Below are positions 1 to 64,000 of a stretch of DNA of 64,000 nucleotides, piece after piece (the stretch's first letter is position 1; the number at the start of each line of letters is the position of its first letter). Below the pieces are notes generated by a model. The model saw only the letters and a list, made by a program, of their open reading frames with translations. It did not search any database and was not told the DNA's origin. The stretch lies in assembly GCA_964016885.1 (NCBI GenBank), contig CAXHJY010001213.1, positions 1-64,000 on the forward strand, read 5' to 3'. The DNA is from Eledone cirrhosa (taxonomy: Eukaryota). The position numbers were made by a program, and so were the translations under genes.

Positions 1-49
1 ATATATATATATATATATATATAAATATATAATATATATATATACATAC

Positions 50-84
<35 letters not shown>

Positions 85-89
85 CATAC

Positions 90-122
<33 letters not shown>

Positions 123-127
123 CATAC

Positions 128-158
<31 letters not shown>

Positions 159-163
159 CATAC

Positions 164-196
<33 letters not shown>

Positions 197-231
197 CATA
201 CATATATATACATATATATATATATACATAC

Positions 232-262
<31 letters not shown>

Positions 263-263
<1 letters not shown>

Positions 264-1267
264 GTAGATAAATCTACCAAGAGTTTACGGTAGTGTCCAA
301 TCCGTATGAAGAACTCAATGTATTCCGGATATCATGGAAAGAAGAGATGTAATGAAAAATCACTTTCGGTGAAAGATAAACGGTATACAGAGTCAAGATA
401 AAATATTAAACAAATAATGAATAAACAATTCCTTATATTAAACAAAAAAAGTTCATTATTTAACGATCGTTTCTAGGATATATATGTGTTAGAATTGGTA
501 TGCATATTCAACAGATCTATGTACAAAATTATACAAAATTATACAAATTATGAAGATTAAATATACATACCAACACATATATACGCCGTCTTCAGAAATA
601 ATGAAGTATATTTATTGATAATAACAACAATTCAAAATTTCAGGTCCGTTTGGGAACAAAATTGACCAATGAAAACACAAAGGGTTAAATGCAGTTCGGT
701 GTGTGTATATACATGTAAAACCCTTACACATATTTTACAAAAATGTATGTATAATTTGTATACGCATACTAAAAGGATGGATGCAAATACAAAATTTCAA
801 GGTTAATGTCTCTGTAAGTTTATAATGCACAGATAAGATGCGTATTGACACTTATGAAATTAAGTATATAAATATATTTTTTCATACTCACACATATCCG
901 TACAAGCACACATACACGCGCGTATATGCATAAATATACACATAACCACGAACATACAAACACACACACACCCCCACTCACATTTATATATGTGGATATA
1001 AAATCATAAGCACATGGATATTAATTCACTCACATAAAACACTGGCACACACATTTTTAGATCAAGATACAGAAATTAGGTGGGAGGGGGGGGGAGAGGT
1101 CAGTATTCAACGGTCTGAGCAGACTGCCTAATATAGATGTATCTATAAACTAAGAAAATAAAAAATAATAAATAAACATTAAAGAGGAAAGAATAGAAAG
1201 AAAACAGAAAAAAGAAAAAAGAAAAAAGAAATATATCAAGAAAATAAATATATATATATACATATAT

Positions 1268-1306
<39 letters not shown>

Positions 1307-1487
1307 TATATATATATAATATACATATATATACACATAGACACACACACACACATACATAAATATACACACATATACAAACACATACATACATATACAC
1401 ACATCCACACTAAGAACATACATACACACATATATATAAACATATACATATACACACATACATATACACATATACATACAAATACAC

Positions 1488-1536
<49 letters not shown>

Positions 1537-2180
1537 TATGTATATACACGTACATATACACACACATATACATATAATCACACATACTATATAGACACAG
1601 ATATATATAACCACACACATACATGCACATATACAACACTTACATACTAATATACATACAGATATACACATACATAGCTATATATACACACAAATATATA
1701 CAGACTTACATATATACATACAGACAAATACTTACGCATCTATATATCGGTATATACATACAAACACCACTACACTATCACACAACTTAGAAATACAAAG
1801 AGAAAGGTATATACCTATACACACATACATATACAAATAGAAAAACATATAGATATATATATATATATATATACACACACATATACATATACATATATAT
1901 ATATAACATATATATATATATATATACATATACACATACATATACACATACACACACATACACATATACACACATACATACATGTACACACACATAGAAA
2001 TATTTACGCATACACACATACACACATACATATAAAGTCATATACACACATACACCTACACGAACATACACATACACATATATAAAGATATATATACACA
2101 CACACACACACACGCACAACATATACACACATACACATATATATAAAAAATAAATAATAAAGATATATACATATATATAT

Positions 2181-2225
<45 letters not shown>

Positions 2226-2580
2226 CACATAAATATACATACACATACATACACACATACATAGACATACTTGTACATACATACACGTACATCGATATAC
2301 ATACATATATATATACACACACATAGACATATACATACATACACACACAACTTACATACATACATATATATACATGTATATTCATACATAGAATTAGATA
2401 TATAATCATATATACATATGCACTTACTTATACTCATATATACAAATACATACGCATCCATATATGCGTATATACATAAAAACACCACTACAACCTCACC
2501 TAACTCAGACATACAAATAAAAATAATAATAAAAAGGCATATGTATATACATATATACACGCATTAATAGAGATATATAT

Positions 2581-2639
<59 letters not shown>

Positions 2640-2890
2640 TATACACACATACATTCATACATATATATATATAGATACCCACACACTCATACCACCATAA
2701 ATACACATACAAACACCCACATATACATATATATACACACGTATATATATATATATATATATACACACACATAAAAAACAGACATGCACAAATATATATA
2801 TTTTTTTACACTTATATATACACATATTATATACACATACACAACCTCACATATACACACATACACATAAGTTATATTATAATAATAAAA

Positions 2891-2931
<41 letters not shown>

Positions 2932-3023
2932 CATCTATATATATATATATATATATACATATAAACATATACATACATATATACACACATACGAATATAG
3001 ACATATATTCACACATAGACACC

Positions 3024-3057
<34 letters not shown>

Positions 3058-5318
3058 TACATATACACAGACACATATACACACTCACATATATATGTGT
3101 GTGTGCACACACACATATATACACACATACACTTATATACACATAAACACATATATGTGCATACATGCACACACACACACATATATCACATAGATACGAA
3201 GATAGACATATAAATAGAGAGACATACATATATATACAACACACATACACACACATACATACACACACATATACATATACATATATATATATATACATAT
3301 ATATATTCCTATATATACATATATACATACATATACATATATATATATATACATACACATATACATACACACATTCACATACACATACATATATACATGC
3401 ATATATACACATATATACATACATACACACACTCATATATACACACACAATCTTACATTCATATTTGCATGCGCATATATGTATTTTTATATTTAGATAT
3501 AAATACCCAAACCTATATAGACACCTACCTACATATATATTCATACATACACGCTTACAAATACAGATGATAATAGTATGGGGGAAAGGGGGGGTTTGGA
3601 GAAGGGGATCATAGTAAATATATGTTTCAAGAAACATAGAATATTTTCCGTATCTTTATCCAATGTATGTTTTTACATAGTTTCAGTGTTAGGAAATACA
3701 ACAAACAAGAACTAAGGCAAAATCTATGCATCTCAAAATAAACAAGTATACCATTAATTATATGTTAACTAAACCAAAGATAGTTAACATATTGATTTCT
3801 AAGGTGTAAATTAGTTAGGTTTATAATATTTGAAGCAGAATTTTGAAGTTAAATAGTAGTAGAGTATTAATTATAGTATAGCTAAATTAAAGTTAATAAC
3901 GTTATGGTATCAATATTAGGAAATGAATTTAGTAATAGGGAAAAAACAAATAAAATAAAGTATTACATCGGTAGTAGAATATAAATTATAGGTTAACTAA
4001 ATTAAAAATTATATATTTATTTCTATAGTATATGTTAATTAGGTATATAATACATAAAGCAGATATTGTATTTTATCAATAGCATAATATAATTATATGC
4101 AAATAGAAATCAAAACTAATACATATACATATACATATACATACACATACATATATATATACATATATATACACATATATATATATATACATATATACAC
4201 ATATACATACACACACACATACACGTACACATATACATATACATATCTTTTTCAAAAAAATTGCATAGAATATATTAACTAGGTATATATCCAAAACACA
4301 TCCCATTCTATGATTACATGACATTCTGCAATTCGTCTGTATAAGGATACTAATTTTAAGCAAATTAAAATTAAATTTTTATGTTGATTAAAATTAAAAC
4401 CAAATTATAAATATATTTCTAAAATGTATATTAATTAGGTCTATAATACTAAAAATTATTTCTCTGTCATTGGATACACGATATTATTTTGTTATATTTT
4501 ATCTGTAAAAGAATTATAATAAAAGGTTTAAATAAATTAAAATTAATCTATAAATTAAATTACTAAGTATATATTAGTAATATTTAAAGGTTTTTCACAA
4601 TTTATGATTACATAATATTTTATATTCTCATCTGTAATAAAATTTTAATTAAATTAAATTTATAGGTTAACTAACATTTAAATTAAATTAATTTCTAAAA
4701 TAATGTTATTAATTAGGTTTATAATATTTAAATGTTTTTTTTAGTTTATGATTACACGATATAATTAATTCCTGTCGTTTATTTAATAAGATATCCTTAG
4801 ATTTCATTATTTCAAATAGTTCTTGGGAACATAATCTACATTCATTTCTATTATTTTGATAAGGGGTGGCTCTTTTGAGCACACTCCAGGTCAAATCATA
4901 TTCTATATTCTTATTTTTATAACTATTGATTTTTTCTGCTAGAGATGTTGTATTAGCCAGTGCGGCATTTTTAAAAAACTATGCTTGTGGGTATTAAACC
5001 TTGTCTTCAAATTGTTAGAGGTAGCTCCTATATATGAGCAAATAGAATCTTTAGTTTTAACATTACATTTATAGACTATGTTGTTAACAAGACAATTCCC
5101 TTTTAATGGGCAGTTTGCTTTGTTTCTACAGTTACATCCTTTCGTTAATTCTGTATTTGAGGAGATATTATGGTTAATTTGATGTACTGGTGGTATACTT
5201 ATGGTTTTCTTACATTTATATGCATTATATGCACTTATATTTTGTTTTATGTTATTTGTTGTAGAGTATGAGAATTTAACTGTAGACCTATTTAAGATTT
5301 GATGGTATTTGTGGTTTG
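263..5318 (-). mobile_element. 5'-truncated inverted copy of the Penelope-like (Naiad-type) element: GIY-YIG C-terminus plus entire 3' UTR/pLTR, ending in (TA)n
   Basis: 398-5318 is the reverse complement of 7330-13299, apart from small differences and the RTE insertion in the right arm. ORF 4709-4894 matches the C-terminus of the 5475-7937 protein. A T-run expansion near 4973 shifts the frame. Confidence 0.93.
452..605 (-). ncRNA. Type I hammerhead ribozyme motif (family A, PLE pLTR)
   Basis: Reverse complement of the motif at 13092-13245. Confidence 0.75.
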
Positions 5319-5474
5319 TATTCTTGGTAGATTTATCTACATAATTTTGCTCCTACTTTCACGGAAATATTCGTATTTTTGTACTGTATGTGTGTATTAA
5401 TTTTATATTTATGTATATACATATATATATGTATGATTTTGTAAACCCATATACATTTAGTTGAGCTCTTTCAA

Positions 5475-7937
5475 TTGTCCATCATCCATATCACAATGGA
5501 AAAACAATATTTAGGAACCTCCTTAAAAAACATACCAATACCTTCTAAGGATGACTTCTTACTCCTTATGATTCAGAAAACTAATAATTTTATCAGAAGG
5601 GTTAGATGGAGAGCCTACCACTTCGATAGAAAATCTAAACAAGCAGATCGGAAATATATGTATGATTTCAATACTTACAAGAATCCACCACACAACTTTT
5701 TACTTGAAGACTTCGAGAAAGACCTTTTTAATTTAATTAAACACCTCAAATTTAAAAAGTATAAATCCGTCTTTCAAAAGGACCTTGATTCTACCCTATT
5801 GGACCTAAAAAAGTCTAAAAAAATCCATGTCCACTCGGACAAAACTGGTAACTTGTATCATATGGATATTGAACATTATAACGAGTTCATATATAAAGAA
5901 CTCAGAAAAAATTATAAAAAATCTAATAATGTGTCACTCACCAACATCAACAACAAAACACACAACATAGTAAAAAAACTAAACATTGAAGATAGAACTG
6001 AACCTTTGGCATTGAAAAGACCACACTTCAACCTGAAAGATCACAAATCTAACTTTAACTCAAATCCTTCTATTAGACTTATATGTCCCTCCAAATCAGA
6101 TATTGGAATAATTAGCAAAAAAATTTTAGATAGAGTCATCCCACAAATAAGAAAACACGTTATTTTACCACTCTGGGAAAACACCTCCCAGGTAATTAAC
6201 TGGTTTAAAAATATTAGGTGTAAATCTTCTGCTTCTTTCCTACAATTTGATATAGATAATTACTATTCTTCTATATCACCTATACTCCTGAACAAAGCAT
6301 TGATATTTGCTAAAAATAGATCTAACTTAACTTTGGATGACATTAATATTATTACACATGCTAGACTAACACTTATTGAATTTCAGAATGAATACTGGAC
6401 CAGAAACACATATAGTAATCTTTTTGATATTACTATGGGTTCAAGCGATTCCGCCCAAATTACTGATCTTGTGGGCCTCTTTCTCCTTTTCAACATAAAT
6501 GCCTCTTTTCCCCACCTCAAAGGTGGTTTATATCGTGATGACTGTCTTCTTCTTTCTAACAACCTTAGCCTTTCAGAAATTGAAAAAAACAAAAAACATA
6601 TTAGAACTTTCCTTAAAGACTATTATAATCTTAATATTACTTTTGAAAAAACAAGTAAAGTAGTAAATTTCCTAGATATAACTTTAGATTTAGCTACGGG
6701 TATCTACCAACCTTACCATAAACCTAACCAAAACTTACATTACATACACTCACAATCTAATCACCCTAAATCTATCCTTAAAAACCTTGCATATAATATA
6801 TCACTTAGAATTTCTAACCTTTCTTCTAACCAAGATGTATTTGATAAAAATGCGACCTTCTATAACGAAGCTCTAGATAGAAGTGGCCACAAAAATAGAT
6901 TAGAGTATATACCTTCTACTAAAAATACTGAAAGCATACAACATAATATTACCAACAAACACCAAATGAAAAGTACACACCTAAATGCCACCCACACTAT
7001 ACCCCAAAATACCAAATCTTCTAATATAAAGTATAGTAACTCTCAAAAAACTACTCATCATACAACTCTAATAAATATTAATAATAAAACTCCTAATAAA
7101 AAGGATAAAACACCTAAATCTACAAATATAACTAAAAATAGTTGTGGTGAGATCATTAACATTAATCCTCCTAGTAAAAATCACGATACAACCTATAAAA
7201 ATAATAAAAATAATAAACAACATAGAAACCGTAATAGACGGGTTACTTGGTATAATGCTCCTTTTAATTTACAAGTTAAGGATAATATTGCTAAAAAATT
7301 TTTTTATATCCTTGAGAAAAACTTCCCGCCAAACCACAAATACCATCAAATCTTAAATAGGTCTACAGTTAAATTCTCATACTCTACAACAAATAACATA
7401 AAACAAAATATAAGTGCATATAATACATATAAATGTAAGAAAACCATAAGTATACCACCAGTACATCAAATTAACCATAATATCTCCTCAAATACAGAAT
7501 TAACGAAAGGATGTAACTGTAGAAACAAAGCAAACTGCCCATTAAAAGGGAATTGTCTTGTTAACAACATAGTCTATAAATGTAATGTTAAAACTAAAGA
7601 TTCTATTTGCTCATATATAGGAGCTACCTCTAACAATTTGAAGACAAGGTTTAATACCCACAAGCATAGTTTTAAAAATGCCGCACTGGCTAATACAACA
7701 TCTCTAGCAGAAAAAATCAATAGTTATAAAAATAAGAATATAGAATATGATTTGACCTGGAGTGTGCTCAAAAGAGCCACCCCTTATCAAAATAATAGAA
7801 ATGAATGTAGATTATGTTCCCAAGAACTATTTGAAATAATGAAATCTAAGGATATCTTATTAAATAAACGACAGGAATTAATTATATCGTGTAATCATAA
7901 ACTAAAAAAAACATTTAAATATTATAAACCTAATTAA
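5475..7937 (+). CDS. PLE polyprotein: reverse transcriptase + Cys-rich linker + GIY-YIG endonuclease (first ATG at 5496)
   Basis: SLKNIPIP, RVRWRA, HSDKTGN (DKT), FDIDNYYSSI, TMGS..A, LYRDD (RT catalytic), CNCR..CPLKGNCL, IVYKC..YIGAT...KTRFNTH (GIY-YIG), CRLCSQE..LNKRQE..CNH. Uninterrupted 820-aa frame. Confidence 0.93.
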   Translation: MSIIHITMEKQYLGTSLKNIPIPSKDDFLLLMIQKTNNFIRRVRWRAYHFDRKSKQADRKYMYDFNTYKNPPHNFLLEDFEKDLFNLIKHLKFKKYKSVFQKDLDSTLLDLKKSKKIHVHSDKTGNLYHMDIEHYNEFIYKELRKNYKKSNNVSLTNINNKTHNIVKKLNIEDRTEPLALKRPHFNLKDHKSNFNSNPSIRLICPSKSDIGIISKKILDRVIPQIRKHVILPLWENTSQVINWFKNIRCKSSASFLQFDIDNYYSSISPILLNKALIFAKNRSNLTLDDINIITHARLTLIEFQNEYWTRNTYSNLFDITMGSSDSAQITDLVGLFLLFNINASFPHLKGGLYRDDCLLLSNNLSLSEIEKNKKHIRTFLKDYYNLNITFEKTSKVVNFLDITLDLATGIYQPYHKPNQNLHYIHSQSNHPKSILKNLAYNISLRISNLSSNQDVFDKNATFYNEALDRSGHKNRLEYIPSTKNTESIQHNITNKHQMKSTHLNATHTIPQNTKSSNIKYSNSQKTTHHTTLININNKTPNKKDKTPKSTNITKNSCGEIININPPSKNHDTTYKNNKNNKQHRNRNRRVTWYNAPFNLQVKDNIAKKFFYILEKNFPPNHKYHQILNRSTVKFSYSTTNNIKQNISAYNTYKCKKTISIPPVHQINHNISSNTELTKGCNCRNKANCPLKGNCLVNNIVYKCNVKTKDSICSYIGATSNNLKTRFNTHKHSFKNAALANTTSLAEKINSYKNKNIEYDLTWSVLKRATPYQNNRNECRLCSQELFEIMKSKDILLNKRQELIISCNHKLKKTFKYYKPN

Positions 7938-8400
7938 TAACATTATTTTAGAAATTAATTTAATTTAAATGTTAGTTAACCTATAAATTTAATTTAATTA
8001 AAATTTTATTACAGATGAGAATATAAAATATTATGTAATCATAAATTGTGAAAAACCTTTAAATATTACTAATATATACTTAGTAATTTAATTTATAGAT
8101 TAATTTTAATTTATTTAAACCTTTTATTATAATTCTTTTACAGATAAAATATAACAAAATAATATCGTGTATCCAATGACAGAGAAATAATTTTTAGTAT
8201 TATAGACCTAATTAATATACATTTTAGAAATATATTTATAATTTGGTTTTAATTTTAATCAACATAAAAATTTAATTTTAATTTGCTTAAAATTAGTATC
8301 CTTATACAGACGAATTGCAGAATGTCATGTAATCATAGAATGGGATGTGTTTTGGATATATACCTAGTTAATATATTCTATGCAATTTTTTTGAAAAAGA
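7884..8400 (+). repeat. Degenerate ~135-160 bp tandem repeat starting in the last codons of the PLE ORF
   Basis: ATATCGTGTAATCATAAA-like anchors at 7884, 8028, 8162 and 8322, with AAACCTAATTAATA-like motifs following at least three of them. Confidence 0.6.
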
Positions 8401-9578
8401 TATGTATATGTGTACGTGTATGTGTGTGTGTATGTATATGTGTATATATGTATATATATATATATGTGTATATATATGTATATATGTATGTGTATGTATA
8501 TGTATATGTATATGTATTAGTTTTGATTTCTATTTGCATATAATTATATTATGCTATTGATAAAATACAATATCTGCTTTATGTATTATATACCTAATTA
8601 ACATATACTATAGAAATAAATATATAATTTTTAATTTAGTTAACCTATAATTTATATTCTACTACCGATGTAATACTTTATTTTATTTGTTTTTTCCCTA
8701 TTACTAAATTCATTTCCTAATATTGATACCATAACGTTATTAACTTTAATTTAGCTATACTATAATTAATACTCTACTACTATTTAACTTCAAAATTCTG
8801 CTTCAAATATTATAAACCTAACTAATTTACACCTTAGAAATCAATATGTTAACTATCTTTGGTTTAGTTAACATATAATTAATGGTATACTTGTTTATTT
8901 TGAGATGCATAGATTTTGCCTTAGTTCTTGTTTGTTGTATTTCCTAACACTGAAACTATGTAAAAACATACATTGGATAAAGATACGGAAAATATTCTAT
9001 GTTTCTTGAAACATATATTTACTATGATCCCCTTCTCCAAACCCCCCCTTTCCCCCATACTATTATCATCTGTATTTGTAAGCGTGTATGTATGAATATA
9101 TATGTAGGTAGGTGTCTATATAGGTTTGGGTATTTATATCTAAATATAAAAATACATATATGCGCATGCAAATATGAATGTAAGATTGTGTGTGTATATA
9201 TGAGTGTGTGTATGTATGTATATATGTGTATATATGCATGTATATATGTATGTGTATGTGAATGTGTGTATGTATATGTGTATGTATATATATATATATG
9301 TATATGTATGTATATATGTATATATAGGAATATATATATGTATATATATATATATGTATATGTATATGTGTGTGTATGTATGTGTGTGTATGTGTGTTGT
9401 ATATATATGTATGTCTCTCTATTTATATGTCTATCTTCGTATCTATGTGATATATGTGTGTGTGTGTGCATGTATGCACATATATGTGTTTATGTGTATA
9501 TATGTGTATGTGTGTATATATGTGTGTGTGCACACACACATATATATGTGAGTGTGTATATGTGTCTGTGTATATGTA

Positions 9579-9620
<42 letters not shown>

Positions 9621-9710
9621 TGTCTATGTGTGAATATATGTCTATATTCGTATGTGTGTATATATGTATGTATATGTTTATATGTATATATATATATATA
9701 TATATAGATG

Positions 9711-9753
<43 letters not shown>

Positions 9754-9872
9754 TTTTATTATTATAATATAACTTATGTGTATGTGTGTATATGTGAGGT
9801 TGTGTATGTGTATATAATATGTGTATATATAAGTGTAAAAAAATATATATATTTGTGCATGTCTGTTTTTTA

Positions 9873-9900
<28 letters not shown>

Positions 9901-9904
<4 letters not shown>

Positions 9905-10140
9905 CGTGTGTATATATATGTATATGTGGGTGTTTGTATGTGTATTTATGGTGGTATGAGTGTGTGGGTATCTATATATATATATGTATGAATGTATGTG
10001 TGTATATATATGTATATATATATACGTGTGTATATATATGTATATGTGGGTGTTTGTATGTGTATTTATGGTGGTATGAGTGTGTGGGTATCTATATATA
10101 TATATGTATGAATGTATGTGTGTATATATATGTATATATA
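9901..10140. repeat. 120-bp tandem duplication present only in the right arm of the palindrome
   Basis: 9901-10020 equals 10021-10140. The left arm (~2640-2760) has a single copy. Confidence 0.85.
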
Positions 10141-10171
10141 TATACTGTATATATATATGTATATATATATA

Positions 10172-10385
10172 CTGCTGTTGGAGATGCTACTCATCATGCT
10201 TGCCAAACATGTGGTAGAGAATGTAAATCAGCAGGAGGACTCAAGCGACATGCAAAAGTACACGAACTCCAACCACAGCCGACTATTCCCAGTAAATGTT
10301 TTGGTTGCCGACTCTGTGCAAGACATTTTGGATCATTGGCTGGGCTAAAAAGCCACATTCGATCGCAGCACTGTTAGTTGCTATC

Positions 10386-10425
<40 letters not shown>

Positions 10426-10942
10426 GCTTATGTGCGTGCGTGTGTGTGTATATATATATGAATATGTATATTATTATTGTTGTTGTCGTTATTATTATTA
10501 TTGCTATTATTATTGTTATTGTTATTCCTTGAATCTCAGTCATTGATGTTGGTTAACTGGAAAGTCCGTTGGATTGAATATCAAGCCACTACCTGCAGCC
10601 TCAGATATTCAGGACGTATCGGAGGGTTCTTGCCGTTCCAAGCAAGCATGCCTTTTGAAGCGTTCCAAAAAGCGTGAAGGGGCCGATTTTCTTTAACCAT
10701 CCCTGGAAACCTTTGGAGATAGTCCCCAGTGCGCCTATGACAATCGGGATCACTTTGACTTCATGGCAGTTCCAAATCCTTTTCACCTCCCACTTTAGGT
10801 CCTGGTATCGGTTAATTTTCTCCCTCTCCTTCTCTTGCACTCTCGTGTCGAACGGGCAGGCCACATCCACAATCAGGCACGATCTTTTTTCTTTGTCCAC
10901 AACCACCAGGTCAGGTCTATTGTGTTCCAGTTTTTTGTCCGC

Positions 10943-10991
<49 letters not shown>

Positions 10992-11046
10992 TTTTTTTTT
11001 TTTTTTTTTTTATTGTGCAATGGCCATACTCGATAACGAGGGGGCA

Positions 11047-11053
<7 letters not shown>
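10172..11053 (+). mobile_element. 5'-truncated RTE LINE copy (same family as 13333-17716)
   Basis: 10172-10377 encodes AVGDATHHACQTC...KSHIRSQHC, nearly identical to the RTE C-terminus. It shares the 3' UTR and the terminal tag TTGTGCAATGGCCATACTC..GCAGCCATCA before (TA)n. Confidence 0.92.
10527..10942 (-). mobile_element. R4/Dong-clade non-LTR retrotransposon 3' fragment (RLE endonuclease) inserted in (TAA)n
   Basis: HNRPDLVVVDK..IVDVACPFD...EK..RYQDL...VIPIVIGALG...LQKACLLGTAR is an RLE (PD..D) C-terminus. It is flanked by (TTA)n tracts. Confidence 0.85.
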
Positions 11054-11100
<47 letters not shown>

Positions 11101-11457
11101 ATATATATATATCTATTAATGCGTGTATATATGTATATACATATGCCTTTTTATTATTATTTTTATTTGTATGTCTGAGTTAGGTGAGGTTGTAGTGGTG
11201 TTTTTATGTATATACGCATATATGGATGCGTATGTATTTGTATATATGAGTATAAGTAAGTGCATATGTATATATGATTATATATCTAATTCTATGTATG
11301 AATATACATGTATATATATGTATGTATGTAAGTTGTGTGTGTATGTATGTATATGTCTATGTGTGTGTATATATATATGTATGTATATCGATGTACGTGT
11401 ATGTATGTACAAGTATGTCTATGTATGTGTGTATGTATGTGTATGTATATTTATGTG

Positions 11458-11504
<47 letters not shown>

Positions 11505-11805
11505 ATATATATATGTATATATCTTTATTATTTATTTTTTATATATATGTGTATGTGTGTATATGTTGTGCGTGTGTGTGTGTGTGTGTATATATATCTT
11601 TATATATGTGTATGTGTATGTTCGTGTAGGTGTATGTGTGTATATGACTTTATATGTATGTGTGTATGTGTGTATGCGTAAATATTTCTATGTGTGTGTA
11701 CATGTATGTATGTGTGTATATGTGTATGTGTGTGTATGTGTATAAGTATGTGTATATGTATATATATATATATATATATGTTATATATATATATGTATAT
11801 GTATA

Positions 11806-11836
<31 letters not shown>

Positions 11837-12152
11837 CTATATGTTTTTCTATTTGTATATGTATGTGTGTATAGGTATATACCTTTCTCTTTGTATTTCT
11901 AAGTTGTGTGATAGTGTAGTGGTGTTTGTATGTATATACCGATATATAGATGCGTAAGTATTTGTCTGTATGTATATATGTAAGTCTGTATATATTTGTG
12001 TGTATATATAGCTATGTATGTGTATATCTGTATGTATATTAGTATGTAAGTCTTGTATATGTGCATGTATGTGTGTGGTTATATATATCTGTGTCTATAT
12101 AGTATGTGTGATTATATGTATATGTGTGTGTATATGTACGTGTATATACATA

Positions 12153-12211
<59 letters not shown>

Positions 12212-13091
12212 GTGTATTTGTATGTATATGTGTATATGTATGTGTGTATATGTATATGTTTATATATATGTGTGTATGTATGTTCTTAGTGTGGATGTGT
12301 GTATATGTATGTATGTGTTTGTATATGTGTGTATATTTATGTATGTGTGTGTGTGTGTCTATGTGTATATATATGTATATTATATATATATATGTGTGTG
12401 TATATATATATATATATATATGTATGTGTATATATGTATATATATATATTTATTTTCTTGATATATTTCTTTTTTCTTTTTTCTTTTTTCTGTTTTCTTT
12501 CTATTCTTTCCTCTTTAATGTTTATTTATTATTTTTTATTTTCTTAGTTTATAGATACATCTATATTAGGCAGTCTGCTCAGACCGTTGAATACTGACCT
12601 CTCCCCCCCCCTCCCACCTAATTTCTGTATCTTGATCTAAAAATGTGTGTGCCAGTGTTTTATGTGAGTGAATTAATATCCATGTGCTTATGATTTTATA
12701 TCCACATATATAAATGTGAGTGGGGGTGTGTGTGTGTTTGTATGTTCGTGGTTATGTGTATATTTATGCATATACGCGCGTGTATGTGTGATTGTACGGA
12801 TATGTGTGAGTATGAAAAAATATATTTATATACTTAATTTCATAAGTGTCAATACGCATCTTATCTGTGCATTATAAACTTACAGAGACATTAACCTTGA
12901 AATTTTGTATTTGCATCCATCCTTTTAGTATGCGTATACAAATTATACATACATTTTTGTAAAATATGTGTAAGGGTTTTACATGTATATACACACACCG
13001 AACTGCATTTAACCCTTTGTGTTTTCATTGGTCAATTTTGTTCCCAAACGGACCTGAAATTTTGAATTGTTGTTATTATCAATAAATATAC

Positions 13092-13245
13092 TTCATTATT
13101 TCTGAAGACGGCGTATATATGTGTTGGTATGTATATTTAATCTTGATAATTTGTATAATTTTGTATAATTTTGTACATAGATCTGTTGAATATGCATACC
13201 AATTCTAACACATATATATCCTAGAAACGATCGTTAAATAATGAA
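13092..13245 (+). ncRNA. Type I hammerhead ribozyme motif (family A) with very long stem II
   Basis: Stem I TTCATTATTT/AAATAATGAA (10 bp). CTGAAGA at 13102. Stem II domain of ~115 nt (TATATATGTGTT/AACACATATATA; GGTATGTATATT/AATATGCATACC). GAAA at 13224. Palindromic stem III ACGATCGT. GUU triplet. Confidence 0.75.
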
Positions 13246-13290
13246 CTTTTTTTGTTTAATATAAAGAATTGTTTATTCATTATTTGTTTA

Positions 13291-13328
<38 letters not shown>

Positions 13329-13332
13329 TATA

Positions 13333-13418
13333 TGATGGCTGCCCCCTCGTTATTGAGTATGGCCATTGCACAATTAAAAAAAAAAAAAAAAAAAATAAAA
13401 TAAATAAATAAATAAAAA

Positions 13419-13454
<36 letters not shown>

Positions 13455-13476
13455 AAAAAAAAAAAAAAGGGAAAAG

Positions 13477-13507
<31 letters not shown>

Positions 13508-13629
13508 TATACATACATATATATATACACATATATATACACACACACATACATACACATACATACATATATACACACACACATACATACACATACACTC
13601 ACACATATATACACACATACATTAATAAC

Positions 13630-13666
<37 letters not shown>

Positions 13667-13754
13667 GCAATAATAATAATAACGACAACAACAATAATAA
13701 TATACATATTCATATATATATACACACACACGCACGCACATAAGCATATCTACC

Positions 13755-13785
<31 letters not shown>

Positions 13786-16700
13786 GATAGCAACTAACAG
13801 TGCTGCGATCGAATGTGGCTTTTTAGCCCAGCCAATGATCTAAAATGTCTTGCACAGAGTCGGCAACCAAAACATTTACTGGGAATAGTCGGCTGTGGTT
13901 GGAGTTCGTGTACTTTTGCATGTCGCTTGAGTCCTCCTGCTGATTTACATTCTCTACCACATGTTTGGCAAGCATGATGAGTAGCATCTCCAACAGCAGC
14001 CTGGTAGTCAACCACTGGTCTTACTTTATGACTGCGAAGATGACTTTCGAGTCCAGCTTTGCTTAGGCAGAGTCTCGCACAGACGCTGCATGTCAGAAAC
14101 ATAGGAGGACCCTCGCCGTCTGGAAGTGCAACAGCAATACCCTTCCTCACGTCCCGCTTTACTTTCTCGTGTGCGATTCGAGATGCCTCAAAGGCAACTT
14201 TTCCCTCATATACAGTCTTTCTCCATTTATTACGATCAGCAGCAATATTTTCCCATGTATCAGCAGAGATGTTAGCGTCTTTCAGAGAGGCCTTCAAGGA
14301 ATCCTTATACCTCTTTTTTGGTTTATGTGGCGGTCGTTTTCCTTTAACCAACTCTCCATAGAAGAGTTGTTTTGGTATTCTAGAATCCTTCATCCTGGCA
14401 AGGTGACCACTCCAACGGAGTCGCTGCTTAAGCACAAGAGCTTCTATACTGTCACACATAGAGCTTTCCAAAATCTCGACATCACTGATGTGGTCCCTCC
14501 AGCGAACGCCATGTATCCGTCTGAGACACATCTGATGGAAACGCTCCAATTGCTTAAGGTGGCGTCGATATGTGACCCAGGTCTCGCAGGCATAAAGAAG
14601 ACAAGAGAGTACACATGCCCTGTACACCTTTACCTTTGTCCTCCTGCATATGTCTCGCCGACCCCAGAGTCGCCTTTCTAGCTTTCCGAAAGCATCACTT
14701 GCTTTCCTAATCCTAAGTGAGATCTCACTGTCAAGGTTGCCGTATCGATTGACAGTGCTTCCCAGGTAGACAAACTGATCAACCACTCCAAGTCGTTTGC
14801 CATACACATAGATGTTTGGTTCAGTGTACTGCCTACCAGGTGCAGGTTGGTACATGACGACGGTTTTCTTGAGACTGACAGTCAAACCCAGGGCAGTGCA
14901 AGCGTCAGAAAATACATTCAAAATGTGCTGCATATCACTCTCTGTGTGCGCTACAAGATCGCAATCATCTGCATACAAGAGGTCTCTTATGACTGATGTA
15001 AATACTTTTGTCTTCGCAGCAAAGCGCCTGATGTTAAATATGCTGCCTGAGGTTCGATATCGGATGTAAACACCATGCTCGCAATTCCTGAATGCAATAC
15101 AGAAAACCATTGCAAAGTATATGGCAAACAGGGTCGGTGCTGGAATATCCCCCTGTTTCACTCCATTTTTTACTGAGATAGGCTCCGACATGCTACCTCC
15201 GACATTAACCCAAGCCTTCATGTCGTCATGGAAAGACCTAACTAAAGCAAGGAACTTATCAGGGCAACCAAGTTTCTGGAGAACCTTCCATAATGCATCT
15301 CTGTTGACAGTATCGAAAGCCTTTGTCAGATCGACAAAAACCTGATACAGATCCAAGCCCTGTTCAATGCACTTCTCCTGGAGCTGTCTAGCTGAGAAGA
15401 TCATATCAGTAGTGCCGCGTCCAACACGAAAACCAGATTGACTTTCAGGAAGGACACAATCTGCAATGTGTGTCAGCAGACGGTCCAGAAGCACCCTACA
15501 TAAAACTTTCCCCACGACAGAAAGCAATGATATACCTCTGTAGTTCCCACAATCATTCCTGTTACCCTTTCCCTTGTACAAGACCACCATTACTGCATCT
15601 CTCCAGTCCTCAGGCACGGATTCATTAGCCCATATCCTTCCAAACAGAGAGTGAAGATGTTGCAGGAGTCTCTCACCACCATATTGTAGGAGCTCAGCAT
15701 GTATGCCATCCATACCTGGAGATCTTCCACTGTTCAGCTTCGAAATAGCCACTGCAACCTCCACAAGTGTCGGAGGTTCTGCGAGAGCTACTTTCACAGG
15801 ACTTTCCGGAATGAGATTGAGGAAATCTTCACTGACGACAGACGGCTGATTCAAAAGATCATCAAAGTGCTCTCGCCACCTTCGTAGAATTCCCTGTGAG
15901 TCACGAAGAAGTTCTTTGCCATCCTTGCTGCGAATCGGTGTCACCAGAGAAGAAGACGGTCCATAAACCTCACGCAAGAGACTGTACAACAGCTTTGTGT
16001 TATTGCAATCAGACGCAGTTTGTATCTCACCAGCCTTCTCACTCCACCACTGATCCTTCATCTGAGAAAGACTCCGCCTAACACGTGATTTTACATCCCT
16101 GAGCTCCTCATGCAACGTATTCCTCTCCTGTGGTCTTGCCGTCAAGTAGCGTGACAGAGCGCGCCTCTTATCAGCCAACAAGTCATCTATATGCACATCC
16201 TTCTCATCAAACCAGTCCTGATGTTTTCTCTGCACCAATCCCAGAACACGTCTGCCTACATCATAAACCGACTTTTTAAGAGTCGGCCAATCCTCACCAA
16301 GATCTGCAGCCTGCATCTCTTCTTCCAATGTCCTCTTCACATTTTTATCCTTAAGACGAGCAGCATTCAATCTTTTGGGCAGGGCAACACCAGGAGCCCG
16401 GATTTTACGTTTGGTGATTAGATTCACTTTTGCGCGTACCAGGCGGTGGTCCGTCCAGCACTCAGCTCCACGAAGAACACGAACACACTGCACATCCTGT
16501 CTGTCACGCATCCTGACTAGGACGTAGTCCAAAAGATGCCATTCCTTAGATGCAGGATGCATCCATGTGGTCTTGAATTTGTTCTTTTGTTGGAACATGG
16601 TGCTGGTAACACACAGATCCAGCTCCTCACACATCTGCAGCAAGAGCATACCATTGCTGTTACACTTTCCCACCCCATGCCTTCCGATTACATTCCATGT

Positions 16701-17378
16701 GTTAAAATCCCTACCCACTCTAGCATTAAAGTCACCAAGCACGATGACTTTGTCTGCCTGAGGGATATTTCTTAAAACACCTTTCAAGGCATGGTAAAAG
16801 GACAGTTTTTCTTCATCGACAGAATTCATAGTTGGAGCATACACACTCACCAGGGTAGCATATCTTCCCTTGTCCAGCGGAACTCTCATGGACATAAGAC
16901 GCTCACTAATCCCCACTGGGAATTCTTCCAATTTATTCACCAGTACAGTCTTAACAGCAAATCCCACCCCAGCCTCTCTTCTGGTTCCTTCATCTCTTCC
17001 TTTCCAGAAGAATGTATATTCTCCACAAAATTCCGTAAGATGACCATCTCCAGCTAACCTCGTCTCAGACAAAGCCACGATGTCAAGATCGTAACGTCGA
17101 AGCTCCTTCGCAACAAGAGCGGTCCTTCGTTCAGGACGCTCCAAAGAATCCCTGTCAAGCAGCGTCCGTACGTTCCAGCAGCCAAGACTAAATGCCCTGT
17201 TTGGCTCTATTACAATGGCACGATGACGGGCGGGCCCAGGTTGTGATAACTTGGGGCCCCTGCCCTTATTGCCAATGATCTCTTTTGTTCCAGAACCCAA
17301 ATTGGCAATTATCTCGTTTACATTGTTCTGGAACATCATTGAATTGGAAAAAAAAAAAAAAAAAAAAAAGTAATAATA

Positions 17379-17413
<35 letters not shown>

Positions 17414-17716
17414 ACACTATTAATAATTATTAATGCACTCGTGCAATGCCTGTGCGTGACGAATATTTTTAAAGTGAGGAAAGACTGTGCACTGAACCAA
17501 TCCCACTCTCTGAGCGACAGTAGCTATAACCCGAAAAGAAGAAAAGATCAACATCATCGGTAACTACGGAGCCGCAGGTTTTATATCGGAGTTAACCCAG
17601 TTTCCTGAGATGCCTTCTCCTAGAAGAATACCCTGACATGGGCTAGGGGTTCTTCACTCCCAGTGGTTTAACTGCGCGATCGGGCATCCAGCCCGATTAT
17701 TTCTATGTCCCCGCGC
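13333..17716 (-). mobile_element. Full-length-like RTE-clade LINE
   Basis: Long APE-RT ORF. A GC-richer putative 5' UTR at ~17430-17716 contains a CTAGGAGAAGG motif typical of RTE leaders. The 3' UTR has (TG)n/(TTA)n and a terminal tag shared with the copy at 10172-11053. Confidence 0.9.
13794..17339 (-). CDS. RTE ORF: AP endonuclease + reverse transcriptase + 3 C-terminal C2H2 zinc fingers
   Basis: WNVRTL, DIVALSETR, YAPT, GDFNARVG, DYVL, TDHRL (APE). NYRGISLLS, QSGFR, DLTKAFD, GVKQG, LYADD (RT). CSVC..HLRSH, CQTC..HAKVH, CRLC..HIRSQH. Open 1181-aa frame. Confidence 0.95.
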   Translation of the reverse strand: MMFQNNVNEIIANLGSGTKEIIGNKGRGPKLSQPGPARHRAIVIEPNRAFSLGCWNVRTLLDRDSLERPERRTALVAKELRRYDLDIVALSETRLAGDGHLTEFCGEYTFFWKGRDEGTRREAGVGFAVKTVLVNKLEEFPVGISERLMSMRVPLDKGRYATLVSVYAPTMNSVDEEKLSFYHALKGVLRNIPQADKVIVLGDFNARVGRDFNTWNVIGRHGVGKCNSNGMLLLQMCEELDLCVTSTMFQQKNKFKTTWMHPASKEWHLLDYVLVRMRDRQDVQCVRVLRGAECWTDHRLVRAKVNLITKRKIRAPGVALPKRLNAARLKDKNVKRTLEEEMQAADLGEDWPTLKKSVYDVGRRVLGLVQRKHQDWFDEKDVHIDDLLADKRRALSRYLTARPQERNTLHEELRDVKSRVRRSLSQMKDQWWSEKAGEIQTASDCNNTKLLYSLLREVYGPSSSLVTPIRSKDGKELLRDSQGILRRWREHFDDLLNQPSVVSEDFLNLIPESPVKVALAEPPTLVEVAVAISKLNSGRSPGMDGIHAELLQYGGERLLQHLHSLFGRIWANESVPEDWRDAVMVVLYKGKGNRNDCGNYRGISLLSVVGKVLCRVLLDRLLTHIADCVLPESQSGFRVGRGTTDMIFSARQLQEKCIEQGLDLYQVFVDLTKAFDTVNRDALWKVLQKLGCPDKFLALVRSFHDDMKAWVNVGGSMSEPISVKNGVKQGDIPAPTLFAIYFAMVFCIAFRNCEHGVYIRYRTSGSIFNIRRFAAKTKVFTSVIRDLLYADDCDLVAHTESDMQHILNVFSDACTALGLTVSLKKTVVMYQPAPGRQYTEPNIYVYGKRLGVVDQFVYLGSTVNRYGNLDSEISLRIRKASDAFGKLERRLWGRRDICRRTKVKVYRACVLSCLLYACETWVTYRRHLKQLERFHQMCLRRIHGVRWRDHISDVEILESSMCDSIEALVLKQRLRWSGHLARMKDSRIPKQLFYGELVKGKRPPHKPKKRYKDSLKASLKDANISADTWENIAADRNKWRKTVYEGKVAFEASRIAHEKVKRDVRKGIAVALPDGEGPPMFLTCSVCARLCLSKAGLESHLRSHKVRPVVDYQAAVGDATHHACQTCGRECKSAGGLKRHAKVHELQPQPTIPSKCFGCRLCARHFRSLAGLKSHIRSQHC

Positions 17717-17989
17717 AAAAAAAAAAAAAAAAAAAAAAAAAATTACTTATTGACACTTATACGTACGACATACACACACACGCATACATATGCGTGCACA
17801 CAGCAACACTCGCACACACAACAAACACACACACACGCTACTCTACTCACTTACACGCACACACACACATATATATATATATATTACCGTCATTACTGAT
17901 ACAAGATTACCAGATTATGTCAACTGTTGACTTTCAAGAGTTTGTATAGTTGAAGCCGATCGTATTACAGTCCAGTATTACTATAATTG

Positions 17990-18090
17990 CTTTACAGCAT
18001 AGAGTTATGGCTCTCCACGGAGTCAACAAAAGAGAGTACCAGTGATGCGCTGGCCAGTCGCTGGATCCGTGCCAAAAGCAGAAAAATTAT
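17990..18090 (+). mobile_element. Degenerate SINE remnant
   Basis: CATAGAGTTA...GTACCAGTGATGCGCTGG...GTGCCAAAAGCAGAAA resembles the SINE body and tail found throughout the window. Confidence 0.5.
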
Positions 18091-18179
18091 TATTAAAGTT
18101 GTTCTTAAGGTCGCTGGTGATGGTGATGGCGACGGCGGTGGCGGTGGTGGTGGTGGCGGCAGTTGATGTTGTTGTTCTG

Positions 18180-18222
<43 letters not shown>

Positions 18223-18270
18223 GTTATTTTGAGTTTTTTTTTTTTTTTTTTTTTTTCCTTTCTTTTTTTC

Positions 18271-18302
<32 letters not shown>

Positions 18303-18949
18303 CCCTTTTCCTTTTTCTTTTCCCTTCCTTTTTTTATGTTTTGATGCCGCTGTTGTTGTTGTTGTTGTAATTGTTGTAATTGTTGTAATTGTTGTAATTG
18401 TTGTATAGGGAGCTTATAGATAGGACAACACACGCTGTCTCTTCGTGGGGTAAGTTTTTAATTAATTTTTGTATTCTGAAACATCAAAATACAACAATTT
18501 GTTGGTTACTGGACTCGGGAATGTCACGACAGAAGTTTGTGGAAGTTACACAAATATTTTAGTATATTTTAGCAGAGCAATCCTTATTTATATTTTACAT
18601 TTACTTACATCTCAATATAACATGGCTAGAATTCAAATTTTGCTAAGAGAAGAAAACGGTCAAATGAACTAGATACATCTCACTGTCCACACCACCACAA
18701 TAACGTCTACACTCTCTCCCCACCATCACATGTCATTACCATACCATACCCTATCGAGACTAAAGTCATCGACCTGTTGTCAAACTCTCTACTCTCTGAT
18801 GAATGTATATATATATATGTGTGTGTATGTATATGTGTGTACATACATCACTCAGTCAAACAACCAGATTTCAACCCCAACATCTACAACAACAACAACA
18901 CCGGCACTAATGTTTACAGCAACAACAGCTTCAGAATGAACTGAAATGA

Positions 18950-19839
<890 letters not shown>

Positions 19840-19844
<5 letters not shown>

Positions 19845-19968
19845 AACAAGTAAGACCCCGACGGCTGAGCTCAAGCCGTTTCGACGGATAATTCTGACAG
19901 AGTTAGCCGTCGAAACGGCTTGAGCTCAGCCGTCGGTGTCTTGTTCCTATTACCCACTCTACTACCCT
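19840..19968. repeat. Fold-back of a 5'-truncated hammerhead (3' half only)
   Basis: Inverted repeat 19840-19950 centred on the hairpin GACGGATAATTCT/AGAGTTAGCCGTC. The right arm reads GAAA-CGGCT(loop)AGCCG-TC. Confidence 0.7.
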
Positions 19969-20038
19969 ATATATATATAGATATAGATAGGTAAATATAC
20001 ACGGGTGTGTATGATTGTGTATAGAAGATTATATTAAG

Positions 20039-20426
20039 AAGAGGAATTCCAACTTTGTCTGATTTACTCGTTTTATTTACAATCCTTTCAAATATATAAT
20101 GGTATTATAATGAAATAGTATGATAGAATATTAAATTCTAAGTGTTAATTGAACAAGTACTTTCATGCTTTCGCAATCTTCAGGTTCATAAGATGTGGTG
20201 ACAGTCGAGTTTGCAATTTTCAACTGTTGAAATTTTTACAGTTGAAAATTGCAAACTCGACTGTCACCACATATCATGAACCTGAAGATTGCGAAAGCAT
20301 GAAAGTACTTGTTCAATTAACATTTAGAATTTAATATTCTATCATACTATTTCATTATAATACCATTATATATTTTAAAGGATTGTAAATAAAACGAGTA
20401 AATCAGACAAAGTTGGAATTCCTCTT
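20039..20426. mobile_element. ~390-bp near-perfect fold-back of an HHR-bearing pLTR-like fragment (family C)
   Basis: Arms AAGAGGAATTCC...CAACTGT and ACAGTTG...GGAATTCCTCTT, centre near 20232. One HHR per arm. Confidence 0.85.
20277..20315 (+). ncRNA. Minimal type I hammerhead ribozyme (family C); mirror copy at 20150-20188 on -
   Basis: TGAAC-CTGAAGA-T TGC GAAA GCA T-GAAA-GTAC-TT-GTTCA. Stem I 5 bp, GNRA-capped stem II, palindromic stem III AGTACT. Confidence 0.8.
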
Positions 20427-20513
20427 ATTAATATATATATATATATATACATACATATATATATATATATATATACATACATATATATATATATATATAT
20501 ACATATATATACA

Positions 20514-21258
20514 TGTAGATAAATCTACCAAAAGTTTACGGTAGTGTCCAATCCGTATGAAGAACTCAATGTAATCCGGATATCATGGAAAGAAGAGATG
20601 CATTCAAAAATCACTTTCGGTGAAAGATAAACGGAATACAGAATCAAGATAAAATATTAAAAAAATAATGAATAAAACAATGAAACAGTTCCTTATATTA
20701 AAAAAAAAAAGTTCATTATTTAACGATCGTTTCTAGGACATATATGTGTTAGAATTGGCATGCATATTCAACAGATCTATGTACAAAATTATACAAAATT
20801 ATGCAAACTATCAAATAGAATATACATACCAACACATACATATGCCGTCTTCAGAAATAATGAAATATATTTATTGATAATAACAACAATTCAAAATTAC
20901 AGGTCTGTTTGGGAACAGAGTTCAAATAGACCAATGAAATACACAAAAATATATCAAGAAAATACAGTTAGGTGTGTGTATATATGTAAGTAACTTCGTC
21001 CAAAGATATGCATAAAAATGTATGTTCACATGCATACGCATGTCGAAAAAATGTATGTAAATACAAAAATTCAGGGCTAATGTCTCTGTATGTTTATAAT
21101 CTACAGACAAAATACACATACGTATACATACATATATACACTCATATATACACACATATACATACATATATACACTCATATATACACACATATACATACA
21201 TTCATACACACACACACGCATATACACATAAACATACACATACCCACGAACATACACA

Positions 21259-21331
<73 letters not shown>

Positions 21332-21561
21332 GTATATATTATTATTATAACTATATGGATATTGAGGCGCACACATAAATACTGCAACATATACTTACAT
21401 CTAGATGCAGAACTAAAAATAGGTAAAGGGAGTCAGTAATTACAGAGGGTGTCAGACAACAGCCTATTTATAAAAATGTATCTATAAATTTAGAAATAAA
21501 AAGAAATATATTAAAAGAAATAAACAAGTAAAATATATACTCATACATAAAATACACACCG

Positions 21562-21636
<75 letters not shown>

Positions 21637-22039
21637 TATAGAGAGACATATACATATACATATATAAACATACACATACACACATACATATATATATACA
21701 TGTACTCACAACACACATATATATACACATATATGTACACACACATACACACATACATACACATACATATATATATATACACACATATATATACACATAT
21801 ATATATACACACATATATATATACATACACGCACATATATATACACACACACACATACATATACGTATATATACATACACATACACATATACATGTATAT
21901 ATATACACATACAACCCCACGCTCACACACAACTCAGACGTACATAAATATAGAGATATACATACACACATATATATATATATATAGATATATACATACA
22001 TATAAATATATATACACACACATACATACACACACACAT

Positions 22040-22089
<50 letters not shown>

Positions 22090-24080
22090 ATAAATAAATA
22101 CACACAGTCAGACAATTATGCGCATATATACACATACATACACACATCTCTACAAATATATATACACATACACATACATACACACACATATATATACATA
22201 TATATATATACAATCATACACACTTATTTACATGCGCACATATGTATTTTTATACTCACATACAAACACCCAAACATACATACATACTTACATACACATA
22301 CATACATCCACGCTTACAAATACGAATAATTATAGGGGGGGGGGGAAGGGGATTAAAATTATTAGTGGGAAATAGTAAATATAGGTTTCAAGGAACATAG
22401 AATATTAATCTGCATTTAGATCATAATATGTGTTTACATAGTAGTTTCAGTATTAGGAAATGTAAGAAAGAAGGCAAAATTATGCATTTTAATATAAGTA
22501 GACTATTAATTATAGGTTAACTAAATTAAAAATAGTTAATATATTGATTTCTAAGGTGTATACTACTTAGGTTTATAATATTTAAAGCGGAATTTTGAAG
22601 TTAAACAGTAGTAGAGTATTAATTATAGCATAACTAAATTAAAAATATTAACATTATGGTATCAATTTTAGGAAATGAATTTAGTAATAGGGAAAACCAA
22701 ATCAAGTATTTCATCGGTAGTAGCATATAAATTATAGGTTAACTAAACTAAAAATTATATATTAATTTCTATAGTATATGTTAATTAGGTTTATAATAAT
22801 TAAAGCAGATTTTGTATTTTATCTATAGTAGAATATAATTATAGGTTAACAAAAATTAAAATTAATCTATATATTTATTTGTAAAGAATATATTAATTAG
22901 GTATATATTTAAAAGTTTTTCTCAGTTTATGATTACATGATATTCTGCAATCCATCTGTATTAGAATTTTAATTTTAAGCTAACTAAATTAAAATTATAG
23001 GTTAATTAAATTAAAATTAATTTATAAATTAATTTCTAAATTGTACATTAATTAGGTTTATAATATTAAAAAGTATTTCTCTGTTATTGATTACACGATA
23101 TTTTGTTATATTTCATCTGTAAAGGAATTTTAATAAAAGGTTAAATAAACTAAAATTAATCTATAAATTAATTTCCAAAGTATATATTAATTATGTTAAT
23201 AATATTTAAAAGTTTTTCACAATTTATGATTACACAATATTTTTTTAATCTCATCTGTAGTAGAATTTTAATTAAATTAAAGTTATAGGTTAACTACATT
23301 TAAATTAAATTATATATTAATTTCTAAAATATATATTATTAATTAGGTTTATAATATTTAAATGTTTTTCTCAGTTTATGATTACACGATATAATTAATT
23401 CCTGTCGCTTATTTAATAGGATATCCTTAGATTTCATTATTTCAAATAGTTCTTGGGAACACAATCTACATTCATTTCTATTATTTTGATAAGGGGTGGC
23501 TCTTTTGAGCACACTCCAGGTCATATCATATTCTATATTCTTATTTCTATAACTATTAATTTTTTCTGCTAGAGATGTTGTATTAGCCAGTGCGGCATTT
23601 TTAAAAAAACTATGTTTGTGGGTATTAAACCTTACCTTAAAATTGTTAGAAGTAGCTCCGATATATGAGCAAATAGAATCTTTAGTTTTAACTTTACATT
23701 TATAAACTATGTTGTTAACAAGACAATTTCCTTTTAATGGGCAGTTTGCTTTGTTTCTACAGTTACAACCTTTCGTTAATTCTGTATTTGAGGAGATATT
23801 ATGGTTAGTTTGATGTATTGGTGGTATACTTATGGTTTTTTTACATTTATATGCATTATAGGCACTTATATTTTGTTTTATGTTTTTGGTTGTTGAGTAT
23901 GAGAATTTAACTGTTGATCTATTTAAGATTTGATGGTATTTGTGGTTTGGCGGGAAGTTTTTCTCTAGGATATAAACAAATTTTTTAGCAATATTATCCT
24001 TAATTTGTAAATTAAATGGAGCATTATACCAAGTAACTCGTCTATTACGGTTTCTATGTTGTTTATTATTTTTATAGGTT
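20514..24080 (-). mobile_element. Diverged 5'-truncated third copy of the Naiad-type PLE (GIY-YIG + 3' UTR + HHR)
   Basis: 23339-24080 encodes a near-identical GIY-YIG region. It has the same 3' terminus (TGTAGATAAATCTACC on +) abutting (TA)n. Confidence 0.92.
20712..20864 (-). ncRNA. Type I hammerhead ribozyme motif (family A, third copy)
   Basis: Core CTGAAGA, GAAACGATCGTT and the 10-bp stem I are identical to the other two copies, while stem II carries substitutions. Confidence 0.72.
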
Positions 24081-24134
24081 ATACATACATATATATATAT
24101 ACATATATATATACATATATATATATATACATAC

Positions 24135-24172
<38 letters not shown>

Positions 24173-24268
24173 CTATATATACATATATATATATACATAC
24201 ATATATATACATATATATATATATACATATATATACATATATATATACATACATATATATATATATAT

Positions 24269-24299
<31 letters not shown>

Positions 24300-24366
24300 C
24301 ATATATATACATATATATATACATACATATATATATATATATACATACATATATATACATATATAT

Positions 24367-24407
<41 letters not shown>

Positions 24408-24424
24408 CATATATATATATATAT

Positions 24425-24479
<55 letters not shown>

Positions 24480-24480
24480 C

Positions 24481-27400
24481 ATATAGACATAGAATATTCG
24501 AAAATATTCTGTATGTTTATAATAAACATTTTGAAGACCTAATCGCTATAGAATAGAATACGTCACGTATTACAATTAGATTCTCGATAAAAGCAAGGGA
24601 AGTAATCTACGCGTTTCATTCTCGTTAGAAATCATCAGGACTACATATCCAGTGCTTTTATCGAGAATGACACAGCTAGAGACTTATAGAATACTTAGCT
24701 GTGTACAGGAACTGGTTTGAAAGAGCGGTTGCCGGTCCGGCAGAAATTAGAAATTGGAATAAATGCTCTGAAATAGCGATATATATGTGAATATAGACAT
24801 AGAATATTCGAAAATATTCTGTATGTTTATAATAAACATTTTGAAGACCTAATCGCTATAGAATAGAATACGTCACGTATTACAATTAGATTCTCGATAA
24901 AAGCAAGGGAAGTAATCTACGCGTTTCATTCTCGTTAGAAATCATCAGGACTACATATCCAGTGCTTTTATCGAGAATGACACAGCTAGAGACTTATAGA
25001 ATACTTAGCTGTGTACAGGAACTGGTTTGAAAGAGCGGTTGCCGGTCCGGCAGAAATTAGAAATTGGAATAAATGCTCTGAAATAGCGATATATATGTGA
25101 ATATAGACATAGAATATTCGAAAATATTCTGTATGTTTATAATAAACATTTTGAAGACCTAATCGCTATAGAATAGAATACGTCACGTATTACAATTAGA
25201 TTCTCGATAAAAGCAAGGGAAGTAATCTACGCGTTTCATTCTCGTTAGAAATCATCAGGACTACATATCCAGTGCTTTTATCGAGAATGACACAGCTAGA
25301 GACTTATAGAATACTTAGCTGTGTACAGGAACTGGTTTGAAAGAGCGGTTGCCGGTCCGGCAGAAATTAGAAATTGGAATAAATGCTCTGAAATAGCGAT
25401 ATATATGTGAATATAGACATAGAATATTCGAAAATATTCTGTATGTTTATAATAAACATTTTGAAGACCTAATCGCTATAGAATAGAATACGTCACGTAT
25501 TACAATTAGATTCTCGATAAAAGCAAGGGAAGTAATCTACGCGTTTCATTCTCGTTAGAAATCATCAGGACTACATATCCAGTGCTTTTATCGAGAATGA
25601 CACAGCTAGAGACTTATAGAATACTTAGCTGTGTACAGGAACTGGTTTGAAAGAGCGGTTGCCGGTCCGGCAGAAATTAGAAATTGGAATAAATGCTCTG
25701 AAATAGCGATATATATGTGAATATAGACATAGAATATTCGAAAATATTCTGTATGTTTATAATAAACATTTTGAAGACCTAATCGCTATAGAATAGAATA
25801 CGTCACGTATTACAATTAGATTCTCGATAAAAGCAAGGGAAGTAATCTACGCGTTTCATTCTCGTTAGAAATCATCAGGACTACATATCCAGTGCTTTTA
25901 TCGAGAATGACACAGCTAGAGACTTATAGAATACTTAGCTGTGTACAGGAACTGGTTTGAAAGAGCGGTTGCCGGTCCGGCAGAAATTAGAAATTGGAAT
26001 AAATGCTCTGAAATAGCGATATATATGTGAATATAGACATAGAATATTCGAAAATATTCTGTATGTTTATAATAAACATTTTGAAGACCTAATCGCTATA
26101 GAATAGAATACGTCACGTATTACAATTAGATTCTCGATAAAAGCAAGGGAAGTAATCTACGCGTTTCATTCTCGTTAGAAATCATCAGGACTACATATCC
26201 AGTGCTTTTATCGAGAATGACACAGCTAGAGACTTATAGAATACTTAGCTGTGTACAGGAACTGGTTTGAAAGAGCGGTTGCCGGTCCGGCAGAAATTAG
26301 AAATTGGAATAAATGCTCTGAAATAGCGATATATATGTGAATATAGATTAGGTCTTCAAAATGTTTATTATAAACATACAGAATATTTTCGAATATTCTA
26401 TGTCTATATTCACATATATATCGCTATTTCAGAGCATTTATTCCAATTTCTAATTTCTGCCGGACCGGCAACCGCTCTTTCAAACCAGTTCCTGTACACA
26501 GCTAAGTATTCTATAAGTCTCTAGCTGTGTCATTCTCGATAAAAGCACTGGATATGTAGTCCTGATGATTTCTAACGAGAATGAAACGCGTAGATTACTT
26601 CCCTTGCTTTTATCGAGAATCTAATTGTAATACGTGACGTATTCTATTCTATAGCGATTAGGTCTTCAAAATGTTTATTATAAACATACAGAATATTTTC
26701 GAATATTCTATGTCTATATTCACATATATATCGCTATTTCAGAGCATTTATTCCAATTTCTAATTTCTGCCGGACCGGCAACCGCTCTTTCAAACCAGTT
26801 CCTGTACACAGCTAAGTATTCTATAAGTCTCTAGCTGTGTCATTCTCGATAAAAGCACTGGATATGTAGTCCTGATGATTTCTAACGAGAATGAAACGCG
26901 TAGATTACTTCCCTTGCTTTTATCGAGAATCTAATTGTAATACGTGACGTATTCTATTCTATAGCGATTAGGTCTTCAAAATGTTTATTATAAACATACA
27001 GAATATTTTCGAATATTCTATGTCTATATTCACATATATATCGCTATTTCAGAGCATTTATTCCAATTTCTAATTTCTGCCGGACCGGCAACCGCTCTTT
27101 CAAACCAGTTCCTGTACACAGCTAAGTATTCTATAAGTCTCTAGCTGTGTCATTCTCGATAAAAGCACTGGATATGTAGTCCTGATGATTTCTAACGAGA
27201 ATGAAACGCGTAGATTACTTCCCTTGCTTTTATCGAGAATCTAATTGTAATACGTGACGTATTCTATTCTATAGCGATTAGGTCTTCAAAATGTTTATTA
27301 TAAACATACAGAATATTTTCGAATATTCTATGTCTATATTCACATATATATCGCTATTTCAGAGCATTTATTCCAATTTCTAATTTCTGCCGGACCGGCA

Positions 27401-29242
27401 ACCGCTCTTTCAAACCAGTTCCTGTACACAGCTAAGTATTCTATAAGTCTCTAGCTGTGTCATTCTCGATAAAAGCACTGGATATGTAGTCCTGATGATT
27501 TCTAACGAGAATGAAACGCGTAGATTACTTCCCTTGCTTTTATCGAGAATCTAATTGTAATACGTGACGTATTCTATTCTATAGCGATTAGGTCTTCAAA
27601 ATGTTTATTATAAACATACAGAATATTTTCGAATATTCTATGTCTATATTCACATATATATCGCTATTTCAGAGCATTTATTCCAATTTCTAATTTCTGC
27701 CGGACCGGCAACCGCTCTTTCAAACCAGTTCCTGTACACAGCTAAGTATTCTATAAGTCTCTAGCTGTGTCATTCTCGATAAAAGCACTGGATATGTAGT
27801 CCTGATGATTTCTAACGAGAATGAAACGCGTAGATTACTTCCCTTGCTTTTATCGAGAATCTAATTGTAATACGTGACGTATTCTATTCTATAGCGATTA
27901 GGTCTTCAAAATGTTTATTATAAACATACAGAATATTTTCGAATATTCTATGTCTATATTCACATATATATCGCTATTTCAGAGCATTTATTCCAATTTC
28001 TAATTTCTGCCGGACCGGCAACCGCTCTTTCAAACCAGTTCCTGTACACAGCTAAGTATTCTATAAGTCTCTAGCTGTGTCATTCTCGATAAAAGCACTG
28101 GATATGTAGTCCTGATGATTTCTAACGAGAATGAAACGCGTAGATTACTTCCCTTGCTTTTATCGAGAATCTAATTGTAATACGTGACGTATTCTATTCT
28201 ATAGCGATTAGGTCTTCAAAATGTTTATTATAAACATACAGAATATTTTCGAATATTCTATGTCTATATTCACATATATATCGCTATTTCAGAGCATTTA
28301 TTCCAATTTCTAATTTCTGCCGGACCGGCAACCGCTCTTTCAAACCAGTTCCTGTACACAGCTAAGTATTCTATAAGTCTCTAGCTGTGTCATTCTCGAT
28401 AAAAGCACTGGATATGTAGTCCTGATGATTTCTAACGAGAATGAAACGCGTAGATTACTTCCCTTGCTTTTATCGAGAATCTAATTGTAATACGTGACGT
28501 ATTCTATTCTATAGCGATTAGGTCTTCAAAATGTTTATTATAAACATACAGAATATTTTCGAATATTCTATGTCTATATTCACATATATATCGCTATTTC
28601 AGAGCATTTATTCCAATTTCTAATTTCTGCCGGACCGGCAACCGCTCTTTCAAACCAGTTCCTGTACACAGCTAAGTATTCTATAAGTCTCTAGCTGTGT
28701 CATTCTCGATAAAAGCACTGGATATGTAGTCCTGATGATTTCTAACGAGAATGAAACGCGTAGATTACTTCCCTTGCTTTTATCGAGAATCTAATTGTAA
28801 TACGTGACGTATTCTATTCTATAGCGATTAGGTCTTCAAAATGTTTATTATAAACATACAGAATATTTTCGAATATTCTATGTCTATATTCACATATATA
28901 TCGCTATTTCAGAGCATTTATTCCAATTTCTAATTTCTGCCGGACCGGCAACCGCTCTTTCAAACCAGTTCCTGTACACAGCTAAGTATTCTATAAGTCT
29001 CTAGCTGTGTCATTCTCGATAAAAGCACTGGATATGTAGTCCTGATGATTTCTAACGAGAATGAAACGCGTAGATTACTTCCCTTGCTTTTATCGAGAAT
29101 CTAATTGTAATACGTGACGTATTCTATTCTATAGCGATTAGGTCTTCAAAATGTTTATTATAAACATACAGAATATTTTCGAATATTCTATGTCTATATT
29201 CACATATATATCGCTATTTCAGAGCATTTATTCCAATTTCTA
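24481..29242. repeat. 310-bp tandem array with internal inversion at 26346-26347; one HHR per unit (non-LTR retrozyme-like)
   Basis: Unit starts at 24481, 24791, 25101, 25411, 25721 and 26031 (HHR on -). About 9.3 units follow in the opposite orientation (HHR cores at 26562+310n up to 29042). Units look identical by eye. Confidence 0.95.
26532..26620 (+). ncRNA. Type I hammerhead ribozyme (family B), representative of 15 copies
   Basis: GTAGTC-CTGATGA-T TTCT AACG AGAA T-GAAA-CGCG-TA-GATTAC. Distal stem I ATTCTCGATAAAAGCA/TGCTTTTATCGAGAAT (16 bp) lies beyond an internal loop. Predicted GUA cleavage after 26592. Confidence 0.88.
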
Positions 29243-29346
29243 TATACATATATATATACATACATATATATATACATACATATATATATACATACATATA
29301 TATATACATACATATATATATACATACATATATATATACATACATA

Positions 29347-29385
<39 letters not shown>

Positions 29386-29431
29386 GCATACATACATATA
29401 TATATATACATATATATATATGCATACATAC

Positions 29432-29479
<48 letters not shown>

Positions 29480-29489
29480 GCATACATAC

Positions 29490-29556
<67 letters not shown>

Positions 29557-30092
29557 GGGATAGCGACCAAAAGTTTACCCTAAAATGGGAAAAATTAGCT
29601 AAAACCCAAAGCTTTTCCAGGAGCCAAAATTTCTGCAAATTGTGTAATCTTGAGATTTATTACATAATCACACACAAGAAGAAACTGCTGAATAACAGAA
29701 TTGAACGAACATTATTCTGCCGTCACAGAACTAAAACCCTTTTTTCCCACTACAAGCCGAATATTACATAAAAGAGGGACATCCCCCAACTATATAAACC
29801 TTAATCTAGTTAGAAAAATATAAAAACAATCTCTTCTCAACATATATTAATAACCTTAAATTACCATACTAATAATGAAAAGATATGCTGATGAGAATAG
29901 ATACAAATATGCGAGAATGAATGTGTCTAAAAACGTCCATAAGTATGTATATATATGTGAAAATGTATATAAATAAGTAAATATATATATATGTTTGATG
30001 TGTATAGTTAGATGTAAGTGTATTCATGTATTAAAGTGCTTATATATATATATGTATGTATATATGTGTATATGTATGTGTATGTATATATG

Positions 30093-30167
<75 letters not shown>

Positions 30168-30884
30168 ATGTATGTATATATGTGTATATGGATGTGTAAG
30201 TATGTGTATGTGTGTACACATGGACTAGAGTATGTATGTATATATGAGTGTGTCTATACGTGTGTATATAAAGATAAGTTGAGTATGAAAATGTATACAC
30301 ATGAGCGCGTATGTATGTATATGAATACATGTGTGTATATAAAAGTGTATGCATGTGTATATATATGTAAGTATGAATATGTGAATTGTGAGTATATGTA
30401 TTTTGTAGAGGTGTGCAAATATATTTGTGTGTGAATGCGTGGGTGAAAGGATACGTACACTTGAAAGAAAAATTTAAGTCTGAATGTTAATTAAGTGCAA
30501 ACACAAAACCAACCACGCATATCTTTACTATCTCTAATCCTTCTATAGATTTAGAAAAATAACCAATAATATATTCTATAAAAAATGTCAAAACAACAGA
30601 TGGGAATCTAATTACTCACTGCCACCAAGAATTCTCACTGCTATCGAAAAACCACTCCTTCAACTATTCTTCTAACAACTTCACCCCTCCCTCCTAATAT
30701 TCTCTATAAAAACTAAATAGGTCCTCAGTAATATTATTCTGATGAAATGACAGTAAATAATAACATTGAAATATTGAATGTCTGCATAACTAAAAGTTTG
30801 TAGATAGCTGTTTTAGGTTATGTAACTGTTATAGAAACACGTGTCAATAAATTCCTTTCAACTAAACTGTATCCATTCAAATCT

Positions 30885-30887
<3 letters not shown>
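29557..30887 (+). mobile_element. 3' fragment of a second, distinct Naiad-type PLE family
   Basis: 29557-29771 encodes [10 protein letters not shown]...CKLCNLE...LLNNRIE...CRHR, homologous to the C-terminus of the 5475 ORF. A microsatellite-rich 3' region follows and ends in (TA)n. The right boundary is approximate. Confidence 0.75.
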
Positions 30888-30953
<66 letters not shown>

Positions 30954-31018
30954 TACATACATATACATATATATATATATATACATACATATATATATAT
31001 ATATATACATACATACAT

Positions 31019-31075
<57 letters not shown>

Positions 31076-31139
31076 CAGGTTTAGCAAATAATGAAAAAGT
31101 TTCAAAATAAATTTTAAAAAATTGACCTATTGGCATATA

Positions 31140-32745
31140 TATATATATAAAGAGAGAGAGAGCGAGAGAGGAATTGTAAGGAAATAACTCCCATACATAT
31201 TTTTTTCTATAATTCTGAAGAATAGAAAAAAAAAAAAAAATTGGGTAAATGCTGTGGCTGATAATGCCTTTGAATTAATTTCTGTAAAAGATATTAATAT
31301 AAAAAACAAACAAACAAATCTTATAGATTCTATTTTTTTGAAAATTATAGTTGTTTGGGGTTGTTTCAGACCACAACCCATACAATAAAGTCCTTGCTAG
31401 GTCTGACCCAGATGCGTTATGGTTAATAGTTTGTTCCAGGCTTGGCCAACAAACATGGAGTGGCTAATTTGATTCGTATCTCTTCAGTTCTTTTAGCAAT
31501 ACAGTTTGTTAAACGTATTATTTGTTTCCCATACGAATCTTCAGCAACCCTCCACCTGATCTTTTGTAATAGTCTTTTACATAGATTGAGCCTTTTACAT
31601 TGAAGCTACTATAGACTAACTTGGGATCCCATAGTGGCCGATGGCATCTTCTTTTTCCGTCTATTAAGGGTCTTCCCCCTATTTTATAAGCTACTTCATC
31701 GCATCTCTACGGATGAGAACACCATCCTTTACATTATTAATTCAATAAAAATTATATATTGGTTTTGGTTTAAATTAAAACGCAGAAAAATAATCATATA
31801 TTATATTTGGCTTCAATGAAATAGAAACAGAAAAAGTCCAAGCAATGATACATAAATCCTTACTGTTATACATTAGTTAATTGAAAGTACATTTAAATGT
31901 ATCATTTATGACTTGAGTAAAAAAAAAAAATGAACTTGATAACTTGTTAAGTCCTGGCGAAGATTCGTAACCGTCATTTGCTGGCCTTGTGCCTAACGTA
32001 GAAACAATTATTGATTTAATTATATTATTTTTTTTATTTAAAGGCGGTGGATTGGCAGTATTGGTAGAGCGTCGCACAACAATCTTAGCGACATAGAGTT
32101 ACAGCCCTTTATGTTCTGAGTTCAAATCCCGCCGAGGTTAGCTTTGCCTTTAATCATTTACAGAGTCGATAAAATAAAGCACCAGTAATGTAGTGGTGTT
32201 GATTTAATCGACTTTCCCTCCCTTAAAATTGTTGGCCTTGTGTCTAAATAGAAACAATTATTTTTTATTTAAGTGCAATAAATAAAATAATATACATAAT
32301 TGTTTCTACTTTTGGCACAAGGCCAGCAATTATTCCAGTGCATTACCGTACTTTATTTTATCGATCCCGTAAGGATGAAAGGCAAAGTTAACCTCGAAGG
32401 GGACTTGAACTCAGATCGTAATTCTATGCTGCAAAGCATGGCGTCCGACCCTCTAACGATACTGCCAATAATAATAATTTGTTCTATTTCACAGAAAAAA
32501 ATAATATATTTAAATGAATTTATAGATGAGATTTCAATACCTGTCGGGACCGAGGAAAGAATGAAATAATTAGTTTTAAAATTTCAGCTGAGTAAAACTT
32601 TATATACAATTATTTTATTTAGATGAGGTGTCTCAAACATGTTGCCGGCAAACTACTTTTCTATGGCCCACAGCAGAACAATTTTCGCGACAATTTAAGG
32701 AAAATGTTCAACAGAAATTTTGTCCTCCTATATATTATATTAATT
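31140..32745 (+). repeat. ~1.6 kb segment directly duplicated at ~44050-45665
   Basis: Near-identical sequence (ORF-track pairs 31634/44573 and 32300/45219), including the same SINE pair. Confidence 0.9.
32043..32470. mobile_element. Tail-to-tail pair of tRNA-derived SINEs with Meta-type core (32043-32262 +, 32297-32470 -)
   Basis: Head GGCGGTGGATTGGCAGTATTGGTAGAGC, B-box GAGTTCAAATCC, core resembling GCCTTTCATCCTTACGGGGTCGATAAAATAAAGTACCAG, tail GGCCTTGTGCC..AGAAACAAT. Confidence 0.85.
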
Positions 32746-33194
32746 CATGTATCTGTAAGATATATTTTTGATCGCCAAGTGAACTTGAATAAACACGCAG
32801 TTCACATAATTTTAACAGACCATTTGCACATGCCTTGCCCAAACAGTTTGGAGGTCTCGGTTTGAGTAAATAACATCTCTGTCTCTACCTGCTTTCTTTC
32901 CTCCATCCACGTTTGCTCCCTTTTAGTGAACATCCTCTCCTTTCCAACATGGACTAGTTCCACCAGGGAGATGGAGGAAGTTTTAATTCAGTGGATAGAG
33001 CTGGGTTTGTCAGTTCCTGATACTGACAACGATAGACGGAAGCAGAGAGTATGGGCAATCTTCGTTCGAGCGAAACATTTAACTTTAAACTATCATAAGG
33101 TTTAGTTGGTATTTATCTTTCAACATGCCTTTAGGCTCTTTATTTTAGATGAAAAAGAATGAGATGCTATGATTTATTTTTTAGGATCTCAATA

Positions 33195-33740
33195 AATAAT
33201 TGTTTCTACTTTATTTAGCACAACGCCAGCAATCTGAAGAGGAGGGGAAAGTCGATTAAATCGACTCCAGTACTTACTGGTGCTTTACCCCGTAAGGATG
33301 AAAGGCAAAGTTAACCTCGACGGGATTTGACTCAATAAATAATTGTTTCTACTTTTGGCACAAGGCCTGCAAATTTTACAGTGCATTACTGGTACTTTAT
33401 TTTATCGACCGCGTAAGGATGAAAGGCAAAGTTAACCTCGACGGGATATGAAAAATCAACGCAAGTAAAGTTTCATCGACCCCATCCTTACGGGGTCGAT
33501 AAAATAAAACACCAGTAATACACTGGGATAATTGCTGGCCTTGTGCCAAAAGTAAAAACAATTATTTATTTGACTCAATAAATAATTGTTTCTACTTTTG
33601 GCACAAGGCCAGCAATTACCCAGTACATTACTGGTACTTTATTTTATCGACCCGTAAGGATGAAAGGCAAAGTTAACCTCGGCGGGATTTGAACTCAGAT
33701 CGTAACTACGCTGGAAGACGTAACTTGCGTTGATTTTTCA
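33195..33740. mobile_element. Cluster of four partial SINE copies with a local inversion
   Basis: Repeated AATTGTTTCTACTTT..GCACAA tails at ~33198, 33341 and 33584 (-), plus a + copy at 33474-33565. GAAAAATCAACGCAAGT at 33450 is inverted at 33723. Confidence 0.8.
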
Positions 33741-34408
33741 TTTTGTTTCATTCACTGTTCCTGTTTAAGCCCACCAAAACCGGCTCTGGTTCTATGAAAC
33801 AAAACCACCCTTTTTAAAGAGGTCCTATTTAATCCCTTTAATACCTACCCACACAAAATTAGCTCTGCTTATAAGAAAGAAAAGTACCAATTTTAAAGGG
33901 TGCCTATTTAACCCTTTTATACCAATCTACCTAAAACTATCCCTGGTTCTACGAAACTAAACCACCGATTTTATATAAGAACCATATGTTAAGTGACTAT
34001 CTTAGTTACGAAATAATGAATAATTTTAGAAATTCGCTCAAATGTCTTCATTACTTAATTTAAGCGGAATGTATTTCATTAGAAATATGGTCATGGCCAC
34101 GAAAGTGTTAAACTTGTGAGTGTGCTTTTTCGTTGTTGACAATCTATGTTCTGTAACTGACGAATTCAGAATCACCGTGGTTGGCGGCTAAGACGAAGAA
34201 AAAGGCACGCCTTTTGATAATTTCTGTTAGATTCGAAGCTTCTATGTTGCGGATTAAAAAACAGAGGATATTTAGTTAAAGTTTAAGCCACTTATGTTTC
34301 TTAAAAGATTTGTTCTCAAATAGCTGACGCACTCTATTATATTTGTGGTGACTTACGAAAGCCAATTACTTGTGACACATCTCTTAAGTGTAGGAAGAGA
34401 TAAATATA

Positions 34409-34757
34409 CAGGGTAGTCCGAAAGTGTTATCACCCCTTGTCACATATTGTTTTAACTTTCATTATTCTATGTTTTAATAATATAATATATAATATCATTA
34501 ATTATAATTAATTATAATATATAACAATAATAATATAATTTTCTATTTTAGAGCTCTTACAGTTTGGGAGAGAGGCTGCTTGCAAGTGTATTGACATGAT
34601 CGTGTGCATTCTGGCAAGAGCATGGAGGATGTGCGACATGACTTCACTGCAAGGATCGGCAAACCAGCTCCTCCGAAGAGGACGACACTGCGATGGGAAC
34701 ATAAATTGTTTCTCATTACTTTTTGGTAGGGGGTGACAAGACTTTCGGACTACCCTA
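34409..34757. mobile_element. Tc1/mariner internally deleted derivative (MITE-like)
   Basis: TA|CAGGGTAGTCCGAAAGT..TCACCCC and GGGGTGA..ACTTTCGGACTACCCTA|TA form ~30 bp imperfect TIRs with a TA target duplication. Confidence 0.8.
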
Positions 34758-35479
34758 TACAATACTAAGAAGGGCCGCTTGTGGAATGTCTGGGAACAGT
34801 GTGAAGTATTTTGTGGTCGTGAAGAGCAAGCCAATAATTATGACGTGGTATTTTTATATACATTCTCAACATAAGTTAGGAAGGGCTTTATGAACGAAAA
34901 AAGTCAAGGTAGAGACATGTCCTTATGTACACAACAAATAAAACTTTACATAAACATAATATCCAAAATGAATTTCAAAATACCGATGTAATTATGTCAC
35001 CGTTATAATGATTTCATATTACCTGTTTATCTTATTTCCCGGTAACTTGAAATTGAAAAAATAAATTAAACTCTACAAACCTCGTCTTCTAAGAAACAAA
35101 TTGTATCTTCTCTAGAATCGAAAAGAGGGGAAGATAACTCAAATATAAAAAAAAGAAGTTAATGATGGGAGAGAACTCAGAAGTGAGAATTTCCGAGAAG
35201 AATACTTTAGCGCGGTCCGTGACAGTCCAACATAAAGCCACCCGACAATTAGTCCCCACAGCAGTATCAGCGAACTCCTGGAAAGTCAATAGAGACGTAG
35301 AAGTCGGAATCACTACCAGCCCCATACTATTCTGCAATACTACTGTGTAAATTAGTCATGTATATATTGTTCCGTATCTCCTAGTGTAGTCGTAGGGGCA
35401 CTGTAATGACATTGACCGTTTCTTGGACATTTTAAAGCCTGGTGGAGTCCCTCTCCAAGCTATTAGTCACACATATATA

Positions 35480-35585
35480 GTGAAGGCGTGTGGTTGATTG
35501 GTTAAAGAACAGGATTCTCAATCGTGAGGTTATCAGTTTGATTCTTGGACCGGGTGATGTGTTATGTCCTTGAGCAACATTGTTT
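35480..35585 (+). mobile_element. tRNA-derived SINE, second family (CORE-like motif), partial
   Basis: GTGAAGGCGTGTGG...GGACCGGGTGATGTGTTATGTCCTTGAGCAA. Related copies at 40195-40340 (-), 43090-43352 (-) and 45750-45950 (+). Confidence 0.65.
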
Positions 35586-36039
35586 CCTCGGTCTGATTTG
35601 ACGAAAGTCGGTTGACAATTTTTTTTTTATTGTTAAAATCTTAATGCGTTGAAAAAAATAAACATTGTGTGTGTGCGGGGTGGGGGTTCGGTAATTATAA
35701 AGTGTATGTTCGTAAATATGGGATTTCTTGTAATGTTCCTTTTTTTTTTTTTTTTTTTTTATTACATAGTGTTTTATAATCAAAATAAAATTATTATAAG
35801 ATTCTCCAGCTGCTGTATCAATAGGAATCACTTATAAAATTTCGCCGGAGATAGATTAGTAAAATTTAATAAGCGAAGGGGCTTAGAAAAAAATTTGAAA
35901 AATCAATAAACGGATGTGGGGGGATTAATCAAGACCTGAGAGTATACAACTTTTATTTCAATATCGTATTACATGTTTTATATTTCTCTATGCATTATTT
36001 GTTTCATATCCTCAAGCTTTAGGCTATTAAATAGGTTTA

Positions 36040-36937
36040 TTTACAATAGATTATAACTTTGTCTATTAATTTGTAAGGTGAGCAAATGGGGTCCCACGTG
36101 CTGGCATCCCCACATCCCCTGCGGACAAGATGAAGAAGGTATTTCTCCGGCGGTTGGTAAGGGAGATGCGCTGGAAGAGCCATTCCAACTCGCGAGGCTC
36201 ACACCTGCGGCTGGCCATCTCAGCACCTATGGTGGTGAATAGGGAGGTAGCCCTAGGGCCAAGGACACCAGAAGTCTCCACTGCCAAGGGCACGACCGCG
36301 AACCTATCGGAGAGTGACCGGTACTTGGAGAGTTTGGCCTCCTCAGCCCGACGTGCAGCAGTACCTGGGTTAGTCGCAGACTGCACCAGCTTGCGGCTCG
36401 AGAAAGTGTCGCTGCAACTGGCATCCCAGACGAGCGATTTGCCACCGCGGAACGGGAAGATGGTCATACCGTCTGGCCTTTTGCCATCCCTCGGTCGAGC
36501 CCCACCGACTCGAGCTGGGAGGGGAAGTCTGCAGCGTCCAAGCCATGCTTATTGACCCCGTTGAGTGCAGCATGACGTAGAAAGCGGCCGGCACTGTGGT
36601 GACAGGAAAGCGAGTGGAAGCCGAAAGAGTCCACGGTGGATCCACAGCGACATTTATGTGGCTTGCAGATCCGGAGTCCAAACCTCAAGAAAACGCCGAT
36701 GCGCAAGGCATGGAGCAAGGCATGGAGCCAGGCACCACTGTGGGGTTTGGAGGCAGCGCGAAAACAGGCAAGGCGGTGCTGGTCGAGCTGGCGCGTGAGC
36801 CTGTCTGAGGCCAGGCTGCACTGGATGGCATCCCATACGCGTTGGGGGAGAAGGAGGAGGGACGTCTACTGGGGTAAGTCCCAGCCTGTCCCACGTCTCA
36901 TAGGCGACCTCACGCTCCCTGAACACAGAGGGTTCTA
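36040..36937 (-). pseudogene. CRE-clade non-LTR retrotransposon 3' fragment (zinc knuckle + RLE), frameshifted
   Basis: CRCGSTVDSFGFHSLSC, RHAALN, MTIFPFRGGKSLVWDASC, PLAVETSG. Paralogous to 59093-60635. Confidence 0.85.
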
Positions 36938-36990
36938 TTATTTGCTCAAATAATTATAAATAATAAAATACTCAAAATTACATATGTAAA

Positions 36991-37107
36991 TAATTGTTTC
37001 TACTTTTGGCACAAGGCCAACAATTATATCAGTGCATTACTGGTACTTTATTTTATCGACCCCGTAAGGATGAAAGGCAAAGTTAACCTCGATGGGATTT
37101 GAACTCT
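36991..37107 (-). mobile_element. Meta-type SINE, partial
   Basis: Tail and core motifs as at 32043. Confidence 0.8.
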
Positions 37108-37762
37108 GACGATCTAAAAGCTGTACTAACTAGGCAATTTGATTTTCTGTTGGATTTTATAAAGTAATTCGATACAAAAAAATATCTGTAGTCTGTATCA
37201 GACTCACCGTTGACATAAGGAGAATAACTATGCTACAACTGTACCACGGCGCCAATCGCCAGTATAGATCTTATTCTGAATACTTACCATTGCGTACAGA
37301 GAAACCGTCGATTTTTGTTAGGTTTCTTCATGAGTGACACTCGGAAGTCTCCTCCTATTGCGGAGTTTTCTTTTGCTTAAATTCTTTGTTTGTTATTTTT
37401 GAGATATTTTTTTTTACACGAAAACACCTACAATATTTCATCCTGTACCAGTGGTCACGTAGGAGAAGGCACACAGAGAACGAACGCTAGGGTCCCTGGA
37501 AAGCGAGAAGGACCCTCCGTAGCTCAACGATGTTGATCGACGAGGTTTGAGGAAGCATTAAACAGGATCCCTGTCTCGTCTGGGTGACAGTGAATGGCTG
37601 AAGCTGCACAGGCGAGGGGAAGAGGCAGCTGCTACAGCGTCACATTAATAAAGCATTTGAAGTTTGTTGTGTAAGATAGACACAAGAGAAGTGGTGAAAC
37701 ATACCGCACCCTGAACATTTCCAGGCTTCCTATCTTTTTTAAGTAATACATACATACATACA

Positions 37763-37839
<77 letters not shown>

Positions 37840-37957
37840 TGTGTGTATATGTATATATGTATATATATATATACATATTTGCTCTACGGTTCTTATATAT
37901 TTGATATTTATCTCTATCGAGCCCTCTTTGGGTTTTAGTCTTCAAATTTATTATTAC

Positions 37958-38004
<47 letters not shown>

Positions 38005-38309
38005 AATAACATAAATACATACATATATATATATATATAATATATATATACATGTATATATATATATACACACACTTAAGAAGTGGTGAAACATACCGCA
38101 CCCTGAACATTTTAAGGCTTCCTATCTTTGTAAAGTAATATATACATACATATATATATATATATATATACCTTTATATATATATATATATACACATATA
38201 TATATATTTCAGAGTAAAAAATAATTTATAGACGGCATTTCCATACCTGTCGGGACTCAGGAAATAGTAAAATATTTTTTAAAAATTTCAGTTAAGTGAA
38301 ACAAATATT

Positions 38310-40035
38310 TTCTAGCTGGTTGTTTTCTTAATACTCAGCGAAATAGTTTACTTTACTTTTCTAACGAAACAAATTTCAGTTTTCGAAAGTTAAACAACGC
38401 CAACGTTTTGTTACTATGTTAGTTGCATTCCTACCAGTCTAACGCTTTGTGTTGTTGTTGCTATTGTCTAGAAGACATTTTATTTCTTATATCACTTTTT
38501 ACTTCTGGAATTAGTCTTGCTATTCGAGTGGCGAATTACTTCAACTTCTGTTCAACATCTCAGCTTCTATTCTTCGGTTTCTTTGGACTGTTTTTCAATC
38601 AAACCTACCCCAAGTCCCACACACACATTATATATAATAATATATATATATATTAATATATATATATATTAATATATATATATATTAAAATAACAGTTTA
38701 AAGTTTTAGCAAAGAATCGCTGCTTTCACCCTTAACCGGATCTTTGCTTAAACTTTAATCTGTTATTTTAATAAATATTTTTTCAATGACAAATATAACA
38801 AACTAGTGAATATCATAAACATGCATTTATTCAATATACACAAACAATTTTCGTAACATTATTCATTCCATTAACAAACATTTTGCTGCTGCATTTGAAT
38901 CATTCGCTCTTTATAGAATCTGAAAGAAATAAAAAATGAGTTGTATTTTTCATCTGGACATCGGCAGATATGAACTAGAAAAAATCTATTTCCAACACAT
39001 ATTCACCGATGTCTAGATTAATAATATGTGTGTATGTATGCATGTGTGTGCGTTTCTTATCGAAGGCCTTCACTCCCGAGGGGAGCCATTGTGTATTGGT
39101 GTTCAGTCTTCTCCAGTTTTCGATTTTTTTTGGTATCGAGAGTAAATCTCTTGTCTTCTCGGAAGCCCCAGGTTTCCTGCCCTGGAAGAGCCTGGTCAAG
39201 AGTTCATACAGCGCGTGCGGCTGTACCGTACACCTTGCAACTAGGTTACAGGGGGTGTTTAAGAACCCAAGACTGCCTGGTAAACGTCGAAAACAAGGTG
39301 AAGATGACTGCTACTTCACACTAGTCTTCAAGACGGACTCAACTACAAACCATATCGGGTTACCCGTGGCAGTAGACTGATTAATTATTTCAAATCACAT
39401 CTATTTATAACCTTCTATAGACGTTATAAGCATTATGACGTCATAATGACAATAGGGAAAATTTTAAATGTTAAGTTTTCAATTATTTTTTTCTTCTTTT
39501 TTTTGCAAAAAAACAATATTTATTTATGAATAACTAATCCCCCCCCCTCACCTCCCCATTCTTCTTTGACACTAGAGTCGTTGCCATTCCCCACCGCCTT
39601 TCCGTTTTCTCTCTCGTTTTTTCTTTATATTTTCCTATTTTAGATTGCATTAATAAAGGAAAGAGTAATAAATAGATAAATAAATAAATAAAAGGGAAAG
39701 CAAAATGTTGTGTGGTGAGGATGAAACCCTGTACATATGGCCGGGTGGCATATTTCAGCTGTGTCTAGCAGACAAGGTGGCAAAAATATTGTCACAATGA
39801 ACAATTGACGATACCCATCATTCCTTTCAACTGGAGGACTCATTTCTCAGTTTTTGATGCTTTCGTCCCGATTTGACAGACGAAAACGACAGTCCGGGTA
39901 TTGAACAGACCAAATGTTTGAATGTCGACTGACACAAAAAGGGGTCAGTCAATTTATGTCTTGTTCATTTTCCACTCCCTTACATTGTAAGAGTTAGATT
40001 TGACAAGTTTTCAGATTTAAATCAGGGGTTTGGAA
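38310..40035 (+). repeat. Segment duplicated in inverted orientation at ~46095-48608 (with indels and insertions)
   Basis: ORF-track pairs 39009+/46665- are near-identical. 38310-38575 matches rc 48290-48608, and 39700-40035 matches rc 46095-46420. Confidence 0.88.
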
Positions 40036-40074
40036 TTCAAGGACTCAAAAGGTCCATTACGCCCTGGGGAAGAG

Positions 40075-40106
<32 letters not shown>

Positions 40107-40384
40107 CAGCTCACACCTATGCAGGTTTAGCTGGCCTCCTCCAAGGTTGGAGGTGTCTTGGGTAATTTAATGATAGGGACCACAGTCCTATTATCTCATT
40201 TCTACAGTTGAGTAAATTGGAGCAACGTGAAAAAAAGTGTCTTGCTCAAGGAAACAACACATCACCCGGTCCGAGAATTGAACTCACAAACTTTTAATTG
40301 CAAGCCTAATGCTCTAACCACTAAGCCATGCGCCTTCACAAGAGGTACTGTTGACTAAAGGTGAGGCATGATTTCCACCATTTA

Positions 40385-40562
40385 TAATTGTTTCTACTTT
40401 TGGCACAAGGCCAGCAATTTACTCAGTACATTACTGGTATTTTATTTTATAGACCCCGTAAGGATAAAAGGCAAGGTTAATCTCGACAGGATTTGAACTC
40501 AGACCGTAAAGGGACGTAACTATGCTGGAAAGCATGGCGTCCGACCCTCTACCGATACAGCA
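40385..40562 (-). mobile_element. Meta-type SINE
   Basis: Tail, core, B-box and head motifs. Confidence 0.8.
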
Positions 40563-40689
40563 AATTTCCACCATTTATAATGATAATCTGCAATACAGCT
40601 GAAAATCTCCCGGAACAGACTAGTGACTGGTTAGTTCGTTATCGTCGACGCCGAGATCGCCCCACCCTCGAGAACGTCGTCGTACTTGT

Positions 40690-41575
40690 CCACCACCAGT
40701 CCTCTATAGAACTCTAATGTAGTATGCCCATTGACCGCAATGCCCAATTAGTAGACGGCTGTGTGCGCTTGACAAAATTCCTGATAGCAGGCACCCAATC
40801 TTGGTCTTTGCTTGATCTACGATTGCATCTCAGTCAAAGAGACAACTTACGGAAAGAGGTGCCTTACATACGACGACCACACCTGTTAACCGGTCAGACA
40901 ATAGGTAGTAGGTGACAGATGCGATGTACGCATTCGCCATCTGTGGCCGACCCTTCAGAGATAGCTTTCTCACTGCCCAATTTTGGATGCGCTTGGTCAC
41001 TCTGCTTGTTACCTTCAAGTTTCTATTCATTTGGAGGTCTGGATCAAACGAAACCCCGAACAATTTAACCGGCCCACCAGTCCATCGCCTGACGACGCTG
41101 TTGGAATGTATAGATTCGTTTCTCCAGGTACTGAGTCGTAGGCACAGATTTAGCCTAGTGAAATTTTATCCCTGTTAACGTTTCATATACCCTGAGAGCG
41201 TTGCCCATCACTGTAGTTGACGTCGTAGGTATACGCTGACACGGATCTCCCACAACTTAGTTCCCACAAGCTGCCTCTCAACGTCTCCAGTTTGTACAGT
41301 AGTGGTTCGAGAGCCAGCACATACAACAGGGACGAAAGGCAACAACCTTGGCGGACTAAGCGCATGATGTTGAACTCTGACCTCAGAGTAAATGTTGCTG
41401 TGCATATACGAAATCTCTCGTTCAGCCTCTCTCTGGCTATCTTTCCCTCTCTCACTATATATAGTCATTACCACACCAGAGGTCCGACGAGCTTTTGATT
41501 CCAGAGTCGGGCCAAATCGATACAGATTGAACCTTGAGCTGATCAACAGCGAAACACGCGTCACCACTCAATAAA
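40690..41575 (-). pseudogene. Decayed Tx1/L1-clade LINE RT fragment
   Basis: VRQGCCLSSLLYVLALEPLL, SAYTYDV (degenerate YADD), WAVRKLSLKGR. Broken across several frames. Confidence 0.75.
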
Positions 41576-41604
41576 TATAATGAAGACATAACAAATCGCC
41601 CTTT

Positions 41605-41672
<68 letters not shown>

Positions 41673-42456
41673 TATAAGATGTAGATTGAGGGATTTTTCG
41701 CTGCTATTGAGTGCACAATATATATTTATTGAATTAATATAAATATGTATATAGTTTAATTATATACTGGTGGTGCTATTAAGTTAGAGATGGCCTGGGC
41801 CAATACTGGCCGAAATCTATCAAAGTTATTAAAGTTATTATATTTATTTATGCATAATTGTTTTTATTAGGAATTCTAATATAAATTCAATTTAGTTATA
41901 AAGGGAAAACATATTCTGCTAATCTTTGCGTACACAGAAAAAAATATGAAGCAAAAGAAAAGAAAAAAGAAAACAAAGATTGTCTTGATATGTAACACAT
42001 CTAATAGGATCTGGTAAATCGATGGAAAATTGGCTGCTATTTCTAGCAAATAGAGCCACTACCCAAAGAGATGGTCATGAGAGCGCAGAGACTATCTTAT
42101 CTATTATGCATACAATCAATGACATCCATGTGTTTATATGGGTATCTGAGACTACATTGTTTAATGTGTGTCCTTCGTTGTTTGAAAACATAGCAGGAGG
42201 TAAATTTGGCTGCTATTTTTAGCAAAATCATAAAGAATCATGTCAGCAAAAAACAAAAAAAAAATTTCAAGGGAGGCAACTCTGATTAATATTTTCAGAA
42301 AAATTAGAAAAATTTTTCGGAGAATGCTAATTAACTGACGTCGCTATTGTGTCAATTTTACCAACTAATTTTCTATTTTTTGCATTTTTTATTTAAAATC
42401 TTTGAAGTTTTAGTTTATCAATGTTGCTGGGGGTTGTTTAAGATTACACCGCTATA

Positions 42457-42498
<42 letters not shown>

Positions 42499-43089
42499 TT
42501 TTAAGTATAAATGATGAAAATAGCTATTTACATATGAAGCAAGAACTGAAAAGACGCAGAGAGAATAAAAATTAAGGGGTAATCTGAAGAAATGATAGGG
42601 TATAAGACAAAATTACATTCAATCTGCCCCAGAGGATAAGTTGAAATCGATTCATCCAAATTACAGTAATTTGAAGACGATTTCAAGTTATCGGGGTGTT
42701 TGGTGTGGTGGGAGTAACATGGGTGTTGTGATTAAAGCATGTTTCATCAGAAATCACTACCCTCATGTCATATTTAGATTGACACCGGTAATTCCCGAAA
42801 TATTTATGGGAGGGGTAAATAGTTTTTTGTTGTCTATCTTAGCTTGTTGAATTCATAGAAGCTAACGTTAACATGTTTATTATATTCTTATGTCCACATT
42901 CACATGCAAACACATATAAATGTATGTGTGTGTGTGTTGATGAAGGACTAGCGTCCGAAACGTTAAGACACCTTCCTGCTATTTCAAGCGTTAACCTAAT
43001 ATATTCCTTTCATATACTGTACCGATTGTGTTGTTATTTCTGTTTACCTATTACACACACACACATATATATATATATATACATATATC

Positions 43090-43833
<744 letters not shown>

Positions 43834-44049
43834 TATTATGTATACTCCAGTCCTACAAACTGTAGAGTGCTTCTTATCCGATATCTGCATTGCTTTATTG
43901 TACTACAATAAAACTCACCTCCTACATATATATATATATGAAAAATATGGGTGAGAAGAATACTGCTGGTTGCACATGGATAACATGTTATAAAATGAGT
44001 CCCTCATCAGTGATTTACCAAACGATCATGGGTATTTCATCGCATTTAT

Positions 44050-44063
44050 ATATATATATATAT

Positions 44064-44108
<45 letters not shown>

Positions 44109-45665
44109 GGAAATAATTCCCATACATATGTTTTTCTATAATTCTGAAGAATATTTTAGAAAAAAAAAAAAAAAATAAATTGGGTAAATGCTGTGGCTGA
44201 TAATGCCTTTGAATTAATTTCTGTAAAAGATATTAATATAAAAAACAAACAAACAAATCTTATAGATTCTATTTTTTTGAAAATTATAGTTGTTTGGGGT
44301 TGTTTCAGACCACAACCCATACAATAAAGTCCTTGCTAGGTCTGACCCAGATGCGTTATGGTTAATAGTTTGTTCCAGGCTTGGCCAACAAACATGGAGT
44401 GGCTAATTTGATTCGTATCTCTTCAGTTCTTTTAGCAATACAGTTTGTTAAACGTATTATTTGTTTCCCATACGAATCTTCAGCAACCCTCCACCTGATC
44501 TTTTGTAATAGTCTTTTACATAGATTGAGCCTTTTACATTGAAGCTCCTATAGACTAACTTGGGATCCCATAGTGGCCGATGGCATCTTCTTTTTCCGTC
44601 TATTAAGGGTCTTCCCCCTATTTTATAAGCTACTTCATCGCATCTCTACGGATGAGAACACCATCCTTTACAATATTAATTCAATAAAAATTATATATTG
44701 GTTTTGGTTTAAATTAAAACGCAGAAAAATAATCATATATTATATTTGGCTTCAATGAAATAGAAACAGAAAAAGTCCAAGCAATGATACATAAATCCTT
44801 ACTGTTATACATTAGTTAATTGAAAGTACATTTAATTGTGAATAAAAAAATAAAAAAATTAACTTGATAACTTGGTAAGTCCTGGCGAAGATTCGTAACC
44901 GTCATTATTGATTTAATTATATTATTTTTTATTTAAAATAAAGTACCAGTAATGTACTGGGTAATTGCTGGTCTTGTGCCAATAGTAGAAGCAATTATTT
45001 TTTATTTAAAGGCGGTGGATTGGCAGTATTGGTAGAGCGTCGCACAACAAGCTTAGCGACATAGAGTTACGACCCTTTATGTTCTGAGTTCAAATCCCGC
45101 CGAGGTTAGTAGTGGGGTTGATTTAATCGACTTTCCCTCCCTTAAAATTGTTGGCCTTGTGTCTAAATAGAAACAATTATTTTTTATTTAAGTGCAATAA
45201 ATAAAATAATATACATAATTGTTTCTACTTTTGGCACAAGGCCAGCAATTATCTCCGTGCATTACCGTACTTTATTTTATCGATCCCGTAAGGATGAAAG
45301 GCAAAGTTAACCTCGAAGGGGACTTGAACTCAGATTGTAATTCTATGCTGCAAAGCATGGCGTCCGACCCTCTAACGATACTGCCAATAATAATAATTTG
45401 TTTTATTTCACAGAAAAAAATAATATATTTAAATGAATTTATAGATGAGATTTCAATACCTGTCGGGACCGAGGAAAGAATGAAATAATTAGTTTTAAAA
45501 TTTCAGCTGAGTAAAACTTTATATACAATTATTTTATTTAGATGAGGTGTCTCAAACATGTTGCCGGCAAACTACTTTTCTATGGCCCACAGCAGAACAA
45601 TTTTCGCGACAATTTAAGGAAAATGTTCAACGGAAAAATGTTCCCCCTATATATTATATTAATTC
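44050..45665 (+). repeat. Direct duplicate of ~31140-32745, including SINE pair
   Basis: Near-identical sequence. Confidence 0.9.
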
Positions 45666-47426
45666 AAGTATCTCACTTACTGACATGCATATTCATTTTG
45701 ATGAAAAATAAATGAAAGAATATATAAATAAATAACAGTCTATCAGCTGTGTGAAGGCACGTGGTCTTGTGGTAATCGTGATATCGTAGGTTCGATTCTT
45801 GAGCTGGGTTGTGTGTTGTGTTCTTCGCGTTGCTCCAGTGTACTCAGATGAAAACGAGTACCAGCAATAGCTGGGAGTTTAACTTTGCGATGGACTGGTG
45901 TCCTGCCCATGGTTGGGGCGGGGGGACTTGGACTCTCAGTCGCTTCACACTAGCAACGGCTCAACGTGCTGCTTGCAGCGTACGAGGGCAAGCATGCTAT
46001 CAGCTGTATTGTAGATTAACATTATAAAAGATGGAAATCACGCCCTACCCACCACCTAATTTCACTTTTCGTCAACAGTACCTCTTCCCCAGTCCTTAAA
46101 TTCCAAACCCCTGATTTAAATCTGAAAACTTGTCAAATCTAACTCTTACAATGTAAGGGAGTGGAAAATGAACAAGACATAAATTGACTGATTTCTTTTT
46201 GTGTCAGTCGACATTCAAACATTTGGTCTGTTCAATACCCGGAATGTCCTTTTCGTCTGTCAAATCGGGACGAAACCATCAAAAGCTGAGAAAGGAATCC
46301 TCCAGTCAAAAGGACTGATGGGTATCGTCAATTGTTCATTGTGGCAATATTCTCGCCATCTTGTCTGCTAGACACAGCTGAAATATGCCACCCGGCCATA
46401 CGTACATGGTTTCACCCCCCAACTCCACAGCCTTTTTTCCTCCCATTTATTTATTTATTTATCTATTTATTTATTTATTTAATTTTTTTTTTAGTTATTC
46501 ATAAATAACGATTTTGTATTTTTGCGAAAAACAAACAAAGAAAAAAAAAACAAAAAAAATAATTGAAAACTTAACATTTAAAATTTTCCATATTGTCATT
46601 ATGACGTCATAATGCTTATAACGTCTATAGAAGGTTATAAATAGATGTGATTTGAAATAATTAATCAGTCTACTGCCACGGGTAACCCGATATGGTTTGT
46701 AGTTGAGTCCGTCTTGAAGACTAGTGTGAAGTAGCAGTCATCTTCACCTTGTTTTCGACGTTTACCAGGCAGTCTTGGGTTCTTAAACACCCCCTGTAAC
46801 CTAGTTGCAAGGTGTACGGTACAGCCGCACGCGCTGTATGAACTCTTGACCAGGCTCTTCCAGGGCAGGAAACCTGGGGCTTCCGAGAAGACAAGAGATT
46901 TACTCTCGATACCAAAAAAATTCGAAAACTGGAGAAGACTGGTGAACACCAATACACAATGGCTCCCCTCGGGAGTGAAGGCCTTCGATAAGAAACGCAC
47001 ACACATGCATACATACACACACATTATTAATCTAGACATCGGTGAATATGTGTTGGAAATAGATTTTTTTCTAGCTCATATCTGCCGATGTCCAGATGAA
47101 AAATACAACTCATTTTTTATTTCTTTCAGATTCTATAAAGAGCGAATGATTCAAATGCAGCAGCAAAATGTTTGTTAATGGAATGAATAATGTTACGAAA
47201 AATTGTTTGTGTATATTGAATAAATGCATGTTTATGATATTCACTAGTTTGTTATATTTGTCATTGAAAAAATAGTAGAGAACTTTCGTTACAGCACTAT
47301 ATATATATATATATATATTAATATAGCGGCGATGAATTAGTTTATTAATTCTGGCAATATTACGCAAATATGACCCTCCCCAAGTATAACAATATATTAA
47401 TATATATATTATATATATATATATAT

Positions 47427-47600
47427 TGGCAGTATCGGTAGAGGGTCGGACGCCATGCTTTCCAGCATAGTTACGTCCCTTTACGATCTGAGTTCAAATC
47501 CCGCCGGGGTTGACTTTGCCTTTCATCCTTACGGGGGCGATAAAATAAAGTATCAGTAATGCACTGGGTAATTGCTTGCCTTGTGCCTAAAGTAGAAACA
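47427..47600 (+). mobile_element. Meta-type SINE
   Basis: TTGGCAGTATCGGTAGAGGG head, B-box, core and tail. Confidence 0.85.
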
Positions 47601-47716
47601 TATATATATATTTATATATATTTATATATATATTTATTTATATATATATATTTATATATATATATATATTTATTTATATATATATATTATTTATATATAT
47701 ATATTTATATTTATAT

Positions 47717-47940
47717 ATATTTATTAAAATAACAGATTAAAGTTTAAGCAAAGAATCGCTGCTTTTAACGGGATCTTCTGAAACTTTCAGAAGATCCCGT
47801 TAAGGGTGAAAGCAGCGATTCTTTGCTTAAACTTTAATCTGTTATTTTAATAAATATTTGCTCTACGGTTCTTATATATTTGATATATATTTTCCTTATC
47901 GAGCCCTCTTTGGATTTTTCAATTTTATTATTATTACTAT
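47717..47940. repeat. Fold-back with degenerate hammerhead (CAGAAGA core); relatives at 38684-38780 and 37878-37965
   Basis: Inverted repeat 47717-47857. The + strand reads AAACTTT-CAGAAGA-T CCC GTTAA GGG T-GAAA-GCAG..TTGC-TT-AAACTTT. Confidence 0.6.
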
Positions 47941-48045
47941 ATATTTATATATATATATATAACACTTCTATTCATCTGAATTATCAATATTATACAACAT
48001 TGCTTTATTGGTATTGATAATATATATATATATATATATATATGC

Positions 48046-48122
<77 letters not shown>

Positions 48123-48195
48123 CATATATACATACATACATACATATATACATATACATATACATATGTACATATACATATACACATATACATAT

Positions 48196-48246
<51 letters not shown>

Positions 48247-48829
48247 CAATACCAATAAAGCAATGTTGTATAATATTGATAATTCAGAAGAATAGAAGCT
48301 GAGATGTTGAACAGAAGTTGAAGTAATTCGCCACTCGAATAGCAAGACTAATTCCAGAAGTAAAAAGTGATATAAGAAATCAAATGTCTTCTATATATTT
48401 TAAACCGTTTATTTTAACTAAGAAAGATCGTTAACAACAGCAACAACAATACAAAGCGTTAGACTGGTTGGAATGCAACTAACATAGTAACAAAACGTTG
48501 GCTGGTTGTAATGGCGTTGTTTAACTTTCGAAAACTGAAATTTGTTTCGTTAGAAAAGTAATGTAAAATATTTCGTTGAGTATTTAAGAAAACAACCAGC
48601 TAGAAAACAAAATCTTTTCTAAACCTTGGACTTTATTTCAAAATCTACACTATATACGTCTTAGGGAAGAGGAACATCGGGCCAAAAGTGAGATTTCTAC
48701 CAGATATAAGGCTGATACAGCTGAAAGGCTGCTATTTATTTATTTATTCCCCATCAAAATAAGACGTGGGATATTTGAATTAGTACAAGATGTACACCGT
48801 AATAACTAGAATCCTAATTTGTTCCGCAC

Positions 48830-49320
48830 AAAAATACCGAAAGTTAGCCTTGTTTAAGATCGAAGATCCAAGGACCATCATTTTTATGTCCATGGTTCCT
48901 GCTGTTTTGTGCATCTTCATCCCTATCTTCAGAGAGAGGAACATTGTCCCCATTTAACAATTCTCCCTAGAATTGTATTTCAGTCCACCAGCAAATCTTG
49001 CCTCGTCTGTGCCAACTATCTTACTCCGTTGAAGATGAGAAACGATGGTTTCACACACCCCTCGGCACATATACCATACAGTTATCGTACTGGAAGACTT
49101 TCCTATTAGAGTCACTGCGGTATCCATAGGTATTTCCATTACAAAAAAGAACACCAGTTTTAAAATTTCGCACAAACTCAGATTGCAGTAATCTGTTGTT
49201 CATGTCTGTATAATCGGAAAATGAGTTTCTTTCCTTTTAAGGATAACGAAGTACAGGCCTGTATTCTCCACCCCTGTCGGGCCTTTGTTTTTCTTGCATG
49301 ACACTCCTGTATCCAGGAGA
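48830..49320 (-). pseudogene. Merlin (IS1595/ISXO2-like) transposase remnant
   Basis: Across frameshifts: CEILKLVFFF..WYMCRGVC..DEARFAG..KYN..LLNGDN...RNHG...GPWIF, resembling the Merlin DE..KYNRGR..WVFG pattern. Confidence 0.7.
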
Positions 49321-49321
49321 T

Positions 49322-49760
49322 TGTTGTCGTTCTTCTTGTTCGCCCACTTATTCTTGAGAGGGTGGTGGGGGCAGAGTCCACAAACACTCCTTCCAGCGAG
49401 TCCTGCCGCAAGCAGCCGTCTCCAACTGATCCGTCTGAATCCCCAAGCGAGACCAGCTGAGCTCTGAATGTTATCCAACCATCTTGTTCAGGGTCTACCC
49501 CTGGGTCTCCTGCCGGTTGGTTATGGTTATGCCTGTAAAATCTGTCCAGCGATTTTTTTCTAACCACATGCCCATATTATCGGAACTGTGATCTCTCAAA
49601 CTCTATCGAGTAACGTTACCGGAAAGACCCTTCGAAGGAAGCCCATTTCAGTCGCTTGTGTTTGCGATCGTATTCTTTCGAAATCATCATGACCATAGGT
49701 AAAGGTTTGCACGAATACCGAATTGAAGATAGCGAGTTTGGCTTTTTCACCCACTTACTT
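49322..49760 (-). pseudogene. Rex3/Expander-like RTE LINE 3' fragment
   Basis: Reverse complement encodes KAKLAIFNSVFVQTFTYGH..ERIRSQTQATEMGFLRRV..YGHVVRK..GRPRGRP..RWLDNI across frameshifts. Confidence 0.75.
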
Positions 49761-50483
49761 CTTCTTTTATTGAATGCTGAAGCTGGTGCATTAATTTTTT
49801 TAATTTTTTGTTAAAGCCAGTGTTGATTTATTGTTCCCAAACACATGTTTGAGTATTTTTCTATTGTTATTAAATATTGCAATGCAAAAGTACTCAGACA
49901 TGACAGCCGTAATAGGTAGCACCAACAATTACCACTACCATTACCAAGAGGAAGGCAACGACAGCAACAGTGACAATAACAACGACCCCGCATCTTGGGT
50001 GAAAGAAGGCATTCGAACCCCAGCAACCAGCCTGGCAGCCAAAATAGGTATCGGTATCCACTACCATTAACAAGAGGAAGGATACATCAGCAGCAGTGAC
50101 AATAACGACAACAACATATATGTCTATACACCAACATCTTACCAGCAACCACTACCACCACCATTAACAAGAGGAAGCCAACTCCAGCATCAGTGACAAT
50201 AACAACCTTTGGGTCATTCCACTGGGAACTACCCCCTGTTTTCTTTTTGTACATTCATCCATTCATTCATTTATTTATTTGCTAACTTTCTACTTTTGTG
50301 TGTGTCTTCCTCCATGCAACGCCCTTCTCTTTTATTTTGTCTTCTGTCGCCTCCATATCTGATGTAGGTGAGCTATGAAACCTCACTCATACCAACACTT
50401 TCCTTTCCACCCACATGCAATTGTGCCTAGCACCTAGGCTGTGACAACCAACCACTCACTCCTGACGCCACAACCCCTGCTCC

Positions 50484-50570
50484 ACCGGGGCTGTGGGGAG
50501 GCCAGTACGTGGGACCCCATTTGCTCACCATACGGATTAATAGGCAAAGTTATAAACTATTGTAAATAAA
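50484..50570 (+). mobile_element. Extreme 3' end of the CRE element
   Basis: ACGTGGGACCCCATTTGCTCACC..ATTAATAG..AAAGTTATAA matches the reverse complement of 36040-36120. Confidence 0.75.
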
Positions 50571-50644
50571 TAATTATTGTGGCTTGCTTTAAAAACAAAA
50601 AAAATACTACAAATAAAACCTTTATTTATATTAAAAAAATAATT

Positions 50645-50960
50645 AGGCACAAGGCCAGCAAATTTGGGGGGAAGGGCAAAGTAGATTAATTCAACCCCAG
50701 CACTTGACTGGTCCTTTATGTTATCAACCCCGGAAGGATGAAAGGTAAAGTTAAGTTTAGCGGGATTTGAACTCAGAATGTAAAGAGTCAGTAAAAAATC
50801 CTGAAATGGCCAAGACACGAGTTCTAAGTTTTAAACCGATGTTAAAGTGTCAGTAAAATTACTTATTAATGGTTCTCTATGTTCTGAGTTCAAATCCCAC
50901 CAAGGTCAACTTTGATTTTCATCCTTCCGGCGTTGATAAAATAAAATACCAGTCATGTAG
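50645..50960. mobile_element. Two older Meta-type SINE copies (50645-50790 -, 50876-50960 +)
   Basis: Core and B-box motifs. Confidence 0.7.
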
Positions 50961-51416
50961 TGTGGGATCGATATCATTTCTGGCGTTTTGTTTATGTTAG
51001 AAATGATTAACTTAACTTAACAATATTTCATGTTATATCGTATTTCTCAAGTATTAATCGCTTCTTTCTGGGCAATCATGCTTCCTTAATTTCTCGTAAC
51101 TGCTCAACCAAACAATCTTAAGGGTAGTTAGAAGATAACCGTTAAAGGCAGATCAGTGTATCTAATACCTGGTATTAAACTACGTTTAATGATTGTGTGC
51201 CACATAAAGTATAGAAAATGATTACCTGAATAATATTGTTTGTTAAAAAGATTTATATATATTTTTAAATGTAAAGACCGTGACAATCGACAATGAATAT
51301 TTATGGTGTTATTTGGTTACAAATTAGGATATTATATATATATATATGAATGTATGTATATACGTATGTTTGTATGTATGTATGTATGTATGTATGTATG
51401 TATGTATGTATGTATG

Positions 51417-51473
<57 letters not shown>

Positions 51474-51552
51474 GCGCATATGTATATATTTATCTTTCAT
51501 TCAAAATGATGATGATGAATGAATGATATATATACATTCATATGTATACATA

Positions 51553-51631
<79 letters not shown>

Positions 51632-51944
51632 TACGTGACATAGACACACACTCTGCACTCACATTGTGTATATATGTATGTGTATATATGTATATGTGTA
51701 AATGTGTGAGCTTGTGCAGGTCTAGGTTCGGTGATTTATGTGATGTTCTGATTTAGAGAATTGTATGTCATAGCTTTTCAGCTAATGATCCGGTGAGCTC
51801 ACGTTCTAGTCCGGCACTATTACATACTAGAATCTTTTTCAATACGTTCACAGGTATGTATATATGTGTATGCATGTGTGTATGTGCATATGTATATATT
51901 TATATGCATGAGTATATAAATATAAACGCGTAAACACAGACACA

Positions 51945-52470
51945 CTTACAAAAATACACTCCCAGACATACATTCACACAAACACACATACATTCACACA
52001 AACACACACATACATTTACACAAACACACACATACACATAACACTCACACACAGCGTAGATTTTTTTCGCCATCTCCTTTTTACACACGCATACATTCAC
52101 ACAAACACACAGACACAAACACATACATTTACACTAACACACACATACACATAACACTCACACAGCGTAGATTTTTTTCCCCATCTCCTTCTTTTTACAC
52201 ACGCATACATTCACACAAACACACATACATTCACACAAACACACACACACACACATACACAAACACATACATTTACACAAACACACACATACACATAACA
52301 CTCACACACAGCGTAGATTTTTTTCCCCATCTCCTTTTTACACACACATACATTCACACAAACACACACATACACACAGACACAAACACATACATTTACA
52401 CAAACACACATACACATAACACTCACACAGCGTAAATATTTTTCCCCATCTCCTTCTTTTTACACACACA
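51945..52470. repeat. CA-rich minisatellite, four ~110-150 bp units
   Basis: Recurring ACACATAACACTCACACAGCGTAGATTTTTT..CCATCTCCTT. Confidence 0.85.
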
Positions 52471-53254
52471 CACATTCAGACAGGCAGCACACGTAAAGGG
52501 AGTAGTAGTATGAGGTAGTCAAGCTACTCCTCTTTCTTTACGTATTGTGACAGAATGAGTACCAGCAGCAACTGGGATTGGCCTTGTGATGGACTGGAGT
52601 TTCGTCTTATGTTATACACTCGATTAATGTCACATAAAACCAGAATAAGCTCCGACCTGAAGATCTTCATGGCCCAGGGCAGATTTTATATTTAAATATT
52701 TTTTTCTCGCCAGAATCGATAAAATAAATTCTTAAGCTAAAGCCGAAGCCTTCACGTGTTTACCTGACCTGCTAGAAATAGCATCTGAATCTCTTATAAT
52801 AAGTGGGAAGAACACATTAGATATACGTATGTTTGACAGAAGATGCAGTGATCACTGGTGGAAAGCCTTTATGGAGTCGTAGGGCCACCGTCGTGACACA
52901 CGGTGCATCTCGGATATTTTAGACCTGGCAGAATTCATCTCTCTCTAGTTCGGAAGACAGCCGAGGTTTTCCAGAGAAAGAAAGAAAGAAAGACAGAGAG
53001 AGAGGGAGAAAGAGAAAGTTTCTGTTATGAAAAATCGGGTAAACTCTTCTATTTCAATGGGAACTAACATAATTAATGTGGTGCGCCTCTTGACAAGAAA
53101 GGAAAGAAGGGCAAGGAAGACAATTCTGTCATTCTAATTTACCCCCACCTCCGCCGTATTGACATACGGCGTTTCTTGGGCATTTTAAGCCTGGCGGAGT
53201 CCATCCCTCTCCAAGCCTAAGTACAGTAGATTTCTTCCAGAAAGAAGAAGAACC

Positions 53255-53728
53255 GACCCCAGTACTAGACACGTACTTTTTTTATCGACCTCGAAAGGAT
53301 GAAAGGCAAAGTTGACGTTGGCGGGATTTGATCTCAGAGAGCAGAGAACCGGAACGAATGCCATAACGCATTTTATCCGACGTTCTAACAACTCTGCCAA
53401 AACGCCGCCGTCATTCTAACTTACCAAAAATTTAAATGGTGATAGGTACTGGGGAATTAATGAGTCTTCTTGGTATGTTGAAATATCAACTAGCGACACT
53501 CTCAAGAGTCCGAAAGCGTATACAAGTTACCACTAGTATTCTGTGTAAAATTAATCAGCATGGAGTTACGGCCCTTTACCGTCTTAGTTCAAATCCCGCT
53601 GAGGTTAACTTTGCCTTTCATCCTTACGGGGTCGATAAAATAAAGCACCAGTAACGTACTGTGGTGGTCGATTTAATCGACTTTCCCCTCCCCTCAAATT
53701 ACTGGCCTTGTGCCTATACTAGAAATCA
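53255..53728. mobile_element. Two Meta-type SINE copies (53255-53405 -, 53565-53728 +)
   Basis: Core, B-box and tail motifs. Confidence 0.75.
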
Positions 53729-54267
53729 TTCTATGTAAAATTTATTAAAAAAAAAAAGAAATGTCACACGAGACTTAGGTTTTCTATTCTGCTTAGTTAA
53801 TCAAATAACTAAAACAATATAATTTTTACAAACAATAGTATTTAGTTACTAAGAACAACATCCAACAAATCACTTGCATAAATAAGAAGGTAGTAAACTA
53901 AGCCACACACACACACACACATATATATATATACACATACACACGTGTATAAATGGTTTTGTTATGCATAAATCTCTTGTTTTATGTGTTTTATGATATA
54001 TGTATATGTATATGTACATGTATATGTATATATGTAATGTGTATGTATGTACATATATATATATATATATGTATGTACATGTATATATATATATATATGT
54101 ATATATATGTATATATATATATGTATATATATGTATATATATATATACATATACATACATATATACACACACATATAAACGGATGAAAAACCCCAAAGCA
54201 CGAACTTCATTCGTTCCCATGTCGATTCAATTTGGATTGCCTCGGAAACAACCTTATTATGTAACAA

Positions 54268-54341
54268 GCTGTCTGATGATGTCACGACACTCGCACACAG
54301 AACAGTGTGGCCAGTGTCGTCATTGAAATATATATCACAGC
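54268..54341 (+). ncRNA. Type I hammerhead ribozyme (family E) in a ~300-bp island (54176-54470) between (TA)n tracts
   Basis: Stem I GCTGT/ACAGC. CTGATGA at 54273. Stem II ACGACACT/AGTGTCGT plus CACAC/GTGTG. GAAA at 54325. Palindromic stem III ATATATAT. AUC triplet. Confidence 0.78.
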
Positions 54342-54466
54342 ATTATTATTAAAGGACTTGAACATCTGAAACTACTTCGCTTTTACTTATTCGATATTTA
54401 CTCCGTCACTCCTATGTGGAAAAAGTGCGTTGAGTGCTTGAATTGAATTGCATCAATGTTTACCCT

Positions 54467-54522
<56 letters not shown>

Positions 54523-54530
<8 letters not shown>

Positions 54531-55175
54531 GAAAAGTATAGAAATTGTTGTAGCGAGAAGCTAACAGTATTCCATAACATATATGTGACTATAGCGTCAA
54601 AATGGGAAAATAGTTAACATAAGATATGGGAAAAATAATTCAGACTCAATTCAAAAGGAATCAGGATATAGATTTATCCAACAGAATTTAGAGAAATCCA
54701 GGGAAAAATCAATAAAGCCTTAACTCATGATAAAACAAAGTCTAAAGTACTCAACCTTCAATTTGGGACAACTTCAAATGCTCTGTATAGTCTTGAAAAG
54801 ACTATTTCACGAAAACTTTCAGTGGAGATGGTCACGGTTGGATTTCGTTCCTCAGCAGAGCTCAACATGGTAACCAAGGTCTCACTGGTAATATGCCAAA
54901 AAGGGAATTTAAAAGCAGGCTAGTTTAACATCATGCGTGGTTATTAAAATAAACGCACATGTGTAAAAACAAGGCTGGAGACGTCAGAATGAGACAAATG
55001 TTTGTTTACATGAAACAACAGTCAAAAACATTCCGAAAGAAAACTCTACAAAAGGAGTTCAGCAAAAAGCAATATCATCGCGGTTTTTTTCCCCAAAAAA
55101 ATACCGCGATTAGTCACAAATAATTTAAGCACTCTAAGAAATAAATCCGAGTATATATATATATATAAATGAAAA

Positions 55176-55180
<5 letters not shown>
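54523..55180 (-). mobile_element. 640-bp retrozyme-like monomer with terminal redundancy (family F)
   Basis: ATATAAATGAAAAGTATA occurs at both ends (54523 and 55163). It contains a canonical HHR and is flanked by (TA)n. Confidence 0.75.
54780..54861 (-). ncRNA. Canonical monomeric type I hammerhead ribozyme (family F)
   Basis: Reverse complement reads GCTCTG-CTGAGGA-ACGAAA(28 nt)TTTCGT-GAAA-TAGTCT TTTCA AGACTA-TA-CAGAGC. All three stems pair perfectly. Confidence 0.9.
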
Positions 55181-55244
<64 letters not shown>

Positions 55245-55461
55245 ATCAAAAGATGGTTAAAAGAGTTCCATGTATTTTATTATGCGCATTTCAAAAACAA
55301 ATATCATCATGCAATAATATTTGTGTTTTCATCAGATAAAATAGGAAGACATGATATGAAGGTTAAAAAACACTTGTGAATAGTGCAGTTTTAAATCAAC
55401 ATATCAGTTTTAAATCAACATATTTGCATTGCTTTATTGTACTACAATAAAACTCACCTCC

Positions 55462-55497
<36 letters not shown>

Positions 55498-55845
55498 AGT
55501 TAATATAAATTAATATATGATAAACACATAAGTGTTTGTATTGCAAAAGACGAAGTTAGCTAGAATGAAATAAACTAATTAAAATAAATATAGTTTGTCC
55601 GTCTCGATATAAATCAATAAAAACAAGCTCATATTGGCAAAAGTCGTGATTCCTGGACAAATTTAAATTTCAAAATCCAAACCTGCTCCGTAGATGAATT
55701 TGAACTTCAAAACCTAAATATGTTTCGTAACGGTGGTATAAAAAGTGAAATATTCAAATCTTCTGTGCTTATCAACAGGAATCCAGAAAAATTAGTACAT
55801 TTCACCTCCAAAAATTTTGCAGGACTATATATATATATAAAACAA

Positions 55846-56487
55846 TCGCTAAAACAATCTCTATACCTCTCATTTATATTTATACTCGGATTCTTTTCCT
55901 GGAGTGCTTAAACTATCTGTGACTAATCCCGGTTTTTTTCATAAAAACTGTGATAATTATTGCTATTTTTGCTGAACTCCTTTTGTGGAGTTTTTTTCAG
56001 AATGTATTTGACTGCTATTTCTTGTAAATAAACATTCACTTACATCCAGACGTCACTAGCCCCGTTTTTTCCCCATGTGCTTTTTCATAACTACACATGA
56101 TGGCGAACTAGCCAGTTTTAGAATTCCCTTTTTCGGATTATAATACTGTGAGAGCCCTGGTTTTCTGTTGAGCTCTGCTGATGAATGAAATCCAATCGTG
56201 ACCATCTCCACTTTAAGACTATACAGAGCATTTGTTGTTATTCCAAATTGAAGGATAAGTGTTTTAAACTTTATTTTATCATGAGTTAAAGGTCTATTGA
56301 TTTTTCCCTGGATTGCACTAAATTCTGTGGATGAATTTGTATCCTGATTCTCTTTTGAGATGAGTTTGAATTATTTTTCCTAAATCTTACGTTAACTACT
56401 TTTCCCATCTTGACGTTATAGTCGCATATATGTTATAGAATGCTGTTAGCTTCTCGCTAAAACAATCTCTATACCTCTCATTTATAT
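55846..56487 (+). mobile_element. Diverged second family-F monomer (608-bp period, 34-bp terminal redundancy); HHR has an internal deletion
   Basis: TCGCTAAAACAATCTCTATACCTCTCATTTATAT at 55846 and 56454. Homologous to rc 54523-55180. GCTCTG-CTGATGA at 56172 and CAGAGC at 56224, with the GAAA/stem III 5' strand deleted. Confidence 0.75.
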
Positions 56488-56850
56488 ATATATATATATA
56501 TATATACATATGTATATGTACACACACACACGCACATACACACACACATATATATATATATTAAAACAAAACACATTTCCTCGAGATCTGCACACAATCT
56601 CTTCATCTTGAGTGTCAAAAAGATGGAAAGAGTTGACAAAGAACGCCACAACAGATGACACAGTGAACAAGCAATAAGGAAGCAATTTTCTTGAAAGCAA
56701 AACTGGACTATCATCAACAATGTTTGATCAAAGACGATAACGAAGTTAGATATATACACACAGCACGTACACATACACACACGAACACACAAACATAAAG
56801 ACACGCATACACACACAGATACACATACGCAAACAAATGTAGACACACAC

Positions 56851-56884
<34 letters not shown>

Positions 56885-56901
56885 ATATATATATACATAT
56901 T

Positions 56902-56964
<63 letters not shown>

Positions 56965-56998
56965 ATACATATATATACATATATATATACATATACAC

Positions 56999-57030
<32 letters not shown>

Positions 57031-57062
57031 GTATATATGTATATATATATATAAATATATAC

Positions 57063-57094
<32 letters not shown>

Positions 57095-57108
57095 ATATAT
57101 ACATATAC

Positions 57109-57159
<51 letters not shown>

Positions 57160-57841
57160 TATATATATATGCATATACACACAAACATATATATATATAT
57201 ATACACACACACATACATATACATATATATATATAAATAATGTGTGCGTGTATATATATATATATATGTGTATATATAAATATATCTGTATATATATATA
57301 CACAGTGATATATAGTCTCTGTTTTATTTTCAATTTTCCTCCTGAATAACTTTTACTATTCATATTGATATCTGTTCCTTGTTCAATATATGTAAATGAG
57401 ATATCTTTCGCAGATCAATCTCCCCCCCCCCCCCGCGTCTTGTTGGGACTAATACAATGAGATTCTAGGTCTACCAATCAGTCATTTCACCAAACCAATC
57501 ACTTGTAGCTGTTGTTATTGTTGTTATTGTCTTCGCCATTGTCGACTTTGTATTTGAAGTCATGGTTGTTGTTGATGGTGTTGTCGCTGTTGTTCTCGTT
57601 GTCGTCATCGTTGTTGTTGTTCTAACGGTATTTGTCATTTTTTAATTGTTATTGTGGTTGATTTTATAGTACTATTTCTAGTGGGAAAATATTCGTAACA
57701 GATAAAGGCGATAAGATCCAGATCTAGGAGCCGTACGTTCAATGGTTCTACTTTTGCTAATGAAGTTGCGATGGGTTCATGGCTAATATAAATTGTCAAA
57801 CTAAAAGCGATCTTCACCCCAACCTATCTCTCTCTCTCTCT

Positions 57842-57874
<33 letters not shown>

Positions 57875-57879
57875 ATAAT

Positions 57880-58065
57880 AATTGTTTCTACTTTAGGCAC
57901 AAGGCCAGCAATTACCCAGTGCATTACTGGTACTTTATTTTATCGACCCCGTAAGGATGAAAGGTAAAGTTAACCTCGACGGGATTTGAACTCAGAATGG
58001 CAAGGGCCGTAACTCTATGCGTCGAAGCATGGCGTCCGACCCTCTACTTATACTGCCAATCCACC
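57880..58065 (-). mobile_element. Meta-type SINE
   Basis: Head to tail motifs present. Confidence 0.85.
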
Positions 58066-58619
58066 ATATATATATATAATAATGATAATAACATTAATAA
58101 AGATGCTGATGTTACATAAATCGTTTATTCATTATAATTATTTGAACGGTTCTCCCATGCAATCAAGATGTAATTCATGCATTTGTTGCTGTTATGAGAA
58201 CGGTATCCTCAGATAAAATTCGATTTTGTGATATGGTGCCCGCAGGAAAAAAAACACGTTCTTTTGCTGGTATGTCCAGCAGACATATTAGTTCCTGAAA
58301 GGGTCTCCCAGCCGTCGTGTTTACATATATACTTCGGAACACACACACACACATATATATATATAGTAGAACACTGGGATGTTATATCCGTAGTAGTAGA
58401 GCACTCTCTCCATTGGACGAGTTCAGTAGAAAGTAGTTTCACAACAGTTAAACCATTTTCGAGACGCGCGTTTCACCTTGGTATGAATGTGGTCTGGTGT
58501 TACAATATTCTGTTTGGGGTGATATGAATTGAAGTGTAAGCTACAGTATATTAAATATGTATGTAATGAAATGTTGTGCGGATGGATATAAAAGTGTAAC
58601 GTGATTGGTGTAGTGTGAT

Positions 58620-58830
58620 GTCATGTAGTAGTAGTAATAGTAGTAGTTGTGGTGGTAGTGGTGGTAGTGGTGGTAATAGTGGTGGTGATAGTAGTAGTGA
58701 TAATAGTAGTGATAGTAGTGGTGATAGTAGTAGTGATAGTAGTAGTGATAGTAGTAGTGATAGTAGTGGTGATAGTAGTAGTGATAGTAGTAGTGATAGT
58801 AGTGGTGGTAGTGGTGGTAGTGGTGGTCGT
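58620..58830. repeat. (TAG/TGG/TGA)n trinucleotide microsatellite
   Basis: Direct inspection. Confidence 0.9.
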
Positions 58831-58916
58831 AGATGACTACACCAGTTCCGAACACAGAGGAACCAAACGCCCACAGTCATCGCCTCCGTGTCTCCCGCCC
58901 TCCCCATTTCCCACTG

Positions 58917-59092
58917 GGCGGTGGATTGGCAGTATCGGTAGAGGGTCGGACGCTATGCTTTGACGCATAGAGTTACGGCCCTTGCCATTCTGAGTTCAAA
59001 TCCCGTCGAGGTTAACTTTGCCTTTCATCCTTACGGGGTCGATAAAATAAAGTACCAGTAATGTACTGGTAATTTGCTGGCCTTGTGCCAAA
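58917..59092 (+). mobile_element. Meta-type SINE fused directly to the 5' end of the CRE copy
   Basis: Full head, B-box and core. The tail GGCCTTGTGCCAAAG runs into CRE RT sequence. Confidence 0.85.
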
Positions 59093-60635
59093 GGCCCCTC
59101 TCAACGTTTGGTATCTGGATGATGCTACGTTGGGCGGGCCCGTACGGACGGTCTGCAAAGACCTTCAATCGGTGATTCCTACCCTGGCGGGAATCGGCCT
59201 CCAGGTCAACTCGGCCAAGTCGGAGGTGGTGAACGTCAGCCTCGATGCTGTGAGCTTTGCAGCCTCCGTCTTGGACGTGCGGTCCATTCTCCGCCAGGTT
59301 CAGGTGACTCCCCAAAGAGGATGTCCTCATCCTCGGGTCACCGATCCATCCGCCGGCCATCCGCTCCACCATCAGGTCGAGGCTTCAACAACTCCAGACT
59401 CTCACGAGCCGACTGGGCTTGATTGACGGCCACCCAGCTCCCTTTCTGCTGAGGAACTGCTTCGCCATGCCGAAGCTCTTCTAAACACTCCGCAGCGCTC
59501 CATGCTACACCCAGACATCTCTCCTCGCTGACCTCGATACTTGTATCCGAACAGCAGCCGAGGGGATATGCAACGTCAAGTTTGACGACATAGGGTGGCA
59601 ACAGGCCACTTTACCGGTCAGGTATGGCGGCCTAGGCCTCCGGTCCCCGATCTCCTAGCTTTGCCGGCGTATCTTTCGTCGGTAACCTCGTGCCGCGTCC
59701 TCGTCAGCAGGGTTCTTCAAAACACAACAGAACCCTCTGTGTTCAGAGAACGTGAGGCCGCCTGTGAGACGTGGGACCGGTTGGAACTTAGCCCAGTAGA
59801 CGTCCCTTCTCCTTCTCCCCCTGTTGACGTCAAGTCCCCCCAACGCACTTGGGATGCCATCCAGAGCAGCCTGGCCTCAGACAGGCTCACGCGCCAGCTC
59901 GACCAGCACCGCCTTGCTTGTTTTCGTGCGGCCTCCAAACCCCACAGTGGTGCCTGGCTCCATGCTCTGCCCTCCTTCTCCACTGGCACGCAGCTAGACA
60001 ACCATAGCCTGCGAATCGGCATTTCCCTGAGGCTCGGCCTCCGGATCTGCCAGCCACACCAATGTCGCTGCGGTTCCACCGTGGACTCTTTCGGCCTCCA
60101 CCCGCTTTCCTGTCGCCACAGTGCCGGCCACATTCCACGCCATACTGCCCTCAACGAGGTCATTAAGCATGGCTTGGACGCTGCAGGCTTCCCTTCCCAG
60201 CTCGAGCCGGTGGGGCTGGATCGAGGGGACGGCAAAAGGCCAGATGGCATGACCATCTTCCCGTTCCGAGGTGGCAAACCCCTCGTCTGGGATGCCACTT
60301 GCACCGACACTTTCTGCAGCCGCAATCTGGTGCAGTCTGCGACTGACCCAGGTTCTGCTGCACGTCGGGCTGAGGGGGCCAAACTCCTCAAATACCGGTC
60401 GCCCGCCGACAGGTTTGCGGTCGTTCCCCTGGCAGTGGAAACTTCTGGTGTCCTCAGCCCCAGGGCTACCTCCTTACTCACTAACATAGGCGCGGAGCTG
60501 GCCAGCCGTAGGTGTGAGCCCCGCGAGTTGGAGTGGCTTTTCCAGCGCGTCTCCCTTGCCGTCCTCCGGGGAAACGCCTTCTCCATTCTGTCCGCCGGGG
60601 CTGTGGGTGGGCCCCATCGCGTACCATTACATTAG
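59093..60635 (+). pseudogene. CRE-clade non-LTR retrotransposon, 5'-truncated (RT C-half, zinc knuckle, RLE)
   Basis: NVWYLDDATL (RT), in-frame TAA near 59482 plus frameshifts, HSGAWLHALP, CRCGSTVDSFGLHPLSC, RHTALN, DGKRPDG..WDATC, PLAVETSG, LRGNA. Confidence 0.88.
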
Positions 60636-62219
60636 TTAAATACCATTCTTTCACACTGCTACTGTATGTAGTTATCGATGATGTTGATCTTTTTAACAAT
60701 TGGTTACGACAGGTAAAGTCGTTTATATTATTTAAGACGGTAGCGTGTGATTTGAGGGAGATCTAGATGCTATTTCTCGTAGAATCAACAACCATGTAGA
60801 AATCTTTTCGTTGGTTTGTCAGGTTTCTCAGAATGATTCTTAGCTCCAGGTGTTCAATCCCTATTAAGCCAACCCATACTCAAAGGTATTTCAGCCATGG
60901 TCATCCAGTATGGAGGACTATATTACCTAATGTTTTCTCCTTATTTAAGACGGTATCGTGTAATTTAAGTGAGATTTGACTGCTATCTCTAGCAAGTCAA
61001 GTGACCTCTTGTGCAGTGTTGCTGTAGTGTGGTAGTGGCATGTATTGTCGTCATAGTTTAGTTTGAGGTCAGATCATCCCATATTTTTGTAAGTTCAGGT
61101 CTTTTCTTTTTTGAAAAATCATAACAGCATTGATAGGCAAAATAGTTAGAACGTTGAACAAAATGCCCTGTGTTACTTGATCCATCTCTTTGCATTATAA
61201 GTTCTAGACCAGCCGAGGTCAACTTTACTTTCCCCACTTCCAGGGTTGATAAACTAAAGTTTGAGTCTAGGACGGGAGATTGGCAGAATCGTTAGAGTGT
61301 TGAGCAAAATGTCTTACAGTATTTGTTCCAGTTCTTTACGGTCTAAGTTTGCCCGTGTCAACATTGGTACCAAGCTTTATGAACACTTGCCCTTTTCTTG
61401 GATAACATCGGTGGCACCGAGAGGGAGAGTTGCTGCATGAGTAACTGCTTATTTTCAATAAGAAAAATCTCGTCCAGGCCTGCGCCCCGGAAAGGAGCTT
61501 TCCAGGTGCAGATCCATAGTAACAGTGGAAATACGGATGCTTGAGGGTATAATTTGAAGGAATCTTGGCTGTTATTTTTACATAAGTTTCTACAAGTGCA
61601 GTTGTTGGTTTTGTTGTTTTAATTTCAGGTTAACCCTGTTGGAGTAGCCTTATGATCAAAATTATTTCAGCTTTGACCATCCCATCTTTTCCTTAGCCCC
61701 ACTGTTTCTAAGATCAAATTATGAAATCCCTTCTCTTTTATAACACTAAGTGGTGATTTGAGCGAGATTTGACTGCCGTTTCTAGCAAGCTAAAATGACT
61801 GTGCAGAGGCTCCCCTTTGACTAACGTCATGTGCAGTTATGAGGTGTGGTGTGATGGATGCCGTGTGGTGTTGTGTGGCGTGGTATAAATTACACTGTCA
61901 TGTCATCTAGTGGAAAAATGGTGGTATGTGTTGCGGTGTGGTTGTGTAATGTTGTGTGGTGTAGAGTGTAGTGGTGTGGTGGAGGAGTGGGACAGAATGG
62001 GGCGGTGTCGTCGGTGTGTCATCATGTGATGTCGTGTGTGGTGCGGTGGAGAATGATGCTGTGTGGTATCATGTGATGTGATTTGATGTGGTGTGGTGGC
62101 CTAAGCAAAGGTGATGGCGACGACGAAGGCGACATCCACGAAAGCAAGCACAAATATTGGAAGATCCACAAAGTCGATGGTGGTGTAGGGGGTGAGGTTG
62201 GGAATATTGGAGACGACAA

Positions 62220-62760
62220 TTACATCATCATCATCAGCAGCAGCAACAACAGCATCAATAACAACAACAGCAACAACATTGACGACGAAGACAATAACAA
62301 CAACAACAACAACAATAATAATAATAATAATGATAAGAAAAAGAAAAAGAAAAAGAAAAAGAAAAAGAAAAAGAAAAAGAAAAAGAAAAAGAAAAAGAAA
62401 AAGAAAAAGAAAAAGAAAAAGAAAAAGAAAAAGAAAAAGAAAAAGAAAAAGAAAAAGAAAAATAGAAGAAGAAGAAGAAGAAGAAGAAGAAGAAGAAGAA
62501 GAAGAAGAAGAAGAAGAAGAACTACAATAACAACAACTCTAGCAAGAGCTGCAACAACAACAACAACAACAACAAACAACAGCGGCTGCAACAATAACAA
62601 CAACAACAGGCGCATCAATAAAAGAACAAGAACAACTTGTAATACTGGTACTACAAGAACATTTAAAACAAAGACATGTACAACAACAACAACAACAGCA
62701 ACAACAACAACGTTAACTAGAAACAATATAAACTGCAACAACAACAACAATTACAGTTAA
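62220..62760. repeat. Compound (AAC)n/(AAT)n/(AAAAAG)n/(AAG)n simple repeats
   Basis: Direct inspection. Confidence 0.95.
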
Positions 62761-63399
62761 TAGTTGTTTAGTTTGTTTACTTGTTTGACAGTTTTATAGA
62801 AAAAAAAAGACATTTTGTTTGTTTATTTTCTGTTTTTAGTATCATTCGTTCATTCGATAATTCGGCCATTCTTTCATTCAGTTATTCCTTGGCTTTCCTT
62901 GTTCCTTTGCTTTGGTCGGCCGGCTTGTCATACGACGAAAAATCGTTGCCCTACTCCCCTGCTCCCCTCCTACCTTCCTACCTTCCTTCTTTTCTTATTT
63001 TTTCATTCCTTCTCTTCCCTTCCCCTCACCTTCTATCACTTCTTACACCCCCTCCCTACTTACTCTTCAAACAGATATCCTCATGCGAGGACTTCTCTAT
63101 ACTCCCTTCCTTGCTATTTCCAAACTTCATACTTCATGCATGCTTAACGTCACCGTCTTCTTCTTCTTCTTCTTCTTCTTCTTCTTCTTCTTCTTCTTCT
63201 TCTTCTTCTTCTTCTTCTTCTCTAATTAGCCATTTAATATGTATAGGAATAAGATGGAATCGTCAGATAAGAACGTGCTCTACTATAGCTGTTGACAAAT
63301 TGTATGAAAAGACCGAGATTAGGCATTTCGGACGATGGCATTTCGGGTGACATAATGATACATTTCGACCTTCCAATATTATCCTCTCATCTAAAACAA

Positions 63400-64000
63400 C
63401 AGCCAGCCAACACAACAGCCTTCCAGCCAGCCAAGCAGCCAACTAACCAACCAGCCAGCCAAGCAGCCAGCTAATCAACCAGCCAGTAAACAGCCAGCCA
63501 ACTAACCAGCTAACCAGCTGGCAACCCAGCCAACTAACCAACTAACCAGCCAGCCAGCCAGCCAGCCAGCTAACCAGCTAACCAGCTGGCAACCCAGCCA
63601 ACTAACCAACTAACCAACCAACCAGCCAGCCAGCCAGTCAGCCAGCTAACCAACCAACCAACCAGCCAGCAATTCAGCCATCAAGCCAGCCAACCAACCA
63701 GTCCGCCAGACAACCAGTCTGCCAGCCAACCAGCCAACCAGCCAACCAGCCAACAAGCCAGCCAGCCAGCCAATCAACCAGTCTTCCAGTCAACCAGCTA
63801 ACCAGCCAGCCAGCCAGCCAACCAGCCAACCAGCCAACCAGCCAACCTCCTGCCAGCCAACCAGTCTGCCAGCCAACCATCCAACCATCCAACCAGCCAA
63901 CCAACCAGCCAACCAGCCAACCAGTCAATCAGTCTGCCAGCCAACCAACCAGCCAGCCAACCAGCCAACCAGTCTGCCGGCCAACCATCCAGCCAGCCAA
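63400..64000. repeat. (CCAG/CCAA)n tetranucleotide satellite
   Basis: Direct inspection. Confidence 0.95.

Follow-up and report, generated by a model that had tools for sequence, protein, structure and literature searches.

Metazoan non-LTR retrozymes have been described as tandem repeats of low-GC units of 150–450 bp, each with a type I hammerhead ribozyme, a palindromic stem III and no open reading frame (ORF) (Cervera and de la Pena, PMC7229834; Li, Clavereau and Pollet, 10.64898/2026.07.22.740005). Two routes by which animal hammerhead repeats might enter DNA have been proposed in these papers, and the parts of their text covered here demonstrate neither. The Discussion of the 2020 paper proposes tandem cDNA from circles, with the reverse transcriptase (RT) of Penelope-like elements (PLEs) as a candidate (PMC7229834), whereas Li, Clavereau and Pollet prefer an account in which a PLE insertion is followed by amplification on the spot (10.64898/2026.07.22.740005). 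In PLE ribozymes, a short palindromic stem III favours dimer cleavage, and circles have been proposed as templates (PMC4209133). PLEs with a C-terminal GIY-YIG are the second system to be compared. Their insertions show an inverted 5'-truncated copy, a tail of 30–40 bp at one end and a bias towards (TA)n (Craig et al., PMC8557442), and the PLE protein PAc in vitro cuts and extends both strands, from two RT start sites that bound the tail downstream of the hammerhead (Frangieh et al., PMC11167929). In that in vitro system the ribozyme is dispensable for insertion, and uncut RNA is the main substrate (PMC11167929).

Here, we describe a family of hammerhead repeats in Eledone cirrhosa that is young, scattered over the genome and non-coding; its 310-bp units form two arms that meet head to head and whose outer ends are fixed. 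It shares its unit type and ribozyme with the metazoan retrozymes. The texts covered here do not describe, for those retrozymes, an array of two arms placed head to head between two fixed outer sites; a U.U at positions 10.1/11.1 of the hammerhead is a further difference, and the family is known here from DNA alone. With PLEs it shares the inverted arm, the tail, the (TA)n targeting and a pair of start sites downstream of the hammerhead; unlike PLEs it has no RT or endonuclease and both arms are 310-nt multimers, and unlike PAc it uses homology to the target at one end (end A). A third likeness is to LINE-1 twin priming, in which a single RNA is copied from either end of the target and a head-to-head join with microhomology results. 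The family has this join and microhomology and probably the priming from two ends; in contrast to LINE-1, however, it lacks poly(A), both of its start sites are fixed and internal, and both arms repeat the same sequence rather than adjacent parts of a linear RNA. The data favour tandems formed at insertion. The family offers more than 1,000 insertions that hardly differ from one another, in which start sites and joins are placed to the single base and variants of the RNA would be inherited, and it bears on the unexplained inverted and tailed structures of PLEs and on PLE second-strand synthesis.

A literature search, which covered main texts and a minority of the subscription papers, returned no paper that describes retrozyme arrays with two arms. 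The word 'inverted' occurs 0 times in the main text of PMC7229834 and once in the available text of 10.64898/2026.07.22.740005, in a reference title.

The array in the window and its hammerhead

The window is the whole stretch of DNA that was analysed, 64,000 nucleotides (GCA_964016885.1, contig CAXHJY010001213.1, positions 1 to 64,000). Its relevant features are as follows, with the basis of each in brackets.

264..13299, no strand: PLE family A two-armed insertion in (TA)n (sequence comparison)
5496–7937, plus strand: PLE family A ORF (ORF within 264..13299)
20513..24075, minus strand: PLE family A, 5'-truncated diverged copy with its truncated end against the left (TA)n (sequence comparison)
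24080..24480, no strand: (TA)n-type target run, left flank (sequence and TRF)
24481..26347, minus strand: left arm, 6.02 units, exact reverse complement of the unit (unit alignment)
26346..26347, no strand: 2-nt GA microhomology at the head-to-head join (arm overlap)
26346..29242, plus strand: right arm, 9.35 units (unit alignment)
26532..26620, plus strand: one of 15 type I hammerheads (core pattern and fold)
26593..26902, plus strand: monomer used as reference, 310 nt from one cut site to the next; predicted circular RNA (unit analysis and fold)
29200..29242, plus strand: 'tail', unit positions 128–170, at the right outer end only and absent on the left (end comparison)
29243..29556, no strand: (TA)n-type target run, right flank (sequence and TRF)
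29557..30890, plus strand: PLE family B 5'-truncated fragment with endonuclease C-terminus and 3' region (sequence comparison)

The locus had been described from its letters as six plus about 9.3 identical inverted units joined at GA, without an ORF and with (TA)n at both ends, and all of this was borne out. TRF gave a period of 310 in the window, and there were 0 mismatches at lag 310 in either block. Position 1 of the unit is the base that follows the predicted cut (26593). The outer end of the left arm, at 24481, corresponds to the RNA 3' end, belongs to type A and falls at unit position 127 in an AU-rich tract; the inner end of this arm is at position 121. In the right arm the inner end is at position 64, and the outer end, at 29242, belongs to type B and falls at position 170. 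The monomer has a G+C content of 34.5%, and its longest stop-free stretch is 59 aa without a Met, so that it holds no ORF and no RT or GIY-YIG reading frame. A search of a phage sequence collection gave no match.

The 15.4 units contain 15 hammerhead cores (six minus, nine plus), all of type I. In the copy at 26532–26620, a distal stem of 16 bp (26532–26547/26605–26620) is separated by an internal loop from a stem I of 6 bp (26556–26561/26593–26598), and the internal loop lies beside the 4-nt loop 2. The CTGATGA core occupies 26562–26568, stem II has 4 bp, stem III is the palindrome ACGCGT, and a GUA triplet precedes the predicted cut at 26592/26593. Core count and fold thus agree with the type I hammerhead, 16-bp distal stem and ACGCGT stem III that the sequence-only reading had given in 15 copies. 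It had missed that positions 10.1/11.1, which close stem II, are U.U where the usual pair is G-C; this may slow cleavage. The Rfam scan of the window returned 0 hits at gathering thresholds, with the hammerhead itself below threshold too. The circular minimum-energy fold of the 310-nt monomer contains all three of the extra hairpins noticed earlier, and the fold of the 310-nt unit scores z = -4.3 against 100 dinucleotide shuffles.

Relatives at 62–68% identity (L033, L105, L193–L196 and L228) have conserved blocks in common and, where their ends are visible, the same end positions; one conserved block of the unit occupies positions 141–153. Among nine aligned sequences, the 3-8 pair is C-G in six and U-A in three, the rest of the core is invariant except N7, and stem II shows compensatory change, with 4/5 pairs altered on both sides; the shuffle test of this covariation is inflated by the kinship of the nine. 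U3-A8 is a known natural variant of PLE ribozymes (PMC4209133). The covariation suggests that the ribozyme has been retained under selection across 62–68% identity. The retrozyme relative in L228 is a neighbouring insertion.

Architecture and outer ends of the family

The exact core of the window's subtype occurs 4,226 times in the genome, and a 23-mer shared by the subtypes has 16,534 matches, hence at least 16,534 units. End patterns matched on the plus strand alone at 688 (A-type) and 756 (B-type) sites; since each end is counted once on that strand, there are about 1,400–1,500 insertions. The search for dispersed arrays that the sequence-only reading had proposed therefore shows that the family is not confined to a single locus. 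The monomer lies within 150–450 bp, with a G+C content below 50%, no protein and a hammerhead in each unit, and the repeat is dispersed over many loci; on these sequence features the family belongs to the metazoan non-LTR retrozymes.

We analysed 93 loci, made up of the window and 69, 20 and three loci from successive samples. Arrays with two arms were found at 75 of them (59 + 14 + 2), and every one is head-to-head, so the inversion that had been treated as special to the window array is the family norm (75/75). The other 18 have one arm only; among these, L064 stops at an assembly gap and L119 at the edge of the fetched sequence. Both ends are visible in 74 arrays, each of which has one A end (about 125–139) and one B end (163–172). 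These 74 comprise 31 arrays selected by both ends, 17 by one end, 25 by neither and the window. The head-to-head architecture with one A and one B end holds in 25/25 end-independent arrays (9 + 14 + 2), in 17/17 picked by one end only and in 31/31 picked by both, the last being a circular selection. End A has modes at 130 (33/68) and 139 (19/68), end B at 165 (39/60), and the tail between modes 130 and 165 is 35 nt long. The permuted ends that had been predicted are seen at the inner joins alone, which fall anywhere; each outer end keeps to one of two sites separated by about 35 nt.

Because end A falls in an AU tract that belongs to the unit itself, pairing with the target is possible at this end; end B and the target share no more than 1–2 nt. 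One-armed copies are mostly of type A (9/11 and 6/6 in two samples; the one in the third sample stops near B), an indication that priming begins at A. The target is (TA)n, with the exception of L199, which lies in AT-rich non-repeat DNA; here, outside a TA run, the flank is duplicated over 11 nt. An inverted arm, a tail at one end and a (TA)n target thus all recur in the family. Fixed outer ends about 35 nt apart point to PLE machinery, which had not been named before, and we regard the arrays with high confidence as a retrozyme inserted by that machinery.

Both coding PLE families flanking the array show the same two-armed footprint. Family A has a 6,672-bp unit, 93 near-identical matches scored and ends 137 nt apart; family B has a unit of about 3.55 kb, 2,481 cores, ends 115 nt apart and, in the window fragment, a hammerhead-like core at 30740. 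At 14 and 11 of 30 loci, respectively, the footprint matches the two ends exactly. A Pfam search of the family A ORF found nothing; we take it to be a PLE ORF from its motifs and from the order RT then GIY-YIG. A driver was not found among these two families: A and B are rejected as sequence parents of the repeat, since neither resembles the unit apart from AT repeats and the tails measure 137 and 115 nt.

Inner joins, shared variants and the template

Inner ends are spread evenly over the unit (Rayleigh p = 0.30 and 0.43), and 2/116 lie near the cut site against 4.1 expected. Joins are clean in 39/58 arrays and carry inserts in 19/58; many inserts are templated from the unit, and that in L066 is 272 nt of foreign sequence. 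Microhomology of at least 2 nt occurs in 22/39 clean joins compared with 18% by chance (p = 1e-7). Within arrays the two arm lengths are weakly correlated (rho = 0.23, p = 0.076); the lengths are consistent with a continuous exponential with a mean of 5.1 units (KS p = 0.16), less so once the two longest are left aside (p = 0.035). A hint that A arms end after complete laps was not borne out in 58 arrays. Before counting, we dropped minor segments that were older relatives or belonged to a complex join (the first of L062, the third of L091, the second and third of L042 and one in L109); L042 was excluded from the join statistics, and 25 nt were trimmed at arm ends.

Variants within the units indicate what was copied. 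Among 70 loci there are 27 haplotypes, and where both arms exceed 360 nt they carry the same array-wide variants in 46/46 arrays (L074 only partly), against an expected discordance of 86%. Fifteen variants are array-wide in one sampled array, and 12 of them span both arms. Genome-wide counts were made for three variants. 232T>C occurs in ten units, namely 8/8 units of L091 and two singletons elsewhere, although a source array may be missing from the assembly; 35G>T occurs in 73 units and is array-wide in seven arrays on at least two backgrounds; and 210C>A, a candidate private variant, turned out to be a subfamily of 327 units. A further 90 variants are confined to single units (21 of them are indels and possibly assembly errors), multi-unit ones being restricted to long arms. 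Singletons are absent from 23/58 arrays, and arrays with as many as 22 units are free of unit-specific mutations; the density of singletons shows no increase with array length (rho = -0.13, p = 0.31). An indel at the cut site was sought in 852 passes and none was found. Shared haplotypes, array-wide variants and clean cut-site passes favour rolling-circle RT of one monomer circle over local amplification.

The reading we prefer, with a probability of about 0.62, is a single (TA)n insertion by a Penelope-type RT, primed from both DNA ends, that would have made many laps on one predicted RNA circle; the monomer circle is, on balance, the probable usual template. Arrays would be transcribed, their tandem hammerheads would cut as dimers because stem III is a short palindrome, and the monomers would be ligated into circles. 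The PLE protein would nick both (TA)n strands, as the end positions suggest, after which one 3' end would pair with the AU tract at 131–139 (end A) and the other would start at 163–172 with almost no homology (end B). Each cDNA would circle the same monomer for a variable number of laps, as the haplotypes imply, and the cDNA 3' ends would join anywhere through complementarity of 1–5 nt or short inserts, giving the head-to-head pattern that is seen in the arrays. Each joined cDNA would then template the second strand of the other. Long arms can expand further in DNA afterwards: block duplications are visible in L087, L119, L050 and L066. A minority of insertions probably derive from uncut linear multimers. 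Multimeric cDNA of a 310-nt monomer entering from both sides of one break, as first proposed from the window, is thus favoured by the genomic tests, except that two arrays fit a linear multimer better.

Those two arrays, L060 (204C>T) and L092 (173T>C), have a variant in the outermost unit of both arms only, as would be expected of a linear multimer or if one arm had been converted by the other. In L074, 276G is present in 7/7 A-arm units but only in the inner 2/6 of the B arm. The allele switch in L074, the outermost variants of L060 and L092 and the later duplication in long arms speak against a pure circle model. It might be supposed more broadly that PLE double priming takes place on uncut linear multimeric transcripts of homogeneous arrays, with ribozyme and circles incidental to insertion. 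The in vitro behaviour of PAc, for which uncut RNA is the main substrate and the ribozyme dispensable (PMC11167929), is in line with this; the singleton-free arrays show that clean sources exist, and PLE family A forms multi-unit tandems without a canonical hammerhead, so ribozyme circles are not required for tandems. We nevertheless consider this account unlikely. On this account a new variant should sit in one lap, but those observed fill both arms of the array, recurrently and in one case privately; two lap-matched mosaics were seen against about 25 expected from average arrays as linear templates, an expectation that drops if mutation-free arrays alone were the sources; and the maintained covariation of the ribozyme speaks against this account too.

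Less probable still is that short two-armed PLE insertions, with about one unit per arm, expanded later in place by unequal exchange, as has been proposed for retrozyme tandems (Li, Clavereau and Pollet, 10.64898/2026.07.22.740005). Such expansion would also render first-lap variants array-wide, and arms over about 11 units do carry block duplications. The hierarchical sharing of mutations expected of an unequal-exchange satellite is, however, seen in only a few long arms; single-unit variants do not become denser with array length, and the distribution of arm lengths agrees with a continuous exponential.

Very unlikely, in our view, is repeated copying of a cut linear monomer, with its ends held by stem I, through end-to-end template jumps. 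In the predicted fold the 5' and 3' ends would lie next to each other, and the same array-wide variants would follow. RTs that jump templates usually leave scars, but the cut-site passes are free of indels and inner ends do not pile up there. Finally, although the units are identical and the contig that carries the window is unplaced and 75 kb long, an ordinary satellite or a fold-back artefact of assembly is barely credible, since a fold-back would put the same end on both sides and the arrays have asymmetric A/B ends, unique joins and chromosome-scale dispersal at more than 1,000 places; the earlier view that this is not an ordinary satellite holds.

Candidate editing of the RNA template

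A more tentative version of the preferred circle reading would place a PLE RT dimer on a single 310-nt circle at two sites 35 nt apart, with mutual displacement of the cDNAs, whose 3' ends would anneal and copy each other, so that a second-strand primer would be unnecessary. Each insertion would then be a clonal record of one RNA, including any A-to-I edits, and a viroid-like lineage of circles would be archived in the genome. For an assay of PLE RT, the family provides a substrate of known sequence and length (310 nt) together with precise expectations, namely starts at 130–139 and 163–172 and multi-lap cDNA.

In the sense of the ribozyme, A>G accounts for 7/24 array-wide substitutions compared with 4/69 singletons (Fisher p = 0.006), and 8/8 such A>G sites lie in predicted stems versus 42% of all A. 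The array-wide A>G changes may reflect A-to-I editing of the RNA template; the strand test is weak, with A>G against T>C alone at 7 to 3 (p = 0.10). A-to-I editing has a sequence preference, and 276A>G, which is found on three backgrounds, stands in a UAG context. Position 295, in an unpaired loop, is probably a further A>G.

Irregular arrays in the 310-nt family

Several arrays of the 310-nt hammerhead unit depart from a regular structure (L-numbers denote sampled genomic loci; the A and B arms are named by the type of their outer ends). At the join of L066, the two arms are separated by 272 nt of unrelated GC-rich sequence, which was either captured when the arms were joined or inserted later. 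A change at unit position 276 (276A>G) is distributed as a mosaic: in L074 it occupies all A-arm units and follows the pattern XX.... in the B arm, and in L077 it is found in 11 of 12 units. These mosaics along the arms may be a record of editing, or of inosine misreading, while copying. The long arms of L087 (45 units) and L119 (at least 32 units) both carry irregular multi-unit duplications; they are retrozyme arms becoming satellites.

Related hammerhead repeats and short palindromes

Further hammerhead-bearing sequences were identified (coordinates after a colon are local to the locus):

L033:4882-5195, L105:5153-5466, L193-L196 and L228:42-386: older sequences related to the 310-nt unit at 62-68% identity
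L122-L151 (e.g. L150:1500-1531, L134:1501-1531): a hammerhead repeat family of far greater size
Window 19843-19947 and 20100-20420: a pair of perfect palindromes, both small, flanked by (TA)n runs

Some of the older relatives have U3-A8 cores in place of C3-G8, and the (TA)n runs holding 310-nt arrays are often their insertion sites too. The larger family comprises 26,782 cores at periods of ~420-540 bp, with microsatellites inside the units; it shares U.U at positions 10.1/11.1, the AAYA loop and GUA with the 310-nt unit, and opposed arms are present here too. Each arm of palindrome 20100-20420 contains a minimal hammerhead-like core (CTGAAGA, U.U, AGTACT), and both palindromes look like very short two-armed insertions.

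Penelope-like and other elements in the window

Window 264-13299: Penelope-like element (PLE) family A, two-armed insertion
Window 29557-30890 (also L200-L229): PLE family B, a second young PLE family
Window 13794-17411 (-): LINE whose 1,205-aa open frame includes an AP endonuclease, an RT and C2H2 fingers
Window 36066-36548 (-) and 59586-60635 (+): two mutually related open frames

Family A is very young. Its 6,672-bp unit, with a 137-nt tail, encodes an ORF of 813 aa counted from the first ATG, and 3-4 units form tandem arrays at other loci. A canonical hammerhead is absent from this family, and Pfam did not detect it at 264-13299. The unit of family B is ~3.55 kb; its hammerhead-like core, in which loop 2 is 14 nt long, occurs in 2,481 copies, and 115 nt lie between the outer ends of the family, with the ATG downstream of both. 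Pfam gave no match for open frame 59586-60635; we take this frame and its relative to resemble the C-terminal portion of the kind of non-LTR element that carries a restriction-like endonuclease. At 10172-10526, the PLE is interrupted by a 355-bp piece from the end of the LINE.

Follow-up and report, generated by a model that had tools for sequence, protein, structure and literature searches.

A dispersed hammerhead-bearing family in the genome of Eledone cirrhosa, very probably of non-LTR retrozymes acting as non-autonomous Penelope-like elements

The window analysed, a stretch of 64,000 nt from Eledone cirrhosa (GenBank assembly GCA_964016885.1, contig CAXHJY010001213.1, positions 1 to 64,000), is filled with repeats, and the 3.0-Gb host genome is rich in TA microsatellites. 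Two copies of a unit of about 630 bp, designated A and B, could be located in it together with the following features.

54474–54526, no strand: (TA)n target into which the fixed 3' end of copy A runs; 100 of 103 loci show this junction
54527–55176, minus strand: copy A, subfamily A, composed of a redundant 10-nt piece of the 3' end (55167–55176), an AT tract (55153–55166) and the full unit (55152–54527)
54780–54861, minus strand: type I hammerhead of copy A, with stem I of 6 bp, stem II of 6 bp carrying a 28-nt loop, and stem III of 7 bp
55177–55241, no strand: (TA)n sequence bordering copy A on its 5' side
55243–55465, minus strand: fragment of another, unrelated hammerhead family, inserted between A and B in this TA hotspot, with CUGAUGA at 55335 and predicted cleavage after 55281
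55838–55845, plus strand: short slip duplication of period 12 at the 5' junction of copy B
55846–56483, plus strand: copy B, subfamily B, composed of a redundant 3'-end piece of 30 nt (55846–55875), an 8-nt AT junction and the unit (55884–56483)
56172–56229, plus strand: broken hammerhead of copy B, with CUGAUGA at 56178, a 23-nt deletion after 56212 and loss of GAAA
56484–56504, no strand: (TA)n target adjoining copy B at its fixed 3' end

Unit positions were numbered from window position 55152 downwards, with cleavage after position 367 and the 3' end at 626. The original prediction of two diverged copies in opposite orientation was confirmed, as copy A (minus) and copy B (plus) were 78% alike over 727 alignment columns, and no third copy was found within the 64,000-nt window. 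The direct repeat of 34 bp predicted for copy B could be verified as 30 unique nt plus AT letters, the copy repeating its own 3' end at the 5' side with a period of 608. The 18-bp repeat predicted for copy A was upheld only for 10 unique nt (55167–55176), the remainder being TA common to the flanks. The unit has a low GC content of 33–34% and contains no ORF, the longest Met-ORF being 56 codons, and it lacks an LTR and foreign internal sequence. No promoter was found in the unit. Two consensus patterns of the Pol III A and B boxes gave no exact match on either strand of copy A, and a tRNA-derived SINE was rejected on these patterns; a literature search under the name of one cephalopod SINE gave only unrelated papers.

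The predicted hammerhead of copy A consists of CUGAGGA (54855–54849), GAAA (54808–54805) and an AUA cleavage site after 54786 on the minus strand, and its three stems of 6, 6 and 7 bp agreed with the earlier description. The loss of GAAA from copy B was likewise confirmed; compared with its own subfamily, the 23-nt deletion removed the 3' strand of stem II, GAAA and the 5' strand of stem III. With one apparently working ribozyme in A and none in B, the window copies are probably dead ends. The isolated 82-nt motif of copy A had the hammerhead as its minimum-energy fold (−20.0 kcal/mol), and in a 106-nt piece with flanks the hammerhead was not the favoured fold (z −0.93). An Rfam scan revealed no hammerhead at the gathering score nor at E ≤ 5, for which the 28-nt loop 2 may be the reason.

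The hammerhead core was intact in 43 of 47 pieces of subfamily A, 33 of 36 of B and 7 of 9 of C (83/92 overall). When the majority sequence of A was compared with that of B, differences fell on 3 of the 82 positions of the ribozyme and on 93 of the 544 others (p = 0.0008); two of the three ribozyme differences make up a compensatory C-G/U-A pair in stem II, and the third lies in loop 3. Core position 7 was the sole core position varying freely in subfamily A (22 U, 13 C, 12 G). This is the free position of the hammerhead in the established numbering. Taken together, conservation and covariation indicate that the ribozyme is under selection. Against its function stands the first pair of stem II, which is U.U in two subfamilies; stem I was mostly unformed (P 0.05) in circular folds of the A and C majority sequences. 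Judged from the 7-bp stem III, cleavage as a monomer is plausible. Loop 2 (54848–54815, minus strand) was nearly invariant across subfamilies, and by inspection it could pair with GGUU 5' of stem I (54875–54870, minus strand) as a possible pseudoknot. An 'anti-ribozyme' segment at unit positions 1–30 was visible in A and C, where shuffled sequences did as well in 4/60 and 5/60 cases, but was absent from B (33/60), and it was therefore not supported.

Genome-wide, an exact 32-letter pattern from the 5' half of the ribozyme gave 777 matches, while the reversed control gave 0. Searches of the same genome with DNA of A and B returned 3972 and 2966 first-look candidates, which are not copy numbers, and the best 40 and 39 were scored. 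The copies are dispersed over many chromosomes and fall into at least four subfamilies: A, B, C (88% to A) and a fourth. A 3'-end look-alike adjoining locus L088 had been considered as an autonomous partner and was found to be subfamily C of the unit itself. A total of 103 loci was analysed, with 16 duplicate or overlapping ones dropped and the set partly selected on the 3' end. The predicted non-coding retrozyme-like family was thus borne out by a unit that has no ORF, keeps a conserved type I hammerhead and occurs throughout the genome.

The original prediction of a fixed priming point at the internal TA-rich stretch also stood. The 3' end lay at unit positions 620–626 in 100 of the 103 loci, followed by a microsatellite that was nearly always (AT)n, and 25 of 27 loci selected instead on the first 91 bp of the unit reached 621–626. 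This end sits at an internal AT tract, about 260 nt 3' of the cleavage site. Only this single 3' end occurred in the analysed loci, and neither a second one nor a 'tail' of 30–40 bp, an optional feature of Penelope-like elements in the literature, was found.

The 5' ends were variable, lying from 35 bp to more than 3 units upstream of the 3' end, with clusters at internal AT-rich points (position 1 and 566–573) and at 338–346. The copies picked by their 3' end (n = 56; 29 loci of A, selected with the final 101 bp, and 27 of C, selected with a 36-nt end pattern) were 35 to 1038 bp long; 13 of the 56 reached one unit and 43 fell below it, so that copying over 'just over one turn' could not be retained as a rule. 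The form of a monomer with short redundancy is real in both window copies, but it represents a single point in a continuous range of lengths. Elsewhere (e.g. L125, L206, L209) the unit formed arrays, from 2 to 6+ units long, in which two or more complete hammerheads follow one another; the window copies have no such succession. Redundancies of variable length and multimers, as anticipated earlier for the genomic copies, were therefore both observed. The sequences of these ends indicate that the terminal repeats are the overshoot of polarised copying and not a fixed design. The alternative that the repeats are target site duplications was ruled out, as they are unit sequence of variable length; such duplications are unreadable inside (TA)n.

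Several loci showed further details of their ends. Many copies of subfamily C (L127–L155) were 54–61 bp long, starting at an internal ATATAT and having AT microhomology at both ends. Two of about 100 loci (L068 and L143) carried 5'-inverted pieces, a typical trait of Penelope-like insertions, and at L048 about 30 bp of flank was duplicated, in inverted orientation, on either side of the insertion.

The region upstream of the unit's first 91 bp bears on whether the unit is the pseudo-LTR of an unsampled ORF-bearing Penelope-like element, its copies being truncation products, as had been raised earlier. Retrozymes are often homologous to pseudo-LTRs, with 24 of 57 Xenopus families matching known elements, and at most the best 40 candidates were scored in each of the DNA searches. 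However, the unit closes on itself: the upstream sequence was its own 3' end in 24 of 27 cases and (TA)n in 3/27, with an ORF or shared foreign sequence in 0/27. Together with a longest Met-ORF of only 56 codons and three Hydra-clade families that do not match the unit, this makes a pseudo-LTR very improbable.

Comparably improbable is a satellite spread at the DNA level, by unequal crossover or extrachromosomal DNA circles, with the hammerhead as a relic. Arrays of 4.5 or more units (L123, L206, L207, L214) carry shared variants with a period of 2 or 3, the mark of DNA duplication. On the other hand, the copies are polarised, the 3' end being fixed and the 5' end free on the strand that carries the ribozyme in sense orientation; they lie on many chromosomes, the ribozyme is selectively conserved, and the junction is that of autonomous retroelements. 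DNA-level spread is therefore largely refuted as the means of dispersal and explains the growth of long arrays only. Based on its anatomy, the family is very probably a non-LTR retrozyme that acts as a non-autonomous Penelope-like element.

Candidate mobilisers of such an element were present outside the unit, one of them in the window itself.

5496–7937, plus strand: ORF of a Hydra-clade Penelope-like element, with reverse transcriptase and C-terminal GIY-YIG, in an intact 830-codon frame (5445–7937)

The RWR, DKT and CxCx5C motifs of this frame match the definition of the Hydra clade in the available text of PMC8557442. Its endonuclease gave 64,478 first-look candidates, of which the best 150 were scored and all were 99–100% identical. 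No Pfam family was matched by the Hydra ORF, and a metagenome scan with the Hydra protein gave no match. Of 20 downstream regions of this family (family 1), 17 could be mapped, and 13 of the 17 ended at one point, TTTAT|(AT)n, which lies some 64 nt downstream of a putative hammerhead site; one copy ended at that site itself. Family 1 (5445–7937, plus strand) is very young and very abundant, with inverted or partial copies at about 1–5318 and 22590–24075. Its tandem unit measures 6.7–6.9 kb with a microsatellite-filled 3' UTR, compared to a clade figure of <3 kb, and its putative hammerhead carries an insert of about 110 nt in stem II.

A second Hydra family (L244, L235–L264) has a 3.5-kb unit with a 784-codon frame. 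All 26 of its terminal copies ended in TAT|(AT)n, at two points about 80 nt apart, and 16 other matches ran into the next unit. Although every member of the Hydra clade is said to carry a hammerhead, family 2 had no CUGANGA in its 3' UTR, and it formed tandems nonetheless. A third young Penelope-like family is represented at 29559–29771 (plus strand; L215–L234) by its endonuclease end, for which 150 of 39,891 first-look candidates were scored, at 100%. The junction of the retrozyme with its target belongs to the TAT|(AT)n type of the two Hydra families. The unit had no similarity to the three local Hydra families at E < 0.1 and E < 0.5. The target and the junction suggest that an element of Hydra type is probably the mobiliser.

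Whether the template of copying was a circle or a linear RNA was assessed from the cleavage site and from the joints. The cleavage site was crossed by 104 pieces, 100 of them without an indel there, and a start at the site was possible in one of 103 loci (position 364, ambiguous with TA) and in 0/56 of those selected by the 3' end. These crossings, and the single possible start, argue against a linear monomer, cleaved and copied a single time, as the main template. Deletions over the site occurred in 4 of 104 crossings compared to about 0.8% per interval elsewhere in the unit (p = 0.011; ≤ 3/120 in other intervals), which gives a weak hint of trimmed ends.

In subfamily B the head-to-tail joints are constant. 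Its redundant piece differed from the last unit of the same locus at 88 of 8167 positions (1.1%, arrays included) compared to 3.6% between loci. With the secondarily duplicated array excluded (20 loci), lineage markers were in the same state in 73/79 comparisons, where random pairs agreed at 0.27 and reached at most 0.53 over 500 draws; none of the 49 differences seen within loci recurred at another locus. Both results are predicted if one molecule was read twice. Subfamily A was uninformative in this respect or spoke slightly against it, with 6 concordant and 9 discordant markers and a difference of 3.3% within loci and 3.8% between; a star-like burst that left few true markers would presumably give such a result. 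Arrays of 2.5–3.4 units (L124, L125, L209, L211) had private, star-like differences and look like single events. In arrays of 4.5 or more units (L123, L206, L207, L214), period-2 variants, and in one case period-3 variants, were confined to the interior, and the terminal units or partials differed, which points to later DNA duplication. Long arrays were accordingly not used as evidence of many turns of reverse transcription or of a dimer circle.

A linear template with the same family and mobiliser would be either an uncleaved tandem transcript or a monomer on which the reverse transcriptase jumps from the 5' to the 3' end; as part of the same reading, the hammerhead would cut the RNA out of read-through transcripts. 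In vitro, the main substrate of a Poseidon element was uncleaved RNA, according to the available text of PMC11167929. Tandems need no ribozyme circle, as they are formed by Hydra family 2 without a canonical hammerhead and by Naiads (available text of PMC8557442), and family 2 in particular keeps a linear or template-jump origin alive. The long, internally homogenised arrays could serve as linear sources, and the few deletions spanning the cleavage site may be scars of jumps. From a linear tandem source, however, sibling copies should inherit the differences among its units, which is opposed by the 0/49 recurrence and the 73/79 agreement of subfamily B; most crossings of the site are free of indels, and stem III, strong and of the monomer type, speaks for efficient cleavage. 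A linear template thus appears possible but rather doubtful. The marker data fit a circular template, though not uniquely, and a circular RNA is, somewhat better than evenly, the most likely reading of these sequences.

The combined explanation that we favour, with confidence moderately above even, is that these non-autonomous Penelope-like elements (non-LTR retrozymes) are copied from circles and mobilised by the Hydra clade. Source loci with two hammerheads (at least about 1.55 units) would be transcribed, and the transcript would cleave itself to unit-length RNA that is ligated into a circle. A Hydra-clade Penelope-like RT-endonuclease would nick a (TA)n tract, and the nicked strand would anneal by about 3–5 nt to the internal AU tract of the unit RNA. 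The internal joint of subfamily B leaves pure (AT)n after 4–5 nt, which sets an upper bound on the priming microhomology. Reverse transcription would then circle the template until falling off, giving sub-unit copies, copies of a unit plus redundancy or short multimers, and arrays of 4.5 units or more would have grown afterwards by DNA duplication. We only tentatively propose the more specific reading, that the Hydra-clade enzyme copies a ribozyme-made circle of 630 nt for up to about 3.4 turns without shared sequence, primed by 3–5 nt of AT microhomology 260 nt from the ligation site; the same tentative reading holds that the hammerhead variant, with its conserved 28-nt loop 2 and possible pseudoknot, is built to act as a monomer.

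The class itself is known, and both the unit size and a mechanism from circle to tandem cDNA are already in print, as far as the available texts extend. The available text of Li, Clavereau and Pollet 2026 (bioRxiv 10.64898/2026.07.22.740005) gives non-LTR retrozymes of 51–972 bp, often monomeric, and proposes retrozymes as non-autonomous Penelope-like derivatives; the unit size, considered unusual in the original prediction, lies within these consensus lengths and is not exceptional. Target-primed tandem cDNA from circles was proposed by Cervera and de la Pena 2020 (PMC7229834, available text). Like the metazoan non-LTR retrozymes in the accessible parts of both sources, the unit is non-coding and low in GC, has one type I hammerhead per unit and no LTR, forms monomers, dimers and multimers, and occurs alongside Penelope-like elements. 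It differs in its length of about 630 bp, compared to 170–400 nt for the circles cloned in PMC7229834, and in having a stem III of 6–7 bp with a conserved 28-nt loop 2, where theirs is short and palindromic. Most of its copies are truncated on the 5' side and share one fixed 3' end placed in (TA)n, a structure that the same parts of those sources do not describe, and no homology to a local pseudo-LTR was found.

Hydra elements favour (TA)n targets (Craig et al. 2021, PMC8557442, available text), and the unit shares with them this targeting, the fixed 3' end, the TAT|(AT)n junction and the hammerhead, as well as 5' truncation, partial tandems and occasional 5' inversions. Unlike them it is ORF-less, measures 0.63 kb compared to 3.5–6.9 kb, has one 3' end and no 'tail', and does not resemble the three local families in sequence. 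The non-autonomous Chlamys elements such as MRC1 described in that text, Penelope-like elements with pseudo-LTRs, likewise target microsatellites and form head-to-tail multicopy insertions, but they resemble their autonomous partners at the 3' end, mostly have no hammerheads, and live in algal hosts. Naiads in the same portion form partial tandems without hammerheads.

In Poseidon PAc (Frangieh et al. 2024, PMC11167929, available text), reverse transcription is similarly initiated at an internal point of the RNA, on the 3' side of the hammerhead site, at AT-rich DNA; PAc, however, is autonomous, with two sites and no homology, where the unit has one site and 3–5 nt of AT microhomology. The plant LTR retrozymes are likewise non-autonomous with hammerheads and form circles of 600–1000 nt, but their type III hammerhead, LTRs, PBS/PPT and 4-bp target site duplications do not apply to the unit (available texts of PMC7229834 and bioRxiv 10.64898/2026.07.22.740005). 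A plant-type LTR retrozyme was rejected, as the topology is type I and the redundancy is variable and part of the unit. Literature searches found no paper on the unit family, which Repbase, Dfam, subscription journals or supplements may list.

A circular RNA template for more-than-unit copies was proposed in PMC4209133, and partial tandems with a self-priming model were described in PMC3846280 (available text of both). In the literature available in part, from 2014 onwards, circular RNA has been put forward, but not shown, as the template for the 'more-than-unit' reverse transcription of retrozymes and Penelope-like elements, and the sole in vitro system (PMC11167929, available text) points to uncleaved linear RNA. 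In the present family the copies are young and dispersed, their synthesis begins at one fixed point, subfamily markers can be followed, and Hydra partners that look active share the genome, so that a circular and a linear template become directly testable against each other. If the circular reading is true, the copies would be a genomic record of rolling-circle reverse transcription, and the family would provide a simple natural system for circular RNA as the template behind Penelope-like partial tandems.

Other elements were observed in the TA tracts and in the window. The fragment at 55243–55465 (minus strand) had no similarity to the unit and belongs to a family with a short palindromic stem III of the dimer type, which was also seen as an inverted pair at 43571–43829 and at L124 and L224. 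Further minimal-hammerhead families share TA tracts in the flanks of L012, L014, L017, L022, L036, L043, L044, L066 and L073, and the genome seems to be a hotspot of hammerhead elements. An intact frame of 1205 codons with endonuclease- and RT-like motifs lies at 13794–17411 (minus strand), which we take to be an RTE-type LINE. Fragments at 59586–60635 (plus strand) and 36066–36865 (minus strand) presumably represent, by resemblance, the C-terminal nuclease region of another non-LTR element.
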